Shown here one piece after another: positions 1 to 64,000 of a stretch of DNA of 64,000 nt; position 1 is the first letter of the stretch; every line of letters begins with the position of its first letter. The translations under genes were made by a program, and so were the position numbers. The stretch comes from Myxococcota bacterium (GTDB taxonomy: Bacteria; Myxococcota_A; SURF-8). The notes beneath the pieces were generated by a model, which did not search any database, was not told where the DNA came from, and saw nothing but the letters and a program-made list of their open reading frames with translations. The stretch is from positions 1,248,001 to 1,312,000 of the forward strand of contig CAXXQS010000002.1 in assembly GCA_963674735.2 (NCBI GenBank), given 5' to 3'.

Positions 1-1063
1 CCTGCTGGAAATGGTCTTGTTGCAGGCGGAGTTGCTGGAGTTCAAAGCCAACCCCGATCGCGAGCAAGCCGAAGCGGTGGTTATCGAAGGCAAGCTTGAT
101 CGCGGACGCGGACCGGTCGGGACCGTTCTGGTCGCGCACGGTACTCTGCGTGTCGGCGATTTCTTCGTGTGCGGATCGCAATCGGGCCGCATCAAAGCTC
201 TGATCGACGATACGGGTGAACGGATCGAAACGGCCGGACCGTCCGTGCCGGTGGAAGTCTTGGGATTCAATGAAGTGCCCGAGGCCGGTGATAGCTTCAA
301 TACGCTGAAAGATGAAAAACAAGCGCGTCTGATCGCCGAGAACCGCTACCGCAAAAAACGGGAGCTGGAATTGGCCAAAAGTTCGCGTGTCAGTTTGGAA
401 GAGCTGGTCGAGCGCGTTAAGGCGGGCGAAGCCAAAACCCTGCCGTTGGTCATCAAGGGCGATGTCCAAGGCACCGTGGAGGCACTGCGCGATGCCTTGG
501 CGAAGGAAGGCACCGACGAAGTCAACCTCGAAATCATTTCGACCGGCGTCGGCGGCATCACCGAGAGCGACGTGCTGTTCGCCTCCGCTTCCAAAGCCAT
601 GATCGTCGGCTTCAACGTGCGCGCCGAGGCCAAGGGCCAGATGTTGGCGGAAAAAGAAGGCGTCGATATCAAGATTTACAGCGTCATCTACGACCTCATC
701 GAGGACATTCAGGGCGCGCTTCTCGGACTTACCGCACCGAAGATCCGCGAAGAAATATTCGGGCATGTGGAAGTGCGCGATATCTTCGTCATTCCGAAGG
801 TCGGCACGGTGGCGGGTTGTTACGTTACCGATGGTAAGGCCGAGCGCAATGCGGAGTTGCGGCTGTTGCGTGACAACATTGTCATTTACACCGGTAAAAT
901 CGCCTCGCTGCGGCGCTTCAAAGAAGATGTCGCCGAAGTGGCCACGGGCTACGAATGCGGTGTGGGAATTCAGAACTACAACGATATCAAGGTGGGTGAC
1001 AGCATCGAATTTTTCCGAACCGTTGAAGAAGCGGTTACCAAGCTCGAAGCGCGCACGTCATGA
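1..1063 (+). CDS. infB: Translation initiation factor IF-2, C-terminal part (5' truncated by window)
   Basis: IF-2 motifs LDRGRGPV, IKGDVQGTVEAL, GVGGITESDV, SLRRFKEDV and GYECG; followed by rbfA. Confidence 0.98.
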   Translation, partial: LLEMVLLQAELLEFKANPDREQAEAVVIEGKLDRGRGPVGTVLVAHGTLRVGDFFVCGSQSGRIKALIDDTGERIETAGPSVPVEVLGFNEVPEAGDSFNTLKDEKQARLIAENRYRKKRELELAKSSRVSLEELVERVKAGEAKTLPLVIKGDVQGTVEALRDALAKEGTDEVNLEIISTGVGGITESDVLFASASKAMIVGFNVRAEAKGQMLAEKEGVDIKIYSVIYDLIEDIQGALLGLTAPKIREEIFGHVEVRDIFVIPKVGTVAGCYVTDGKAERNAELRLLRDNIVIYTGKIASLRRFKEDVAEVATGYECGVGIQNYNDIKVGDSIEFFRTVEEAVTKLEARTS

Positions 1064-1446
1064 GTCCGTCCCGCTCGCGCGATTTCAAGCGCACGGATCG
1101 GTTGAGCAGCGCCATGCGTGAAGAATTGACCGTGCTTTTGCGCAATGCCGTCCGTGATCCGGCCGTGACGGACGTCACTTTGACGGACGTTAAGGTCACC
1201 ATGGATCTGGGTCACGCCCAAATCTACTACACCACCTATGAGAAAGACGCCGCTCACCGCGCCGAACTTCAGGCCGGTTTGGAACGGGCGGCGGGGTTCT
1301 TGCGCCGTGAGATCGGCCGTTTGCTGCATATTCGCCGAAGCCCCGAATTGCATTTCGTGCTCGATTCTTCGATTGACTACGCCGAACACATCGAGGGCGT
1401 GTTGCGTCAACTCAAGACCGAGGATAAGAATGGAGATCACGACTGA
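1060..1446 (+). CDS. rbfA: Ribosome-binding factor A
   Basis: RDP, VKVTMDL, GFLRREIG and PELHFVLD motifs; ATGA overlap with the infB stop. Confidence 0.96.
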   Translation: MSPSRSRDFKRTDRLSSAMREELTVLLRNAVRDPAVTDVTLTDVKVTMDLGHAQIYYTTYEKDAAHRAELQAGLERAAGFLRREIGRLLHIRRSPELHFVLDSSIDYAEHIEGVLRQLKTEDKNGDHD

Positions 1447-2470
1447 GCTTATCGATGTTCTCCGGCAGTCGAAAAAAATTCTGACGATCAGTCACGTCTC
1501 GCCCGACTTCGACGCCATTGCTTCTCAGCTGGCAGCCAAACTCGCTTTGGAAAAAGTGGGAAAAAAGATCACCACCTACAACGAGAGCGGGGCTTACCCG
1601 AACATGACGTTCTTGCCCGGCGTGGAAGATGTCGTGACGCGCCTTCATCCCCGCGCACGCTTCGATTGTACGTTGCTGATGGACGCGGGAACCCCCGATC
1701 GTTTCGGCAAGGTTCTCAACGAAAGTCCACGCGAACGATTCGGAACCCTCATCAAGGTGGACCATCATCTCACCGGCAGCGCTTTTGCCGAGATGGAATA
1801 TGTCGATCCGGGTCGTGCCTCCACCGGTGAATTGGTCATGGATCTCATCAAGCGTTATCCGATCGAACTGGATGCGGATATTGCCTTGAACCTTTATTGC
1901 GCCGTGGTTACCGATACCGGCGGGTTTCGTTATTCCAATACCAACTCGGCCGCTTTCCATACGGTGGCGGAGCTTCTGCAGCACGGGGTGAATCCTTGGG
2001 ATGTCACTACCCGGCTTTACGAGAACCGTCCTGAAGCGGAACTGCGGCTTTTGTCTCTGGTTTTGAAAACGTTGCACGTATCCCATTCCGGGCGCTATGC
2101 CACGCTGGAAATGCGCTGTACCGATCGGGAAGCCGCTGGTGCCGAAGATTATATGACCGACGGCTTTATCAACTATGCCCGCTCTCTAAGCGGTGTCGAA
2201 GTTGCCATTTTCATTCGAGAGATGATCCCCGACAAACAGTTCAAGGTGAGTTTCCGTTCAAAAGGAACGGTCAATGTGGCCACCCTGGCCGAATCGCTGG
2301 GAGGGGGCGGTCATCACAATGCGGCCGGTTGCACTATGAAAGGCAGCTTGACGGAAGTGAAGGCCATCCTCTATCGCATCGTCGATGCCAAGCTGCCGAA
2401 ATCGGCTTCATCCAAGAAGTCCGTTACGGCGAAACGCGCTGTTGGGAAAGTGAAACAAGCCAAACGGTGA
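1430..2470 (+). CDS. nrnA: DHH/DHHA1 family bifunctional oligoribonuclease / pAp phosphatase
   Basis: HVSPDFDA, DHH, TDTGGF, SFRSK and GGGGHHNAAG motifs; start moved to ATG 1430 after GAGGA; usual position after rbfA. Confidence 0.9.
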   Translation: MEITTELIDVLRQSKKILTISHVSPDFDAIASQLAAKLALEKVGKKITTYNESGAYPNMTFLPGVEDVVTRLHPRARFDCTLLMDAGTPDRFGKVLNESPRERFGTLIKVDHHLTGSAFAEMEYVDPGRASTGELVMDLIKRYPIELDADIALNLYCAVVTDTGGFRYSNTNSAAFHTVAELLQHGVNPWDVTTRLYENRPEAELRLLSLVLKTLHVSHSGRYATLEMRCTDREAAGAEDYMTDGFINYARSLSGVEVAIFIREMIPDKQFKVSFRSKGTVNVATLAESLGGGGHHNAAGCTMKGSLTEVKAILYRIVDAKLPKSASSKKSVTAKRAVGKVKQAKR

Positions 2471-2499
2471 TGCCGATTCGGCTATCGGTTGGTTGAATG

Positions 2500-2528
2500 A
2501 AAAAAGCCCCGCTCGAAGCGGGGCTTTG
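2500..2528. terminator. Intrinsic terminator between convergent genes
   Basis: AAAAAAGCCCCGCT-CGA-AGCGGGGCTTTG hairpin with A/T tails. Confidence 0.8.
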
Positions 2529-2548
2529 TCGTTGGAAAGGATGTCGGG

Positions 2549-3928
2549 TTAGATGCAATAGCCCACCGCGCCGTAAATGACGGCGGAGCAGCTGTAGCCG
2601 AAGCAACACTGGGGAAGCAAAACACCACAAACCACCGGGTTGGTGCAAGGACCGGCCACACAGTTCGGGGCGGTGGAGGCATCGCAGAATTGGTTTTCCG
2701 CGCAGGCCGGGCAGTTGATGACGCACTGATTGAAGGTGGGATCGCAGATATATCCCGGCGGACAACCGCCGCAATCGGCAGGACCCGGACCCGCGACGCA
2801 ACGTCCGTCGGTATCGCAGTTCAACGTGCCGGGGCAGGGGTTGCTGGCTCCGCACTGGGGTCGGCAGCAACCCTGTGTCTGACCGGTGACGATTTCACAG
2901 TAGGAACCCGCATCGCATTCGTAATCTCCGGCGCAGGCATCGCATTCGGGATTTTCGAGAATACAGCGGCCATAGTTGAGATCGGAGGTGTCTTTGATGC
3001 AGACATACAGCTCGGGGCAGCCTTCGCCGGGCAGTTCGCAGTAGCGTTTACACATGCCGTCGTCGCTGGTCGGCAGCCGATCGCAGAATTCGTCCAATTC
3101 ACAAGCATTATCGGAGCGACAATAGCCATCGATCGGCAAGCAAACTCCGTGGTCGCAGGTCCAACCACGTGGGCAACTGCCACCGGCCGTATCGCAGTTG
3201 GGGACGCAGACACCGTCGGTAGAACCGACGTAATTGGGCTGGCAGTATTCAAGATCGCCCGCACAGCCTTCATCGGTGGTACAGGCCGTGCCTTGCAGGC
3301 GGCATTCGGCTTGGTCGCACAATTCGTTGATGCCACACTCCGTTACGATCTCCCACCCGTCACCGGCAACATTGCAGACTTCCACCGTGTTGTCGTCCGC
3401 ACAGCGGCGGCGTCCCGGATCACAGTTGGTATCGTCGCCGTCGGGGTCGTCGCCATCAGCGCTGTCGGAGCAGGAGCCGTCGACACAGACTTTGCCATCG
3501 GACAGGCAATCGCGGTAGAAGGACCAGTCGCCTGCAACATCACATTTCTGAACATCGTTGCCCAAGCAGCGGAAGTCGCCCGCCGTGCACATTTCCGGAT
3601 CATCGCCGTCGGGGTCGTCGCCATCGCCGGCGTTACACTGGTCGTATAAAAGGCAGACGTTCGTCTCGGTTTCACAGCAGGTTCCAGCCGTTATGGTTTC
3701 GCAATCGGCATCGCTGGTACAGGAAGCCGAGCAGAACCCGACACCCGAAATCACCACGCAAAGGGAGGTCTCACAGTCGGCGTTGACGTTGCAGCTTTGG
3801 CCGAACGGTTTGAGGCCGGAATCGCCATCGGCTGCTTCGTCGCTATCTCCGCCGCAGGCTGCCAGTAACGCGATAGCCAACACGACGATCCAACACGCCA
3901 TCGCACCTTTTTTCAAAGCCTTCATCAT
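2549..3928 (-). CDS. Cysteine-rich repeat lipoprotein with DGD-rich linkers
   Basis: Lipobox LAAC; many CxxDxDC/EGF-like Cys modules; DGDDPDGDD linkers. Confidence 0.8.
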   Translation of the reverse strand: MMKALKKGAMACWIVVLAIALLAACGGDSDEAADGDSGLKPFGQSCNVNADCETSLCVVISGVGFCSASCTSDADCETITAGTCCETETNVCLLYDQCNAGDGDDPDGDDPEMCTAGDFRCLGNDVQKCDVAGDWSFYRDCLSDGKVCVDGSCSDSADGDDPDGDDTNCDPGRRRCADDNTVEVCNVAGDGWEIVTECGINELCDQAECRLQGTACTTDEGCAGDLEYCQPNYVGSTDGVCVPNCDTAGGSCPRGWTCDHGVCLPIDGYCRSDNACELDEFCDRLPTSDDGMCKRYCELPGEGCPELYVCIKDTSDLNYGRCILENPECDACAGDYECDAGSYCEIVTGQTQGCCRPQCGASNPCPGTLNCDTDGRCVAGPGPADCGGCPPGYICDPTFNQCVINCPACAENQFCDASTAPNCVAGPCTNPVVCGVLLPQCCFGYSCSAVIYGAVGYCI

Positions 3929-4063
3929 TACAACCTCCCATTTCCCGGTTTACTAGGGTAGACACACATCACCGCTACCGATGTTCGGGGCAAGTCCTAT
4001 AGTCTTATAGTGTACCGCATGAGCGCACAAATGCAACAACTTTCATGTTGGATCTTCAGATCG

Positions 4064-4561
4064 CTAGGGAAGGGCTTGGCGTTGCGCTTCTCGGCGCAGG
4101 GAGGCAAGAAGCAAATCGGCATTGGCTTCGAGGCGGAAATTGTTTGGGTGTTCACCCCCGGAAAAACAGGGTTTGCAAGTATCGTAGCCCAGCACGGTTT
4201 TCCCGTTTTTCAGCGCCAAGGCGATTTCCGAAAGTGTTCCGCCCGCTCCGCCGATGGCCACCACGACATCGGCGGTCAGGATGTTGATCGGATTGCGTGC
4301 GTCGCCCAGGTTCGTGATGATCGGTAAGCGGATGTAAGGATTGGCCGCCGTTTTGTCGCGTCCCGGCAGGATCCCGAGAGTCAATCCGCCTGCTTCGACC
4401 GCACCTTTGGCGGCGGCCTCCATCACACCGGTTCCACCGCCGCACAGCAAAACGGCTCCCAGCTCGGCGGTTGTGCGGCCGACCGCTTCGGCCACTTCGG
4501 CCTGTTCGGGTGTGCAGCGGGAACCGCCCATGACGCCTACGATCACGAAAGGTTTCGACAT
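4064..4561 (-). CDS. LOG/lysine-decarboxylase-like Rossmann protein (TIGR00725-type)
   Basis: LCGGGTGVMEA, GILPG, ARNPIN and GGAGGTLSEIA motifs. Confidence 0.88.
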   Translation of the reverse strand: MSKPFVIVGVMGGSRCTPEQAEVAEAVGRTTAELGAVLLCGGGTGVMEAAAKGAVEAGGLTLGILPGRDKTAANPYIRLPIITNLGDARNPINILTADVVVAIGGAGGTLSEIALALKNGKTVLGYDTCKPCFSGGEHPNNFRLEANADLLLASLRREAQRQALP

Positions 4562-4711
4562 TTCGCGTCTCCTTACAATCCCAGATAATGGGTTCGACGA
4601 TAAATGGATAATACGTGATGTAGTATAGTGGGCGTTGCGCTTTTTTCCAAATTATGAAACCATAGCTCAGGCCGACACTGAATCTGCAACCGGTTTGGAG
4701 GATTTTCCGCG

Positions 4712-5776
4712 ATGGCTCATGTACTCACGATTATTGGAACACGCCCCGAAATCATCAAAATGGCTCCATTGATTCCACTATTGGACGATGCGTTCGAACA
4801 CACTTTTTTGTTCACCGGTCAGCATTACTCGCAAAACATGGTCGAGATCTTCCTCGACGAAATGGGTTTGCGCCGTCCCGATGCGTTTCTCGATGTCAAC
4901 GATTCCGATCGGGACCGTTTGGAGGAAGGTATTCGCGCCTGGTTGGTCGGTCGGCACTTTGATGCCGTTTTGGTATACGGCGATACCAACTCGACCCTGG
5001 CCGCCGCCCGTGCCGTGCCGAAAGAAGCCAAGCTCGTGCATATCGAGGCGGGTATCCGCAGTTTCGATTCACGTATGCCCGAGGAGTTCAACCGCATCGA
5101 GGTGGACCGCCTGAGTCATTACCGCCTGCCTCCGAGCGGGTTGGGACGTTATTTCCTCACCGATTTCGAAGGGATCGATCCCGATACGGTAGAGGTAGTC
5201 GGGAACCTGGTGGTGGACGCTTATCGCCAGAACCGCGAGCGTATCCTCAGCGCCCCCCTCGACGACGGTCTGTCGCCGCGCGGATATCATCTGCTCACCA
5301 TGCATCGCGCCGAAAACGTGGATGATCCCAAACGTTTGAAAGCGATTCTCGATAACCTGGCGCGGCTTGACAAGCCGGTGGTCTTCCCGGTGCATCCACG
5401 CACCGAGGCGCGCATGCGCGAATTCGGACTGGAGTTTCCGGTCAATCTGCGGATTCTCGAACCCTTGGGTTATTACCGCTTTATGCGCCTGATGCACGAC
5501 TGCGAACTGGTCATCACCGATTCGGGTGGCGTGCAGGAGGAAGCCGTTACGCTGGGTGTGCCTTGTATTACGCTGCGTGACAATACCGAGCGCATGGAGA
5601 CGGTGTTTCTACAGGCCGCGGTGCTCTACGATGCCGACCACCGGAACGATCTGGATGTGGTGGCCGCTGATATGTGCGCGCGCCGCGACGTCATCCGCAG
5701 CTTGAAAAACCCCTACGGCGAGGGCGATGCCGCCCAGCGCATCCTACGCTTTTTACAAGACAAACTGGCGGGGTGA
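4712..5776 (+). CDS. wecB: UDP-N-acetylglucosamine 2-epimerase (non-hydrolysing), paralog 1
   Basis: GTRPEIIKM, TGQH, GDTNST, HIEAGIRS, PEEFNR, TDSGGVQEEA and NPYGEG motifs. Confidence 0.92.
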   Translation: MAHVLTIIGTRPEIIKMAPLIPLLDDAFEHTFLFTGQHYSQNMVEIFLDEMGLRRPDAFLDVNDSDRDRLEEGIRAWLVGRHFDAVLVYGDTNSTLAAARAVPKEAKLVHIEAGIRSFDSRMPEEFNRIEVDRLSHYRLPPSGLGRYFLTDFEGIDPDTVEVVGNLVVDAYRQNRERILSAPLDDGLSPRGYHLLTMHRAENVDDPKRLKAILDNLARLDKPVVFPVHPRTEARMREFGLEFPVNLRILEPLGYYRFMRLMHDCELVITDSGGVQEEAVTLGVPCITLRDNTERMETVFLQAAVLYDADHRNDLDVVAADMCARRDVIRSLKNPYGEGDAAQRILRFLQDKLAG

Positions 5777-5890
5777 GTCTGTTCGCGGCTTTTTGGCGTG
5801 CAACCGCCTTTCTCCCTTGCGTCCGGGTTACCGGCGGGATAAAGTTGCGGTGGAAACCACAGCGGCGAGCAAGAATGGGAAAAACGGACC

Positions 5891-6805
5891 ATGGAACGTA
5901 TCGACGTCAAATGCGGATTCAATTGCAATAACAAATGCTTCTTCTGCGTGCAGGGCGATAAGCGCTATCACTACGCCGACAAAAGCACCGACGAAGTCAA
6001 AAAAGTCCTCGACGACGGCCGCAAGGACTCGGACGCGCTGGTTTTCACCGGCGGCGAAGTGACCATCCGCAAAGACTTCCCCGAATTGGTGGCGCATGCC
6101 AAATCGTTGGGATTCCGGGTGATTCAGGTGCAGACCAACGGTCGCCTGTTCGCCTCGAAGGCCTTTTGCGAAAAGATCATCGCAGCCGGAGCGACCGAAT
6201 TTTCTCCGGCTATTCACGGACATACGTCCGAATTGCACGATTTCCTCACCCATGCGCCGGGTGCGTTCAAGCAGACCGTGCACGGGATCCAGAATCTCAA
6301 GGCGCTGGGACAGACCATCGTCATGAATTCGGTGATAACGCGTCCCAACTATCGCAATCTGCCCGATATGGCGCGCCTGTTCTCGGCGCTCAAGGTCGAC
6401 CAATTCCAGTTCGCCTTCGTGCATGCCCTGGGCAGCGCCGAAAAGCATTTCGAGATGATCGTACCGCGCAAGTCGCTGGTGGAGCCGTACGTCAAGCAGG
6501 CGCTGGCCATCGGCGTCAAAAACGGCTGCCGCGTCATGACCGAGGCGATTCCCTATTGCTTCATGAGCGGCTTCGAGGTCTTTGTGGCCGAACGTTACAT
6601 TCCGCGCACCAAGATTTTCGATGCCGACTGGGTGGTGGACGACTACACCGATTACCGCTGGAACGAGGGCAAGGCCAAGGGCGAGCCCTGCAAAACCTGC
6701 GCTTACCAAGATGAATGCGAGGGTCCCTGGCGGGAATACCCCGAACATTTCGGTTGGGATGAATTCAAACCGCGACCGGAAAAGACCGATGTCCCAAAAC
6801 CCTGA
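5891..6805 (+). CDS. Radical SAM protein, HxsC-like putative peptide maturase 1
   Basis: CNNKCFFC, FTGGEVT, QTNGR and HDFLT motifs; C-terminal PYC and CKTCAYQDEC auxiliary Cys motif. Confidence 0.85.
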   Translation: MERIDVKCGFNCNNKCFFCVQGDKRYHYADKSTDEVKKVLDDGRKDSDALVFTGGEVTIRKDFPELVAHAKSLGFRVIQVQTNGRLFASKAFCEKIIAAGATEFSPAIHGHTSELHDFLTHAPGAFKQTVHGIQNLKALGQTIVMNSVITRPNYRNLPDMARLFSALKVDQFQFAFVHALGSAEKHFEMIVPRKSLVEPYVKQALAIGVKNGCRVMTEAIPYCFMSGFEVFVAERYIPRTKIFDADWVVDDYTDYRWNEGKAKGEPCKTCAYQDECEGPWREYPEHFGWDEFKPRPEKTDVPKP

Positions 6806-8465
6806 CGAACAAAAGGGCGGTCTTTCCGATGACGTGCGCGACGTCCGCGAACAGGCGGTGCATGAATACCGCCACTGGGTGCGTACCACCTACGCCTGCA
6901 ATAATCGTTGTATTTTCTGCCTTGACGGCGATGTCAGCCGCGCGCGTCATTTGCCCAAGGCGGAAGTTTTCGCTGAGATCGAGCGGGGTTTCCAGCCCGG
7001 TGCGCGTCTGATCGTCTCGGGTGGGGAAGCCTCCATCCACCCGGATTTCATCGACTTTGTCGCCCATGGCAAGCGTGTCGGTTACGGCTGGATTCAAACC
7101 ATCACCAACGGCCGCATGTTCGCCTACGAACCCTTCACACGCAAAGCCGCCGATGCCGGATTGAACGAAGTCACCTTCTCGATGCACGGCCACACCTCGG
7201 AGATTCACGACACTTTGACGGGGATCAAAGGTGGTTTCGCCCAGGCGCTGCGCGGCATGCGCAACCTGCTGAAGGACGGCCGGGTGGTGATCAACGTGGA
7301 CTGCGTCATCAACGGCTTGAATTACAAACACTTGGACGACATCCTGCAGTTTTACATGAAGCTCGGTATCCACGAATTCGACCTCTTGCAGATCGTTCCC
7401 TTCGGGCGCGCCTGGTACGATGAAAATCGCGAGCGTCTGTTCTACGATGTCGAAGAAGCCTTCCCCTATCTCAACCGCGCCTTTCAACGGGCCTACAAGC
7501 CCGGCAATTACATCTGGACCAACCGGTTCCCGGTGGCCTACCTCGAAGGCATCGAGGATCTCATTCAGGATCCGCACAAGCTGTTTGACGAGATGCGCGG
7601 ACGGCGCGACGAGTTCGAGCATTTCGTCGATAGCGGTCAAAAGCTGCGCTGTTTCGGCGAGCGTTGTCGCTACTGCTTCCTGCAGGACTATTGCGATACC
7701 CTGCACCGTTTGCACGATCGTTTAAGCGTGGGTGGATTTGCGCGGGTGGCGGTGGATCTCGTCGAAAATGACAATCTCATCGCTCCCTCCGCCCTCAAAG
7801 CGCAGATCGAGAAAAGCGGAATCCGCCGTTTGCGTTTGTCGGCGCGAGACGCGACGCAGGCGCGTGAGTGGATGTCGCGCATGGATGGCTTTCTGCCGGA
7901 TGAAATCGAATTGTCTCTCGACGATTGGACGGCTTTCCTCGACGAAGTCACGAAGCGTCCGCCGGTGGAAACCTGGCCGGGCCTGCGGCGGCTGGTGGTC
8001 ATGACGCCGGATGCGCTCGATGCGCTATCGGCGCTCGATATCGAATTGGAAATACCGGTGTTGACCGATCTGATGGAGACGCTCAACGGACGCAAACACG
8101 AATTGGCCGAACGCGGACGAGTGTGGTTGCGCTGGCCGACGGTGGAAACACTGAACGAGGCGCGTGCGCAAGTCCCCGATCCGGCGGCGTTTCTGGCCGA
8201 TTGGCAGGATGTGCCGGTGAAGGTCTTGGGTGTGCCGCTCTGTCTGCATCCCGGCGCGGAAACCGATCCGCCCACTTTGCGTCTATCAAGTCTCGACGTC
8301 ACGGGGCGTCTCGATATGCCTTCTTTCACCCGCGATTACATTCGTTTCGACTACGAAGCCAAATCCAACCGTTGTCGCAACTGCGCGCAGACGGCCGCCT
8401 GTCGCGGTCTACATCTCAACACCCTGCGTGTGCACGGCTTCAAGACGTTGAGACCGTTCGAGTAA
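6789..8465 (+). CDS. Radical SAM protein with long C-terminal extension, putative peptide maturase 2
   Basis: CNNRCIFC, SGGEAS and TNGRM motifs; two further Cys clusters (CRYCFLQDYC; PLC...CRNCAQTAAC); ATG 6789 overlaps the end of the upstream gene. Confidence 0.85.
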   Translation: MSQNPDEQKGGLSDDVRDVREQAVHEYRHWVRTTYACNNRCIFCLDGDVSRARHLPKAEVFAEIERGFQPGARLIVSGGEASIHPDFIDFVAHGKRVGYGWIQTITNGRMFAYEPFTRKAADAGLNEVTFSMHGHTSEIHDTLTGIKGGFAQALRGMRNLLKDGRVVINVDCVINGLNYKHLDDILQFYMKLGIHEFDLLQIVPFGRAWYDENRERLFYDVEEAFPYLNRAFQRAYKPGNYIWTNRFPVAYLEGIEDLIQDPHKLFDEMRGRRDEFEHFVDSGQKLRCFGERCRYCFLQDYCDTLHRLHDRLSVGGFARVAVDLVENDNLIAPSALKAQIEKSGIRRLRLSARDATQAREWMSRMDGFLPDEIELSLDDWTAFLDEVTKRPPVETWPGLRRLVVMTPDALDALSALDIELEIPVLTDLMETLNGRKHELAERGRVWLRWPTVETLNEARAQVPDPAAFLADWQDVPVKVLGVPLCLHPGAETDPPTLRLSSLDVTGRLDMPSFTRDYIRFDYEAKSNRCRNCAQTAACRGLHLNTLRVHGFKTLRPFE

Positions 8466-8503
8466 TCCGGATCCCCGCCGAAAACCAATTTTGGATCGCG
8501 TAA

Positions 8504-8533
8504 TTGACGCTGTTCGCATCGATGTGTTAGGAT
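8504..8533 (+). promoter_or_regulatory. Putative sigma70 promoter
   Basis: TTGACG-N18-TAGGAT with TGn extension upstream of the GT-C gene. Confidence 0.4.
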
Positions 8534-8557
8534 GCGCCCACCCCGCAACAGTCGGAC

Positions 8558-10816
8558 GTGGAGGTGGATGTGAACGGGTTGAACGACAAGAAAACGCAGC
8601 GGCTGATTATGGCCGGACTGCTGGTGATTTCCGTGGTGATTCTCTTCTCGCGCTTGGGCGTTTATCCGCTGCAGATGCAATGGGAGCCCAACTACGGCCA
8701 GGTCGTGCGCGAGATGGTCTGGGGCGAAGGCAACGAGATTACGCCCACCTGCAAGGTCGGGTCCGACGAAGGTGCCGCGCCTGGGACTTTCTGGTCCAAG
8801 CCCATCATGATCTTCTGGCTGGCTTATCCCTTCTATGCCATGTTCGGCGACAGCGAATGGTCGGCGCGCGGTCCCATTGCGGCGCTCGGGGTGATCGTCA
8901 TCCTGTTCACCTACTGGTTTATGTCGCGTTTATACACGCGCCGGGTAGGTGTGTTGGCTTCTCTGCTGTTGCTAACGACCCCTGCTTACTTCCTGATTTC
9001 AAGAGCTTATATGGTCGACTTACCCTTTGTCGGCTTCATGTGGATGGGGGTGGGCTTTCTGCTGCTCGGGGAGAAAGAGGGCCGCGAACGTTGGTACAAC
9101 CTGTTTTTCGTTTTTCTGGGTTTGTCGGCGCTGGCCAAGGGTTTGACCCCGATCATCCTCACCGGTGGGACGGTCTTCTTTTATTGCCTGGTTTCGGGCG
9201 ACTGGGGCTTGCTCAAGCGGATGAAGTTGCATAAGGGGCTCATCATCTTCCTGATCGTCGCCGGTCCCTGGTATATCTACATGTCCAGCAAGTACGGTAT
9301 GCCGTATCTGAAGAAGTTTTTCTGGGACCACCATGTGGAGCGTTCGCTGGGCAAGCTCGACAAGCCCGACGACACCTTCGAGATGTTCGTGCTCTATTTC
9401 TCCATCGGCGTTTTGCCATGGATCACCTTTTTACCGCAGGCCGTGGCGACCATGCTGCCTTGGCGGCGGCGCGAAGCCGACCATCGTCGGCTGGAGCTGT
9501 TCTTCTTTATGGGCTTTCTGGTCACCTTCACCTTTTTCTCGGTGATTTCGACCAAGTTTGTGCACTACATCTTCCCAGCCGTTCCATACACCATGATGTT
9601 GATCGCGCTCTACATCGATCGCTTGTTCACCGAAAACGACCGGGGCGAGCTTAATCGTGTGAGTTTCTTCGCCGCGCTGATGGTGTTGTTGATCATCGCG
9701 CCCGATCTGATCGACATGAAGAACTACCGCACCTTGTTCTACTTCATCACCACCGAGCGCTTGCAGGACTGGCACCCCAATGTGGCCGATCCCAGCTACT
9801 TTTTCTCCATCGTGTTCGCCATCTGGGGGGTGGTGCTGTTCGTTTCCTTTGTGATCCGACGTTTCAACCGCTGGATTTTCGGCGGGTTGTTGGCCTTGTC
9901 GATCGCCTACGCTTTCTACATCAATTTCCAGATGATTCCGACTTTGACCGAAATGTTCTCGGCGCGTTCGATGATGCAAACCTACCTGGCCATGCGAGCC
10001 GGTCCCGACGAGCCTATCGGCGAATTTACGCAAACCTGGAAATCGCGTTCGATCAAGTACGAGATGCCCTTCAAGGAACTGAAGGACACCTACCAGTATC
10101 GTCGCTATCGCATTAACAACAATCTCAACTCGGTGCGGCGTTACTACCAAACCTACAAAGGCAAGCGCGTTTTCATCATCATCGAGCAGAAGCAGAAACA
10201 TTTCGACCGCATCAATGCCTTGTGGCAGGAAGTGTCGGATGGCGAGAAGCTAATCAAGATTTTCGACGACAGCGTGCCGGGCGAGCCGTATCGCTCGGAA
10301 TTCTGGCTGCTTTCCAACCGCGACAACTTCGGGCGGGCCGTCAAATTGACACCGGAGCAGATGATGGCCGAATTGGAGCAGAATGTACGCCGTAAACCCT
10401 TTGACGTACCGCAGAAATTGGAAGTCGATTTCGAAGGCGAGATCGATCTTATGGGTACCGATGCCATTCCGACCAAAATCAAGGCCGGATCGGAATTGAC
10501 CCTCGCCCTGTACTTCAAGGCCAAGCGTAAACCCACGCGCGATTACAAGATTTTCATTCACGCGGAGCGCGCCACCACGTTCCGCCTGCGCGGCGATCAT
10601 GTCCCCGTGAGCGGCCGCTATCCCACCACGCGCTGGAAGGAAGGCGATTACATCAAGGATGTCTATAAGTTGGACATCCCACCCAATACGGCCCCCGGCG
10701 AGTTGGAAATCTTCATCGGTCTCTATCAGGGCAACTATCGCGCCCGGATGGCCGATGTCCCGCAGCGTGACGGCGAGGGCCGCCTGAAAATCGCCACCGT
10801 CGAGGTAACGCTCTAA
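8558..10816 (+). CDS. ArnT/PMT-family (GT-C) glycosyltransferase with C-terminal Ig-like domain
   Basis: Multi-TM; WEPNYG..REM, F.SKP, LAKG, PWY, LPW and K..HYIFP motifs; C-terminal IFIH...DH.P..G.YPTTRWK.G..I.D domain; start uncertain (GTG 8558/8570). Confidence 0.85.
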   Translation: MEVDVNGLNDKKTQRLIMAGLLVISVVILFSRLGVYPLQMQWEPNYGQVVREMVWGEGNEITPTCKVGSDEGAAPGTFWSKPIMIFWLAYPFYAMFGDSEWSARGPIAALGVIVILFTYWFMSRLYTRRVGVLASLLLLTTPAYFLISRAYMVDLPFVGFMWMGVGFLLLGEKEGRERWYNLFFVFLGLSALAKGLTPIILTGGTVFFYCLVSGDWGLLKRMKLHKGLIIFLIVAGPWYIYMSSKYGMPYLKKFFWDHHVERSLGKLDKPDDTFEMFVLYFSIGVLPWITFLPQAVATMLPWRRREADHRRLELFFFMGFLVTFTFFSVISTKFVHYIFPAVPYTMMLIALYIDRLFTENDRGELNRVSFFAALMVLLIIAPDLIDMKNYRTLFYFITTERLQDWHPNVADPSYFFSIVFAIWGVVLFVSFVIRRFNRWIFGGLLALSIAYAFYINFQMIPTLTEMFSARSMMQTYLAMRAGPDEPIGEFTQTWKSRSIKYEMPFKELKDTYQYRRYRINNNLNSVRRYYQTYKGKRVFIIIEQKQKHFDRINALWQEVSDGEKLIKIFDDSVPGEPYRSEFWLLSNRDNFGRAVKLTPEQMMAELEQNVRRKPFDVPQKLEVDFEGEIDLMGTDAIPTKIKAGSELTLALYFKAKRKPTRDYKIFIHAERATTFRLRGDHVPVSGRYPTTRWKEGDYIKDVYKLDIPPNTAPGELEIFIGLYQGNYRARMADVPQRDGEGRLKIATVEVTL

Positions 10817-10829
10817 GGTGAGGAGCCCG

Positions 10830-12323
10830 ATGGACGAGCGTCCGTCCACCCGTGAAACCGCCCGCCGAGCCGGGCGCGGTCTGATCTGGATCAGCGCCGC
10901 CAAGGCCTACTTCATCCTGTCGGGTGTTGCCCTCATTACGTTTTTACCGCAGTTCATCGGCCGTACCGACCAGGAGCGGGCGGAATTGTATGGTGATTTC
11001 ACGGTGGTTATCGGAATTCTGAATCCGTTGACCATGATGATGATCACCGGTGTCCTGCAGGCGGTGAGCCGTTTTGTCTCGGAAGATCCACGGCGCTATC
11101 GGGCCGTTCGTCGGGAATCCACGATTTTACAAGCTATTTTCGGGTTTGTGGTGGCGTCCGGCTTTGCCTTGCTGGCTCCCTGGATCGCCCGCCTGCTGGG
11201 TGATGTCGCCTTGACTCCCTACCTGCAGTCCGCCAGTGTCATTATTCTGTTTTACTCCATCTATGCTGCGCTGGTGGGTGGGTTGAACGGTCTGCGTCGC
11301 TTCGGGACGCAAGCCGTGCTCGATACGGCCTTCGCCACATTGAAAGTCGGCCTGATTCTTACGCTGACGGCCCTCGGCTTTGGTGTGATGGGGGCGGTTG
11401 TGGGGTTTGCCGCGACATCCGGGTTGATGTTGGTGGTTGTGTGGGTGATTTCCTCCCGACGCGCGCAGCCGACGGACGGCGCGGGTGTCGGGTGGCGTCG
11501 GCTGCTGCGTTTCGAAGCTTGGATTATGGGTTTTGCTCTGGCGGCCAACCTGCTGATGAACGCCGATCTGTATGTAGTCAAGGCGCTTGGGCCGGGAGAT
11601 GCCGCCACCGGTATTTACGCGGTAGCGTTGCAGGTGGCGCGTCTGCCTTATATCGCCGTGATTTCCGTCACCTTCGTCGTTTTTCCGCTGGTTTCGGCGG
11701 CCAGCGGCGCAGAAAATCTCATCCGCATGCGCGGTTACATCGAAACGACGGTTCGCTACGTTCTCATTCTGACGGTCTGTCTGGCGGTGACGCTCTCGGC
11801 GGCGGCTGCGGATGTTTTGCGTCTGGCTTTCGCCCCGATCTTTTTCGAGGGCTGGCCGCTGTTGTCGGTTTTGCCGCTGGCCTATGCGGGCTACGCCTTG
11901 ATGATCGTTTTTGCCACCATCCTCACCGGTTCGGGGCGTCCGGTCCAATCGTTGATCCTGGCGGGGGTGACCTTGCTTCTTTCGGTGGTGGCCAATGCTT
12001 TCGCCATTGCACCGTTCGGTTTGTTCGGGGCGGCGGTGGCGACCGCTTCGGCCATGTTGCTTGGGGCGGGCCTCGGTTGGTGCTTGCTGGTCCGATCGTT
12101 CAAGCCGGCCTTTCCCTGGGCAACGTTTGGTCGTCTGGGGTTGGCTTCGCTGGCCGTCTATGCCACATCCGCTTTCTGGCAACCCGAGGCTCGCGGACTG
12201 ATTGTTGCCAAAGGATTGATTTTGTTAACAATTTTCATAGGATTGCTGGTTCTTATGAAAGAATTGAGGGCCGAAGACAGCGCTCGCTTCAAAGCCGTAA
12301 TCAGCCATAAACGATCGGAGTGA
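10830..12323 (+). CDS. Oligosaccharide flippase (MOP/Wzx-like, SpoVB-like)
   Basis: About 14 hydrophobic segments; G.LNG, GAVVG, D...VK, GIYA..L and GAAVAT patterns; ATG after GAGGAG. Confidence 0.82.
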   Translation: MDERPSTRETARRAGRGLIWISAAKAYFILSGVALITFLPQFIGRTDQERAELYGDFTVVIGILNPLTMMMITGVLQAVSRFVSEDPRRYRAVRRESTILQAIFGFVVASGFALLAPWIARLLGDVALTPYLQSASVIILFYSIYAALVGGLNGLRRFGTQAVLDTAFATLKVGLILTLTALGFGVMGAVVGFAATSGLMLVVVWVISSRRAQPTDGAGVGWRRLLRFEAWIMGFALAANLLMNADLYVVKALGPGDAATGIYAVALQVARLPYIAVISVTFVVFPLVSAASGAENLIRMRGYIETTVRYVLILTVCLAVTLSAAAADVLRLAFAPIFFEGWPLLSVLPLAYAGYALMIVFATILTGSGRPVQSLILAGVTLLLSVVANAFAIAPFGLFGAAVATASAMLLGAGLGWCLLVRSFKPAFPWATFGRLGLASLAVYATSAFWQPEARGLIVAKGLILLTIFIGLLVLMKELRAEDSARFKAVISHKRSE

Positions 12324-12376
12324 AACCCTTTCGCATACACCGGGGGCTGAGGACCGACGGAACTGTTGCAAAGAAG

Positions 12377-12405
12377 TTGACACCGCCGATTCCCTTTCTT
12401 ATAGT
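12377..12405 (+). promoter_or_regulatory. Sigma70 promoter for RDD-smc-ftsY
   Basis: TTGACA-N17-TATAGT, near consensus. Confidence 0.7.
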
Positions 12406-12463
12406 GTGGCATCCCAGGGGGGTGATAACACGCACCTCTGGAATGCGAGATTAGGGAATAACC

Positions 12464-13012
12464 ATGATGACGCCAACAAACAGCAATCCCGCTCCGGTGA
12501 GCGATGGGGAAAACGGGGGAGTGCCGGTGAAAAAGGCCGATCTTCTGCAACGGGTGCTGGCGCGCCTGATCGACCTGTTGATTTTCGCCGCTTTTTGCAG
12601 TTTGTATCCCATCGGAATGCTGGCCGGTTTTTTGTATCTGCTCATCGCCGACGGGCTGATGGGCGGGCGTTCGATCGGCAAGCGGATCATCGGTTTGTAT
12701 GTCGTGCAATTCGATACCTACGAGCCTGCCGGATATCGTGAATCGATTATCCGCAATGCCGATATCGCTTTGCTGGGTTTGTTCACGGTGATTCCCCTTC
12801 TCGGACCGATTTTGTTGTTTACGGTCGGACTGATTATCGTGGTGGTGGAAACCTATCTGATCGCCCGTAATGAGTTCGGCCAACGCGCCGGAGATATCCT
12901 GGCCGGGACGGAAGTGATGGAATGGCCCCGGACAATTCCCGGCATGAATCCGTCGCCCCTTCCCGAAGAGGCGGCGAGCCCATCGACCCCCGACAACGAG
13001 GAGAAGGCCTGA
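12464..13012 (+). CDS. RDD family membrane protein
   Basis: RVLARLID, GRSIGKRIIGL, IRN and QRAGDILAGT motifs. Confidence 0.9.
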   Translation: MMTPTNSNPAPVSDGENGGVPVKKADLLQRVLARLIDLLIFAAFCSLYPIGMLAGFLYLLIADGLMGGRSIGKRIIGLYVVQFDTYEPAGYRESIIRNADIALLGLFTVIPLLGPILLFTVGLIIVVVETYLIARNEFGQRAGDILAGTEVMEWPRTIPGMNPSPLPEEAASPSTPDNEEKA

Positions 13013-13042
13013 GGCGGCGGCCGCCGGGCTTTTTGAGGCAAT

Positions 13043-16000
13043 ATGCGAATCAAGCGATTGGACATCAACGGGTTCAAGTCGTTTCCCGACAAAGTGACCC
13101 TCATGTTCGACCAACCCATCGTGGGCGTTGTCGGTCCCAACGGTTGCGGCAAATCGAACATCGTGGACGCCATCCGCTGGGTGATGGGCGAACAAAGCAT
13201 CAAAGCTCTACGCGGCAGCGGACGCGAGGATGTGATTTTTTCCGGTAGCGAATCGCGCGCGCCGTTGGGCGTGGCGGAGGTGACCCTCACCTTCGACAAC
13301 CGCGACAAGCTGGCACCGTCCGAATATGCGGAGTATCCCGAAATCGCCGTTTGTCGCCGTCTCTATCGTGACGGAAGCAGCGATTACCAGATCAACAACG
13401 CCCCCTGCCGTCTGCGCGATATCACCGAACTTTTCCTCGGCACCGGTGCGGGCAACAAAGCCTATTCCATCATCGAGCAGGGCCGCATCAGCCTGATCGT
13501 ATCGGCCAAGCCGGAAGACCGCCGCCTGATGATCGAGGAGGCTGCGGGGATTACCAAGTATCACGCCCGCAAGCGCGAGGCCGAACGCAAAATGGCGGCC
13601 ACGCAGCAGAACCTGACCCGCATCGGCGATATTATCGCCGAGCTGCGCAAACAATTGAACAGCTTGTCGCGTCAAGCCAAAAAGGCCGAGCGTTATCGTG
13701 ATCTGAAAAAACGGCTCAAGGAAATCGATCTGCGTTTTACCGGCCGTGAATACGCCGAGGTGCTCGACGCGATCGAGCAGACCGCGAAAGCCGTGACTGA
13801 ACTGAGCGAGCGTCAGGCTGGTATGGGCGGTAAAATCGTCGCCATGGAAGGCGAAGTGGATGCCCGCAATCTGAAACTGGCCGCGCGCGAGCGAGAACTG
13901 AACGACTGGCAGGAGATCATCCACGGCCTGGATCAGTCGATTCGACTGGATGAACGCAACATCGAAGTCTTCAGCGAGGAGCTTCAGCGTATCAGCGAAC
14001 GCGAAGTGGAGATCGACAACGAACTCGACGGTCTGGATCAGACGCTGAAAGAACAACGTGAACGCGTCACCGATCTGGAAGGCGAGCAGCAACGCGCCTT
14101 GGCCGGGTCGCAGGAAGGTGAGCGTATTCAGAGCGAAGCGGAAGAACGCTATCGTCTATCCGCGCAGGAGTTCGACCGTCAGCAGCAGGAGATCGACCGC
14201 TCGAAACGGGCCATTTTCGAACATATGGCCGCCACCGATCGGGCTCTGCATAAGCTGGAAACGCTTCGCAACCGTCTGACCGACAACACCGAGCGGGCCG
14301 AGCGCAATCGCCGGGAACGCCAGGACGTGGAACGCAAGCTCACCGAATTCGAAACCTCCCGCAAGGACTTCGTCGATGCCTTGGGCGGCTTGCGGCAAAT
14401 GAAATTGAAATTGGAAAGCGCGCGCAACGAAAAAGCCGAAACCTTGGAGCGTGAACGAAACTCCTATCTGGATACGGAAGAACGTTTGACCGCCGAACGC
14501 GACCGCCTCACGGCGAGCCGTTCACGGCTGGACTCCCTCCGCGAGTTGGATGAGGCCTTGGAAGGCTTCGGGGATAGCGTGAAAAAGCTGCTGTCTCCCG
14601 ATGGCGATGGACCGGGCTTCGGCGACGGCGAGGTGGTGGACGCCTTGGCGCGGCTGGTGAAAGTCGATCCCGCCTATGAACGCGCGGTCGGTACGCTTTT
14701 AGGCGAGCGGCTGCAATGGCTGGTGGTGACCGGGCAGGAAGCCGGTCGCAAGGGCGTTGCCTGGTTGAAGAAAAACGACGCGGGTCGGGCGGCTTTCTTG
14801 CCGCAGGACGCGCCGCAGCCGGAGGCGCCGGCCACCTTGGGTGACGGGGCTCTGCCGTTGGCGGAAGTGGTGTCCGCCGCGGGCGTGACCGAGAGCGTAG
14901 TCAAGCGCATGCTTGAAGACGCCTACATGGTGGATGACCTCGATACGGCCTGTCGTCTATGGCGCGAAACCGGCGGGCGCTACCGCTTCGTGACTCCCGA
15001 AGGCGATTTTGTCGATGCGAGCGGTGCCGTGGGCGGCGGATCGGGCGACCAGATCTCTCAAACCCTGCTCAAGCGCCGTCGTGAAATGGAAGAGCTGGAA
15101 GCCGTCGGCCGCGAGCTGGGGCAGGTGTGCGAACGCCTGGCGCGCGAACGTGACGAACGCGTGCAGCTCATTCGTCAACTTGAAGGGCACATCGAGACCG
15201 TTCGGCAAGACAGCCACCGCCAGGAAATGAAAATCCTGGAACAGGAAAAAGACATCAACCGCATCGAGTTCGAACTCGGGCAGTTTCAGCGGCAACTCGA
15301 CAGCCTGGACCGCGAATATGTCGGACTCAAAGACGAAGCCCGGCAATTCGAGCTTGAGCGCGATGAATTGGAAGTAGAGCGCAAAACGGCGCATCAGCGG
15401 CGTGAGGAAAGCGAAGCCGAGCTGAAGGCCATGCAGGAGACCCTCGACGAAAAGGCCACGCAACGCGAGGAGGCATCGCGGCGTTTGACCGAGACGCGCG
15501 TCAAGACGGCCGAGGCTTTGCAACGCCGCCAGCATCTGGAGTCGGATCTGCGCTTGGCGCGGGAACGCGAAACCGATCTGGCCGGACGTTCCGAGCGTCT
15601 GGCTTTCGAACGTCGCCGGGGAGCGGAGCGACGTGAAGAACTGACGCGCGAACTGGCCACCACGCGGGTGCGTTTGGAGGAACTGATCAAGCGTTCCGAG
15701 CGTGAACAGGACAAGCTCAGGGATGCGCGCAACGCTTTGGCGGAAGAACAGGAAACCATTCGCGGTTTCGCCGAGGGCGTGCGTGTTCAGCGCAAAGAAC
15801 TGGATGCGATACGCGCCGAATTGTCTGAAAAACAGATTGCCCAAAAAGAATTGGGCCTGCGTGCCGAACACCTGATCGAGCGCGTGGATGAACGCTACGG
15901 AATCACCCTGCCCACCGAATACACGGAATATCTTGACGACCCGGCTCCAGGTGACGACGAGCGTAGCGAGATGGAAGACATTCGTCTTCGTATCGAGCGC

Positions 16001-16594
16001 ATGGGCGAGGTCAACCTTACCGCCATCGGCGAGCATGACAGTGTTTCAGAACGCTATCAATTCCTGTGTGACCAGGAAGACGATCTGACCCGTTCGATGT
16101 CCATGCTGCAGGAGGCCGTCGATAAAATCAACCGCACCACCCGTAAGCGCTTCAAAGAAACCTTCGACGAAGTAAACACTCGTTTCTCGAAACTCTTCCC
16201 CGAGTTGTTCGGTGGGGGTGAAGCGGAGTTGATGTTTACCGATCCCAATAATTTGTTGCAAACCGGTATCGAAATCGTCGCGCGGCCTCCGGGCAAGAAG
16301 CAGCAGCCCGTCAGCCTGCTATCCGGTGGTGAGAAGGCGCTTACGGCTGTCAGCATGATCTTCGCCATCTTTTTGTATCGGCCTACGCCTTTCTGCTTGT
16401 TGGATGAGGTGGACGCGCCGCTCGATGATGTGAATATCGGCCGCTTTATCGCGACGATCAAGCGTATCTCCAAAACCAGCCAATTCATCTTGATCACCCA
16501 CAACAAGAAAACCATGGAGATTTCCAACACGCTGTACGGGGTCACCATGGAAGAACCCGGCATTTCGAAAATCGTGTCGGTGAACTTGACGTAA
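13043..16594 (+). CDS. smc: Chromosome segregation protein SMC
   Basis: GFKSF, Walker A GPNGCGKSN, coiled coils, hinge, LSGGE and LDEVDAPLD. Confidence 0.98.
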   Translation: MRIKRLDINGFKSFPDKVTLMFDQPIVGVVGPNGCGKSNIVDAIRWVMGEQSIKALRGSGREDVIFSGSESRAPLGVAEVTLTFDNRDKLAPSEYAEYPEIAVCRRLYRDGSSDYQINNAPCRLRDITELFLGTGAGNKAYSIIEQGRISLIVSAKPEDRRLMIEEAAGITKYHARKREAERKMAATQQNLTRIGDIIAELRKQLNSLSRQAKKAERYRDLKKRLKEIDLRFTGREYAEVLDAIEQTAKAVTELSERQAGMGGKIVAMEGEVDARNLKLAARERELNDWQEIIHGLDQSIRLDERNIEVFSEELQRISEREVEIDNELDGLDQTLKEQRERVTDLEGEQQRALAGSQEGERIQSEAEERYRLSAQEFDRQQQEIDRSKRAIFEHMAATDRALHKLETLRNRLTDNTERAERNRRERQDVERKLTEFETSRKDFVDALGGLRQMKLKLESARNEKAETLERERNSYLDTEERLTAERDRLTASRSRLDSLRELDEALEGFGDSVKKLLSPDGDGPGFGDGEVVDALARLVKVDPAYERAVGTLLGERLQWLVVTGQEAGRKGVAWLKKNDAGRAAFLPQDAPQPEAPATLGDGALPLAEVVSAAGVTESVVKRMLEDAYMVDDLDTACRLWRETGGRYRFVTPEGDFVDASGAVGGGSGDQISQTLLKRRREMEELEAVGRELGQVCERLARERDERVQLIRQLEGHIETVRQDSHRQEMKILEQEKDINRIEFELGQFQRQLDSLDREYVGLKDEARQFELERDELEVERKTAHQRREESEAELKAMQETLDEKATQREEASRRLTETRVKTAEALQRRQHLESDLRLARERETDLAGRSERLAFERRRGAERREELTRELATTRVRLEELIKRSEREQDKLRDARNALAEEQETIRGFAEGVRVQRKELDAIRAELSEKQIAQKELGLRAEHLIERVDERYGITLPTEYTEYLDDPAPGDDERSEMEDIRLRIERMGEVNLTAIGEHDSVSERYQFLCDQEDDLTRSMSMLQEAVDKINRTTRKRFKETFDEVNTRFSKLFPELFGGGEAELMFTDPNNLLQTGIEIVARPPGKKQQPVSLLSGGEKALTAVSMIFAIFLYRPTPFCLLDEVDAPLDDVNIGRFIATIKRISKTSQFILITHNKKTMEISNTLYGVTMEEPGISKIVSVNLT

Positions 16595-16607
16595 GGAATT
16601 CGAACGA

Positions 16608-18053
16608 ATGAATGGATTCAATTTCGAGCTTAGTTTAGAGAAGTTTTACCAGCTGGTGGTGACCAACGATGCGGTTTTCTACAGCGTCATCGCGGCCACG
16701 GCGTTGCTGTTGATTCTGTTGATCTGGCGGCTGGCGCGCGTGGGTAAGCCGTTTGACGATTTGGAGGATGAGGCGGATCCGGATCGCGAAAAACGCGATC
16801 GGATGGTCGATCACATGATCGAAGACATCACCCATCAGGCACCTGAGCACGAACGCATCGAAGAACCGCGCATACAACCGGTGCAGCCGACGCCGGAAGA
16901 TCTTGAGAAGCTGCGCCAACGCCGGATGGAAGCGAACACCGACACGGTGGAAGTGCTGCGCACGCTTTCCACGGATTCGGCGGTCAAGGCCTACCAAACC
17001 CGGCCGGTGGGAGAAGCGGAACCGGAGCTGGTTCACCTGCAACAAGCTCCCGTGCCGGATCAGACTCCTCAGCCTGTGCCCGCCGAGACACCGAAACCGG
17101 TCGTCAAGCCGGAACCTACGCCCAAACCCAAGCCGAAGGCGAAAGCGGAGCCCAAGCCGAAAACCCTGGAAGAAGGGCTGGCTAAAACCAAAGGCGGTTT
17201 TATCAATCGTCTCAACAGCTTGGTATTCGGCCGTAAACAGATCGATGATGCCATTTTCGAGGAATTGGAAGAGATTCTGTACGAAGCCGATATCGGTCCC
17301 ACCGCCACGCGCTTGTTCGATAAAGTGGCCGAGCAGGCCAAGCGCAACGAATTGAAAGACCCCGAGCGTATTCGCGAGCTGCTGCGCGAAGAAATCGGCC
17401 TGATTCTGGCCAAGGCCGAGAAACCCTTTGTGTTATCCGATGAAAAGCCCCAGGTGATCCTGATGGTGGGCGTCAACGGCGTGGGTAAAACCACCACTAT
17501 CGGCAAGCTGGCCAAATCGTTTTCCGATCAAGGCAAACGGGTGATGCTGGCCGCGGGTGATACCTTCCGCGCGGCGGCAGTGGAACAATTGGATGTTTGG
17601 GGTAAGCGCGCCGATGTTGACGTGATCAGCGCCAAAGAAGGGGCCAATCCCTCCGGGGTGATCTATTCGGCGGTGGAAGCGGCTAAAGCGCGCGAGGTGG
17701 ATGTGCTGATTGCCGATACCGCCGGGCGATTGCACACCAAGTATAACCTGATGGAAGAACTGCGGAAAATGAAATCCGTTGCGGGGAAGGCCCTGGGGCG
17801 CGAGCCGGACGAGATCTGGTTGGTGCTCGATGCCAATACCGGCCAGAACGCGGTCAATCAGGCGGCCAAATTCCACGAAGCCCTGGGTTTGACGGGACTC
17901 ATCCTCACCAAGCTCGACGGCACGGCCAAGGGCGGTGTGGTCATCGGCATCACCGACCAACTGGAGCTCCCCATTCGCTTCATCGGTATCGGCGAGGCGG
18001 TGGCGGATCTGCGGCCCTTCGTTGCCAAGGAATTTGTGGAAGCACTGTTCTGA
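16608..18053 (+). CDS. ftsY: Signal recognition particle receptor FtsY with N-terminal TM helix
   Basis: GVNGVGKTTT, DTFRAAA, DTAGR and TKLDGTAKGG; follows smc. Confidence 0.97.
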   Translation: MNGFNFELSLEKFYQLVVTNDAVFYSVIAATALLLILLIWRLARVGKPFDDLEDEADPDREKRDRMVDHMIEDITHQAPEHERIEEPRIQPVQPTPEDLEKLRQRRMEANTDTVEVLRTLSTDSAVKAYQTRPVGEAEPELVHLQQAPVPDQTPQPVPAETPKPVVKPEPTPKPKPKAKAEPKPKTLEEGLAKTKGGFINRLNSLVFGRKQIDDAIFEELEEILYEADIGPTATRLFDKVAEQAKRNELKDPERIRELLREEIGLILAKAEKPFVLSDEKPQVILMVGVNGVGKTTTIGKLAKSFSDQGKRVMLAAGDTFRAAAVEQLDVWGKRADVDVISAKEGANPSGVIYSAVEAAKAREVDVLIADTAGRLHTKYNLMEELRKMKSVAGKALGREPDEIWLVLDANTGQNAVNQAAKFHEALGLTGLILTKLDGTAKGGVVIGITDQLELPIRFIGIGEAVADLRPFVAKEFVEALF

Positions 18054-18092
18054 GGGGATCGAGCCGATCTCACCAGTTGCCAGCCATTACAT

Positions 18093-18143
18093 AAAACAAA
18101 CCCGGTGATCCAAGCCAAGCTTCGACACCGGGTCTATTTTTTT
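18093..18143. terminator. Bidirectional intrinsic terminator
   Basis: ACCCGGTG...CACCGGGT stem with A-rich left and T7 right flank, between convergent ftsY and ferredoxin. Confidence 0.7.
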
Positions 18144-18166
18144 GTGTCTTGTGTGCGAGCGGACAC

Positions 18167-18349
18167 TTAGCCCATGGTGATGGCGCCGAGCGGGCACACT
18201 TCGATGCATTCGTTGCACTCGGTGCAAGCTTCGGGATGCACGACGACCGCGACATCGTTCTGGATTTCGTAGCAGTTGGGGTCGCCCGGACACACCGCTT
18301 CGCAGGAACCGCAACCCTCACAGAGGTTTGAATCGACGACAGTAGCCAT
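18167..18349 (-). CDS. 2x[4Fe-4S] ferredoxin (60 aa)
   Basis: CEGCGSCEAVCP and CTECNECIEVCP; AAGGAGG RBS before ATG 18349. Confidence 0.95.
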   Translation of the reverse strand: MATVVDSNLCEGCGSCEAVCPGDPNCYEIQNDVAVVVHPEACTECNECIEVCPLGAITMG

Positions 18350-18514
18350 AAGAGATCCTCCTTGAAAGACCATGCATGTTCATTTCAACCTAGCCTACCA
18401 GTGGTGTCGATACCACCGGAAGGCCGGGGGCGTCAAGTGAAAAGGACAGGTTGACGATATTTTTAATTAGCTGTCAAACCCATCGGGTTCGTGGAAATTC
18501 ATGTTTCAACAACC

Positions 18515-21136
18515 TTACGGCAATCCGGGTGCGGTGTAGCCGTTGTTGTCCGTATCGATGAAAATCGGGTTGAGGATGCTCAAGACCGGTTGTCCGGGCG
18601 AAACCGGACCGAGGTCTTTTTCGGGTGCGCCCGCCAAAACGGCCACCCAGCTATCTCCGTCGAGAGCCGGCAAGGTGTGGGTGGCGCTGTAGCGTTCCGT
18701 CTCGGTTCCCGAAACGGCTTCCTCGACCACCGTTTGCCCGTTGACGACGATACGAATCCAGTCCACCGGCATCCATGACGGGGCCTGTACGTGTACGGCA
18801 ACCTCGTAGGGGCCATCGCCGGTCACGGTTCCGCCCACGCCGACTCCATTGATTTCAGCGGTGACGAAGGGACCGGAGGCCGCCATGACTTGCAGGCTTT
18901 TGACGGCCGTGATGAGTTCGTTGTTGCTGACGGCGTTGGGGTCGTCCTTGCCGACGTAAACAAAGCTGCGGCCATCGCCGGGATTGTTCTCGGTGTGCGA
19001 GTCGGATACCGCTGTTCCGGCTACGTGAATGCCCTGGTTGAGCAGGCTGTACCAGTCGGGCAGAACTTTGCTGAGGGACGTGCTCACAGCTCCCGAGTTG
19101 ATGAGTTCCACCATGTCGAAATCTTCGGAGAACACACCGTCTTCAAGGCCCGCGACCCCGACGGCGGGATCGTAGTCGATGACATCGAAATAGCCTTGCG
19201 AGCCGCGCGGATGATTGATCTGGACGAGCTGGCTATCGAAGGTATCGTGCAACTCGGTCCAGATTTCCGGCATGCTCATCGGTCCCAGGAAATGATCGTC
19301 CTCGGCGTCATAGCCTTTGTACCAGTAGACGCCGAAATAGTCGGGTCGTTCGGGTTGTTTGGTGAGAATGATCCCATTGGTGTGCGCCCAGGGAGGCGAA
19401 ACTTCGTCACCGACGAGCACACGCAGATAGTCGCGCAAGCCCAGCGGATCGACCAGCGGATCGAGATTGCTGATGTGATCGTGGTCGGTGATGGGCGTCA
19501 ATTCCAAGCCGACGGCCGCCAGTTGGGTGACCCGTTCTTCGATCGGGACGACGGCGTCGATGGATAGCTCCGTATGCATGTGGAAGTCGCTGGCGATCCA
19601 GCCCGTACTATCGACCACGCGGGTCAGATCTCCCGTGAAATCGATTGTTTGTTTCGCGGCTAACGTGATGGATTTCTGAACGATGTCGTATTCGTAACCG
19701 CGCGAAGCGGTGAGAGTGTAGTCGCCGGGTTCGAGCAGGAAAGTTCCCTGGCCATCGGTACTGAAGACGCGTTTGATGATGGCCGCGCCGGAGGCTGCGT
19801 CGGTGCCCGCTTGTACGCTGATGCGGCAAGGCAAACCATCGTGCGAACTACCATCGAAGTGCTCGCCGCCGATGGTAAAGGTGATGCGTCCGGTGGCGGG
19901 CAGCGCGATTTCGGCTTGCACGGGTTCGTCGCCCACGGTGACGGGGCCCACCGGCTCTCCTTGCGGACGACCGTTTTGACGCGTGATAACCGTGTAATTT
20001 CCGAGGGGTAGATTGAACGCCAGCGGTGCATCGCCGATCCGGGCGGTTGTGACCGGAATGTCTTCGTCGTCGAGAATCTCCACTTGAGCGGGCTGACCGG
20101 CGTCTTGTGGGTCGTCCAGGCTGGTCGTCACCGTGAGCGTGGTTGTCGCGTCGCCGGTGATGGCCGCGCGCTCTGCATGCACGGCCTCGAGGTTGGGGCC
20201 CACCGAGAAATAGCGGGTGAAGCTGCCGGATTGTCCCGGTTTTATGTCGACCCGAGTGCCGACGATGGGCAGAATGTCGGCCTGGTCGAGAGGAACATTC
20301 AGCAGGCCTTCCGCCGGATAATAGCCGTAGGCGATGCCGTCTCCCACTGCGAACTGGGCCGGGAAATCGCCCAGAGCAGCCAGACCTTTAAGCCCCCAGC
20401 CCAAGCCGGGTGTCAGAATATCGAGGCGGTTGCTCCAAACGACAGCGTCGCCCAGATCCACTTCCTGGCGGCTGTCGGAAGCGACCGTGGTGGTGATTTC
20501 CAAGCTGCGGCTTTCGGGGAGCAGGCGGTAATCCAGGGTGACCGCGAGGCCGAGAGACTGAAAGGGGATCGCCATGTCGACGATGGGGATTCCATAGTCC
20601 CGCCCGGTCACGCGCAGATGGGCGACCGTCCCCGCCGAGCCGTCGTCGATGACTTCGAAGGTTTCGGGGATGAAGCCGCGCAGGATGGCCGTAATGATAC
20701 TGACTTCGTCGAGGAGATCTTCGCCTTGTTCGTCGCCGTCCAACCAGACCGCATCGATGAGCGTGCCGCCCATGGGCACCCAGGAACGGGTTTTCCCGGT
20801 TCCCTGTATGACAAACAGAGCCCGTTCGTTCGCGATCAGGTAGTCGCCGGCCTGTACACCCGCCGAGGGGCCGTCCAGAACGGCGCTTCCGTCGCTCAGC
20901 AACTCAACCCGAAGTCCGGTCAGCGGAGGTTCATCGCCGTCGGGTTCATCGCCATCGGGCTCGTCGCCATCAGGCTCATCACCGTCGGGCTCATCACCGT
21001 CGGGAGTATCACCATCCGGTGTGTCGCCATCGGTGGGGTCACCGGTATCGCTGTCGGAACCTCCGCAGTTGACGGCAAAAAACATCAGCATGCTCAAAAC
21101 AACCAACATGACGCCATTTAAACAAATCCGACGCAT
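18515..21136 (-). CDS. Lipoprotein with PHP-like (CehA/McbA-type) metallohydrolase domain
   Basis: Lipobox AVNC; DGD[TE]P repeats; SRGYEY, DFHMH, TDHDH, NHP and SDSH metal-ligand motifs. Confidence 0.82.
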   Translation of the reverse strand: MRRICLNGVMLVVLSMLMFFAVNCGGSDSDTGDPTDGDTPDGDTPDGDEPDGDEPDGDEPDGDEPDGDEPPLTGLRVELLSDGSAVLDGPSAGVQAGDYLIANERALFVIQGTGKTRSWVPMGGTLIDAVWLDGDEQGEDLLDEVSIITAILRGFIPETFEVIDDGSAGTVAHLRVTGRDYGIPIVDMAIPFQSLGLAVTLDYRLLPESRSLEITTTVASDSRQEVDLGDAVVWSNRLDILTPGLGWGLKGLAALGDFPAQFAVGDGIAYGYYPAEGLLNVPLDQADILPIVGTRVDIKPGQSGSFTRYFSVGPNLEAVHAERAAITGDATTTLTVTTSLDDPQDAGQPAQVEILDDEDIPVTTARIGDAPLAFNLPLGNYTVITRQNGRPQGEPVGPVTVGDEPVQAEIALPATGRITFTIGGEHFDGSSHDGLPCRISVQAGTDAASGAAIIKRVFSTDGQGTFLLEPGDYTLTASRGYEYDIVQKSITLAAKQTIDFTGDLTRVVDSTGWIASDFHMHTELSIDAVVPIEERVTQLAAVGLELTPITDHDHISNLDPLVDPLGLRDYLRVLVGDEVSPPWAHTNGIILTKQPERPDYFGVYWYKGYDAEDDHFLGPMSMPEIWTELHDTFDSQLVQINHPRGSQGYFDVIDYDPAVGVAGLEDGVFSEDFDMVELINSGAVSTSLSKVLPDWYSLLNQGIHVAGTAVSDSHTENNPGDGRSFVYVGKDDPNAVSNNELITAVKSLQVMAASGPFVTAEINGVGVGGTVTGDGPYEVAVHVQAPSWMPVDWIRIVVNGQTVVEEAVSGTETERYSATHTLPALDGDSWVAVLAGAPEKDLGPVSPGQPVLSILNPIFIDTDNNGYTAPGLP
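20927..21031 (-). repeat. Intragenic 15-bp tandem repeat x7 encoding (DGDTP)2(DGDEP)5
   Basis: Read directly; synonymous variation between units. Confidence 0.9.
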
Positions 21137-21285
21137 CCTTCCGACTCCTTTGCATTAAAAGCCGTGTTAGATCAAGATTACGAAACCGTTAGAGAGGGTA
21201 CATCAGGCGGAGAGAAGAAAATAGGAAAAAATGCAGGAAATGGCGCAGAAAGGAATGAAAACCGGGAGCGCGATATGAGGTGAAT

Positions 21286-21873
21286 CTAGGGAAAACGCAG
21301 ACCGACCGAAATCTCCGTTCCGAGACCGGAGGTCATGATAAGGCTTTGCAGACGACCGCCTTTCAAGCCGGTTGCACCGTACATCAAGGCGACTTCGACG
21401 TCGAGTGCCAGAATGGGCGCCATATACCAACTCAACGAAACGGGCACGCGGCCGTATAGCTCCGTACCCAGATCCACCTGATCACCAAACACGAACGTGC
21501 CGCGTATGCCGAAACCCACTGATGGTTCGATTTCACCCAATACCCAGCGCCAGTTCAAACCCAAGGCGGTTCCGATCGACTGTAAATCGCCGAAATCACC
21601 TTGGGCTGTTTCATAGGCATACAGGGGTTGAAGTTGAAAAACGAAGCCTTCCCGACCGAAAAGCATGTCGGCCGCAACTTGTCCCCCGTGACGATCGTCG
21701 ATGGAAAGACCCAGGAGCGATCCGTCTTGAAAGAACACATACCCTGCTTTGGGGGCCAGGCTGAACCAGGGGCGTTTTGGGGTGGTGGTGTTTTCTGCGC
21801 GGACGTCGGCGAACAGGGAAAACAAGGGACCGAGAAACAGGATAATGAAGACGACGTATCTGATCACAACCAT
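21286..21873 (-). CDS. Hypothetical small outer-membrane beta-barrel protein
   Basis: Signal peptide, amphipathic strands, C-terminal VGLRFP. Confidence 0.55.
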   Translation of the reverse strand: MVVIRYVVFIILFLGPLFSLFADVRAENTTTPKRPWFSLAPKAGYVFFQDGSLLGLSIDDRHGGQVAADMLFGREGFVFQLQPLYAYETAQGDFGDLQSIGTALGLNWRWVLGEIEPSVGFGIRGTFVFGDQVDLGTELYGRVPVSLSWYMAPILALDVEVALMYGATGLKGGRLQSLIMTSGLGTEISVGLRFP

Positions 21874-21959
21874 TCACCTGCGGATCGGGTTCATTTGGTC
21901 AAGCTCCCCTTGGTTGTACTCGCGTAGGCGGACGAAGTCAATGTGACGATTACTAAGGA

Positions 21960-22829
21960 TCAGTGCAATTGAGGTTCCTGGTCGTCGGAGTCGTCGAACC
22001 AAGGGGTGTTTTCGGGACTGCTGGGGGCTCGGTCGGAAGCGGTGAGTGAGCTTGGCTCGGTCGGATTTTGGCTCTTCGCTTCCGGGGTTTCGTTTGTTTC
22101 GGATTCCCCGCGGCGCACTGCCATGATTTGTTCGAGAAATCCGAGCGAAAAGCGCCGTGACTTATACAAGCTGCGCAAATCGGGAAGGGACAGCGAAGGC
22201 AGAATGAGCATGACCAGCCGGGGAGGCGTATCGGGGTTGTTGAGCAGAGCGGTTTTCACCCGATAGCGGGCAAACCACTTGGGATGTTCCACCACCTGGC
22301 GTAGGGCTTCCGGGTGGTTGGGACGTCTGGCGCATATTTTGATGACGTGTTCTTCTTTAAGCTGCGGATGACGCAGCAGGTTTTTAATGACGGCCGGATC
22401 GGGGTCGACCAGGAGTTTTTCGAGCAGAAGCGGCGAAGCTTTGCGGGCATGCCACTTACGTTCGCCGAGTGTCATATCCTGCAAGTCCTGATGGGCCTGC
22501 AGGTTTTTCGGTTTCGGCTTGCGAATGGGCAGGGGGGCCAGCCATTCCGTGGCCAGCAGCAGACCTTGGCGGTCGGCGATATCGAAAATCGTACTCAGGC
22601 GACGTCCGAAGCATTCGCGAACGATACTGAAATCCGTCATATCTCGAAGTAGAGCCAGGCTGTTACGATTTTTCCGAATGGCTTGGCGATAAAGTTCGTC
22701 GAATAAATGGGCGACTTCTTCATCGCTGAAACGGGAAAACTCGTGGGCGGTGCGCCGTGCACGGAAGCTCGCTTCTTTGAGGGGCCTTACGCGTTCGGCG
22801 ATGGCCCGGATGATGTCATCATAGTCCAT
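21960..22829 (-). CDS. Hypothetical helical-repeat protein (LRV/HEAT-like)
   Basis: LTLGERK-like segment, DPDPAVIKNLLRHP and RVKTALLNNPDTP. Confidence 0.6.
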   Translation of the reverse strand: MDYDDIIRAIAERVRPLKEASFRARRTAHEFSRFSDEEVAHLFDELYRQAIRKNRNSLALLRDMTDFSIVRECFGRRLSTIFDIADRQGLLLATEWLAPLPIRKPKPKNLQAHQDLQDMTLGERKWHARKASPLLLEKLLVDPDPAVIKNLLRHPQLKEEHVIKICARRPNHPEALRQVVEHPKWFARYRVKTALLNNPDTPPRLVMLILPSLSLPDLRSLYKSRRFSLGFLEQIMAVRRGESETNETPEAKSQNPTEPSSLTASDRAPSSPENTPWFDDSDDQEPQLH

Positions 22830-22870
22830 GCTGTTCGCCGCTCAATTCATGACGATCGTTGAAACGGCGC

Positions 22871-22909
22871 AAAAAAAACGCCGCATGACCGGAGATCCGG
22901 TTGGCGGCG
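22871..22909 (-). terminator. Intrinsic terminator of the His-Xaa-Ser peptide gene
   Basis: Minus strand CGCCGC-CA-ACCGGA-TC-TCCGGT-CAT-GCGGCG followed by T8, about 30 nt after the stop. Confidence 0.8.
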
Positions 22910-22938
22910 GAAGCATGGCCGTTTGATCGAAACGCTGT

Positions 22939-23352
22939 TTACCAACTCCCGTGGGAACCATGTGAGCCGTGGGAGCCATGCGAGCCGTGGGAGGCGTGGG
23001 AGCCATGGGAGCCGTGGGAGCCGTGGGAACCATGAGAACCGTGGGAGCCATGCGAGCCATGCGAGCCATGCGAGGCATGCGAACCGTGCGAGGCATGTCC
23101 GGCATGCAACGACTGTCCCTCGGCCATGGCGGCTTGAATGTCCGGCGAATGGCCGTCCAGATAGTCGGCTGCGTCGTGATGGTCCGGTCCGATGTTGATC
23201 CCTTCTTTTTCAGCTGCTTCGAGCGACTGTCCCAGGAGAAGCAAAGTTGTGGATGCCGTGAGGGCTTGCTTCTTGGTGATTTTGCCTTCTTCTCCCGTGA
23301 GGAACTGGCCGACCTTTTTTTGAATTTTAGGGAGCTTGCGTTTCGCACTCAT
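22939..23352 (-). CDS. His-Xaa-Ser repeat peptide (HxsA-like precursor), 137 aa
   Basis: AAGGAG RBS before ATG 23352; basic leader KLPKIQKKVGQFLTGEEGKITKK; C-terminal HAG + 17 x H[GA]S + W. Confidence 0.88.
   Translation of the reverse strand: MSAKRKLPKIQKKVGQFLTGEEGKITKKQALTASTTLLLLGQSLEAAEKEGINIGPDHHDAADYLDGHSPDIQAAMAEGQSLHAGHASHGSHASHGSHGSHGSHGSHGSHGSHGSHGSHASHGSHGSHGSHGSHGSW
22945..23106 (-). repeat. 9-bp coding tandem repeat x18 (14 HGS, 3 HAS, 1 HAG)
   Basis: Counted from the DNA; third codon positions vary. Confidence 0.95.
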
Positions 23353-23486
23353 CAGCGTCTCCTTTGTGGTCGCAGCGCGAGTAAACCAACCCGCTTCCGA
23401 CGGCCCGGTCGGCATCAATCGATGCAGATACACTCCCCTTGACGCCAGCCTCTCCATCAGACATACGTCAAGTCAAGGTAAGATCA

Positions 23487-23516
23487 ATTGTAACAGACCC
23501 ATTTGCAGTCTGTCAA
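23487..23516 (-). promoter_or_regulatory. Sigma70 promoter of the His-Xaa-Ser peptide gene
   Basis: Minus strand TTGACA-N18-TACAAT with TGn extension; -35 overlaps the palindrome GTCAAGCTTGAC. Confidence 0.6.
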
Positions 23517-23579
23517 GCTTGACGTGCATGTATGTCAGTCCTAACAAATGTCGGGCAAAAATCGTGGATCTTTTTGAAA

Positions 23580-24647
23580 TCAGTCCCGAATTTCATTTTG
23601 GATGATTCGGCCCAGTTCGGCCAGACGCGTCATGACCAATTCGGCTTCCATTTCGCTCATGGTTCCCATGCCGCAAGAAGGCGTGATCATGCTCTGTCGC
23701 CAGATCAGGTCTTCATCGATGCCGTGTTTGGCCAGGTGGGCGACCAGTTGTCGTAGGTGGGCGGCGAGATTCTCGGTTGTTTGGGTATGAATGTCGGCCG
23801 ATGTGGGAACGACGCCCCAAGCCAGCGCGCCGCCGTCTTCGAGGAAGGGCCCAATACGATCCGCATAAAGAGCGATGCTTTCACCGTAGCTGAAGGCGTC
23901 GAAATTGAGAATATCGGCTCCGGCGTCGATCAGGATCGTCCATTCGGTGTTGCCGCAGACATGGACGCCGACCACGGCCTTTTCTTCGTGCACGGCCGCG
24001 ATTGCCTGTGACAGGTAATGGACGACGTCTTCGCGGGTGACGTTGATATAGCAGGACGAACCGAAAGCCGACAGGGTCGGTTCATCGAGAAAACAAATCA
24101 CCTTTTCGGCATAATCGCGGAACAGGCGTACCTGCCAGCGCGCGTTCAGCGCCGCGTTTTGCGTGGCGACTTCAGCTAAAGCATCATTGAAAAAAATGGG
24201 CTTGCCTGTTTCGTCGAATACCGTCAGCGCGAAGGATACCGGTCCGGTGGCGTGAACTTTCACAAAGGGCGGTTTCGCTTCAAGTGCTTTGAAGCGTTCA
24301 AGTGCGGCCGGAATTCCGGCGGAAGCCTCGGTCGAGATGGCGAAACGACTGAAATCACTCGATTCCGGCGCCGCAAACGCCGCTTCGTAAAAGGAAGTCA
24401 GTTCATCGGTCAGGCTTTCGCGGTTGGCATCGATGGAGATCTTGGCGCTGTCGGGATGCTTGACTAAACCCGGTAGCCCTTCGCCATATTGCGGTAAAAA
24501 TCCCTCGCGCCAGTCGCGTTTGGGAAGTTGGGGCCAAATGGGGGCTTCGGGGACGCATTTAAGAATCCAGTCGAGTGCGGCATGGGGATCGGTATGGGGC
24601 AGACTTCCGATCATGGTGGTCAATCCCCGGGGTGCGTCGATTCTCAT
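23580..24647 (-). CDS. Core (catalytic-domain-only) methionine synthase, MesB-like
   Basis: IGSLPH, WPQLP, TGPVS, LDEP, Zn ligands HVC and TPSCG, and WGVVPT; half the length of MetE. Confidence 0.82.
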   Translation of the reverse strand: MRIDAPRGLTTMIGSLPHTDPHAALDWILKCVPEAPIWPQLPKRDWREGFLPQYGEGLPGLVKHPDSAKISIDANRESLTDELTSFYEAAFAAPESSDFSRFAISTEASAGIPAALERFKALEAKPPFVKVHATGPVSFALTVFDETGKPIFFNDALAEVATQNAALNARWQVRLFRDYAEKVICFLDEPTLSAFGSSCYINVTREDVVHYLSQAIAAVHEEKAVVGVHVCGNTEWTILIDAGADILNFDAFSYGESIALYADRIGPFLEDGGALAWGVVPTSADIHTQTTENLAAHLRQLVAHLAKHGIDEDLIWRQSMITPSCGMGTMSEMEAELVMTRLAELGRIIQNEIRD

Positions 24648-25011
24648 ATGGCTCTCCTTGAGTGAGGTCCGAGCAAAGATTTATCCTAGCATTGCCGTGT
24701 CTGGTGGGAAAGCTGAAAATTTTCTTTAACGTATCACGATTATAGGTTTGGTGAAAAAGTTGCATTTTCAGAACGATCTGGTTATGATGCGCACGAATTC
24801 AAGTCGTGGAAGGTCATACGGCTATGGAGTGGTACATCTTCGGAATTTTCGCCTATACGGGTATTGGGTTGACCATCATGCTCATCCTGCGTTTCTCGAA
24901 GGTCGGCCAACGCTATCGCGACGACAAATAACCCGTGTATAAGAGTCCCGTTCCCGGCGCCGCCATCCTGGCCACGTCTCATATTCTGAATATAGTTAGG
25001 AGAGGTATCTG

Positions 25012-25782
25012 ATGTCGGGTTATGGCTTTGCCGAACGGTTGGTGTGTGTGTGTATGGCGCTTTTGCTTCCGGCAGTTCTTTGGGCTGAAGAGGGTTCGAA
25101 TTCCGAAACCCCCGATATTGCTCCGGTTGTTAAGACCGATGTCGCCGCAGATGTGGAGGCAGGCCAAGCCATCGCGCCGGTCAACACCGTCGAAGACACT
25201 CCGGCCGAAGCGACGCAGCCTGAAGCCGTGGCGGAAGACGCCCCGGTCGACGAAGGTGCGGGTATGCTGGCGGGCGTCAAATCGATTGTCATCACCGACC
25301 GGGTGTCCATCGGCACTTTGGGCAAAGATTTGATCGCCGAGTATGGATTTCAGATCGAATTGACCAGCCCGCACTTCGGCATTGTCGGGCGTTGGGCCTA
25401 TTTGCAGAATTACCCCACGACCATCGGCTTCAGTTATGATCTGGGTTTTGCTTTTCATTATTATCCCTTCGGCGAAGGCCCTTCAGGGCTGTATGTCGGA
25501 CCGGGTTTCAACCTGATCCACATGTTCCGCAATCCCGACCCGCTGCCCGCCATGGTGGTTCCCAAGGAAATCGAATACCTGGTGCGTTTTTATCGGACTG
25601 GATACGGCCATTCGTTCGATTTCATGACGCCGATTCTGGAGGTTGGCTATCGGTATCGTTTCCCCTTCTATCTGACTCTGGGTGTGGAATTGACGGCCGG
25701 GTACGCTTTTTCCGACCAACCGCGCCAGTGGGAGTCGAATTTCTTCTGGGTGTTCAACCCGCAGATCGGCTTTTCCTGGTAA
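25012..25782 (+). CDS. Hypothetical outer-membrane beta-barrel protein with acidic N-terminal linker
   Basis: AGGAGAGG RBS, signal peptide, GLYVGP and VGYRY strands, terminal IGFSW. Confidence 0.6.
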   Translation: MSGYGFAERLVCVCMALLLPAVLWAEEGSNSETPDIAPVVKTDVAADVEAGQAIAPVNTVEDTPAEATQPEAVAEDAPVDEGAGMLAGVKSIVITDRVSIGTLGKDLIAEYGFQIELTSPHFGIVGRWAYLQNYPTTIGFSYDLGFAFHYYPFGEGPSGLYVGPGFNLIHMFRNPDPLPAMVVPKEIEYLVRFYRTGYGHSFDFMTPILEVGYRYRFPFYLTLGVELTAGYAFSDQPRQWESNFFWVFNPQIGFSW

Positions 25783-25881
25783 AAACCGTTTCTTATTCGG
25801 TATTTTCGCGGGGGAAAGCTTGTCGGTGGGCGTCGTCTTGCGGTATGATAACCGCCACATGGAAAAAGGACGAGGAATGCC

Positions 25882-26958
25882 GTGGAAACCCCGCTGTTGA
25901 CCCGAAATGCCAAATTGCTGCTGATTGGGCTGGTTATCGCTGCTGCGGTGCTCTATCTGCTTCGTGGGATCGTTGCACCGGTGGCTTTTTCCTTCCTGCT
26001 GGCCTATTTTCTGGATCCCCTGGTCGATCGTCTGGAGGCGCGCAAGCTCTCGCGCAGCCTTTCCATCGTTTTGATTCTGGTGGCGGCGCTGCTGGCTATC
26101 GGACTGTTTTTATTGATTCTTCTGCCGTTGCTTAAGCTGCAGATCGGGCAATTTGCCGCGCGTCTTCCGGGATTGGTCGATGGTGTCGAGGGCCGAATTG
26201 CGCCGTGGCTGGAGCAAACCTTCGGAGTCAAAGCTTCTGTCCTCCTGGACCAATCCACAACCCAAATCGGGAGTTGGTTGCATGGTTTGACGGCGGGTGA
26301 TATGGCCCCTGTGACAGAAGTTCTGGCCCGCTTTTCAAGTGGAACGGTTTCACTGGTGATGGCGGTTGTATCGGCTGCGGTCATTCCGGTGTTTCTGTTC
26401 TATTTCCTGCGCGATTTCGATACGTTGAAACTGATCCCGCTCGAATATGTTCCACCTCGGTATACGGATTGGGTGGTGGAGTTATTTTGCGAAATCGACG
26501 AAACGCTCGCCGGTTTCGTGCGTGGGCAGGTCACGGTTTGCTTGCTTTTAAGCGGACTTTACGGGGTGGGCTTTTTCATTGCCGGCGTGCCGCTGGGGTT
26601 GCCGATCGGTATCCTGGCCGGACTGGTGGCGTTTGTTCCGTATCTCGGAGCGGTGTTCGGGGTCGGGGTCTCGGTTATAATGATTTTGCTTGATTGGCAG
26701 GGATTTGGGCCGCTGATCGGTCTGGGGATCGTTTTCGCGCTGGTGCAGACCCTCGAATCTTTTATCCTCACTCCTCGGATTGTCGGCGGCAAGGTCGGAT
26801 TGTCGCCGGTGGCCGTGATTGTCGCGTTGATGGTGGGCGGCCAGTTGCTCGGTTTTGCGGGTATTCTCGTGGCGGTTCCGGCGGCGGCGGTCGTAAAGAT
26901 TCTGTGGCGGCGGTCGGCTGCCCGTTACCGCGAAAGCGCCTTTTTCTCCGGAGGCTAA
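25882..26958 (+). CDS. AI-2E (PerM/UPF0118) family transporter
   Basis: AYFLDPLV, FYFLRD, GFVRGQ, FVPYLG, LTPRIVG..VGLSP and GILVAVP motifs. Confidence 0.93.
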   Translation: METPLLTRNAKLLLIGLVIAAAVLYLLRGIVAPVAFSFLLAYFLDPLVDRLEARKLSRSLSIVLILVAALLAIGLFLLILLPLLKLQIGQFAARLPGLVDGVEGRIAPWLEQTFGVKASVLLDQSTTQIGSWLHGLTAGDMAPVTEVLARFSSGTVSLVMAVVSAAVIPVFLFYFLRDFDTLKLIPLEYVPPRYTDWVVELFCEIDETLAGFVRGQVTVCLLLSGLYGVGFFIAGVPLGLPIGILAGLVAFVPYLGAVFGVGVSVIMILLDWQGFGPLIGLGIVFALVQTLESFILTPRIVGGKVGLSPVAVIVALMVGGQLLGFAGILVAVPAAAVVKILWRRSAARYRESAFFSGG

Positions 26959-26959
26959 A

Positions 26960-28033
26960 ATGCGCCGGGTCAAATTGGTAGTCTCGGATTTTCATGTGGG
27001 GGCGGGTCGTCGTTATTCCGACGGGTCGCTAAACACGATGGAAAATTTCGTGTTCGATGAGCGCTTCATCGATTTTATCGAGTACTACTCCACCGGGGAT
27101 TACACCAACGCCGAAGTCGAGTTGATCATCAACGGGGACTTCTTCAATCTTATCCAGATCGAGGTGGACGGTCGAACCCCTTCCGATATCACGGAAGATT
27201 TGGGTACCCGGCAGATGCGGCAGGTGCTGGACGGCCATCCGATGCTGTTTGACGCCTTGCAGACATTCGCGGAACTCCCCGGGAAGACCATCGTTTTCAC
27301 CATCGGCAATCATGATGCCGCCTTGATCTGGCCGCGCGTCAAGAACCTGCTCCAAAAACGCTTGGGTGAACAGGTGCGGATCGTCAACCGGACCTACGTT
27401 TTCGATGATGTGGCGGTGGAACACGGCGACCGCTACGATCCGGTGCATGCCGTCGATCCCAAGCTGCCGTTTTTATCTCGCGGACTTAAGGAGCCCATCT
27501 TGAATCTACCCTGGGCCAGCTATTTCTTCATCCACTTTGTGCGCAAATTGAAGAACAAACGCGGTTATATCGATATGGTGAAACCGTTCCGAACCTACCT
27601 GACCTGGGCGGCCATGTTTGATTTTTCGTTCTTTTTCGTCACCATTATGCGCTTGATCTTTTTTGTGTCGGGATCGATTCTGTTCGGTCGCGTTGGGCAT
27701 AAACGCTTCGGTTTCGGCGTGATTGTTATGCTGATTCGCGCAATGGGGCACGATCCGGAGCTTAAGGCGGCCAAACGCATTTTGAGTCGCGGTACGGTGA
27801 ACACGGTGATTTTCGGTCATACCCACCAACCACGGGTCCGTCAACTGGGCCCCGGCCGCCAGATGATCAACACGGGTTGCTGGAACGGCGTTACCCATCT
27901 CGATATCGAGGGTTATGGTTTTCAGACTCTGCTCACGTATGGATTGCTGGAGTGGCACGAGGATCGTTGGTTGACGACGCTTCGGGCCTGGAAAGGCCGC
28001 GCCCGGCCTTACGAAGATTTCATCGGTGGGTGA
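26960..28033 (+). CDS. Calcineurin-like metallophosphoesterase (LpxH-like)
   Basis: SDFH, NGDFF, GNHD, EHG, FGHTH and NTG.W motifs. Confidence 0.85.
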   Translation: MRRVKLVVSDFHVGAGRRYSDGSLNTMENFVFDERFIDFIEYYSTGDYTNAEVELIINGDFFNLIQIEVDGRTPSDITEDLGTRQMRQVLDGHPMLFDALQTFAELPGKTIVFTIGNHDAALIWPRVKNLLQKRLGEQVRIVNRTYVFDDVAVEHGDRYDPVHAVDPKLPFLSRGLKEPILNLPWASYFFIHFVRKLKNKRGYIDMVKPFRTYLTWAAMFDFSFFFVTIMRLIFFVSGSILFGRVGHKRFGFGVIVMLIRAMGHDPELKAAKRILSRGTVNTVIFGHTHQPRVRQLGPGRQMINTGCWNGVTHLDIEGYGFQTLLTYGLLEWHEDRWLTTLRAWKGRARPYEDFIGG

Positions 28034-28037
28034 GCTG

Positions 28038-28538
28038 TCAGTCTGTTGTGGCCTTCTCGGGGGACTTCGGGGGAGCATCGCCGCGTAACGCACGCAGCAT
28101 CGCCATCAGTTGCGGAGTATAGACGCCGGAGGAATAGAGCATCAGCGCTTTTTGGATGTGCGTCCGCGCCTCGTCCAGACGTTGTTGCATCAGCAGAATG
28201 CGCGCCTTGAGATAATAAGCCTTCTCGGCGGCGGCGCCTTGGGTCGTGGCCAGAAAAGAGTCGAGGTCGGCGAGCGCCGGACCCAACTGTCCTTCCGCCA
28301 TCTTTTGGCTGACTCCTTTGTAAAAAGTCTCGATGGCGTCGACCCGAACCGGCATAGGGGAGTCGGGCGACTTGTGCAAGGCGACGGCTTTTTTCGGACC
28401 GGCCTGGGGGATATACGGCTCTTCAAGATCGAATTCGTGTTCATCCACCGTGACGACCTCACAGGCTCCGAGCGCCGCGACGACGGCGAGCCAGAATCCG
28501 ATCAGCGCGAGTCGATTGAGCAGGGGTGAAAAGGTCAT
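28038..28538 (-). CDS. TPR-like lipoprotein
   Basis: Lipobox LGAC; helical repeat AEKAYYLKARI. Confidence 0.6.
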   Translation of the reverse strand: MTFSPLLNRLALIGFWLAVVAALGACEVVTVDEHEFDLEEPYIPQAGPKKAVALHKSPDSPMPVRVDAIETFYKGVSQKMAEGQLGPALADLDSFLATTQGAAAEKAYYLKARILLMQQRLDEARTHIQKALMLYSSGVYTPQLMAMLRALRGDAPPKSPEKATTD

Positions 28539-28696
28539 AACCGGTAGCCTCCTTGTGCGCTTACGCTATGCGATCATGGGCGGACTGTCAACTTTCGCCG
28601 AGCGGCGGCATTCATTTTTTGACAAAGGGCGTCACCGGGTGCCAAGATAACCGGGGCTAAGGGGTCGATCGCGATTAATCTGAAGGAGACGAGTGA

Positions 28697-29968
28697 ATGC
28701 GATGGAGGAGCATGATGCCGGCGGGGGTGATTCGGGGGCTCGGCCTCGGGGTCGGCCTGTGGGTTTTTGCTGCTTTGAGTTTCGCTTCACCCGTGTCGGC
28801 CTTCTTCGCTCACGAAAGCGAACGGGGCGGGTTGGAGATGCGCGCGGTGGTGGATGCCGCCGTTACCGCCGGACGCAATCCGACGCCCCGCGAACTCTAT
28901 CCCTCGGCCGCCGACGGCCAGGGTTCGACCACCTTGCGTCTGTTGATGGATGCCGATATGGGTGAGGCGGCGCGTTTTCGTTTGAACGCCTACCAAGGGC
29001 TGCGTCTGACTACGGAGAGCCGGTCCCTCTTTTCCGGTGATGGCGGTGCGTACCGCAGTACGTATCTGGATGTGGACTGGTCGGAGGATGCGGACGTTAA
29101 AATGCCTCTGGCTGTGGATGAACTGGTGTTTAAATTCGCAGCCGACCGGATGGATATCGCCGTGGGTCGACAAGCGGTCGGGTTGGCCGTCAATATGATT
29201 TTCACCCCCAACGATATCTTCTACGCGTTTTCGCCCGATGCGCTCGATCGGGCCTTTCGTCCCGGTGTGGATGCGGCGCGAGTGGATGTGCGTATCACCG
29301 ATCTTTCGCAGATCACCCTGCTGGGTGTGATGGGTTACGATGACGAGGATATCCCGGACTGGGAAAACTCCGCTACCTTGCTGCGCGCCAGCGTCAACGT
29401 GGATAACACCGACCTGATTGCGCTTGGCGGCAAAGCGGCTGGCCGTTACCTGGTGGGTGGAGGTCTTATCGGCGAACTGAAGGGAGCCGGGCTGCGTGCC
29501 GAGGGCAACGTCTCGATTCCTTCCGATGATTCGGAGGATGTTTACGGCCAGGTGGCGGGCGGGGTGGACTATCGCTGGCCCAACACGTTTTATCTGGTGG
29601 TGGAGTACTATTATCACGGCAATGGCGTCGGCGACCCCGATGAGTATCTGGGCCGCATGACGGATGATGCGTTTCTTCTCGATCCCTATTTGGGAGAACA
29701 TTACCTGGGAGTGTCGCTCAGCGGCGAGGTGCATCCGTTGGTTACGTTGCAAGGAGTGCTGATCGGCAATTTACTCGATCCGTCGCTGCTGGTGTCGTCG
29801 GGGGTGACCTATTCGGCGGCGGACGAAGTGGAATTGATCGCCTCGGCCGTTTTACCCATCGGACGCTGGCCGACCCTCGAACGTCCCGCGCGCATGCTGC
29901 CGCAGTTGCGTTCCGAATACGGGGCGTATCCTTTCTCTTTGTTCATTCAAACGCGGGTCTATTTTTAG
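28697..29968 (+). CDS. Hypothetical outer-membrane porin-like protein
   Basis: Signal peptide; GRQ...F.PND.F and RPGVDAAR motifs; terminal RVYF. Confidence 0.65.
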   Translation: MRWRSMMPAGVIRGLGLGVGLWVFAALSFASPVSAFFAHESERGGLEMRAVVDAAVTAGRNPTPRELYPSAADGQGSTTLRLLMDADMGEAARFRLNAYQGLRLTTESRSLFSGDGGAYRSTYLDVDWSEDADVKMPLAVDELVFKFAADRMDIAVGRQAVGLAVNMIFTPNDIFYAFSPDALDRAFRPGVDAARVDVRITDLSQITLLGVMGYDDEDIPDWENSATLLRASVNVDNTDLIALGGKAAGRYLVGGGLIGELKGAGLRAEGNVSIPSDDSEDVYGQVAGGVDYRWPNTFYLVVEYYYHGNGVGDPDEYLGRMTDDAFLLDPYLGEHYLGVSLSGEVHPLVTLQGVLIGNLLDPSLLVSSGVTYSAADEVELIASAVLPIGRWPTLERPARMLPQLRSEYGAYPFSLFIQTRVYF

Positions 29969-29986
29969 CGGAAAGGACAGACGACG

Positions 29987-31087
29987 ATGAAGTTCGTCGA
30001 TGAAGTGATTATCCATGTGGAAGCCGGGGCCGGGGGAAACGGCTGTATGTCGTTCAGACGAGAAAAGTACGCCCCGCGTGGCGGGCCCGACGGTGGCGAT
30101 GGCGGCGGCGGCGGCGATGTCGTCCTGGTGGGCGATCCGGGTATTTCCACCTTGCTCGACCTGCGCTACAACCAGCATCAGCGCGCCAAGCACGGTGTCC
30201 ACGGCAAGGGCAAGCAGATGACCGGTGCGCGTTCCAAGGATAAGCTGGTGCGTGTGCCGCTGGGAACGATCGCCTCGGATGCCGAAACCGGTGAGGTGCT
30301 GGGCGAGGTTCTCGAAATCAACGAACGCCTGCGCGTGGCCAAAGGTGGACGCGGCGGGCGCGGCAACCTGCGTTTCGTTTCCTCCGTCAATCGCGCGCCG
30401 CGGCGAGCCGATCCGGGTGAGCCGGGTGAAGCGCGGCGTGTGCGTCTGGAACTCAAGCTGCTGGCCGATGTGGGTTTGGTGGGCTTCCCCAATGCGGGAA
30501 AGAGCACGCTGATTTCGGCCTTGTCGGCGGCGCGACCCAAAATCGCCGATTATCCCTTTACCACACTGGTTCCCAATCTGGGCGTGGTGCGCACGAAATC
30601 GGGATTCAGCTTCGTGATGGCCGACATTCCGGGACTGATCGAAGGAGCCAGCGACGGCGCGGGCATGGGGATTCAATTCTTGCGCCACGTGGAGCGTTGT
30701 TCGGTCCTGGCCTTCTTGCTGGACTTTTCGACGGACCGTGAGAGCAGTCCATTGGAAGACTACCGGGTGCTCTGTAGCGAATTGGAACGCTTCGCCCCCG
30801 AGATGCTCAAAAAACCACGGGTGGTGGGGCTCAACAAAATGGACCTCAATCCCGACCCCGAGCAGGTCGAAGAAATCCGCGCTTTTTTCGCCCAGGCCGA
30901 TGTGCCTTTCACCGAGATTTCGGCGGCAACGCGCCGCCAGATCGACGACTTGGTGATGCTACTCGACATGCAGATCCCGCGACCGGTGGAGGTTGACCAC
31001 CAATTGGAATTGGGGACTCCGCTGCATAAGCTACCCGGCGCGCAACCGAACGATTCGGTTGACGATGAAGATGAAGGAGAAGAGTAG
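29987..31087 (+). CDS. obgE: GTPase ObgE/CgtA
   Basis: FVDE, FRREKY.PRGGPDGGDGG, GFPNAGKST, YPFTT, DIPG and NKMD. Confidence 0.98.
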   Translation: MKFVDEVIIHVEAGAGGNGCMSFRREKYAPRGGPDGGDGGGGGDVVLVGDPGISTLLDLRYNQHQRAKHGVHGKGKQMTGARSKDKLVRVPLGTIASDAETGEVLGEVLEINERLRVAKGGRGGRGNLRFVSSVNRAPRRADPGEPGEARRVRLELKLLADVGLVGFPNAGKSTLISALSAARPKIADYPFTTLVPNLGVVRTKSGFSFVMADIPGLIEGASDGAGMGIQFLRHVERCSVLAFLLDFSTDRESSPLEDYRVLCSELERFAPEMLKKPRVVGLNKMDLNPDPEQVEEIRAFFAQADVPFTEISAATRRQIDDLVMLLDMQIPRPVEVDHQLELGTPLHKLPGAQPNDSVDDEDEGEE

Positions 31088-31090
31088 ACG

Positions 31091-31678
31091 CTACTCGTTC
31101 ATGCCGTTCAGGCAATCCTGAAAACCGGCGCAATCGGCGACATCCAGACAGACGAAAAGATCGGTCGCGATTTCGTCGGCTTCCTCACAAGCCATGCGGC
31201 AGGACGTGTTCCAGCTTTCGTCGAGGGAGCCGCTGGTGTCGCATTCCCACATACGATCGCACATTTCCTTGCAAGCCATGCGTTCGGTCGCGTCCGTGCC
31301 ATCTCCGTCGCTGTCGTCATCCATGCAGGCAACGAAGGCATCCTCTTCATCGGAGCAGGCTTCCATGGCGGCGGTGAAGACTTCGCCGTCGGTTTCACAG
31401 AAATCGGATTCGTCCACCTGATCGTACACGCAATTGAAACCGGTGATGTACTCATCATCGCAGCCAAATTCCGCGTAGGTGTCCAGGGCATCCTGGCAGC
31501 TTTCGAGGCAGGCGTCCATGTCGAAGTTCGTTTCGCCTTGGTCTTCGACGCAGAGTTGGCCGATATTACAGTTCGTGGTGCACAGATCGCCGCCGTTCTC
31601 ATCGTCGCAGGCATTGATGAACAGCAGCGTGGTGGCCAGTAAAAGACTTAAAAACACAAAACGACTGGACTGTGACAT
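31091..31678 (-). CDS. Small Cys-rich acidic lipoprotein
   Basis: Lipobox INAC; CxxxC pairs; AAAGGAG RBS. Confidence 0.7.
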   Translation of the reverse strand: MSQSSRFVFLSLLLATTLLFINACDDENGGDLCTTNCNIGQLCVEDQGETNFDMDACLESCQDALDTYAEFGCDDEYITGFNCVYDQVDESDFCETDGEVFTAAMEACSDEEDAFVACMDDDSDGDGTDATERMACKEMCDRMWECDTSGSLDESWNTSCRMACEEADEIATDLFVCLDVADCAGFQDCLNGMNE

Positions 31679-31846
31679 CACCGACTCCTTTCACCGGGAT
31701 GCGGGGTGCCCGGCATTGTAAACGGACGGATGTAAAAACGATGGATCGAAAATAGCATACTTGAACGGAATCGGCAACGCAGATTGAACGGCAGAACACT
31801 TCTTTCTGTTAGAGGCGTCGTCTCTCCCCCGAGTCGATGGGTTTAC

Positions 31847-32698
31847 CTAGAAGCTGACTCCGGCGTTGATGACAATCGCCCAGCGCTCTTCACCCAAGTT
31901 GTTGTCGGTGTCTGGGTAGACGCGGATACGCACGCCCAGACCCGCCTGGAACATGCCCATGCGGTAGAAGACGCCCGGCGTGACATAGATGTAGGTTTCC
32001 AGGTCCGGCTGGAACCACGTGACCGCCGAAGGCTCGACCGTCAGGTAAAACCCGCCGTAGACCAAAAACGAAATCGGAATGCCGTAATCGAGGCCGAAGG
32101 GATCGTCGTCGAGAAAATAGTCGGGCTTGCGTTTGGCGAAGAGTGTTTGGTCGTTGTCGTTGTTGGTGTCGATGTAGATCGGAACGCCCAGATAGGGAGA
32201 GAAGTAAAAGCGCCAGGCCTCGATACCCGAAGCCAGGTAGGGACGCATGTAGAACACATCCGCCCCGGCAACGTTTTCGAGCGACTGGTTGATCAGACGA
32301 AAATGGATGCCGGTGGTCAGAATCACGGGGCGTACGTTGTAGAAGGTGTAATTGACGCCGGTGCCGAAACTGGCGAAGGTGAAACCGGATTTGTCGCCGG
32401 TGATGATGTCCATCTCGATATCGAAATCGAGCGACAGTTCGGGCAGAATGCCCACGGTGGCTCCGGGGCTCAACTCGATGATCTGGACGTCTTGAGTCTG
32501 CCCCGAAATAAACAGAGTGCCGACGTTGAAGCGGAAGGATGTGTAGTGGAAAAGGCGCGGGCCCGACAGGGTTTCGGGGTAATCGTTTTTCGAATAGCCC
32601 TCGTCATCCTCGGCCATGGCGGGCGTCATTCCCAGACCGAGCAGAAAAAGGATGGCCAATAAGGTTGCTACCGCGTTTCGTCCCAATGTCGTCGCCAT
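31847..32698 (-). CDS. Hypothetical outer-membrane beta-barrel protein
   Basis: GGAGGG RBS, signal peptide ending AMA, aromatic strands, terminal GVSF. Confidence 0.65.
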   Translation of the reverse strand: MATTLGRNAVATLLAILFLLGLGMTPAMAEDDEGYSKNDYPETLSGPRLFHYTSFRFNVGTLFISGQTQDVQIIELSPGATVGILPELSLDFDIEMDIITGDKSGFTFASFGTGVNYTFYNVRPVILTTGIHFRLINQSLENVAGADVFYMRPYLASGIEAWRFYFSPYLGVPIYIDTNNDNDQTLFAKRKPDYFLDDDPFGLDYGIPISFLVYGGFYLTVEPSAVTWFQPDLETYIYVTPGVFYRMGMFQAGLGVRIRVYPDTDNNLGEERWAIVINAGVSF

Positions 32699-32765
32699 GT
32701 CGCCCTCCGCTGATATTTCTTTCGAAAGCTGGATATAAAAACGCTAACAAATATGCCCGGTCCTG

Positions 32766-34307
32766 TCAATCGCGGTGTTTTTTACTTGGCGAGCGGGGGC
32801 CGGGTGTTTGGGGCAGGTGAGTGCTGTCGGCGGAAATTTTGGTGACCTGCGCTTCAATCTCGCCTTTGCCGGGAACAAGGGTGACATGAGCGCCGATTGT
32901 CAGGGTGGTGGCGTCTCTGACGATCCGTCCGCTTTCGTCGAAGGCAACGGAATACCCGCGTTCCATCACCTTGAGTGGCGACAAGGCATCCAGGGCGCGC
33001 GCCAGCCGGGCGATATCCTGACGTCCGATTTGTTGGCGCGTGTGCATAGCCAGCCTGAGGCGATGCTCCAGGCCTTGCAAGCGTGTTCGCGCGATCGGCA
33101 GTTGCGGTTTGGGAGAGTGCTGCCAGAGTCGCCGGACAGCGCCGTCGAAAACGTCGATGTGTCGATTCAACTCGATTTTCTCGACATGTTTCAAACGTGT
33201 GGCCAACGTTCGCAGGTGAGCCTTGTGGCGTTCGAAACGACGGCCGGGGTGGCGCTGTTGCAGGCGCGTGGACAGTTCATTGAGGCTTTGCATTTTCCGG
33301 TGGATCCGGGTGGGCAAGGTGGCCGCCAGGCGATGAGTCAAGCCATCGAGTCGTAGCCGCTGATCGATGAGCAGGCGCTGTGGATCGCCCAAGCGGTGGG
33401 TGGCGTCGCGCAGATCGTGGCGCGCCTGCGCCAGACGGCTTTGCATGGCGCGGGTTAAACGGTGCTGGAGGGCCTGCAGATCGTCGATCAGTTCGTCTCG
33501 AACGGGCACCGCCAGTTCACCCGCCTGGGAAGGCGTGCTGGCGCGCAGGTCGGCGGTGAAATCGGCGATGGTGATATCGGTTTCGTGGCCGACCGCCGAA
33601 ATGACCGGAACGGGACAGGCGCGGATGGCCCGAGCCACCCGTTCGTCGTTGAAAGCCCAAAGATCTTCAATACTTCCACCGCCTCTGCCGACGATTACCA
33701 GATCCACGTCCTGCAGGCCACCGGCCCGTTCGAGTGCGGTAACGATCTGGGAGGGGGCCGAATCACCTTGTACCAAAGTCGGCACGATCACAAGGGGCAT
33801 GGCAGGAAAACGGCGGCGGATGACGCGGATCATGTCTTGTACGGCCGCTCCCTCGGGCGAAGTGACCAGGGCGATGCGGGTGGGAAGAAACGGAGGCTGG
33901 CGTTTGAGCTCCGGGTCGAACAAACCCTCCTCGGCCAGCTTGCGTTTCAGTTCTTCGAAGGCGGCCATCAGGCGACCCTGGCCCGCCGGTTCCAAATGGT
34001 CGGCGACGAATTGGTAGGCTCCGCGCGGTTCGTAGACATTCAGTCGTCCGTGCAGGCGCAGCAAGTCCCCTTCTCTGGGCGGGCGACCGAACAGGCGGTT
34101 CTGACCCTTGAACATCACCACCGGCAGTTGCGCCCCGGCATCTTTGACCGTGAAATACCAGTGCCCCGAACGGGCCACGGTGAGGTTGGATATTTCGCCT
34201 TCCACCCAAACTCCGGCGAACCCGGTCTCAAGTAACTGCTTGATCTCACGAGTTAACTGGGTAACACTGTAGATGTTTCGCTGGATGCTGAAGCCGTTAC
34301 CCGACAC
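32766..34307 (-). CDS. xseA: Exodeoxyribonuclease VII large subunit
   Basis: VWVEGEISN, SGHWYF, RGGGSIEDLWAFN, VGHETD and LSPLKVMERGYS. Confidence 0.97.
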   Translation of the reverse strand: MSGNGFSIQRNIYSVTQLTREIKQLLETGFAGVWVEGEISNLTVARSGHWYFTVKDAGAQLPVVMFKGQNRLFGRPPREGDLLRLHGRLNVYEPRGAYQFVADHLEPAGQGRLMAAFEELKRKLAEEGLFDPELKRQPPFLPTRIALVTSPEGAAVQDMIRVIRRRFPAMPLVIVPTLVQGDSAPSQIVTALERAGGLQDVDLVIVGRGGGSIEDLWAFNDERVARAIRACPVPVISAVGHETDITIADFTADLRASTPSQAGELAVPVRDELIDDLQALQHRLTRAMQSRLAQARHDLRDATHRLGDPQRLLIDQRLRLDGLTHRLAATLPTRIHRKMQSLNELSTRLQQRHPGRRFERHKAHLRTLATRLKHVEKIELNRHIDVFDGAVRRLWQHSPKPQLPIARTRLQGLEHRLRLAMHTRQQIGRQDIARLARALDALSPLKVMERGYSVAFDESGRIVRDATTLTIGAHVTLVPGKGEIEAQVTKISADSTHLPQTPGPRSPSKKHRD

Positions 34308-34327
34308 CGCAGACCTCGTTTCGATTG

Positions 34328-35176
34328 TTACAGCGGACGCCGCGCCGTGAAAACGCGCTTGACGGAACGATAGACCTCCGGATTGGAGACAGCCATGATC
34401 CAGGGCATGCGGTGTCGGTCCAAATAGTCTTTCAATTCAAGTGGTTCACCGGATTCGAAAGTTAGCAGATGACCGCCTGCGCGCGTGAGAATGAGGCTGG
34501 AGGCGGCGATATCCCAGATCTTGGGATTCATGATCGCCCCCACACCGGCACCGCGTGATACGACACACATGTGGGCCGCGACGGACCCCAACGAGCGATG
34601 CTTGCCCATGAAGTCGCTGGTCCATAAACGATTGAAATCACTTGGAACCAGGAAGAGGGTGCGGTTGTCGAACGCCGGATCCGGATTGACATGCAAGGGG
34701 ATCTGGCGTTCTTCCGGTGAATCGGGGTACAGTGTCAGCAGAGATTCGGACTGCATGCTAGCGGTATACAGCTCATCGGTTGCAGGCTGATAAAAAGCCC
34801 CCACCAAAGGTTGGCCGCGATAGAAAAGCGCCAGCGAGACGCCCCAGGCGGGAAGCCGCGACGCGAAGGCGTCGGTGCCGTCGATCGGGTCGGTGATCCA
34901 GATCCATTCCTCATCGCCCCGAACCGGGTCGGCCGGACCCGCTTCTTCACCCAGAAAAGCGTGATCGGGAAATTTTTGCTGTACCGCGTCATAAAGCAGG
35001 GTCTGAACGTCGAAGTCGGCATTGGTGACCAATGAGCGGTTGGATTTGATCTGGAGTTCCAGTGAATCGACCATGCGACGGGCCCGTCGCCCGGCGCGCA
35101 AGACCAGATCCCTTGCAAAAGCAAGGTAGTAGCTGTCCGAAGGAATATTCATGCCGTTCTCCTTGTTCACTTCCAA
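34328..35176 (-). CDS. Inositol monophosphatase family protein
   Basis: LVT.AD, GEE, DPIDGT and WDIAA; start may be ATG 35152. Confidence 0.9.
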   Translation of the reverse strand: MEVNKENGMNIPSDSYYLAFARDLVLRAGRRARRMVDSLELQIKSNRSLVTNADFDVQTLLYDAVQQKFPDHAFLGEEAGPADPVRGDEEWIWITDPIDGTDAFASRLPAWGVSLALFYRGQPLVGAFYQPATDELYTASMQSESLLTLYPDSPEERQIPLHVNPDPAFDNRTLFLVPSDFNRLWTSDFMGKHRSLGSVAAHMCVVSRGAGVGAIMNPKIWDIAASSLILTRAGGHLLTFESGEPLELKDYLDRHRMPWIMAVSNPEVYRSVKRVFTARRPL

Positions 35177-35305
35177 AGGTGGCCGGACTCATGCTAACAG
35201 AGCCGGAAAGACGTGACAAGGAAAAAGGATACGCAGAAAATGCGCAAAATATAGGCAACTGTATCGGTGAAAGCAACAAAATGTGTGCTTTGCGTCAGAA
35301 AATGC

Positions 35306-35334
35306 TTGACGGATGTTTGTCCAAGTGTTACATT
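35306..35334 (+). promoter_or_regulatory. Sigma70 promoter for carD
   Basis: TTGACG-N17-TACATT with TGn extension. Confidence 0.6.
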
Positions 35335-35369
35335 ACTGGCTCCTTTGTGTCCTGGGGAGGTTCTACAGC

Positions 35370-35858
35370 ATGTTAGATTTCAAAGTTGGCGATAAAGCCG
35401 TTTATCCGGCGCACGGTGTGGGTGAAGTAACCGGGATCGAACAGAAGGAAGTCGCCGGTCAAAAGCTGGACTTCTATGTTCTGAAGATCATGGGGAATGA
35501 TATCACGATTCTGGTTCCGCAGGCCAATGCCGAAAAGGTCGGGCTGCGGACGGTGATTACGCCTCGCAAAGTCAGCAAGGTGATGTCCATCTTGCGCGAG
35601 CGAGATGTCGAAATCGACCGCCAGACCTGGAATCGTCGTTATCGGGAGTATATGGAGAAGATCAAGACCGGCTCGGTGTTCGAAGTGGCCGAAGTCATGC
35701 GCGATCTTTATATCCTTAGCGATGACAAAGAGTTGAGCTTCGGCGAACGCAAAATGCTCGACATGGCTCGTGATCTTCTGGTCAAGGAATTGTCGGTAGC
35801 CCGACGTAAAAAAGAAGACGATATCGAGAAAGAACTCGACAAAATCTTCAATTGTTAA
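35370..35858 (+). CDS. carD: CarD/CdnL family RNA polymerase-binding regulator
   Basis: FKVGDKAVYPAHGVG, WNRRYR and LSFGERKM; GGGAGG RBS before ATG 35370. Confidence 0.95.
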   Translation: MLDFKVGDKAVYPAHGVGEVTGIEQKEVAGQKLDFYVLKIMGNDITILVPQANAEKVGLRTVITPRKVSKVMSILRERDVEIDRQTWNRRYREYMEKIKTGSVFEVAEVMRDLYILSDDKELSFGERKMLDMARDLLVKELSVARRKKEDDIEKELDKIFNC

Positions 35859-36111
35859 GAACTGGTCTTTTCCACTCCGAGGCGTATACTATTCCCGCCT
35901 GCCTCGGGGTTTTCAGCATGCGACAGTTTGCAGGTTGACAACACCGATGGCTGATTCGGCGTTTGGCTTCGCTTGGAGTTTGCGTGTGGAGCGGTTTGTG
36001 GTAGGATCGCCTTGGTCGAGTGACTGTCCGATAAGCCGGTAAGGTGAGTCAGACGCCGGAGGGGTGTCGGTTGTCGGTGGAAGACGGACGACGAGGTGTG
36101 GGGATAGGAAT

Positions 36112-37323
36112 ATGGCTGAACAACCCAAGGATCTCTTGACGGCGCCTTTGCATGTCATCATCGTGGCAGGTGGAAACGGCAAGCGGGTCGGCGGTCCGGT
36201 TCCCAAGCAGTTTCTGACTTTGCAAGGCAAGCCTCTAATCGAATGGAGCGCTTCCACCTTCAATAGCCTCGATGAAGTGGCTGGAATCGTGGTGGTCGTA
36301 CCCGAAGATTACCGCCAGGAAAGCGAATCGCTTTTACGGGCCGGTGGCGTGGACGACAAACTGATCGGAGTGGTCAGCGGCGGAAGCAGTCGGCAGGAGA
36401 GCGTGGCCAAAGGATTGCGGGCCTTGCCGCCCAACACCGCTTGGGTTGCGGTGCACGATGCCGCCCGGCCCTTTGTCACCACCCAGCTGATTCGTGCCAC
36501 TCTCACTTTAGCCGAACATGCCGGGGCCGCCATTCCCACCGTTGCCATCCATGACACGCTGGTGCAGGTGGATGCCAGCAACCTGATCGTGCGGCCGATT
36601 TCGCGCGAGTTGGTCAAACGCTCGCAAACACCGCAGATTTTCAAGGCGGAAATTCTGGCCGATGCCCATCGCCAGGCCGCCAATGAAGGGCTGTTGTTTC
36701 AGGACGATGCCACCCTGATCGCACATTATGGGTATCAGGTGGCCACCTTTGCGCATCACGGTGAAAATCGGAAGATCACCACGTCTCAAGACTTGGAGAA
36801 GATCACCATGCAGAAATCCGCCAAACTCTCAAGCATTCGTTGCGGTCAGGGCTTCGATGTGCATCCCTTCGCCGATGGTCGACCCTTGCTTCTGGGCGGT
36901 GTGCGCTTTGCCAACCAACGCGGGTTGGCGGGTCATTCCGATGCCGATGTCATTTGCCATGCCGTATGTGACGCGGTTCTGGGCGGTGCGGCGTTGGGTG
37001 ATATCGGGCAGCATTTCGGCCCTAATGATCCCGCTTACGAAAAGGTATCGAGCTTGACCTTGCTCGAAGAGGTGGCTCATATGGTGCGAAAGCGCGGCTT
37101 CGAGATCACCTATATCGACGCCACCCTGATCGGTGAGCAGCCGCGCATTGCGGGTCACCGGGAAGAAATGCGCGAGAACATCGCCCGTCATTTATCGATC
37201 GATCCCGAGTGTGTGTCGGTCAAGGCCACCACGACCGAAGGTCTGGGATTTCTCGGTCATGGAGAGGGGTTGGCGGCTAATGCGGTGGCGACCTTGCTGC
37301 TGACCGGCGAGGAGGCTCGATGA
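36112..37323 (+). CDS. ispDF: Bifunctional IspD/IspF (MEP pathway)
   Basis: IspD motifs AGGNGKR, PKQF, RQESV, HDAARP, QTPQ and KITT; IspF motifs GFDVH, HSDADV, GDIG and VKATT. Confidence 0.95.
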   Translation: MAEQPKDLLTAPLHVIIVAGGNGKRVGGPVPKQFLTLQGKPLIEWSASTFNSLDEVAGIVVVVPEDYRQESESLLRAGGVDDKLIGVVSGGSSRQESVAKGLRALPPNTAWVAVHDAARPFVTTQLIRATLTLAEHAGAAIPTVAIHDTLVQVDASNLIVRPISRELVKRSQTPQIFKAEILADAHRQAANEGLLFQDDATLIAHYGYQVATFAHHGENRKITTSQDLEKITMQKSAKLSSIRCGQGFDVHPFADGRPLLLGGVRFANQRGLAGHSDADVICHAVCDAVLGGAALGDIGQHFGPNDPAYEKVSSLTLLEEVAHMVRKRGFEITYIDATLIGEQPRIAGHREEMRENIARHLSIDPECVSVKATTTEGLGFLGHGEGLAANAVATLLLTGEEAR

Positions 37324-38012
37324 ATCACGAAACCCGGCCCGAAAGCGCCCTAGAGGAAGAGGCCACCTTTTTCGAAAATAACGAGTCGTCCGTGCATGAT
37401 GCGGTCGATGACGCAGCCGATGACGCGGCTTTCAACGACGATTGGGGCGATCCGCCCGCAACGTCTCGGAAGCGTCCGCTGTGGATGGCCCTTCTGGCGA
37501 TGCTGGTGTGTCTCTATCTGCTTTTCAGTTTGCGCCACGATCTTGTTTACGCCTTTACCACGGGAGAACCGGTGGATCTGGGCGACGCGGTCGGCTTTGC
37601 GTCCACCGACCTGCCCGACGGCACCCTGGTGGCGATTTCCGGCATTCGCAATCCCACGCGCGGCATTCATCTCAATGCGGCCATCAACGACCGCAATGTG
37701 TTTCAGATGATGGGGGCTCCGAAGGTTTTCATCGAAACCGTGGCCGATGCGGATAAGGGGCAGGATCGTCTGACCAGCGAACGCTTTGTCGGACGGTTGA
37801 GGAACTTTGCCGATGTACCCTATTACAACGTCGTGCGCGAATTTGCCGCTTTCAACTACGGCATCGATATCCAGGAGGGGGCGATTCTGGTGCAGGCATC
37901 GGAAAAACCCGAGGATTTCTGGTATATCCCCATTCTTGCGGGACTTTTAGCGCTGATTGCATTGGTCAACGCCTATCTGGTGACACGGCGGCTCTGGCCC
38001 GCCCGTTCTTAG
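37320..38012 (+). CDS. Hypothetical two-TM membrane protein
   Basis: ATGA overlap with ispDF; acidic N-terminus; two hydrophobic helices. Confidence 0.65.
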   Translation: MNHETRPESALEEEATFFENNESSVHDAVDDAADDAAFNDDWGDPPATSRKRPLWMALLAMLVCLYLLFSLRHDLVYAFTTGEPVDLGDAVGFASTDLPDGTLVAISGIRNPTRGIHLNAAINDRNVFQMMGAPKVFIETVADADKGQDRLTSERFVGRLRNFADVPYYNVVREFAAFNYGIDIQEGAILVQASEKPEDFWYIPILAGLLALIALVNAYLVTRRLWPARS

Positions 38013-38064
38013 TCTTCCGGGGCTTCCGGCGACTCTAAGATTTTCGGAAAGGACGAACGGAATT

Positions 38065-39540
38065 ATGGCCTTGCGCGTTTACAACACGCTGACGAAGAAA
38101 AAAGAAGACTTCATCCCGATCGATCCGCCCAAAGTGGGTATGTACGTCTGCGGCGTTACCGTTTACGACCTCAGCCACATCGGGCATGCACGTTCCACCA
38201 TCGCGTTCGATGTCATTCAACGCTACTTGCGTTATCGGGAATTCGATGTCACCTACGTGCGCAATTTCACGGATATCGACGACAAAATCATCCGGCGCGC
38301 CAACGAACTGGGCTGTGCTATCGACGTTCTAACCGGTGATAATATCCGGGCTTTCACGCATGACATGCAGGCGCTCGGACTCCAGACCCCCGACTTGGAA
38401 CCACGTTGCACCGATTACATCGAGGGAATGATCGCCTTCATCGGCAAGCTGGTCGAGGATGGCTATGCTTATCCCACGCCTTCGGGCGATGTGTATTACC
38501 GCGTGCACAATTTCAAAGGCTACGGCAAGTTGTCGGGCAAGAACCTCGACGACCTGGAAGCCGGAGCGCGGGTGGAAGTGAGCGAGGAAAAGGAATCGCC
38601 GGGCGACTTCGCCTTGTGGAAAGCTTCCAAGCCGGGCGAACCCGAATGGCCGAGCCCTTGGGGTGCGGGGCGGCCGGGCTGGCATATCGAATGCTCGGTG
38701 ATGTCCACCCATAACCTGGGAACCATGCTCGATATCCACGGCGGCGGCAAAGATCTGATGTTCCCGCATCATGAAAACGAAATCGCCCAGTCGGAAGCCC
38801 ACAACGGCCAGCCTTACGCTAAATACTGGCTGCATAACGGTTTTGTCAACGTGCCTTCCAACGACAACCCGGATGGCGACAAAATGTCGAAATCGTTGGG
38901 CAATTTCTATACGATTCGCGACGTGCTGGCGGCTTATCATCCCCAGACGGTGAAATTCTTCATGTTGTCCACCCATTACCGCAACGATGTGATGTTCACG
39001 GAAGAAGGGCTGACGAAGGCCCAGGGGCGCGTGAGTTATTTCTACGATACGATTGCCAACGCCCAGGCTTGGTTGGCGGCGCATCCGGCCGAAAGTGGCC
39101 AATTGCTGGAAGCCGAAAAAACCGAAGCGGTGCTGCCGAGTTTCGAAGCGGCCATGGACGACGATTTCAACACGCAACGTGTGTTTGGACAGCTTTCGGG
39201 TGTTTTCAAGATCATGAACGACCTGATGGCCGGAGGCGGACAAACCGAGGCGGATACGGCTGCGACCCTCGAACGTCTTTTAAACGACTTGAAGGTGATT
39301 GCGGGTGTGCTGGGTGTCTTCGATCTCGATCCGATGATTTTCGCCAGCGAGTTGCGGGCGTTGCGCTTGGCTCAGATCGGCATGGCCGAAGCGGATGTGG
39401 AGGCGCTGATCGCGGCGCGTCAGGCCGCGCGCGAGGCGAAAGACTGGGCACGGGCCGATGAGGTGCGTGACGAATTGATGGCCAAGGGTATTCTCGTCAA
39501 AGACGCCAAGGGCGTAACCACCTGGACCGTCAAAAATTGA
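38065..39540 (+). CDS. cysS: Cysteine--tRNA ligase
   Basis: YVCG.TVY, HIGH, GRPGWHIECS, FPHHENE and KMSKS. Confidence 0.98.
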   Translation: MALRVYNTLTKKKEDFIPIDPPKVGMYVCGVTVYDLSHIGHARSTIAFDVIQRYLRYREFDVTYVRNFTDIDDKIIRRANELGCAIDVLTGDNIRAFTHDMQALGLQTPDLEPRCTDYIEGMIAFIGKLVEDGYAYPTPSGDVYYRVHNFKGYGKLSGKNLDDLEAGARVEVSEEKESPGDFALWKASKPGEPEWPSPWGAGRPGWHIECSVMSTHNLGTMLDIHGGGKDLMFPHHENEIAQSEAHNGQPYAKYWLHNGFVNVPSNDNPDGDKMSKSLGNFYTIRDVLAAYHPQTVKFFMLSTHYRNDVMFTEEGLTKAQGRVSYFYDTIANAQAWLAAHPAESGQLLEAEKTEAVLPSFEAAMDDDFNTQRVFGQLSGVFKIMNDLMAGGGQTEADTAATLERLLNDLKVIAGVLGVFDLDPMIFASELRALRLAQIGMAEADVEALIAARQAAREAKDWARADEVRDELMAKGILVKDAKGVTTWTVKN

Positions 39541-39568
39541 GTTGTAACAAATAGTTGTATGAATCGAC

Positions 39569-39599
39569 GAACGTCGGGCCTGCGGGTCCGGCGTTTTTT
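39569..39599 (+). terminator. Intrinsic terminator after cysS
   Basis: AACGTCGGGCC-TGCG-GGTCCGGCGTT followed by a T-run. Confidence 0.7.
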
Positions 39600-39642
39600 C
39601 ATGCTTGTTTTCATCTGGGGTGGTGTGGATTGGCCGACTCGC

Positions 39643-40536
39643 TCAGCCCTGACGAAAAGCCCGCCACACAATCCGTGCTTCCGCACCCAAATGCATCAGC
39701 TGCGATAGCGCCGATTCGCTCAGGGAGTCGCGCGTCAGGATCGTGTGCAGTGCCAGTCTCCACGCGCGTGAGGCGATGCGCCCCTTTAACGATCGACCGC
39801 GCAAAACAAACCCACCCATACTCGGTGCCATCAAGCTGTGTAACAGCCTGCGTTGGTTTGCGGTGACCTTTGCGATCGAGACCGGTAGCGGACACCCGGC
39901 GGCTTCAAGCAGGCAAGCGGTGGCGAACTGCGCCTGGGCCAGGTTTGCCCAGCGCTCGACCCGCTCCCAATCGGGCGGCATGCGTTCGATCAGGCGGCGG
40001 ACGTCGTCGAGTTGGAACGGTTCGACAACGAGCCCGTGATCGCGAAAATGCAGGGCCAGGGCGATCAGCGTCGCTTCCGTAGTTGGTTCGATGATACCCG
40101 GAAAGGCGAAGGGTGCTTTCGCGGCTGGGGCGTTGTCGAATAGACGACGGCTAAAGCGTGCCGCGCCCAATCCCGTGGCCACGGCGCGGTGCAGTTCCAC
40201 CTTGAGTCTGCCCTCGCGCACGAAGACCCGCTCGATGACGGCCCCGAAACCGATGCGGTTGGACAGACGTTGGTCGGGGGCATACCCCAATGTTTCCATG
40301 TGCTTGCAGGCGCTATCGAAATGGTCGGGATGAATCAGCAGATCCACGTCGGCCATGGGACGCTCGGCCGGGTCGTCGTAGAGCCGTTTTCGGAACAGGA
40401 CGCCCTTGAGCGGTGCTGCGCGTAAACCGAGAGTTGAAAAAGAGTGAAGAATCTCGATAGCTTGCGCTTCGCCCAATTCACCGCGTACAAATGTTTCGGC
40501 GGCGTGCGATAGAGGTTTGGAGGATTCGTCGGTCAT
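39643..40536 (-). CDS. Nucleotidyltransferase family protein (NTP_transf_5-like)
   Basis: LKG, YDDP..RPMADVDLLI and VELH motifs; start moved to ATG 40536. Confidence 0.82.
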   Translation of the reverse strand: MTDESSKPLSHAAETFVRGELGEAQAIEILHSFSTLGLRAAPLKGVLFRKRLYDDPAERPMADVDLLIHPDHFDSACKHMETLGYAPDQRLSNRIGFGAVIERVFVREGRLKVELHRAVATGLGAARFSRRLFDNAPAAKAPFAFPGIIEPTTEATLIALALHFRDHGLVVEPFQLDDVRRLIERMPPDWERVERWANLAQAQFATACLLEAAGCPLPVSIAKVTANQRRLLHSLMAPSMGGFVLRGRSLKGRIASRAWRLALHTILTRDSLSESALSQLMHLGAEARIVWRAFRQG

Positions 40537-40546
40537 GGGCTGCCGT

Positions 40547-41635
40547 TTACAGACGTTCAGTGAGGATATCGAGGATGCGCTCGGCGGTCCGGCCGTCCCA
40601 CAATTCGGGAATGCGCCCGGTTTTGCCGTGGCCTGCCAAAATCGCTTCGGCCTCACGCCAAATCGCGGTGGGGTCGGTGCCGGTGAGGGTGTTGGTGCCT
40701 TCCGTGATCGTGACGGGGCGGTCGGTGTTTTCACGCAGGGTGAGACAAGGGATACCGAAAACGGTCGTTTCCTCTTGCAGTCCGCCGGAATCGGTCATGA
40801 CGAAACGTGCTTGAGCGGTCAGGGCCATGAAATCGAGATAGCCGAGGGGTTCGGTTAAAATCAGGCCCGGCGTGTTTTGCAGCGTGGTCCACAAACCGGC
40901 TTTCTCGGCTTGTGCGCGGGTGCGCGGATGTACCGGAAAAACCAGCGGGACGGCTGCCGCCGTTTGCGCGAACAGCTCGACGAAGCCTTTCAGAAGCGCC
41001 GGGTCGTCGACGTTCGAAGGGCGGTGCAAGGTGGCCAGCGCATATTGCCCGGGTTCGAGCGACAAGCGCACGAGGAGGGTCGAGGCAAGCGCCCGCTCGC
41101 GTTGGGCCATCAGCGTGTCGATCATGATGTTGCCCACGCAGAAGATCTTTTCATCCGCGACGCCTTCGGCGCGTAGATTGGCGTCGGCGTCGGGCGAGGG
41201 TGAAAAGCAGAAATCCGCCAGATGGTCGGTGAGCACGCGGTTGATTTCCTCCGGCATGGCGCGGTCGAAGCTGCGTAACCCGGCTTCGATATGCGCCACC
41301 GGAATGTGGCGCTTGGCGGCGGCGAGCGCACAGGCGAGGGTCGAGTTGACGTCGCCCACCACCAACAAGATATCCGGAGTGAGGCGGTCGAGAACGGCAT
41401 CGAAGCGGATGAGAATCTCGCCCGTCTGCACGGCGTGCGAAGCCGACCCCACTTCGAGGTCGATATCGGGCTTGGGAATGCCCAGCTCGTCGAAAAAGAC
41501 TCGGCTCATGCGTGCGTCGTAATGCTGGCCGGTATGAACGAGGGTTTGGGAGAGTCTGCGCCGAGCCATGGCGTGTACGAGCGGGGCGATTTTCATGAAG
41601 TTGGGGCGCGCGCCCACGACGTTCAGGGCGTTCAT
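40547..41635 (-). CDS. wecB: UDP-N-acetylglucosamine 2-epimerase (non-hydrolysing), paralog 2
   Basis: GARPNFMKIAP, HTGQHYD, GDVNST, MPEEINR, TDSGGLQEE and WDG; ATGA overlap with the upstream gene. Confidence 0.94.
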   Translation of the reverse strand: MNALNVVGARPNFMKIAPLVHAMARRRLSQTLVHTGQHYDARMSRVFFDELGIPKPDIDLEVGSASHAVQTGEILIRFDAVLDRLTPDILLVVGDVNSTLACALAAAKRHIPVAHIEAGLRSFDRAMPEEINRVLTDHLADFCFSPSPDADANLRAEGVADEKIFCVGNIMIDTLMAQRERALASTLLVRLSLEPGQYALATLHRPSNVDDPALLKGFVELFAQTAAAVPLVFPVHPRTRAQAEKAGLWTTLQNTPGLILTEPLGYLDFMALTAQARFVMTDSGGLQEETTVFGIPCLTLRENTDRPVTITEGTNTLTGTDPTAIWREAEAILAGHGKTGRIPELWDGRTAERILDILTERL

Positions 41636-44187
41636 CCCACCTCCTCGGATGCCGTGGGCAGGCAATCGGTATCCGATTCCAGATCGGCCGGTCGATAGCC
41701 GAGCGGCATATGCGCGAGAAATTCCTTGATCTGGCGACCCGAACCGCTGCGAATCAAATCGCGCAATTCATCGAGTGAGCGGCGGATGGCCATGGTATCG
41801 ATGGGGCGCGAGGGGGCGATGAGGATTTTGTCGATCTCGGTTTTCGATACGCCGTTTTCTTTGGTCAGGCTCGGTTCGTGCAAACGTTCGCCGGAACGCA
41901 AGCCGGTTTCCGTAATCGTTGCGCTCTGGCGCGTATGACCCGACAGATACACCAGATCCTCGGCCAGTTCGGCAATGGGGATGGGCTCGCCCATGTCGAG
42001 TATGAAGGTGTCGTGGCCCTGCATCAGGCCCGCCGCCACCAGGACCAGGCGTGAGGCTTCCTGCACGGTCATGAAATAACGCGTGGCCTCGCGGCTGGTG
42101 ACCGTCAGCGGAATGCCGTGCTCGATCTGGTAAAGGAACGTAGGCACCACCGACCCGCGCGTGCCGATGACGTTTCCGAAACGTACGCAGCCGTAGCGGG
42201 TGGGGCCGGGAGCGCTACGTCCGAGCACGATCAGTTCGGCCAATCGCTTGGTGGCGCCCATCACGTTCACCGGCTGGTAGGCTTTGTCGGTGGAGAGCAT
42301 CACGAAGCGTTCCACTTCGTAGCTTTCGGCCAGTTCCACCACGGTCAGGGTGCCGAAGACGTTGTTCTCAACGGCTTGCACGGCGTTGCTTTCCATCAGG
42401 GGAACATGCTTGTAGGCCGCCGCATGCAAAACGACGTTGGGGCGGAAGGCTTTGAAACATTCCCGCATGCGCGATTCGCTGCGAATGTCGGCGATGACGA
42501 GCTTGCGTTTGAGTGTGGGCGCGATCCAATCAAGATCGAGACCGACTTTGTAAAGGCTGTTTTCATCCTTGTCGATCAACATAACCGATTCGGGTTTCAG
42601 GCGCACCAATTGTGCCACGAGTTCCGAACCGATGGACCCGCCCGCTCCCGTAACCAGGACGCGCTTGCCTTCGACGGCGGGGCGGATCGTGGCGTCGAGA
42701 CGGGCCTCGTAATCGGGTGCATGCGTGCGCCGGCCCAGCAGATCCTCCACACGGATTTTCCATATCTGGCTGAGGTCGAGTTGGCCGTCCAGCTCTCGGA
42801 AGCGTGGCGGAACGATTTTCAAGCGGGCCGAAGAGTGACGCGCAAGGCGCAGCAGGCGGCGGATTTCGGCGCGGGTGATGGCGGTTACCGCCACGATCAC
42901 CTGTTCGGCGTGCAGCCGCTGTACGTGAAAAGCCAGTTCGTCCACTCCGCCCAAAACGCGATAGCCGAGAATTTCCTGACCTTTTTTGGCCGGATCGTCG
43001 TCGAGCATTCCGATCAGGCGGAAGGGGGGAGACTTTCGGTTGATGGCCTCTTTCACCAACAGGTGGCCCATTCTGCCCGCCCCCACGATCAGGGTGCGCG
43101 GCAGGACGATCGGATCGGTGCGGCGGCTCGACTCCCGTTGCTCGAAGACCACCCGGCGTAAAAGTCGGAGTCCCACCACGCCGAAGAAGTTCAAGAGCGC
43201 TTCGATGGCGATAACGGCATAGGGAACCTGGCCGTAGTGCAGGGTGTCGGGTAGAAGCAGACGGCCTAGCAGAAACACGCTGCTGACCGAGAGAGTGGTG
43301 AAAATGAACAAGGGAATGTGGTCGATACGGATGGAGCGCCAGGGAATGGCGTAGACCCCCGATAAAAACATCACACCCCAGCGCAGTAAAATGACATAGG
43401 GTGTCAGTAAAATCATCTTCTTGAACTGGATTCCTTCGGGAATACCTTCGTAGCGAATGATGTAAGCCAAGAGGAACATCAAGCCGATGACGACCATATC
43501 GAGCAGATATTGAACGCGCCGGTCCAGTTCCACTTCATCGAAAATAACCAGTCCCGGCAGTAAAATCTTGAAAACCGTCAAGAGGATCAGTTCGAGGTCG
43601 AACCAGAAGCTGGCGCGGCGCAAATACTCTTTTTTGAAGCGCATTTTGCGGCGCAGCACCGTGTTGATGTAGAAACGCTCGTGATCTTCGGCGGAGGCCA
43701 GCAGTTCTTCTTCATTGCGGAAACTGACCGTGGCGATATCGGTGAGGCCGGGTCGCAATTTCAGGATGCGGCGGTCGTCTTCGGTGTAGTAGTCGACGAA
43801 TTCCGGCGTTTCAGGGCGTGGACCGACGACGCTCATGTCGCCGCGTACGACGTTGAAAAGCTGCGGGAGTTCGTCGAGTTTGGTTTTGCGCAGAAGGCCG
43901 CCGATACGGGTGATACGCGGGTCTTTCTTTTCCGTAATCAACGACCCGGCCGCGCCCGTCACCATGGTACGAAATTTGTAAATGCGGAAGGAAACGCCGT
44001 CTTTTCCGATTCGTTCCTGGCTGAACAATACCGGGCCCGGCGATGATAGCTTGACCAGCAGCGCCACCAGCAGCATGACCGGAGCAAACAGGATGAGCGC
44101 CACTCCGGCGGAGGCGGCATCGAAAATCCGTTTGGCGATGAGATAACCGCGGCGTTTTTCAAGCGGCGTCTCTTGAATGACCAGCAT
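41632..44187 (-). CDS. Fusion of phosphoglycosyltransferase (PglC/Bac_transf) and membrane UDP-GlcNAc 4,6-dehydratase (PglF/WbpM/CapD-type)
   Basis: N-terminal KRIFD, KFRTM, DPRIT, DELPQ and VGPRP; TM bundle; GAGGSIG, YKHVP, STDKA, MGATK and RFGNV. Confidence 0.9.
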
Positions 44188-44459
44188 CCCTTGTATCCTC
44201 GCTATCCGAAAGCGGCGTCGGTTCCCCTATTCACTCCATGAGAAGTTCGCCTCAATCTAACACAGGCCACCATACTTGGCAACGTGGCGGCATGGCCCAA
44301 ATGGCCATTTCTTGAAATGAGTGTCATTTAGCCGGAAATCGAATGAAATGAAGTTCTTCGATGGCCTCAAAAGCGCTTGCGTCGAATGCCGACTCGCTCT
44401 AAACTGACCGCAAGCTGTGAAGATTCCAAAACCGAACCGAAAAATTCGGAGCAAATACC

Positions 44460-46142
44460 ATGTTTCGCATGATTTACACAGTCCCCCTTCTTGTGATGGC
44501 CGTTGTTTTCATGTCCTTATCTGCTCCGGCTTCGGCCGCAAGCGAGAATATTGGCGAGATTGCGGTGATCGAAGATGTGGGTGGGGTGATCTTGACGGGT
44601 ATGGGGGCTTCGATGCCGAATGTGTACTGCCAAAACGCCGCCTGCGCGTTTTTTCAGAATCACGTGGACGAATATGATGCCTTGTTTATTTTCAATAACG
44701 CCGTCACCAATATGCAACAGGGCTGGTCGGTCCAGAACTTCAACGAAGGAATCGGGCGACCCCTGTTCGATTGGACTTCCACCTATTGCGCCACCAATGG
44801 CCGCTTGCGTATTACCGTCAGCATGGGCAATCTGCGTACCCTGCCTTTCAACCCCGACGACATTGCCGTCATCGTGCCCTTCTATCCACTCACCGGGGCC
44901 GAATTGATGGCGCATGAGTTCGGTCACCACTGGCTGTCGGCCGTCAATTTCGACAAAGGTGACGGCCAGGGCATGCAATGTCTCCTGCGTGGCTACGAGC
45001 CGTCGAGCAGCGGCGGTGGGAAAAACTCGCGGGCCGACGGAAGCTGCAACGGCTATAACACCAATGATTTCAATCAACACTGGTCGTACAACTACAACTC
45101 CTGCTCGTTGATGTACGGAAGTTGCATCGAGGATCTGGGCGGAGGGCAATTTCATTACAGTTATCCTCTCGGTGAGGTGAAGTACAGCCCGCTGGATCAG
45201 TATCTGATGGGTCTGCGTGCGCCGGAAGAGGTGCCTCCCAACTTCGTCGTGGATACCGGCGATTTCGTCGGCACGTCCTCCATTCCCATTTCCCATTCCT
45301 CGGCCGGGGTCGAAAAAAGCGGTGCGCGCGTCGATGTCACCATCGAAGACATCATTCGCCAGGAGGGGCCCCGCAATCCGGCTACCGACAGCTGTCATTG
45401 GAAGGCGGCCTTCGTGTTGATCCACCCGGAGGGACAACCTCCCACCGATCTGGATCTGCAACAGATGGAGGCCTATCGTCAACGCTGGGAGAGTTTTTAC
45501 GATTGGGCCACCGATGAGCGGGGTTCTTTCGATACAACCTTGGATGGTTGCGGAATCGGCACCGACACCTGTGCGGGCGAAACCTCGTCCCAATGTGGTG
45601 CGGTGGGCGACTGCAGCGAGGGGGATTACCGCTGTGCCGGACTGGCGGTGGTTCAGGTTTGTAGTCAGGGGGAATGGATTTTCTCCGAGGAATGCGGGAC
45701 CGGGTTCGACTGCAAAGACGGAGTTTGCGAACCCGAAGCCGTCGATGGGGACAATCCGACCGATGGGGATTGGCGCGCCGATGGCGATGACCCGACCGAC
45801 GGCGACAAAGCGACCGATGGCGACGATCCGATTGACGGCGATGTGCCGATGGACGGCGACGAGAATGAAGACGGCGATCTGTCCGGTGACGATATGCCTT
45901 ACGATCGCGTATGCGTGCCCGATGAAACACGCTGCAATGTCGCTGTTTGGCAACGGTGCTCCAAGTCGGGCGGGGCCTGGCTGGACGTCGATACCTGTTC
46001 GAGCGCCGAGGCTTGCCAGCCGATAAGCGGCTGTGAGGACGAAGCGGGCGACAGCGGCTGCGGCAGCCTTTCCGGTTCCGGTCCTATCGCTTTGTTGTTA
46101 TTGATGATTATCGGAATTCGTCTGCGGCGGCGAGCATGCTGA
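44460..46142 (+). CDS. Secreted zinc-metallopeptidase-like protein with Cys/DGD repeats and MYXO-CTERM-like anchor
   Basis: Signal peptide; HEFGH (HExxH); C-terminal SGC + hydrophobic stretch + RLRRR. Confidence 0.72.
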   Translation: MFRMIYTVPLLVMAVVFMSLSAPASAASENIGEIAVIEDVGGVILTGMGASMPNVYCQNAACAFFQNHVDEYDALFIFNNAVTNMQQGWSVQNFNEGIGRPLFDWTSTYCATNGRLRITVSMGNLRTLPFNPDDIAVIVPFYPLTGAELMAHEFGHHWLSAVNFDKGDGQGMQCLLRGYEPSSSGGGKNSRADGSCNGYNTNDFNQHWSYNYNSCSLMYGSCIEDLGGGQFHYSYPLGEVKYSPLDQYLMGLRAPEEVPPNFVVDTGDFVGTSSIPISHSSAGVEKSGARVDVTIEDIIRQEGPRNPATDSCHWKAAFVLIHPEGQPPTDLDLQQMEAYRQRWESFYDWATDERGSFDTTLDGCGIGTDTCAGETSSQCGAVGDCSEGDYRCAGLAVVQVCSQGEWIFSEECGTGFDCKDGVCEPEAVDGDNPTDGDWRADGDDPTDGDKATDGDDPIDGDVPMDGDENEDGDLSGDDMPYDRVCVPDETRCNVAVWQRCSKSGGAWLDVDTCSSAEACQPISGCEDEAGDSGCGSLSGSGPIALLLLMIIGIRLRRRAC

Positions 46143-46921
46143 TTCTGGCCTATCACGATCTCGATGACCCCGCTTTTCCAAACGAGAAACGCGGTACGGA
46201 AGCCTATCATTACGTGCTGGATCTCGCCGTTTTCACCGCTCACATGCAGGCTCTGTACGACAGCGGTCGTCCGGTTTTCACCGCACCCGATCTCCTGGCC
46301 TACGCGGCGCAAGGCAAACCGATACCCAACGAAGCGGTGGGGTTGACCTTCGATGACGGGCACGCGTCATTTTTCGAACTGGCGCGGCCGGTGCTCAAGC
46401 GTTTCGGTTTTTTGGCCGATGTCTTTCAAGTAACCGACTTCATAGGCCAATCTCATTATCATGGTCCGGACCAGCTTGTGCGACTCAAGGACGAGGGTTT
46501 CGCCATCGGCTCCCATGGCGCTTCTCACCAACCGCTGACCGGACTCGGCCGGGCGGAGCTGTCCGACGAGCTGTCCCGTTCACGAAATAAGCTATCTGAT
46601 TTACTGGGAGATTGTATTTCTTTCGCTTATCCGCACGGGGCCATGAATCGTCTGACCCAACGCGCTCTGAAGGCGGCCGGTTACCAGGCCGTATATACCT
46701 CCGAACCGGGTTTGGTGGGGAATTTCCCGAACTTTGCCGTTCTTAAGCGTGTGGCTCTGACGCGCGCCACCGATATGGAGAGCTTCCGGCGTTTGCTGGC
46801 TGACGATCCGGTCTTGCTGCGGCGTCTCCGTCTGCGTCGCCTCGCCCTTGAAAGCGCCAAACGGGTGATGGGTGCACAGCTTTACCGCGGCTTGCGCGAA
46901 CATCTGGTGCACACCCGCTAA
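46136..46921 (+). CDS. Polysaccharide deacetylase (CE4/NodB family)
   Basis: ILAYH, LTFDDG, IGSHGASH and FAYPHG. Confidence 0.9.
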   Translation: MLILAYHDLDDPAFPNEKRGTEAYHYVLDLAVFTAHMQALYDSGRPVFTAPDLLAYAAQGKPIPNEAVGLTFDDGHASFFELARPVLKRFGFLADVFQVTDFIGQSHYHGPDQLVRLKDEGFAIGSHGASHQPLTGLGRAELSDELSRSRNKLSDLLGDCISFAYPHGAMNRLTQRALKAAGYQAVYTSEPGLVGNFPNFAVLKRVALTRATDMESFRRLLADDPVLLRRLRLRRLALESAKRVMGAQLYRGLREHLVHTR

Positions 46922-46985
46922 CATTGAGTTCGGCCCTTCTCGATCTTGACTTCGATTCCGCCAAGGATACCACCGAAAACCCAAT

Positions 46986-47012
46986 AAAAAACGGCGGCTT
47001 GAAAGCCGCCGT
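46986..47012. terminator. Intrinsic terminator between convergent genes
   Basis: AAAAAACGGCGGCTT-GA-AAGCCGCCGT. Confidence 0.75.
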
Positions 47013-47032
47013 CGTTGAGTGGTCAGGTTTGC

Positions 47033-48262
47033 TTAGTGACCCTTGGGGGGCATTTTCTGCATCTGGGGCATGCCGGGGGGTGGGGTGGCCTTTTCCGGGT
47101 CCGTGCGCATCAGGACGTGGAATCCATAGGCCGACTTGACCGGTCCGGCGACTTCGTCCACTTTCACTTTGGTCAGCGCTTCTTCGATGCTGGGCAGCAT
47201 GTTTCCCTGTTCCCACACACCGAGCGCTCCGGCGTTCATGATGGCACTGGGATCCTCGCTGCGGCGCATGGCCAGTTTGGCGAAATCGGCCCCCTCTTTT
47301 TTGGCTTCCGCGATGATTTCCTCGGCCAACTTTTTGGCTTCCGCCTCGTTTCGCGTAATCGATTCCGGAGCGTTTTCAGCACCCTTGAACTGGATCAGGA
47401 TGTGTGAAGCGGCCATTTTGGGGCCGTGTACCGGTTCGAGGCGCTGGAAAATGTGGAAACCGAAAGGCGTTTCGACGACGTCGCCCACTTGCCCGACTTT
47501 GAGAGCCAGTACGGCTTTATCCAAATCGGGCAACATGCCTTCACCGGTGGTCCAGATCGGCATTTTCACGCGCGGATCATCGGAATTCTCTTTAGCGACG
47601 GTCTCGAAGGAATCGGGGGCGGCTTTCAACTTGGCGGAAAGCTCACCGGCCAGTTTCTGGGCTTCTTCTTTGCTGCGGGTGACATTGCCGCGCGCCCGTG
47701 CTGCGCCCTTGTAACTGATGAGGATGTGATAGGCGGTCACTTCGATGGAGTCGATGGCCTGGTTGCGGCGGATGATATGGAAGCCGAATCCGGTTTCCAC
47801 CGGTTCCGCCGTCGCTTCGCCGACTTTCATCTTTTCGATGGCGACATCGAATTCCGGCACCATCATGCCTTTTTTCCAGAAACCCAAATCACCGCCTTTG
47901 GCGCCGGTGGGACCATCCGAGAATTTCTTGGCCATTTCTTCGAGTTTGGACGGATCCTTGGCCACTTCTTTGGCCAGATCGGTGGCCAGCTTCTGGGCTT
48001 CTTCTTTGCTGCGGGTGACCGTTTCGGCGGCGCGCATGGCCCCTTTATAGGCGATCAGGATATGCGATCCCGCCAGAGTCGGGGGCTTTTGGGTTTCGCC
48101 CATGTTGATTTCCTGGGCCGGTTTTTCAGCCGCAGCGGTATCGGCGACGGCTTCGGCGGCATCGGCGGCGGTGTCGGTTTGATTCTTGTCGCAACCGAAA
48201 GCGCAAACTGCCAGCAGTCCGGCTAGCAGTAAAATGACGGTTATACGGTGAGTGGTTGACAT
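47033..48262 (-). CDS. Lipoprotein peptidyl-prolyl isomerase with three parvulin domains
   Basis: Lipobox AFGC; three HILI...G[FY]H modules. Confidence 0.9.
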   Translation of the reverse strand: MSTTHRITVILLLAGLLAVCAFGCDKNQTDTAADAAEAVADTAAAEKPAQEINMGETQKPPTLAGSHILIAYKGAMRAAETVTRSKEEAQKLATDLAKEVAKDPSKLEEMAKKFSDGPTGAKGGDLGFWKKGMMVPEFDVAIEKMKVGEATAEPVETGFGFHIIRRNQAIDSIEVTAYHILISYKGAARARGNVTRSKEEAQKLAGELSAKLKAAPDSFETVAKENSDDPRVKMPIWTTGEGMLPDLDKAVLALKVGQVGDVVETPFGFHIFQRLEPVHGPKMAASHILIQFKGAENAPESITRNEAEAKKLAEEIIAEAKKEGADFAKLAMRRSEDPSAIMNAGALGVWEQGNMLPSIEEALTKVKVDEVAGPVKSAYGFHVLMRTDPEKATPPPGMPQMQKMPPKGH

Positions 48263-48337
48263 GTGAAAGTCCTCTCATGAAATAAATTTGGCCACATCAT
48301 GCCTCTTGCGGTCGCGGCTGTCCAGAAAAAGCGACAG

Positions 48338-49207
48338 TTAGCCGGAAATGGTGGCGAGATAGCCGGCCAGAGCGTCGCGCCAGTGCGGCAGACGATCGAG
48401 CCCGGCGGCGCGCAAGCGGGCGTTATCGAGTACCGAATAAGGCGGACGGACGGCCACGCTGCCGTATTCCCGGGTGGTGACCGGCGTCAGGTCGGCCTGC
48501 AATCCGGCCAGTTCGAACAGAGCCTGGGTGAAGGAATACCAACTGCACTGACCCTGGCAGGTGGCGTGCACGATACCGGTCAGATCGTGAACGGCCAGTT
48601 CGAGCACCAGCTGCGCCAAGGGTTGTGTCCAGGTTGGGGTGCAGATTTGGTCGGCCACGACTTTGATGGGACGGCCTTCACGGGCCATTTTCAGCATGAT
48701 CAGGGGGAAATTGTAGGCCTTGCCGTTGGGCGGTGTTTGGCCGTAAAGGCCGCAAGTGCGGATGATGACTGAGTTTTCGCAATACGCGCGGATCAGGTTC
48801 TCGCCCGCATATTTGCTGGCGGCATACACCGATTGCGGGTTGGGGCGGGCCGTTTCGTTAAGCGGCTCGGCCTCCGGCGTTTCATGGAAAACGTAATCGG
48901 TGGAGAAGTGGATCAGGCGCGTTCCGTTCAGTTCACAACTGCGCGCCAGTTTGTAGGCGGCGATGGTATTGACGGCAAATGCGTCCTCGGGGGTTTCTTC
49001 GCAGCGATCGACGTCGTGATAGGCGGCCAGGTTGATCACCGTATCCGGTCGCTCGTCGTTCAAGAGGGTGTCGATGCCGTGGGCGTCGCGCACATCGATC
49101 TGGGGGAAGTCCACGCCGCCGACCCGCTGCTCTTGGTGGTCCTGCGCCGCCCGCATGATATCCGATCCCAGTTGACCTTTCGCACCGATGACGATGGTTT
49201 TCGACAT
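48338..49207 (-). CDS. rfbD: dTDP-4-dehydrorhamnose reductase
   Basis: GAKGQLG, STDYVF, YAASK, DQICTPT and RPPYSVL. Confidence 0.94.
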   Translation of the reverse strand: MSKTIVIGAKGQLGSDIMRAAQDHQEQRVGGVDFPQIDVRDAHGIDTLLNDERPDTVINLAAYHDVDRCEETPEDAFAVNTIAAYKLARSCELNGTRLIHFSTDYVFHETPEAEPLNETARPNPQSVYAASKYAGENLIRAYCENSVIIRTCGLYGQTPPNGKAYNFPLIMLKMAREGRPIKVVADQICTPTWTQPLAQLVLELAVHDLTGIVHATCQGQCSWYSFTQALFELAGLQADLTPVTTREYGSVAVRPPYSVLDNARLRAAGLDRLPHWRDALAGYLATISG

Positions 49208-49221
49208 GACCGCGTTTCCTC

Positions 49222-50193
49222 TCACAGGTCGAGCGGAGTGGGGATGAACTGGCCGAATTGCACCCCGAAGATCATGGCAAAGCCGTCGGCCAGCCGCGCT
49301 TCACCGAAGGGTTCGGCCAGCAAATAACTCATGGCGACCGAGATTTTGGCGAAGCTGGCTACGTTGGCGTCGATGCCGACCATGGGTTGGAAGGCCAGGA
49401 AGGTGGAATGACGGTTGTAATGAGTGCTGACGTTTTGGATGTCGAGCGAGGATACCGACAATTCGGAATCGTAACCCGCGCCGCCCACGCCGAGTAAAAA
49501 GCCCAGGGGAAACTCGATGGTGTCGCCCATGCGGAAGACGTATTCGGCGGTAATTCCGCCATAACCACCCGTTATCCGGCGACTTTTTGATATGGGAAAG
49601 AGGTCGCTCGACAGCTTGAGGTTCTCGCCGTTTTCGCCGAATCCTCCGGCTCCCATGCCGCCGATACGCCATTGGTCGTTGTCGCCCAGATAGGTGTAAC
49701 CGCGACCGCCGAAGAAGAAGCTGGGGCCGTCGAAATCGCCGTAGGCGCTGTTGAAGCTGTTGAAAAGAATCATGAAAATGGGACCGCCGCCCGCCCGGTG
49801 ACGTTTGCAGGCGCAGGCCGTGGTGCAACGCTCGCGACAGGCCTCGCTGACCGGTGCCGCTTCATTGCCGACGAGCGTATCAGCGGGAACGGCTTCATCG
49901 CCGGGAATTTCCTCGTCCGCGTCGGTCTGCTCCGCTTCGGCGGGTTCGTCGATGTTTTCGGGTTCCGCATCCTGGACGACTTCAGCCGATGTTTCCTCTA
50001 CGCCGGTCGGGATGGCTTCCGTCGTTTCTGCGGCTGTGTCGGCGGGCGTCTCCGTTTCAACGACGGCCTCGGCAGTCGGGTCCGGGTCGGGGGCGTCTGC
50101 GGGAGCCGCGGGAGGCGCAGCGGATTCTTGGGCGTAAAGCGGCCATGCGGCCAACAGCAGCAACACGCAAGCCAAGCGGCACAACACCTGCAT
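49222..50193 (-). CDS. Hypothetical exported/outer-membrane protein with acidic Pro/Ala/Glu linker
   Basis: GGGAGG RBS, signal peptide, Gly/aromatic strands, VQFG near the C-terminus. Confidence 0.65.
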   Translation of the reverse strand: MQVLCRLACVLLLLAAWPLYAQESAAPPAAPADAPDPDPTAEAVVETETPADTAAETTEAIPTGVEETSAEVVQDAEPENIDEPAEAEQTDADEEIPGDEAVPADTLVGNEAAPVSEACRERCTTACACKRHRAGGGPIFMILFNSFNSAYGDFDGPSFFFGGRGYTYLGDNDQWRIGGMGAGGFGENGENLKLSSDLFPISKSRRITGGYGGITAEYVFRMGDTIEFPLGFLLGVGGAGYDSELSVSSLDIQNVSTHYNRHSTFLAFQPMVGIDANVASFAKISVAMSYLLAEPFGEARLADGFAMIFGVQFGQFIPTPLDL

Positions 50194-50346
50194 CTCAACC
50201 TCCCGGGAGAATGATGAAAACGGAATCGTCTTGGCGAGCATCATAGCAGACTCGCGCATGCCGGGCAACCGATGGATGTTTGAGTGGGGGCGGGAGTCGA
50301 GGTCAGTGCGGCTGACGTAAGAAGAACAATGCCCGGCAAGTGCTGA

Positions 50347-52752
50347 CTATTCCGGTGGATGGCGAAAGTTTTCGTCGGTGGTGCGGAGGGCTAACCTTCC
50401 TTCGCGTCCGGCAAACAATATTTCACCATTAGGTAACAACTCAATGCGTAATGGGGATGCACCATATTCGTCTTCATACGTCGTATTTTTCATGGCCTGA
50501 TAGGCTTCGGAAAAGATAATATCAGGGATTTCCAGATTTCCAAAAGCGATTTGCATGTATCCGGTTTGTGGACTCCACTCCAACATACCACCTCGTAGTG
50601 ATGCAATCCAGCGATCGTCATTTAGTTGCACAGCGTCAGTTATATATGGGTAAACGTTATCATCATCCAGAGGCGGCAATATTTGAGCAAGCGTTCCGTT
50701 TTCTGTATCAATTGCAGTCAAGCCGCCTGCGCCGCAATAAAGTAGTTGCTGGTTGTGAGAGCGCAAATAACCCCGTGTATTCAGATTGGCAACAAGTTCG
50801 CCTTCTCCTTCCCGTAAACGAAATACATAGTATGGGAAAGCATAATTGGTGACCTGCAGATAAATTTCCCCTCGATGGCGCACGAGCAGGTATGGTGTGT
50901 AAGTCTCCGAAATCGGCAACTCAACTTCATTCCAATCGGCGGCGGAGATGTTTTCTGCCGGTTTCTGCATGGCCCAACGAGGAAGAAAATAGAGTTTTCC
51001 CCTTTTAAGGAAATCCCCCTCTCCACTCCATGCAACGACATAAAGTCCGTCGTTGTCTTCAATCACAGACTGGCCGACGACCCAATCAGGCTTGGGGCCT
51101 GAAATATGTATCGGTGAACCGTCGTCTTCAATCCGCAACATATCCGGAAACTCACCGACTGCCCAGATGTAGCGTCCGGCATCGTCAAGCGCACGCACAC
51201 TCTCGGAGCCGGGAAAGGCCTCTTCCCATTCGTGGCAATCGGTGCGACGCATGACAGGCGTGTGATAACCGGCGGCATGAACGCGAAAGTTCCCCTGATC
51301 ATCCTCGCCTACGACCAAGGAACGGAAATAAGAAGGAACGATTTCAACTGGAGGTTTGGCCAGCGGATGCGACCAGATTTCCTCGAAACGGTCTTGTTCG
51401 GCGTTGTAACGATAGGGAAAGGAGTTGCTGAGTAGAAAAATATCGCCGGTTACAGAGTTTTTCGCAATCTGTCTGGGAAGCCAATTATAGATTATATTGT
51501 CTATAGGGCCTAAAGGTGCGACGGAGTTCCAATCAGAACTTCCGGGGAGCATGCGTTGGAAATGCGAATCGTTTGGGCCGTCAACGTTGCTTTTTCCTCC
51601 CCACAAAATACCGCTTTCAAAATCTTTATAAACAATCCAAGGCACGTCGCCCACCACTTGACGTGTGATCGTAATGGGATCACCCAGAATGCCTTCCACG
51701 TTGATTGAATACCCTGCGGCAACAAACTCCCCGCTAACCGGGTTGACATTGCCTGAAAGAAATGGGTTGTAGTTATTTTCCGGATCTTCCATCTGCCATG
51801 CAAGATCAAACAGCATAGTGTCTTCATTAAGGGTGTAAATGGCAGCAAACCAGTCTGCAGGACCTTCCTCTTTATAATAGACTGTTGATCCCAAATAATA
51901 CTGTTTTCCCGCGAATTCTGTAATCTCGCTACCCAATCCCATGCTGCCGATGCTGTCGTCGCTTGGCGAAAGATGGAGTATCTGTTGGCCATCCCATACC
52001 GAAGCGTAATGCATCGTTGTAAGCAACGGATAGATGAATATTCGTCCTTGATTATCGACGAACGACTTCGTTTGATGAGCATATTCAGGTCCTGTCTGAA
52101 AAAGCTGTGAAAAAGATTGCTCACGCTCGCCGTACATGCTTAAAAGATAGCAATAGTCGCCAGAGATGTTTATCGATTGAATGGTAAACCACTCCCCATC
52201 TTCACGTTCAACCGGAACATGGCCCTGTGAGTAGCTGAAAGGCCAGCAAAAAGTAATAGGGTCCAGTTGTGGAAAATATAGCACCGTCTGTTTTGGGCTT
52301 GAAAAATACTGAGTCGCATCATCCGACTGTCCGATCGTTTGGTACGGAATACTGACTACTCGCGGAAAATCCAACATCCATTGCGACAACCGCCGTTCGG
52401 GCAACGGACAGACGCCATGGTTCGGATAGGAAATGTCGCTTTCGACGGGTAGTTCCTCCGTTTCAAGGTCTTTGCCGTCATCATCGACAGCATCGATTTC
52501 ATCTTCCGCTTCCGTTTCCGTGTCGCTATCTCCGTAATCCTCGTCTAAATCTCCATCGGGTAAACCATCTAAATCAACGAACTCTTCAGCTTCGTAGATA
52601 TCGGCTTGTTCACCATCGAGATCGCCATCCTCGATGGGCAAGTCTTCATCGCCCGTCGGGTTGAAAAAATCTTTGTCCCCCTCTCCACCGACCTGCGAGG
52701 AGGAACATGCGAAGAGGAGGAGGAAGCATATTAATGTAATTGTGTAATGCAA
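50347..52752 (-). CDS. Large lipoprotein, possibly beta-propeller-like (AT-richer islet)
   Basis: TTG start, lipobox LFAC, acidic DGD linker, IWAVG and ILFAG strand motifs. Confidence 0.65.
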   Translation of the reverse strand: MHYTITLICFLLLFACSSSQVGGEGDKDFFNPTGDEDLPIEDGDLDGEQADIYEAEEFVDLDGLPDGDLDEDYGDSDTETEAEDEIDAVDDDGKDLETEELPVESDISYPNHGVCPLPERRLSQWMLDFPRVVSIPYQTIGQSDDATQYFSSPKQTVLYFPQLDPITFCWPFSYSQGHVPVEREDGEWFTIQSINISGDYCYLLSMYGEREQSFSQLFQTGPEYAHQTKSFVDNQGRIFIYPLLTTMHYASVWDGQQILHLSPSDDSIGSMGLGSEITEFAGKQYYLGSTVYYKEEGPADWFAAIYTLNEDTMLFDLAWQMEDPENNYNPFLSGNVNPVSGEFVAAGYSINVEGILGDPITITRQVVGDVPWIVYKDFESGILWGGKSNVDGPNDSHFQRMLPGSSDWNSVAPLGPIDNIIYNWLPRQIAKNSVTGDIFLLSNSFPYRYNAEQDRFEEIWSHPLAKPPVEIVPSYFRSLVVGEDDQGNFRVHAAGYHTPVMRRTDCHEWEEAFPGSESVRALDDAGRYIWAVGEFPDMLRIEDDGSPIHISGPKPDWVVGQSVIEDNDGLYVVAWSGEGDFLKRGKLYFLPRWAMQKPAENISAADWNEVELPISETYTPYLLVRHRGEIYLQVTNYAFPYYVFRLREGEGELVANLNTRGYLRSHNQQLLYCGAGGLTAIDTENGTLAQILPPLDDDNVYPYITDAVQLNDDRWIASLRGGMLEWSPQTGYMQIAFGNLEIPDIIFSEAYQAMKNTTYEDEYGASPLRIELLPNGEILFAGREGRLALRTTDENFRHPPE

Positions 52753-52755
52753 TTC

Positions 52756-55437
52756 TTACCACCCACACAAGAATTGATTATCCGGATCCCACTGATTAAG
52801 ATACGGGTTAGGAACACTTATAGTACCGGTAAATGAAGTTGTATATGGATATCTGCCGTCATTAGCGCCTAATAAGCTTGTCCAGTTTCTACCAATATTC
52901 CATGTAGTATTATCCCCCACAAACATTAGATGAAAAGGATCTTCATGAATTCCCGTGTAAATTTCTATTTTATTCGCAAGCTGCTCTCCGCCAACATTCA
53001 CCACACCGGGAGGCGGGTTATTTGTCGTGTTCAAGTAGTTTATTCCCCACTCGACTTTCATATTATTGCACGTGATTGAACTAGAAGAAGAAAGTCCTAT
53101 ACTCTGTCCATGCAATATATTTATTCCAAGAACCATGTAATCAATGATATTCTTACGGATAATGACTCCAGACTCAGGCTGAACAAAAAATGCGATACCA
53201 ATACCTATGGTGTTTGGAAAATCATTCGAAAAAGTATTATATTCTGCCAAGCAATTCATGTTTCCATCTGTCAGATCGCCCGTTAACTTAACACCAAAAT
53301 CTGGACCCATAAACGTATTATGGTAAATATTCCAGCCCTTACAAGTATAGTTTCCATCTAGACCAATGTACTTAATATTTTGTTCAAGGTCTCTTGACAT
53401 GGTGTTATTACTAATTGTGGATTCAGGGGCGTACTGAAGGAGAATACCTGTTCTGTTGTCTACACTACCTTGCACGGGCGTAAATTCGATAACGTTGTCG
53501 TGGATTTCACAACCTTCAGTCTGATTGTATATATCCATGCCACTCCAAATATTGGTTGCATGCACTTTCTGAACGATGCAACCGGAATCGGTTCCAAAAC
53601 CGTCGTTATCCAGTGTAATCGCGTAGTTACTGCCAGCATTATTTTCTTTACCGGTGATATATACATCTCCGTCGTTCATTCCACCTATAACCGTATCTGC
53701 GCTTAGTTCCACATTTATGGCTCCGAGAAGATTTGCATCTGTGTTCGCAATCTCTGTACTCTGCGCCAGGAAATGGTCGCTTTGTTCGACTTTTATACCA
53801 TACGAGCATTCATACAAATCAATTACACCAGAATCTTCAAGATTTCCAACCCAGGAAACATTATTGCTATACTGGGTATATACACATGGGTTGTCATTAT
53901 CCACCCCCCACACCCAATTTTGTTCGAGTGATGTATCGTTCGAATTAAATATGTATATTCCATACTGTTCGTCTAGATTGCTATAGACTATATTTCCTAT
54001 TACCGTCGCTTCTCTCAAAGCATCAGACTCGTAGTATATTCCATAGCCTGTGAATCCGCTAACAATATTCCATTTTACCAGGCTATCAGCTCGGTTGGCT
54101 TCTAGTTTGATCGGGGAGTTCCACGATATATTGTTTCCGTTCAAAAGGATATCGTTGTCCTGGATCTGAACGTACTCGCCCGTATCGTCCAAGTCTGAAA
54201 CGCTGGAGATGCGAACCGCGTACGGAACGCTGATGCTTGGATTTAGACTATTATCAAGGCTACAATTGAAAATATTGTTCAAAATTCTTATCTGATCGAA
54301 ATCTTCATTTAGGTTTATCCAAATACCCCTTCCCCAGAAGTCGTTGAAATAATTCTGAGGTATTGCCATACCAGAGGATGCTCCTATTTGAATATCACCG
54401 TCCCCTTCATGATAGAGGAGATCGCGAAAGCCTTCAACCGTTGAACTAAACATACTAATATCGCCATCATAGCGGCTGTAAAAAGCCCAGGACTGGGGAC
54501 AACTCGTACTGCATGAAAATGTTGAATTCATGACGTTGAGAGGTCCGCCATCCATGGTTGTGCGAGCGCTGGTATAGGTGGGATTCCCGAAGGTGATGTC
54601 GGCGCCGTCAATGGTTAAACCGCCCTCATTCTTCATCCAAATGCGGTTCGCCACGTAGACATCGGATGTGTTCGTAATAGCAAGTGTGTCGGATAGTGTT
54701 GATTCGCATTGAATTCTGTCGTTAACATTCAAATTTGTTTCGGATAAGGATGCCTTGCCTCCTGAAATAATATATAAATCGTCCCCAAGATTGATGTCTG
54801 GCCGATAACTCGAACTCGTTTGCGAAATGAATTGGGAGCCTGTTCCCTCGATGTGAAGATCGCCACCCGCTGTGAAATCACAGCCACGATCGTAAACGAC
54901 ACAACCATTCAGGATCTTGACGCTTCCACCGACGTTCGACGGCGGGCAGGAGAAGGGATAGGTCCAATAAACGTTTCCAGCTCCGCTGCACACGTAATCG
55001 CTTCCGCTCCAATTGCAGGTGCAAGATGTCAATAGCAAAGATTCCGCCTGCATGGACGCGGACAACGATTCCGCCGATGAACGCTCGGGTACATCGTTGT
55101 CATCGTAGAAGCATTCACGCGTTTCTTCGTTGAATTCACCCGGGCAGTTGTCGGCCGTGCGCCGGTCGATGAGATCGTCCTCGGTCAAAACAAGGGGTTC
55201 CCGTTGGTCCCGCACACGGTTGCGACTCTGAAGCTTTTCATGCAGCGACGGTGTTTCGAGGCCGTCAACGAAATCATCGGCCGTCAGGCCCAAGCGATCC
55301 ATGAGACTTTGCTCGTTGGCATCGTTAGCTGTTCTGTTGCGTTCGCTACCCCAAACCGGCGTGGCAACAAACGCCAACAGAGCCATAACCACCAATCCTA
55401 ACCATTCCAACCGAACCAGCTTGGCTTGACGTGACAT
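52756..55437 (-). CDS. Secreted right-handed parallel beta-helix protein (AT-richer islet)
   Basis: Signal peptide; recurrent I..N and GI patterns; rich in Asn/Ile/Ser; GGAG before ATG 55437. Confidence 0.7.
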   Translation of the reverse strand: MSRQAKLVRLEWLGLVVMALLAFVATPVWGSERNRTANDANEQSLMDRLGLTADDFVDGLETPSLHEKLQSRNRVRDQREPLVLTEDDLIDRRTADNCPGEFNEETRECFYDDNDVPERSSAESLSASMQAESLLLTSCTCNWSGSDYVCSGAGNVYWTYPFSCPPSNVGGSVKILNGCVVYDRGCDFTAGGDLHIEGTGSQFISQTSSSYRPDINLGDDLYIISGGKASLSETNLNVNDRIQCESTLSDTLAITNTSDVYVANRIWMKNEGGLTIDGADITFGNPTYTSARTTMDGGPLNVMNSTFSCSTSCPQSWAFYSRYDGDISMFSSTVEGFRDLLYHEGDGDIQIGASSGMAIPQNYFNDFWGRGIWINLNEDFDQIRILNNIFNCSLDNSLNPSISVPYAVRISSVSDLDDTGEYVQIQDNDILLNGNNISWNSPIKLEANRADSLVKWNIVSGFTGYGIYYESDALREATVIGNIVYSNLDEQYGIYIFNSNDTSLEQNWVWGVDNDNPCVYTQYSNNVSWVGNLEDSGVIDLYECSYGIKVEQSDHFLAQSTEIANTDANLLGAINVELSADTVIGGMNDGDVYITGKENNAGSNYAITLDNDGFGTDSGCIVQKVHATNIWSGMDIYNQTEGCEIHDNVIEFTPVQGSVDNRTGILLQYAPESTISNNTMSRDLEQNIKYIGLDGNYTCKGWNIYHNTFMGPDFGVKLTGDLTDGNMNCLAEYNTFSNDFPNTIGIGIAFFVQPESGVIIRKNIIDYMVLGINILHGQSIGLSSSSSITCNNMKVEWGINYLNTTNNPPPGVVNVGGEQLANKIEIYTGIHEDPFHLMFVGDNTTWNIGRNWTSLLGANDGRYPYTTSFTGTISVPNPYLNQWDPDNQFLCGW

Positions 55438-55590
55438 GGGCAACTCCATTTGTTATAATTTATTCGATCATGATTCAATATTTATCGAGAATGAGGCGGA
55501 CTGTCAAGCAATAATCATGCATGTGACGTATTCTGACACACCGTGGGCTATAATAATTATATCTTGTATATGGTAAATTGAAATCACCAC

Positions 55591-55614
55591 AAAAAAAACC
55601 GCCCCGAAGGGCGG
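55591..55614 (-). terminator. Intrinsic terminator after cooC
   Basis: Minus strand CCGCCC-TTCG-GGGCGG followed by T8. Confidence 0.88.
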
Positions 55615-55637
55615 CGTATATGGTAACCGACGAGCGT

Positions 55638-56399
55638 TTAGAACGTGGCGTGCTCGACAACCAGATCGGACACCGCTTTCACCGATGGTGAATCGTCGTC
55701 CATTTCGAACAGGCTGCGTTGAGACATGTCGAAGTCCATCAGGGCCGGATCGCTGGGAACCGAGGCCCAGATGGGCAGGCCGATGTCTTCCACTTCCTTC
55801 AAAAAGGCCGGATCCAGTTCGGCGGGGGCACGGTTGACCACGATGCCGCGATTTTTGATGGTCAGATTCAAGCTGTCGATCAAATCGTTGATGCGCCGGA
55901 CGGCCCGCAGACCGCGCAGGGCGTGGTCGGTCACCAGCCACAGACTGTCCACCGCGTGGGTGGTGCGGCGGCTCAGATGCTCCATGCCCGCTTCATTGTC
56001 CACCACCAGATACTTGTAATTGTTGGCCAGTTCCTCCGAGTAGTGGCGCAGGATGTTGTTGATGAAGCAATAGCAGCCCGGTCCTTCCTGGCGACCCATG
56101 ACGAGCAGGTCGTAGCCGGTTTCTTCGATCATGATACGGTTGAGCATCATGGTGAAATAGACGTCTTTGCTCATGCCCGCCGGTACCGCGCCTTTGGCTT
56201 GGAAGAAATCTTCGCGCATATCGCCGATGGTGCGTTCGCCGATATCGATGCCCAGGCTTTCGCCCAGGTTGCTGTTGGGATCGGCGTCCACCGCCAGAAC
56301 CGGGGTGAGGGCCGCTTGGACCAGATGACGTACCGCCAGAGCGGCGACGGTTGTTTTTCCGGTGCCGCCTTTTCCGGCGACGGCGATGACCTTGCTCAT
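55638..56399 (-). CDS. cooC: CooC/AcsF nickel-insertion ATPase
   Basis: GKGGTGKTT, DADPN, GPGCYC and DNEAGMEHLSR. Confidence 0.92.
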   Translation of the reverse strand: MSKVIAVAGKGGTGKTTVAALAVRHLVQAALTPVLAVDADPNSNLGESLGIDIGERTIGDMREDFFQAKGAVPAGMSKDVYFTMMLNRIMIEETGYDLLVMGRQEGPGCYCFINNILRHYSEELANNYKYLVVDNEAGMEHLSRRTTHAVDSLWLVTDHALRGLRAVRRINDLIDSLNLTIKNRGIVVNRAPAELDPAFLKEVEDIGLPIWASVPSDPALMDFDMSQRSLFEMDDDSPSVKAVSDLVVEHATF

Positions 56400-56500
56400 G
56401 AGTTCGTCTCCCTGTCGTTGAGGATTCGAGATTACAGACAAATCCGTTGGTGTTTTCAGCTCAGCACAAGATAGAGCATCCGCTCAACCTGCCTATTCCG

Positions 56501-58468
56501 TCAGCCGTCTTTTTGTCGGCGCAGCAATTCGGTTACGGCGGGAAAAAGATGCCCGGCGGTATGGGGTAAAAACATACCGGCGACGTAGTCGTCCATAAAA
56601 CGCGGGTTCACGCCCAGATCGATATACGTGATGCGATGCGCCAGGGCTTCGGACCAGCGGAAGCCATCCATACATTGGGCGGTGAGACGCGCCCCGGCCA
56701 GCGAACCGTTGCCGATGAAGCGGAAGCGGTCGAGGGGCAGATCCGGCAGCAGTCCGATGGTGATGGCGCGTTCCACGTCCAGGCTCTGGCCGAAACTTCC
56801 GGCGATCAGCACCTGGTCGAACATGGACGGATCCATGCCCACCTCGCTCATCAGGGTGGTGATACCCGCAAACACGGCCGCTTTGGCGCGCAGCAGATTT
56901 TCGACATCCACTTCGGTGAGCGTGATGTCCTGACCGCCCGCGCTGTTGGCCGCTTCCACCAGCACGTATTCGAGACCGTCCTCGGTTTCGCGCAGGCGGC
57001 GGATGCCGTCGGGAGCGATGTATTTTCCGTTGGGCTGCAACACCCCGGCCAAAAACAGCGCCGCGACGGTGTTGATCAAGCCCGATCCGCAGATGCCGTT
57101 GGCGCGCGCCTGACCGATGGTCAGCACCATCGGTTCGGCATCGGGGCCGTTGAGATGGAAATCTTCGATAGCGCCCTTCATGGCGCGCACGCCATGTTTG
57201 ATGCCGCCGCCCTCAAACGCCGGACCCGCCGAGCAGGAAGCCGACATCAGAAATTCCTTGTTGCCCACCACGATCTCGCCATTGGTACCCAGATCGATGT
57301 AGAGCGTCATGGGGTCGTCGTCGGTGAAGCCCGCCACCAGCGCCCCGGCCACGATATCGCCGCCCACCCAGGCGGATACGTTGGGGATACTGAACAGCGG
57401 GGCCTGAGAATCGAGAGAAAGGCCCAGCGTGGCCGCCTTGACCGGCGGGAAAAAGCGTGTGACCGGCACATGGGGTGCAAGCTGGATATGGCGCGGGTCC
57501 ACTTCCAGCAGGATGTGCGACATGGTGGTGTTACCGGCGGCGACGGCGTAAGCCAGCGAGGTGAGCGGCAAGCCGCATTGTTCCGCCATTTGTTCGAGCA
57601 GGCGGTTCATGGTGTCCACCACCGCCTGGCGCACGCGTGAGAGTCCACCTTCTTTTTTACAGGCCAGGATGCGGTTGATGACGTCGGCTCCGAAACGGAT
57701 CTGGTCGTTGTAATCGGCCGCCTCGGCCAGGACCGTGCCCGCCTTCAGGTCGAGCCATTGGGCCCAAACCGACGTGGTGCCGATATCGAACGCGACGGCA
57801 TACAGCTTTTCGCTCGTGTCGCCCGTTTCGAGGTTGACCAAAAGCGGCAAGCCGCCACAGATGGCATCGTCGCGCTGAGCGGACAGGGTGGCCGTTACCT
57901 GGCCGTCTTGTTCGCGCAGGACCGTGGGCATGCGGCGCATCAGTTCGATGTCGATCAAGGATCCGCGTAGCGGAACGCCTTGTTTTTCCAAGGCGGCGGC
58001 CAGACGAAAACGGTCGGTACTGCCGACGTCTGCCGCGGGCGGTTCGACGGTGACGCACTGTTTGGTCAGAAGCGGCGAAACACCGCATTCGTGCACGCGT
58101 GCATCGGCGTCCAGACCGGTCAGACGCACCCGGCGGGTCGAGCCCTCACTGCGGCTGGGTAGCGTGCCGGTTACGCGCGTCGCTTCCGGGACGGTCACGG
58201 TGCAATCGCCCAATACCTCGCAACGGCAGGCCAGAACGCCCGCTTCCTGCTCGTCTTCGTGCAGGTAATCCGCTTCACTCAGGCGGTAATCGCCCTGAAC
58301 CTCGACGCGGCATTTTCCGCACACGCCCGCACCGCCGCAGGTTGCGTCGATATGAATGCCGTGATCCACCGCCACCTTGAGCAGGTTGTCGCCGACGGCG
58401 GCTTCGGCAATGATGTTGTCGGGAATGAACGTGATGTGGCAGGTTTCGATCTCGCTTGGGGAACGCAT
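56501..58468 (-). CDS. ASKHA ATPase reductive activator of corrinoid proteins (RACo/AcsV)
   Basis: [2Fe-2S] motif CGGAGVCGKC...LAC; DIGTT, GADVINRI, GNTTM, DLGTNGE, AGPAFEG and GICGSG. Confidence 0.92.
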   Translation of the reverse strand: MRSPSEIETCHITFIPDNIIAEAAVGDNLLKVAVDHGIHIDATCGGAGVCGKCRVEVQGDYRLSEADYLHEDEQEAGVLACRCEVLGDCTVTVPEATRVTGTLPSRSEGSTRRVRLTGLDADARVHECGVSPLLTKQCVTVEPPAADVGSTDRFRLAAALEKQGVPLRGSLIDIELMRRMPTVLREQDGQVTATLSAQRDDAICGGLPLLVNLETGDTSEKLYAVAFDIGTTSVWAQWLDLKAGTVLAEAADYNDQIRFGADVINRILACKKEGGLSRVRQAVVDTMNRLLEQMAEQCGLPLTSLAYAVAAGNTTMSHILLEVDPRHIQLAPHVPVTRFFPPVKAATLGLSLDSQAPLFSIPNVSAWVGGDIVAGALVAGFTDDDPMTLYIDLGTNGEIVVGNKEFLMSASCSAGPAFEGGGIKHGVRAMKGAIEDFHLNGPDAEPMVLTIGQARANGICGSGLINTVAALFLAGVLQPNGKYIAPDGIRRLRETEDGLEYVLVEAANSAGGQDITLTEVDVENLLRAKAAVFAGITTLMSEVGMDPSMFDQVLIAGSFGQSLDVERAITIGLLPDLPLDRFRFIGNGSLAGARLTAQCMDGFRWSEALAHRITYIDLGVNPRFMDDYVAGMFLPHTAGHLFPAVTELLRRQKDG

Positions 58469-58550
58469 GGGCAGACCCTCCAGGAAACGTGTATGACTTC
58501 CAACGATCGATCCGCAGCATGGTAACACGGGTGCGGCGAGACTTGAAGAG

Positions 58551-58580
58551 AAAAGGACGGGCCTCGGCCGAGACCCGTCC
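58551..58580 (-). terminator. Terminator-like hairpin after folD
   Basis: Minus strand GGACGGGTCTCG..CGAGGCCCGTCC followed by TTTT. Confidence 0.55.
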
Positions 58581-58591
58581 CGATCGAGTGA

Positions 58592-59485
58592 TTAGATGCC
58601 CAGATGCAGTTTGGCGCTACGCAGGGTGTTTTTCATCAACATGGTGATGGTCATGGGGCCCACGCCGCCCGGTACCGGGGTGATTTTACCGGCAATTTCC
58701 TTGGCTGCGTCGAAATCCACGTCGCCACGCAGGATGGCTTTGCCGGTGTCCGGGTTGACGCCCACGCGATTGACGCCCACGTCGATGACCGTGGCGCCCG
58801 GTTTGATCCATTCGGGTTTCACCAGGCCCGGCACGCCCGCGGCCACGATCAGAATATCGGCGCGCTGGCAGTGCGCGGCCAGGTCTTTGGTGCGGGTGTG
58901 CACGATGGTGACGGTGCTGTTGGCTCCCGGCCCCTTTTGTGCCATCATGATGGCGATGGGCTTGCCGACGATATTCGAGCGTCCCACCACGACCGTTTCC
59001 GCACCGGAGGTTTCGGTGTTGGAGCGAATCAGCATCTCCTGGATCCCGGCCGGGGTGCAGGGTGGAAAGCGTACTTCATCGCCGCCGATCATCAAACGCC
59101 CCACATTGACCGGATGGAAGCCGTCCACGTCTTTGTCGGGATCGATGGCGGTGAGGACTTTCTTTTCGTCGATGTGCTTGGGCAGCGGCAGCTGCACCAG
59201 GATGCCGTGAATTTTCGGATCCTGGTTGTATTTTTCGATCAGGTCGAGAAGGTCTTTTTCGCTGATATCGGGCGGTTGGCTGTCTTGCACCTCATGGAAG
59301 CCCAATTCGTGAGCGGTTTTGATTTTCAGGGTGACATAGCTCATGGAGGCGGGATTTTCGCCCACCAGGATGGTGACCAGGCCGGGCACGGTATCGTGCT
59401 GGGCCTTCATCTTCGCCACTTCCTCTTTGAGCTCCGCCAGGATGACTTTACGAATCTCGGTTCCCTTGATCAGTTCGGCTGTCAT
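58592..59485 (-). CDS. folD: Methylenetetrahydrofolate dehydrogenase/cyclohydrolase
   Basis: GILVQLPLP, KDVDGFHP, PCTP, GRSNIVGKP and TPVPGGVGPMT. Confidence 0.98.
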   Translation of the reverse strand: MTAELIKGTEIRKVILAELKEEVAKMKAQHDTVPGLVTILVGENPASMSYVTLKIKTAHELGFHEVQDSQPPDISEKDLLDLIEKYNQDPKIHGILVQLPLPKHIDEKKVLTAIDPDKDVDGFHPVNVGRLMIGGDEVRFPPCTPAGIQEMLIRSNTETSGAETVVVGRSNIVGKPIAIMMAQKGPGANSTVTIVHTRTKDLAAHCQRADILIVAAGVPGLVKPEWIKPGATVIDVGVNRVGVNPDTGKAILRGDVDFDAAKEIAGKITPVPGGVGPMTITMLMKNTLRSAKLHLGI

Positions 59486-59563
59486 CGTTTTCCTCCGCGA
59501 ATGGATCGCCCAACGTGACGGGGCCGGGTTGCCCCGGCCCCGCAGGGCGTCGTTTTTATTCGA

Positions 59564-61339
59564 TTAGAACAGTCCCTTCACCTTGCCGGTTTCCACGTCT
59601 ACGTCCACGCGGCGGTAAGCCGGATTGGAACCGCTGCCCGGCATCAGGCTGATGGCGCCCGCCACCGGAACGATGAAGCCCGCGCCGTTGTAGGTGAGCA
59701 CGTCGCGGATGAACAGCGGCCAGTCTTTCGGCACGCCCTTGAGGGCGGGGTTGTCGGAAAGGCTGAGATGGGTTTTCACCATGCACATGCCGAGCTTGGC
59801 GACTTCCGGGTCGGCCTGGAATTTGGCCAGCTTGGCATTGGCTTCGGCGGAATATTCCACGCTTCCCGCGCCGTAGACTTCCTTGGCGATGAGATCGATA
59901 CGATCTTTGATCGGCAGGTCGAGGTCGTAGAGCAGGCGGAAATCGTTTTCTTCCTGGCAGGCGTCCACCACGGCATCGGCGAATTCCAACGCGCCGTCGC
60001 CGCCGTGCTCCCAATGGCGGGACAAGGCCACGCGCGCTCCGGCCGATTCGGCCATCTCGCGCACTTTCTTGATCTCGTTGTCGGTGTCGGTGTAGAAGGC
60101 GTTGATGCAAACCACCGGGTTGATGCCCGCTTTTTTGACGGTTTTGATATGGTGGATGAGGTTGGCGCAGCCCTTCTCGACCCACTCGACATTCTCGCCT
60201 TCGTATTCCTTGGGCATGGCTTTGCCCGGAACGGGGATGGGTGCGCCGCCGTGGCATTTGAGGGCGCGGATGGTGGCGACGACGACGGCCGCATTGGGCT
60301 TCAAGCCGCTGAAACGGCACTTTAAGTTCCAGAATTTCTCAAAACCGATATCCGCGCCGAAGCCCGATTCGGTTACGTGGTAATCGCCCAGTTTCAGGCC
60401 CACCTGGTCGGCGATGATGGAGCTCTGGCCGATGGCGATATTGGCGAAGGGACCGGCATGGACGAACACCGGCTGGCCTTCGAGGGTTTGCATCAGGTTG
60501 GGGTTGAGCGCTTCGGCCATCCAGGCGGTCATGGCTCCGGCCACTTCCAGATCTTCGGTGGTGACGGGGTTGCCCTTCTTGTCGTAGGCCACCACGATGC
60601 GGCCCATGCGCTCGCGCATGTCTTTCAGGCTGGTGGACACGGCCAGAATCGCCATGACTTCCGACGAGACGGCGATGCCGAATTTGCTGTTCATCATATA
60701 GCCGTCGAATTTGCCGCCGACGCCGGGGATCCCGATGATGATGTTACGCAGGCTCTGGGCGCAGAAATCGATGATCCAACCCAGTTCGACTTTGGTCGGG
60801 TCGATGTCGAGGCGACGCATGTTGGTCAGGCGCGCCAGTTGCTCGTCGTTGTAATTGCGTTCGTGCTGCATGCGCGACGTCATCGCGACCATGGCCAGAT
60901 TGTGGGCGTTCATGATGGCGTTGATGTCGCCGGTCAGGCCCAGCGAGAACGGCGTGAGCGGGATGCACTGCGAGCGTCCGCCGCCCGCGGCCGAACCTTT
61001 GATATTCATGGTGGGACCGCCGGACGGCTGGCGGATCGCGGCCGTGACGTTCACGTTGCGTTTTCCGAGTCCTTGAACGAGCCCCATGGTGGAGGTGGAT
61101 TTACCTTCGCCAAGCGGGGTGGGCGTGATGGCCGTTACATCGACATACTTGGCGTCGGGTTTGTCCTTGCGTGCTGCGAGGACTTTCCGGAAATCGACTT
61201 TGGCTACGTAGTGGCCGTGGGGCAGAATTTCGTCCTTGGTCAGGCCGAGCATTTCCGCGAGTTCGTCCACGGTTTTCATGCGCGCTTCCGCTTCTTCCGC
61301 AATCTCCCAATCGGCGTGCTTCGTCGGGTCCAGTGTCAT
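59564..61339 (-). CDS. fhs: Formate--tetrahydrofolate ligase
   Basis: [38 protein letters not shown] and KTHLSLS. Confidence 0.97.
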
Positions 61340-61896
61340 GGGGGTTCCTCCTTCGGCTTGGGACCGGGTTGCCCTCCGGCCGCATGATGATCGAAATCAC
61401 AATTTACCTAAAAGATACATCACCCAAATCAGAGTCGGATTCCTAAATGGTGGAACCCGGATCTTTATCACCCCTATGCACAAGCGGGTGTCATCGGAAC
61501 GGAGACAGTTCATCAAAAACTGGCAAACAGGCCGGAATGGCGCAGCTAGTTACCTGACCATCAAACCGACATTGCCAGTCTTTTCATATTGTTGGAAGGT
61601 AACATACTGCATCCCCGGCCGACTGTTCGAAATAAGATCGTCAGTCAAGCGCGAACATATTCTGCATCATGGCGTCGAGTGGGTCAAGTGATTTGCTGGG
61701 AAATCGTGACACGGGCTTGACGCAAGGCGGCAGAAAATCAAGGATGTACTGCGTTATTGATAAGGATACGTATTTTATTTACTGATCGAGCGCAGGGAGC
61801 GAATTCGGCGCTTTTTCACCTTGTCGCAGGGGAAGAGCATACCGTATACTGTCGCACGCTGGTGCATGACTTGAATTTAGCGTCAAGGAGCCGAAC

Positions 61897-64000
61897 GTGG
61901 GGATTCTCCGCCTGATCCGACTGTCACTGGTCGTATGGTTGCTGTTGAGCGCCTCCGTCTTATGGGCGGAGGAAGGACGCGCCGGGGATTGTCTATCGCC
62001 CGCCGATACGCAATCCTGGTTTGTCTGGTTGCAAGCGCTCTCGGCTCAAGCGGATTTCGACGGGTTAGGCGAACCCGGTTTGGTGGTGAGTCCGGATCAT
62101 GCCGAAGCCTATTTCGGACCCGGTCGCAAAGCCCCGGCCCTCAGCATCTATCCACGCCGCTCCGGCGATACTTGCGATCTTGTCGGCAAACATAGCTGTA
62201 TCCGTTTCGGCGAGCTATCGCCCCGCTACCGGGCTGTGTTTCGTGCCGCTGTAGCGCTTACGCCGCCGCCCGATGCCTGGAGCGTCTGCGGCCAGCCCGA
62301 CGAGGTGAACGCGCGTATTTTCAAAACTCTCGAACCCCAAAAGTGGTTTTGCGTGTCGTTTGTCGGCCATGGCGTGTTGCTGATCTGGCTTGTCCTGGCG
62401 CTGTGGCGTTGGCGGCGTGAGCAGGTGACGCTACGCTGGGAACCTTCCATGCGCTGGCTGATGGTCGCGGCGACGGCCCTGATGCTGGCCTTGCAAGTGA
62501 TCTCCCTGACGGGGTTTCAGCACTTCAACATGGATAGCGGGCGCAACTTGACCGCCGGGCTGCTTTGGTTGCACGGGATCGAATGTCCGTTTCGCGGACC
62601 GGAGATTTTCAGCGGCAGTGTACATGTGGGACCGCTTTACTACATCTTGACGGGTTTGGTGGCCCTGGTCGACGATGCCCCGCAACTCTTTTTCCTTGTT
62701 CCCGCCTTGGCGCAACTTGTGACGTTGTGGTTGGGCATGGCCTTTATGCGGCGTGCATTCGGGTTTGTCGGAGCGGCGGCTTTCGCCCTCTTATGGGGTG
62801 GATCGGCCTTTTTGATTACGCATTTGACCATCTACACCCATGACTACTTGACTTTCCCTTTGTGGATTTTGGTCGTCTGGGTCACCCACGACATGGTCAA
62901 ACGCGGAGACGGGCGGCTATTCCCGCTGGCTGTGTTACTGACGGCGCTGGGGCTGGAGTTGTACAGCATTTACGCCTTGGTGCTGGTTTCGCTTCCGTTG
63001 ATTGTGTGGCTGGGGCGCGTGCGTCCGGGTTTAAAGAGCTGGTTTTTGGCTGGATTGGCGTTTCTGTTGGCCCATATTTACACTCCCGTCATTCTATTCA
63101 TCGACGGCTGGCAGGGAACGGATGCGCCGTTTAGTATCGGACGACCCGTATTTGGTGTGCCGTTTAGTCAATTTCTACGCGGGATGCAAGTCGCAATGGC
63201 GGGTTTGGCCGGACAGCCGTTGTGGTTGTCGACTCCCTTGGTCCTGGTCGCCCTGGCGGCGGCCGCTTATTTCGTTGTCAAGCCGCGTCCGTTCGATCCG
63301 CCCGCCCGGCGGCAGGCGCGTATGATTCTGTGGGTTTTCTTTCTCCCCATCGTCATCGTAACCGCTTCGTTGTGGTTCGTATTCGTCGATCGCTACCATG
63401 TGGTGATGTTGCCCTTTGCCCAGTTATTGATTGCCGGGGGAGCGGCCGATCTTTTACGGGGACGAAAGAACGGCGAGGCTGCCTCACGTGAAATGGGTTG
63501 GGTGGCGCTTCTGGTTTTCGTCATTATGGCGCTTCTGGTGGTTCGGGCGGAACAAGCTGATCTGCGCATGCTTCCCTCCGCTTTTTCATTACACGATCAG
63601 CAAGCCTTGGCGACGGTTCTGAAACGCCAAGGCGTCGTGACGCCGATGGATTTTCGGCGGCGTGTGCATGCCGTCGCGCTGCAAACGGAAGATTGCGGTT
63701 TCGCGGGGTTGCTTCTGGTCGATCCGGCTCGATCCGATCCCGATGCCGATCCGGCCCGGCAGTTCTGGCTGACCGAAGAGCCGTTGCCGGCATTGGCGCC
63801 GGATGCGACCCTGTATCCGACGGCTTCCACGGATCGACCGTACCGGCTTGTAGGCTATGAAAGCCGGCTCGCGCTCGATCAGATGACGGTGGCGGCCGGT
63901 CCGGATATGTCGGAACGTGTTCCTTTCTACAAGGTTTTCCAGCCTTGGGGCATCCTCAACCAGTCGCGTTCGATCCTCATGCTACATGGCCTGGAATGGG
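61897..64000 (+). CDS. Large polytopic membrane protein, GT-C/ArnT-like (3' truncated; absent from the ORF track)
   Basis: AAGGAG + GTG at 61897; manual translation shows no stop to the window end; signal peptide, many TM segments, GP...GPLYYIL and DRYH...P motifs. Confidence 0.75.
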   Translation, partial: MGILRLIRLSLVVWLLLSASVLWAEEGRAGDCLSPADTQSWFVWLQALSAQADFDGLGEPGLVVSPDHAEAYFGPGRKAPALSIYPRRSGDTCDLVGKHSCIRFGELSPRYRAVFRAAVALTPPPDAWSVCGQPDEVNARIFKTLEPQKWFCVSFVGHGVLLIWLVLALWRWRREQVTLRWEPSMRWLMVAATALMLALQVISLTGFQHFNMDSGRNLTAGLLWLHGIECPFRGPEIFSGSVHVGPLYYILTGLVALVDDAPQLFFLVPALAQLVTLWLGMAFMRRAFGFVGAAAFALLWGGSAFLITHLTIYTHDYLTFPLWILVVWVTHDMVKRGDGRLFPLAVLLTALGLELYSIYALVLVSLPLIVWLGRVRPGLKSWFLAGLAFLLAHIYTPVILFIDGWQGTDAPFSIGRPVFGVPFSQFLRGMQVAMAGLAGQPLWLSTPLVLVALAAAAYFVVKPRPFDPPARRQARMILWVFFLPIVIVTASLWFVFVDRYHVVMLPFAQLLIAGGAADLLRGRKNGEAASREMGWVALLVFVIMALLVVRAEQADLRMLPSAFSLHDQQALATVLKRQGVVTPMDFRRRVHAVALQTEDCGFAGLLLVDPARSDPDADPARQFWLTEEPLPALAPDATLYPTASTDRPYRLVGYESRLALDQMTVAAGPDMSERVPFYKVFQPWGILNQSRSILMLHGLEW

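Follow-up and report, generated by a model that had tools for sequence, protein, structure and literature searches.

Two overlapping HxsC-like radical SAM genes in a Myxococcota genome as probable maturases of a dispersed, multi-HxsC His-Xaa-Ser system

Which substrate do two overlapping radical SAM genes serve when no peptide precursor is encoded beside them? This question is raised by a locus of a Myxococcota bacterium (assembly GCA_963674735.2), studied in a window of 64,000 nucleotides that spans positions 1,248,001 to 1,312,000 of contig CAXXQS010000002.1 (C2). The original prediction regarded the pair as HxsC-like enzymes acting on a distant His-Xaa-Ser (HxS) peptide. Family resemblance, conserved catalytic Cys, gene neighbourhoods in other genomes and whole-genome co-occurrence suggest that rSAM1 and rSAM2 are probably HxsC-type maturases, belonging to a form of the HXS system that has several HxsC-like enzymes and whose genes are dispersed in this lineage. 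The features of the window are as follows.

4712-5776, plus strand (that of the pair): wecB (TIGR00236, 262 bits), 114 nt before rSAM1
5891-6805, plus strand: rSAM1, HxsC-like radical SAM enzyme of an unnamed family, 304 aa (ORF, HMM matches and alignment)
6789-6805, plus strand: overlap of rSAM1 and rSAM2, 17 nt (sequence)
6789-8465, plus strand: rSAM2, paralogue of rSAM1, 558 aa from the ATG at 6789 (ORF and start, HMM matches)
8558-10816, plus strand (that of the pair): PMT_2 glycosyltransferase, 92 nt after rSAM2
10818-12323, plus strand (that of the pair): Wzx-like flippase
13043-16594: smc (Pfam), between the pair and the peptide
16608-18053: ftsY (Pfam), between the pair and the peptide
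22939-23352, minus strand: orphan HxsA4-type precursor, 137 aa (NF038313, 85.8 bits, cut-off 55)

A promoter/terminator scan also marked a promoter-like site, a consensus match only, at 8504-8533 between rSAM2 and the PMT_2 gene.

Architecture and family relationships of the gene pair

As predicted, the two proteins are radical SAM paralogues (32% identity across 279 residues, E 7e-43), and the 17-nt overlap of their genes suggests translational coupling. All of the motifs listed beforehand were found in both proteins, including CNNxCxFC at residue 12 of rSAM1 (CNNKCFFC) and 37 of rSAM2 (CNNRCIFC), GGE at 54 and 78, TNGR at 82 and 106, HGHTSE.HD.LT at 109 and 133, and the C-terminal CxxCx5CxG at 267 and 529. 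An additional Cx4Cx2Cx5C is present in rSAM2 at residue 288. The Cys residues of the core CxxxCxxC (residues 12-19 of rSAM1; C37, C41 and C44 of rSAM2) are invariant in both orthologue alignments (29 sequences for rSAM1 and 11 for rSAM2), and so are those of the auxiliary-cluster motifs, namely C223, C267, C270 and C276 in rSAM1 and C288/293/296/302 plus C485/529/532/538 in rSAM2. These four and eight extra invariant Cys fit one and two predicted auxiliary Fe-S clusters, respectively. Pfam gave no match to the SPASM/twitch domain (PF13186) in either protein. Between the two auxiliary motifs of rSAM2 lies an alpha/beta insert of about 180 residues that belongs to no known family, and an Atlas search with residues 305-558 returned unnamed clusters only, with no named family among them.

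Both proteins fall within the radical SAM superfamily according to Pfam (PF04055, 69.1 bits for rSAM1 and 66.3 bits for rSAM2 against a gathering threshold of 29.5). In the proposed HMM search, HxsC4 and then HxsC were the best NCBIfam models for both, and the HxsC-like assignment holds in this broad sense. Strict membership does not follow, since the scores of rSAM1 and rSAM2 against HxsC4 (NF038332, an exception model with a cut-off of 500 bits; 176 and 101.4 bits) and against HxsC (TIGR03977, an equivalog model with a cut-off of 267.9 bits; 107.5 and 78.2 bits) lie far below the values by which these families are defined. AhbD ranks third (84.6 bits for rSAM1, 64 bits for rSAM2) and NirJ lower. 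Alignment of rSAM1 with an annotated, plasmid-borne HxsC of Aeromonas runs from end to end at 23% identity, the C-terminal CxxCx5CxG included; counting against an HxsC reading, the canonical 401-aa HxsC has an N-terminal extension of about 110 residues that is missing from rSAM1. Kinship with HxsC was judged by HMM ranks and gene context, the alignable core of the HxsC-like superfamily being about 200 residues and its divergence deep. Of the 151 genomes sampled from the phylum, 8 encode HxsC4 proper (at least 500 bits), none of them in the family or order of this bacterium, and in other families an HxsC4-like gene of 265-390 bits lies immediately upstream of the rSAM1 orthologue as a separate paralogue. 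Therefore, rSAM1 and rSAM2 appear to represent unmodelled sister families rather than HxsC4. A fold search of the PDB with the AlphaFold2 model of rSAM2 (pLDDT 86) retrieved only generic radical SAM cores (BlsE, SkfB, DesII, MoaA), and these closest solved folds mix sugar-nucleotide enzymes (BlsE, DesII) with a peptide maturase (SkfB), leaving a peptide and a sugar substrate unseparated. The paired radical SAM enzymes of Hxs systems, to which the original prediction appealed, are HxsB and HxsC and not two HxsC paralogues.

The distant peptide and the scattered Hxs genes

No small ORF with at least three tandem HxS units lies near rSAM1 and rSAM2. The sole such ORF in the window (there are two in the whole genome) has its units at 22945-23097 on the minus strand, within the peptide at 22939-23352 that passes the HxsA4 model; both the missing adjacent precursor and the HxS peptide about 14.5 kb away, past smc and ftsY, had been pointed out before. 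This peptide comprises a Lys-rich leader that contains FLxGEEGKITKK, a hydrophobic stretch, 17 HxS units and a C-terminal Trp, and no peptidoglycan-binding domain was detected in it by Pfam. In other phyla, peptides whose genes lie next to HxsB and rSAM1 orthologues have the same leader and (HxS)n-W layout.

Further Hxs components are located on another contig, C1. HxsB (554.3 bits, cut-off 370) shares its site with another radical SAM gene (322 aa) and stands directly beside a second HxsA4 peptide (80.9 bits, cut-off 55), which is 68% identical to the window peptide and has the leader in common with it. The only HxsD of the genome (66.8 bits, cut-off 50) lies at a different C1 site, together with a probable leader peptidase and a further HxsC-like gene; beside it are rSAM4 (55% identical) and a homologue of a 412-aa protein, the family of which gave no meaningful match in a sequence-profile search of the PDB. 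Four Hxs sites can thus be listed.

C1, 2646762-2649588: Hxs site
C1, 1623-5518: Hxs site
C2, window 5891-8465: rSAM1 and rSAM2
Window 22939-23352: orphan HxsA4-type precursor

Among the four-component features of HXS, an HxsA-type precursor, HxsB and HxsD are all present in this genome, and grouping of the genes at a single place is not seen. With HxsB on C1 and the pair on C2, the adjacency to HxsB that characterizes HxsC is also lacking here. The canonical HxsA model (TIGR03979) is not reached, the C1 copy scoring 22.9 bits against 121.65. None of the 27 matches in the genome exceeds the HxsC cut-off, so a complete Hxs maturase set, which would speak against a role of the pair, does not exist elsewhere in it. 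The genome has 19 further paralogous matches, a point against the assignment, since any of these may act on the peptides.

The idea of a split cluster is borne out in that the Hxs parts are scattered over at least four places. It fails in making the window peptide the sole partner: as HxsB lies beside the second HxsA4 and HxsD at a third place, this peptide is neither the only nor the obvious candidate substrate. A pair dedicated to the nearby peptide, as a two-part split cluster loosely kept together on the chromosome, would account for a genuine HxsA4-type precursor without a maturase beside it, with no HxsC-like unit closer to it than the pair (14.5 kb off), and for the retention of an orphan second HxsA4 copy by at least three genera of this family (the present one and those of G036 and G024). 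Nevertheless, the orphan peptide and the rSAM1 orthologue are 3.7 Mb apart in G036 (0.964 and 4.677 Mb) and 0.78 Mb apart in G024, both of the same family, so that the 14.5-kb spacing is not conserved and looks incidental. The other HxsA4 copy carries the same leader, and rSAM1 is still kept in G012 and G018 of the same order, which have a single HxsA4 copy. Such a dedicated arrangement is therefore unlikely. As HxsC-type maturases of a dispersed system, rSAM1 and rSAM2 probably serve both peptides, given the shared leader and the 68% identity.

Gene neighbourhoods and co-occurrence in other genomes

Neighbours within 10 kb of rSAM1 relatives (51-80% identical) were compared in 80 loci, using an ORF clustering of our own choice in which the HxsB and HxsD labels each derive from one representative (HxsB 479 bits, cut-off 370; HxsD 59.8 bits, cut-off 50). 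HxsB was found in 28 of the 80 loci, HxsD in 14 and an ORF with at least three HxS units in 24, while arrays of 2-10 HxsC-like genes were present in 76. An rSAM2-type gene directly follows the rSAM1 orthologue in 24 loci (22 by script, plus the overlapping L035 and L043 by eye). The order in locus L063 is HxS peptide, HxsD-like, HxsB (503 bits), rSAM1 orthologue, rSAM2-type and a third HxsC-like gene, which places the rSAM1 orthologue in the position of HxsC. Hence, the proposed neighbourhood check shows rSAM1 orthologues co-localised with HxsB, HxsD and HxS peptides in other phyla. ORF clusters c4_355, c5, c10 and c11 were excluded because they are probably shadow ORFs on the strand opposite radical SAM genes; the check covered c4_355, the tblastn matches of which are antisense to the radical SAM gene C1:2788-3786.

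Across the 151 genomes of the phylum, with rSAM1 orthologues defined by a threshold of our own (E<=1e-70), 59 encode HxsB and 45 an rSAM1 orthologue. HxsB and HxsD accompany rSAM1 in every one of these 45 genomes and an HxsA4 match does so in 43, and none of the 92 HxsB-negative genomes has an rSAM1 orthologue, although these counts overstate independence because the sampled genomes are related to one another. Phylogenetic profiling with the peptide, as originally suggested, thus agrees with a link. In nine genomes of other families an rSAM1-like gene abuts HxsB by coordinates, and other families of the phylum possess an array of HxsC4-like, rSAM1, rSAM2, rSAM4 and the 412-aa protein. The presence of rSAM4 and the 412-aa homologue beside HxsD here, and in one array with rSAM1 and rSAM2 elsewhere, fits a broken ancestral cluster.

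No Hxs component adjoins the pair in its own genome, which counts against an Hxs reading; its neighbours are wecB, PMT_2 and the Wzx-like gene. Being arranged with these on one strand with short gaps, and with BlsE and DesII among the top solved-structure matches of rSAM2, the enzymes could instead modify a sugar nucleotide or a lipid-linked glycan within this wecB/GT-C/Wzx envelope-glycan gene row. However, that context is not conserved among the 80 loci (wecB in 1, SLOG in 1, PMT_2 in 0 and Wzx in 0), even with L033 (80% identical) and L034 (74% identical) included. The promoter-like consensus match would separate rSAM2 from PMT_2, and the strict nesting of rSAM1 in HxsB- and HxsD-positive genomes would be left unexplained. 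A glycan substrate is accordingly very improbable.

In groundwater Elusimicrobia, suites of radical SAM genes have been described beside group VI nitrogenase paralogues and a tetrapyrrole-type product has been proposed for them (Meheust et al., 2020; bioRxiv preprint 10.1101/765248); the terms 'His-Xaa-Ser' and 'peptide' are absent from the available text of that preprint (term search). The arrays are of the same kind, as rSAM1 orthologues with 51-57% identity occur in Elusimicrobia loci holding NifH- and NifD-like genes. Unlike the suites in the available part of that report, some such loci contain HxsB and HxS-repeat ORFs, and in the present genome the nif-like genes are unlinked to arrays. 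The least probable reading, that HxsC-like arrays make a small-molecule cofactor (e.g., of tetrapyrrole type) and that the HxS peptides are unrelated or mere scaffolds, draws on NifH- and NifD-like genes within 10 kb (8 of the 80 loci each), as many as 13 radical SAM genes next to such nitrogenase paralogues (available part of 10.1101/765248), HemN-like radical SAM genes in 7 of the loci and the third and lower HMM ranks of AhbD and NirJ, but HxsB, a peptide-maturase-type SPASM enzyme (28/80), and HxS peptides (24/80) are far commoner neighbours, the nif-linked L095 and L104 also carry HxsB and an HxS ORF, and the nif-like genes of this genome adjoin no HxsC-like paralogue.

A multi-HxsC pathway and its relation to known systems

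For rSAM1 and rSAM2 as HxsC-type maturases, we infer a scheme that extends to the substrate, the sequence of steps, their chemistry and the biological role. HxsB and the adaptor HxsD would bind the two HxsA4-type precursors, that of the window and that beside HxsB on C1, by way of the leader that both share. The HxS repeat tract would then be covalently modified by the pair and by one or more other HxsC-like enzymes, among them that encoded next to HxsD; these would use 5'-deoxyadenosyl radical chemistry and one or two auxiliary Fe-S clusters. The leader would probably be cut off by a membrane peptidase of the GxGD type, a gene for which is conserved at array ends in other genomes. The pair would act in trans, most likely on both peptides. 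The canonical HxsC-HxsD complex has been demonstrated by pull-down (Li et al., 2026; PMC13128918, available part). Co-folding of rSAM1 with HxsD residues 28-205 gave a weak signal for such a complex, with a score of 0.49 (runs 0.19, 0.60 and 0.49; best control 0.00). In calibration, 58 of 80 solved complexes reached the mark, as did 2 of 110 mismatched pairs, and just 7 of the 80 but both mismatches did so at 0.60 or below; at least 41% of contacts agreed between runs, with a partner pLDDT of at least 55.

The function of canonical HXS (HxsD-HxsB-HxsC-HxsA) was first assigned in 2026 as an anti-phage system that blocks DNA entry; in the available part of the report, each system has one HxsC and 99.7% of systems belong to Pseudomonadota (Li et al., 2026, Nat Commun; PMC13128918). 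The present system resembles it in the His-Xaa-Ser precursor, the radical SAM/SPASM protein HxsB (554 bits), the small HxsD (66.8 bits) and HxsC-like enzymes that share the radical SAM core and C-terminal CxxCx5CxG. It differs in having several HxsC-like paralogues instead of one, none of which reaches the HxsC cut-off, and in genes at at least four separate places instead of one operon. At 130-137 aa its precursor is short; it combines 17 HxS units with a hydrophobic segment and a C-terminal Trp, and Pfam finds no peptidoglycan-binding domain there. The relatives, known here from their genes, belong to another phylum and many others. Compared with the HxsA4/HxsC4 variant, named in the NCBIfam library and the subject of no paper retrieved by our literature search, both peptides pass HxsA4 (NF038313) and HxsC4 (NF038332) is the best model for rSAM1 and rSAM2, whereas both enzymes score far below 500 bits and the HxsC4-like gene is a separate paralogue. 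By analogy with canonical HXS, an anti-phage role is possible. A PADLOC 2023 scan of nine system proteins, in a release without an HXS model, yielded weak viperin-type radical SAM matches only.

What appears new is a multi-HxsC, dispersed form of the HXS system, wider and more elaborate than the single-HxsC system reported as nearly confined to Pseudomonadota: bacteria and archaea with tiny genomes carry HxS-peptide clusters that hold up to about ten HxsC-like genes, and in one lineage every Hxs component is unlinked. Related arrays may already be contained in the supplementary figures of PMC13128918 (variant gene orders) or in Figure S6 of 10.1101/765248. Such a dispersed form escapes cluster-based mining for modified peptides or defence systems, and the rSAM1 and rSAM2 families, annotated merely as 'radical SAM protein', gain a testable role. 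The many HxsC-like paralogues also offer a route into the chemistry of the +8 Da HxS modification.

More tentatively, and as less likely than not, the pair may belong to an undescribed 'super-Hxs' pathway, in which short membrane-anchored (HxS)n-Trp peptides might be processed successively by 3-10 HxsC-like paralogues, HxsB, HxsD and a GxGD-type membrane peptidase, in trans from at least four loci in one Myxococcota order, to yield a heavily cross-linked His/Ser product. Its role might then differ from the periplasmic block of DNA entry by the canonical four-gene system and lie, for instance, in metal binding or at the cell surface. Judged by record titles, its range would comprise Myxococcota, Omnitrophota, Elusimicrobiota, Verrucomicrobia, Planctomycetia, candidate-phyla-radiation bacteria and DPANN archaea.

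Sequence features and family of the two radical SAM genes

The two radical SAM genes of the window lie in the same direction:
5891-6805, plus strand: rSAM1, radical SAM protein of 304 aa
6789-8465, plus strand: rSAM2, radical SAM protein of 558 aa

rSAM2 starts from an ATG at 6789, so that its first 17 nt overlap the end of rSAM1. The two proteins align over 279 residues at 32% identity (E 7e-43), and the paralogous, overlapping pair of the original prediction is confirmed. All of the motifs it had listed were found in both proteins, and its view that no precursor adjoins the pair was also borne out, as no ORF with at least three tandem HxS units occurs nearby. PF04055 is the sole Pfam domain in each protein, and motif search located an additional Cx4Cx2Cx5C at residue 288 of rSAM2.

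The likeness to HxsC, a radical SAM enzyme of the His-Xaa-Ser (HXS) system, had been proposed from motif resemblance; it persisted in HMM searches, but as resemblance only, with all scores below cut-off. On the NCBIfam models, rSAM1 scored 176 bits for HxsC4 (cut-off 500) and 107.5 bits for HxsC (cut-off 267.9), followed by AhbD at 84.6 bits, and rSAM2 scored 101.4 and 78.2 bits on HxsC4 and HxsC under the same cut-offs. End to end, and including the C-terminal CxxCx5CxG, rSAM1 aligned with an HxsC annotated on an Aeromonas plasmid (288 residues at 23% identity, E 3e-16); that protein carries an N-terminal extension of ~110 residues that rSAM1 lacks. True HxsC4 genes (>=500 bits) were detected in 8 of the 151 genomes of the phylum, none of them in the family or order of the present genome. 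In other families, an HxsC4-like gene of 265-390 bits directly upstream of the rSAM1 orthologue is a separate paralogue. Given the sub-cut-off scores and this different paralogue, rSAM1 and rSAM2 belong, as judged from sequence, to neither HxsC nor HxsC4 but form unmodelled sister families of the two.

Strong conservation was observed for rSAM1: of 3701 candidates, 2913 proteins matched at E<=0.001, and 'radical SAM protein' was the most specific name carried by any of them. Relatives with 51-80% identity bear record titles from Myxococcota, Omnitrophota, Elusimicrobia, Verrucomicrobia, Planctomycetia, Saccharibacteria and Parcubacteria as well as Woesearchaeota, Pacearchaeota and others. The radical SAM cysteines and C223, C267, C270 and C276 are invariant among 29 aligned rSAM1 sequences, and eight more cysteines in two motifs are invariant among rSAM2 orthologues (n=11). 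This pattern fits one putative auxiliary cluster in rSAM1 and two in rSAM2. The confident AlphaFold2 model of rSAM2 (pLDDT 86, pTM 0.85) places an alpha/beta insert at residues ~315-480, flanked by the two Cys motifs; neither a fold search with the whole model nor the Atlas gave this insert a name.

Association with HXS components across genomes

HxsB, HxsD, the precursor HxsA4 and rSAM1 were each searched in the same 151 genomes, with the rSAM1 cut-off set by us at E<=1e-70 to shut out paralogues (<=155 bits within the present genome). HxsB was found in 59 genomes, HxsD in 58 and HxsA4 (E<=1e-6) in 61. The rSAM1 orthologue was present in 45, all of which contain both HxsB and HxsD, and the 92 HxsB-negative genomes all lack it; these counts are not a statistical test, as the genomes are related to one another. 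In the phylogenetic profile, suggested earlier as a check, an HxsA4 match accompanies rSAM1 in 43 of the 45 rSAM1-positive genomes; the misses are G042 (79% complete) and G028. Fourteen HxsB-positive genomes were without rSAM1 at E<=1e-70, and in the families of mixed presence (f6, f14, f17 and f25) rSAM1-positive genomes always fall within the HxsB-positive set. In nine genomes of other families, an rSAM1-like gene (42-56% identical) abuts HxsB.

Neighbourhoods of up to 10 kb on each side were compared in 80 loci that hold rSAM1 relatives at 51-80% identity, by crude ORF calling and clustering, each cluster being named from one representative (Pfam and NCBIfam). Arrays of HxsC-like radical SAM genes (244 genes) occurred in 76 loci, HxsB in 28 (representative 479 bits, cut-off 370), HxsD in 14 (representative 59.8 bits, cut-off 50), ORFs with (HxS)>=3 in 24 and a 412-aa membrane protein in 34. 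rSAM2-type genes (>=200 bits, >=35% identity) were present in 37 loci, directly after the rSAM1 orthologue in 24, with the C-terminal extension covered in nine of them. Locus L063 reads HxS peptide, HxsD-like gene, HxsB (503 bits), rSAM1 orthologue (57% identical), rSAM2-type gene and a third HxsC-like gene, so that the rSAM1 orthologue occupies exactly the HxsC position of the canonical operon. Clusters of HxsD, HxsB, HxS peptide and multiple HxsC-like genes were also seen in L062, L065, L073, L074, L082, L095 and L099, titled Parcubacteria, Saccharibacteria, Woesearchaeota, Methanosarcinales and Candidatus Fermentimicrarchaeum, far outside the reported range of HXS, Pseudomonadota.

The pair is thus probably a functional part of the Hxs machinery. 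A role in a cofactor pathway, as proposed in the available text of a preprint on Elusimicrobia radical SAM suites, which does not mention peptides (10.1101/765248), would fit 8 of the 80 loci, NifH-like and NifD-like genes each occurring in 8; HxsB and HxS peptides are nevertheless far commoner neighbours and are present also in some nif-linked loci. Elusimicrobia loci with NifH-/NifD-like paralogues (L079, L084, L088, L093, L095, L103, L104, L108 and others) carry rSAM1 orthologues, some together with HxsB and HxS ORFs. The present genome contains two NifH/NifD-like gene sets (C1:1576977-1581230 and C2:235830-240023), neither adjoining HxsC-like genes.

Dispersed components and the HxsA4 peptides

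In the present genome, the Hxs components are spread over at least four places, on contig C1 and in the window:
C1:2646762-2649588: HxsB (554 bits), second HxsA4 (80.9 bits) and a 322-aa radical SAM gene
C1:1623-5518, minus strand: HxsD (66.8 bits), 314-aa protein of no family, HxsC-like gene and homologue of the 412-aa protein
Window 5891-8465, plus strand: rSAM1/rSAM2 pair, the third place
Window 22939-23352, minus strand: orphan HxsA4 peptide, the fourth place

The radical SAM gene beside HxsB is PapB-like, not HxsC-like. That beside HxsD (332 aa) has the top HxsC score of the genome, 113 bits, and none of the genome's 27 matches reached the HxsC cut-off. Since the order in other families is HxsC4-like, rSAM1, rSAM2, rSAM4 and 412-aa protein, and the gene beside HxsD is the rSAM4 orthologue (55% identity), an ancestral array apparently split between rSAM2 and rSAM4. 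Such dispersal is common to the family and order: in G036, G024, G012 and G018 the HxsB, HxsD, rSAM1 and HxsA4 genes are distant or on separate contigs. Besides rSAM1 and rSAM2, 19 more tblastn matches to rSAM1 (E<=1e-8) were found in the present genome, including one four-member tandem and two tandem pairs (C1:1873596-1877418, C1:744881-747075 and C1:994942-996684), with singles on C1 and C2. After the HxsB, HxsA4 and PapB-like genes come two LIC13354/LIC13355-like exoproteins and a TonB-dependent receptor (L031:5724-13959; G000:C1:2646723-2654958); this arrangement may point to a His-rich product that is exported or re-imported and possibly binds metal.

The window peptide scored 85.8 bits as HxsA4 (cut-off 55). 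ORFs with at least three tandem HxS units number one in the window (22945-23097, minus strand) and two in the whole 5.26-Mb genome. At 68% identity and with a common leader, the two HxsA4 copies both have a Lys-rich beginning, then FLxSEEGKIxKK, a hydrophobic segment, (HxS)n and Trp or Tyr at the C-terminus, the layout of peptides encoded within compact clusters of other phyla. From their sequences, a single machinery would be expected to act on both. The original prediction, in which the HxsC-like pair acts on the window peptide as a split cluster, is partly supported: the pair probably serves the Hxs machinery; its narrow pairing, suggested by a spacing of 14.5 kb across smc and ftsY, is weakened, as this proximity is not conserved. 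The orphan copy also occurs in G036 and G024, where 3.7 Mb and 0.78 Mb, respectively, separate it from the rSAM1 orthologue, so the spacing in the window is best read as chance and a dedicated pairing is very unlikely. The same-strand genes flanking the orphan peptide (21960-22829 and 23580-24647, minus strand) belong to no family, the 355-aa product of the latter giving only sub-threshold Meth_synt_2 (17 bits vs 21).

A role in the surrounding wecB/GT-C/Wzx glycan row, favoured only by local position and generic fold likeness to BlsE and DesII, is disfavoured by the lack of conservation of the genes flanking the pair (wecB and SLOG in 1 of 80 loci each, PMT_2 and Wzx in 0). A promoter-like TTGACG, 18 nt, TAGGAT with TG (8504-8533, plus strand; consensus match only) falls within the 92 nt that separate rSAM2 from the PMT_2 glycosyltransferase gene. 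At 2549-3928 (minus strand), a Cys-rich, Asp/Gly-rich protein of 459 aa with a lipoprotein-like start has no Pfam or NCBIfam match.

Proposed mechanism and a candidate leader peptidase

The HXS literature searched included the 2026 paper (PMC13128918) with its preprint, the 2022 radical SAM mapping paper, whose available text mentions HxsB and HxsC only in passing, and genome notes. Multi-HxsC arrays, the rSAM1/rSAM2 families and a dispersed system were not found described in the available main texts of these sources, whose supplements may hold more. The NCBIfam HxsA4 and HxsC4 models indicate that curators already know a fourth variant.

In canonical four-gene HXS, as far as the available text reports, a +8 Da modification in one HxS repeat requires system components and HxsC binds HxsD in pull-downs, the chemistry being unsolved (Li et al.; PMC13128918). 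By analogy, HxsB and HxsD would recognise the leader, and rSAM1, rSAM2 and rSAM4 may modify the repeat tract. Co-folding of rSAM1 with HxsD residues 28-205 gave 0.49 against 0.00 for the best control, graded as weak support, with run agreement of >=41% of contacts and partner pLDDT >=55. Among 80 solved complexes, 58 reached the co-fold mark, as did 2 of 110 mismatched pairs; it was reached at 0.60 or under by only 7 of those 80 complexes and by both mismatches.

The 412-aa protein is polytopic with six segments by hydropathy scan and has two invariant Asp, the second within a GDxK motif that we take to be the A24 peptidase signature. Its feature-based neighbours in the Atlas are Peptidase_A24 clusters (0.93-0.94), and the GxGD protease FlaK was the only high-probability match in a fold search (0.92; target TM-score 0.48; E 0.44), which gave no match at E<=0.001; Pfam, NCBIfam and PDB sequence profiles returned nothing. 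It is a candidate for the leader peptidase of these HxS peptides, a reading that is more likely than not. In 34 of the 80 loci this protein closes the HxsC-like arrays (representative L054:13534-14772). Its homologue in the present genome (C1:1623-2775, minus strand, in L032) matches in two reading frames joining near C1:2205-2212; a frameshift or an assembly error may explain this.

Follow-up and report, generated by a model that had tools for sequence, protein, structure and literature searches.

What does a His-Xaa-Ser repeat gene encode when it stands apart from any enzyme likely to modify its product? The question is raised by a 137-aa open reading frame in a 64,000-nucleotide stretch of an uncultured Myxococcota genome (hereafter the window; C2:1248001–1312000 of a 5.26-Mb assembly in three contigs, which we label G000). 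The original prediction, made from the letters of the sequence, described a stand-alone His-Xaa-Ser precursor with an exceptionally long array, highly expressed and uncoupled from its maturases. Our analysis confirms the observation and partly supports the interpretation. The best explanation of the locus is that it carries an orphan HxsA4 gene, putatively transcribed singly, which is one of two copies in this genome. We put at roughly 75% the probability that its product is an HxsA4 precursor undergoing Hxs-type maturation by enzymes encoded at remote loci, following a maturation logic that is likely shared with the canonical HXS system. The gene, its parts, and the signals around it all lie on the minus strand:

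22939–23352, minus strand: HxsA4-family coding sequence, 137 aa plus a TAA stop; 85.8 bits against NF038313; dN 0.02–0.19
23359–23364, minus strand: ribosome-binding site AAGGAG, 6 nt 5′ of the ATG, read from the sequence
23487–23516, minus strand: promoter-like site TTGACA-18 nt-TACAAT with TG before the −10 hexamer, 11/12, a consensus match only
22871–22909, minus strand: intrinsic-terminator-like hairpin followed by U8, −30 kcal/mol, z −2.2
23218–23352, minus strand: leader, residues 1–45, net charge +7 over residues 1–30, with the motif FLxGEEGKITKK and a weakly hydrophobic helix
23107–23217, minus strand: acidic variable spacer, residues 46–82, net charge −7, 3 His, predicted to be disordered
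22945–23106, minus strand: repeat core of HAG plus 17 in-register H-x-S triplets (14 HGS, 3 HAS)
22942–22944, minus strand: codon for the C-terminal Trp, invariant in 20/20 aligned sequences

The reading frame with its own ribosome-binding site is thus as originally described, and the chosen ATG agrees with the N-termini of the orthologues in our alignment, which supports this start. The near-consensus promoter could likewise be located, as a match to the consensus, in a region where scanning returned two such sites against 0.5 expected from shuffled sequences. The claim of a strong terminator holds for the hairpin itself, which folds with its U8 tract and was equalled in stability by 5 of 200 shuffles, but a consensus scanner did not call a terminator at 22871–22909. 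The upstream regions of four orphan or second HxsA4 copies align poorly (52% mean column identity), and no conserved promoter was found across them. A search of Rfam with the segment from the promoter-like site to the start codon gave nothing credible; the sole Rfam match, to a snoRNA model (E 0.16), lies on another stretch. The orphan stretch is present in three sequencing runs of one study, with no RNA runs among those listed, and the description of the gene as highly expressed had been drawn solely from these sequence signals.

The protein runs from the leader through the acidic spacer and the 17-triplet core to the final Trp, and both the basic character of the leader and the acidity of the spacer are borne out by their net charges. 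The basic N-terminus carries the motif FLTGEEGKITKK; in an alignment of 20 sequences, E22 of this leader motif is invariant, and conservation reaches 90% or more at F17, L18, E21, G23, and I25. The short hydrophobic stretch that had been noticed is present (ALTASTTLLLLGQSL) but weak by the Kyte–Doolittle measure, reaching 1.25 in a 15-residue window where 72 of 76 family members reach at least 1.6, which makes export uncertain. AlphaFold2, run on a 20-row alignment, modeled the protein with a mean pLDDT of 57, placing leader helices at residues 3–19 and 27–49 (pLDDT of about 71–84) and predicting the remainder, including the repeats, to be disordered. The core holds 18 His and neither Lys nor Arg.

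Among the family models, only the NCBIfam entry NF038313, “His-Xaa-Ser repeat protein HxsA4”, is passed (85.8 bits, E 2.8e-24, cut-off 55). The HxsA3 model reaches 42.8 bits against a cut-off of 65, with the match confined to the leader, and HxsA2 (18.5 bits, cut-off 48) and canonical HxsA (TIGR03979; 15.5 bits, cut-off 121.65) fall well below. The HxsA-family scan thus bears out the assignment to His-Xaa-Ser repeat precursor-like proteins, and the gene is a member of a known family already defined in NCBIfam, not of a new class; given this fit, a new kind of system is not called for. It shares with HxsA4 the leader motif, the C-terminal H-x-S run, and the aromatic last residue, and it differs in lacking an adjoining maturase, in having its own promoter-like site and terminator-like hairpin, and in beginning its array with HAS in place of the usual HCS. 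A search of 5.8 billion proteins returned 237 relatives, almost all unnamed and one labeled HxsA4. The ESM Atlas, queried with residues 1–82, gave top scores of 0.82–0.83, under the level that counts, to unnamed Myxococcota and Elusimicrobiota clusters. PADLOC (2023) gave no match for the repeat protein, for HxsD, or for the two flanking genes, and only generic viperin-type radical SAM matches for the Hxs enzymes. Our literature search on histidine-rich, His-Xaa-Ser, and Hxs proteins found no paper naming HxsA4, and the names HxsA2, HxsA3, and HxsA4 are absent from the Nat Commun paper.

Counted codon by codon, the core is HAG followed by 14 HGS and 3 HAS triplets and a closing Trp, exactly as first reported. 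The accompanying claim that the array is exceptionally long does not stand for this lineage: triplet number is 16 or 17 in 15 of 16 Myxococcota HxsA4 genes (12 in the remaining one), and all 16 end in Trp. Seventeen triplets is therefore usual here, and long only relative to the five repeats of canonical HxsA. Across a wider sample, at least 17 triplets occur in 15 of the best-scoring 120 of the 237 homologues, with a maximum of 29 and a median of 7; the median and the 15 of 120 are rough figures because long arrays raise the score, and the 120 include a few collagen-like proteins outside the HxsA4 family. Public loci carry arrays of up to 49 triplets, the longest that we observed being a run at L070:10002–10442 between HxsB and a second radical SAM gene. 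One relative (G002, L043:1036–1973) has two tandem HxsA4 genes about 150 bp apart with 16 triplets each.

Tandem Repeats Finder picks up a repeat of period 9 bp at 22952–23097 (16.2 copies, 80% matches), and the 17 units differ from one another at 302 bases in pairwise comparison, of which 228 concern the third codon position and 32 reflect serine codons switching between TCN and AGT. Synonymous changes thus make up 260 of the 302 differences, and the remaining 42 are Gly/Ala changes. This bias had been taken to indicate selection on the peptide, a reading that comparison with orthologues and the paralogue upholds. Values of dN are 0.11–0.19 in the leader and mostly 0.02–0.08 in the repeats, and dS exceeds 1 or is not computable; a dN of 0.02–0.19 with saturated synonymous sites indicates that the peptide is under purifying selection. 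Mean unit-to-unit identity inside the arrays is 0.70–0.82 in 15 of the 16 Myxococcota genes because their codons are scrambled. One position sets the orphan apart: the first triplet is HCS in 14 of the 16 genes and HAS in the orphan (23089–23097) and in the second copy of G003. Both of these genomes also retain a Cys-bearing copy, and the function of the orphan may have diverged from that of the copy in the cluster.

If the orphan product is modified, the enzymes would have to be sought elsewhere in the genome. No HxsB-type maturase adjoins the gene, and the nearest radical SAM genes, which are not HxsB, lie 14.5 kb away. The description of the gene as stand-alone is to this extent accurate, but uncoupling from maturases does not extend to the genome, which encodes HxsB, HxsD, and a second HxsA4 elsewhere. 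HxsB (TIGR03978) is found at C1:2646762–2648162 (554 bits, cut-off 370). The second HxsA4 copy, at C1:2648218–2648622 (81.5 bits), has its start 13 nt past HxsB and overlaps at its stop codon with the beginning of a 322-aa radical SAM gene, for which no curated family fits (top match PapB, 67 bits). At a third locus, HxsD occupies C1:4868–5518 (66.8–68.6 bits, cut-off 50), and one gene away lies an HxsC-like radical SAM gene (about 113 bits against the HxsC cut-off of 267.9); in this locus (L024:2788–5518 of our extracted loci), far from HxsB, the 216-aa HxsD and the 332-aa HxsC-like enzyme are accompanied by an unknown ORF of 314 aa. Searching the whole genome returned no gene at the cut-off for HxsC (top 110.7–113.3 bits against 267.9) or for HxsC4 (top 151.7–176 bits against 500). 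A six-frame scan of the genome found exactly two runs of at least three H-x-S triplets, those of the two HxsA4 copies, each with 17 triplets. The two proteins are 68% identical, and their repeats differ at scattered third codon positions, indicating neither recent duplication nor gene conversion.

The surroundings of HxsB are themselves conserved. Directly upstream (C1:2641561–2646438; L023:1561–6438) is a gene for a 1625-aa Cys-rich protein with Ig-like ASH/HYDIN domains and MopE-type putative metal-binding motifs (83.8 bits), which keeps this position in G001, G003, G004, and G006 at 34–46% identity. Downstream of the HxsB cluster (L023:9779–12774) are two predicted proteins with long DPDGDD repeats, one of which resembles LIC13354-family exoprotein repeats at 53.5 bits, below the cut-off of 130.

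We compared this arrangement across 41 related genomes. HxsA4 exceeds its cut-off in 16 of them, and HxsB (E of at most 1e-40) is present in all 16, counting a partial HxsB at a contig end in G002 that scores 305 bits, below the cut-off of 370; in the 22 genomes without HxsB, HxsA4 is never found above its cut-off. As these genomes are related and not independent, such co-occurrence counts overstate the support. Within the order, sampled by 10 species genomes, HxsB is present in 10/10 and HxsA4 in 9/10, the one genome without HxsA4 being 79% complete. Judged by coordinates and leaving G002 out of the tally, an HxsA4 gene and HxsB are no more than a few hundred bases apart in G000, G003, G004, G015, G021, G023, and G036, and the sole HxsA4 lies on another contig or megabases away in G001, G006–G009, G017, G028, and G038. 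Three of these eight remote-copy genomes were inspected directly. In G001 and G008, HxsB is directly followed by the second radical SAM gene with no intervening repeat gene, and in G006 no H-x-S run is found within 6 kb of HxsB, the sole HxsA4 being elsewhere. The remote HxsA4 is thus the only candidate substrate in G001, G006, and G008, which is the strongest argument for maturation in trans, and maturation in trans is accordingly the best reading. Separation of the precursor from its probable maturases is, by gene position, a common arrangement in this lineage.

The orphan adjoins the same gene in G000, G001, and G004. The two members of the HxsD/HxsC-like pair are neighbors in G001, G004, and G006 and lie separately in G003 and G008. 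A tree of the leaders of the 16 Myxococcota genes leaves 9 of 13 inner branches unsupported and does not separate orphan from cluster copies, and the probable orthology of the orphan copies rests on shared neighbors only. That shared neighbor, directly downstream of the orphan (21960–22829, minus strand), encodes a 289-aa protein without a match in Pfam, NCBIfam, or PADLOC; it sits beside the orphan in G001 and G004 (48–56% identity) and at other places in G002, G003, and G008. A CehA/McbA metallohydrolase domain (129 bits, cut-off 80) is present in an 873-aa protein encoded farther along the window (18515–21136, minus strand).

In loci from outside the order, the genes are typically arranged as HxsD–HxsB–repeat gene–second radical SAM gene. 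Among the 30 public loci whose triplet run numbers 10 or more, HxsB is found in 14, mostly within 60–350 bp, and a homologue of the second radical SAM gene is nearby in 10, within about 110 bp; some Hxs-type partner occurs in 19, and none in 11. Of those 11 partnerless loci, 7 end at a contig edge within about 1.5 kb; the other 4 have 5 kb or more of flanking sequence on either side, and every one of them comes from a Myxococcota record. In one Patescibacteria locus (L074), the HxsB relative contains 11 stops under table 11, which may reflect a recoded stop codon; a Gracilibacteria sequence (L094) was assumed to share this trait and was excluded from the alignment.

Several other explanations of the gene have to be weighed against remote Hxs-type maturation. 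That there is no real gene at all, only a low-complexity repeat produced by slippage, might be suggested by the 9-bp tandem array and by the long ORFs that overlap it in other frames. Orthologues in 9/10 genomes of the order, dN far below dS, units with an identity of only 0.70–0.82 and scrambled codons in 15 of 16 genes, and the presence of a ribosome-binding site, a terminator-like hairpin, and a family-model match bring its probability close to nil, and the conservation data already contradict it. A short collagen-like (Gly-Ser-His)n triple-helix protein is also highly improbable. The Pfam Collagen model (PF01391) scores 26.7 bits, just below the 27.2 threshold, and there are weak matches to the Scl and Lcl collagen-like adhesins; the same score is nevertheless sub-threshold, and the repeat region is predicted to be disordered. 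Ala takes the Gly position in 3 of the 17 units, and relatives have Ser, Ala, Cys, Val, or Thr there. With a varying Gly between fixed His and Ser, the array inverts the rule for collagen, and a collagen reading fails for this reason.

Two further alternatives accept the gene and question its maturation. The product could be an unmodified His-rich protein for binding or storing Ni, Zn, or Cu that merely resembles Hxs substrates, as its 18 core His, its acidic spacer, and the lack of an adjoining maturase would allow, and the MopE-type motifs upstream of HxsB hint at a metal theme. The near-invariance of His and Ser around a variable middle residue is, however, a pattern that simple metal binding does not need, the conserved leader is common to genes sited between radical SAM genes, and the co-occurrence with HxsB (16/16, against 0/22 without it) points the same way, such that we regard this as distinctly improbable. 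Alternatively, maturation could be carried out not by the distant HxsB locus but by two adjacent radical SAM genes within the window, at 5891–8465, which the original prediction had named as partners. Both find their best family in HxsC4 (176 and 100.8 bits), with HxsC as the next-best model, and the first is the best HxsC4-like match of the genome (151.7 bits). These scores nonetheless fall far short of 500, the HxsC4 cut-off, and values of 117–136 bits are reached by several further radical SAM genes of the genome. The pair also sits in a polysaccharide cluster, next to a UDP-GlcNAc 2-epimerase, a PMT-type glycosyltransferase, and a polysaccharide transporter, with SMC and FtsY intervening between it and the repeat gene. 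Orthologues of the first gene (304 aa, 71–80% identity) are remote from HxsA4 in 5/5 relatives, being megabases away or on another contig, and the proposed partnership is accordingly very unlikely. The first gene is itself a conserved core gene across the order.

Returning to HxsA4 as a remotely matured precursor, the closest experimental reference is the canonical HXS system. [quoted passage not shown] The source genome resembles this in having HxsB and HxsD above their cut-offs and a substrate with H-x-S repeats. It differs in that the orphan lacks a peptidoglycan-binding domain (the only Pfam hit being the sub-threshold Collagen match), has an acidic spacer, and bears 17 mostly HGS triplets without basic residues, as opposed to the five basic-rich repeats of canonical HxsA (PMC13128918). 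Its genes are spread over three loci and not one operon, no gene reaches the HxsC cut-off, and almost all genomes of one Myxococcota order have the system. A closer parallel is offered by HxsD–HxsB–HxsA4–radical SAM cassettes in other uncultured bacteria and archaea (L069, L070, L103, L106, and L110), which have homologous HxsB, HxsD, and second radical SAM enzymes, with the repeat gene between HxsB and the latter. In those cassettes the genes are together, whereas in the source genome, as in several of its Myxococcota relatives, the repeat gene lies elsewhere, having either moved out of the cassette or arisen by duplication away from it. By analogy only, bufferins, characterized in PMC11626156 as exported ribosomal peptide metallophores, are likewise ribosomally made, enzyme-modified peptides for metal handling; they are set apart by other enzymes, residues, and chemistry, with no sequence relation implied.

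On these grounds, we propose that the leader would guide the orphan protein to HxsB, the radical SAM/SPASM maturase whose gene is on contig C1. This maturase probably works with the adjoining radical SAM enzyme and with the HxsD/HxsC-like pair of the third locus, and these enzymes would covalently modify His and/or Ser of the repeats. If canonical HxsA is a guide, cleavage at the N-terminus and export may follow. A predicted complex of HxsB (24-row alignment) with leader residues 1–60 (20 rows), run without controls, gave a score of 0.00 and no verdict, which weighs neither way on binding.

What the mature product might do is a more tentative matter. A housekeeping role outside the cytoplasm, for example in metal handling, is possible, and we lean toward it because the system has scattered genes, occurs in almost all genomes of the order, and is vertically inherited. 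The MopE-type neighbor of HxsB, combined with a His-rich and acidic product, tilts this slightly toward metal handling or an envelope role over mobile defense. A mobile antiphage role like that of canonical HXS is less likely than a housekeeping one, and rather unlikely in itself. A more sweeping proposition, which we consider doubtful as a whole, is that the Hxs-type system has become, in one Myxococcota order, a core, vertically inherited trait spread over at least three unlinked loci with its precursor outside the cassette, that the array is fixed at 16–17 triplets across families despite saturation of synonymous sites, to yield a product of fixed length or stoichiometry, and that its role is housekeeping and not mobile antiphage defense. 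If this were true, the product could be, for example, an envelope-spanning or metal-loading modified peptide.

Before a 2026 paper, no role was known for HxS-repeat proteins, and the HxsA4 branch is untouched by experiment. The source genome and its relatives would offer a natural test of maturation in trans: cluster and orphan copies differ by a conserved Cys, and in some relatives the sole precursor is remote from HxsB. The tightly held number of 16–17 repeats may, in turn, provide a concrete handle on how the mature product acts.
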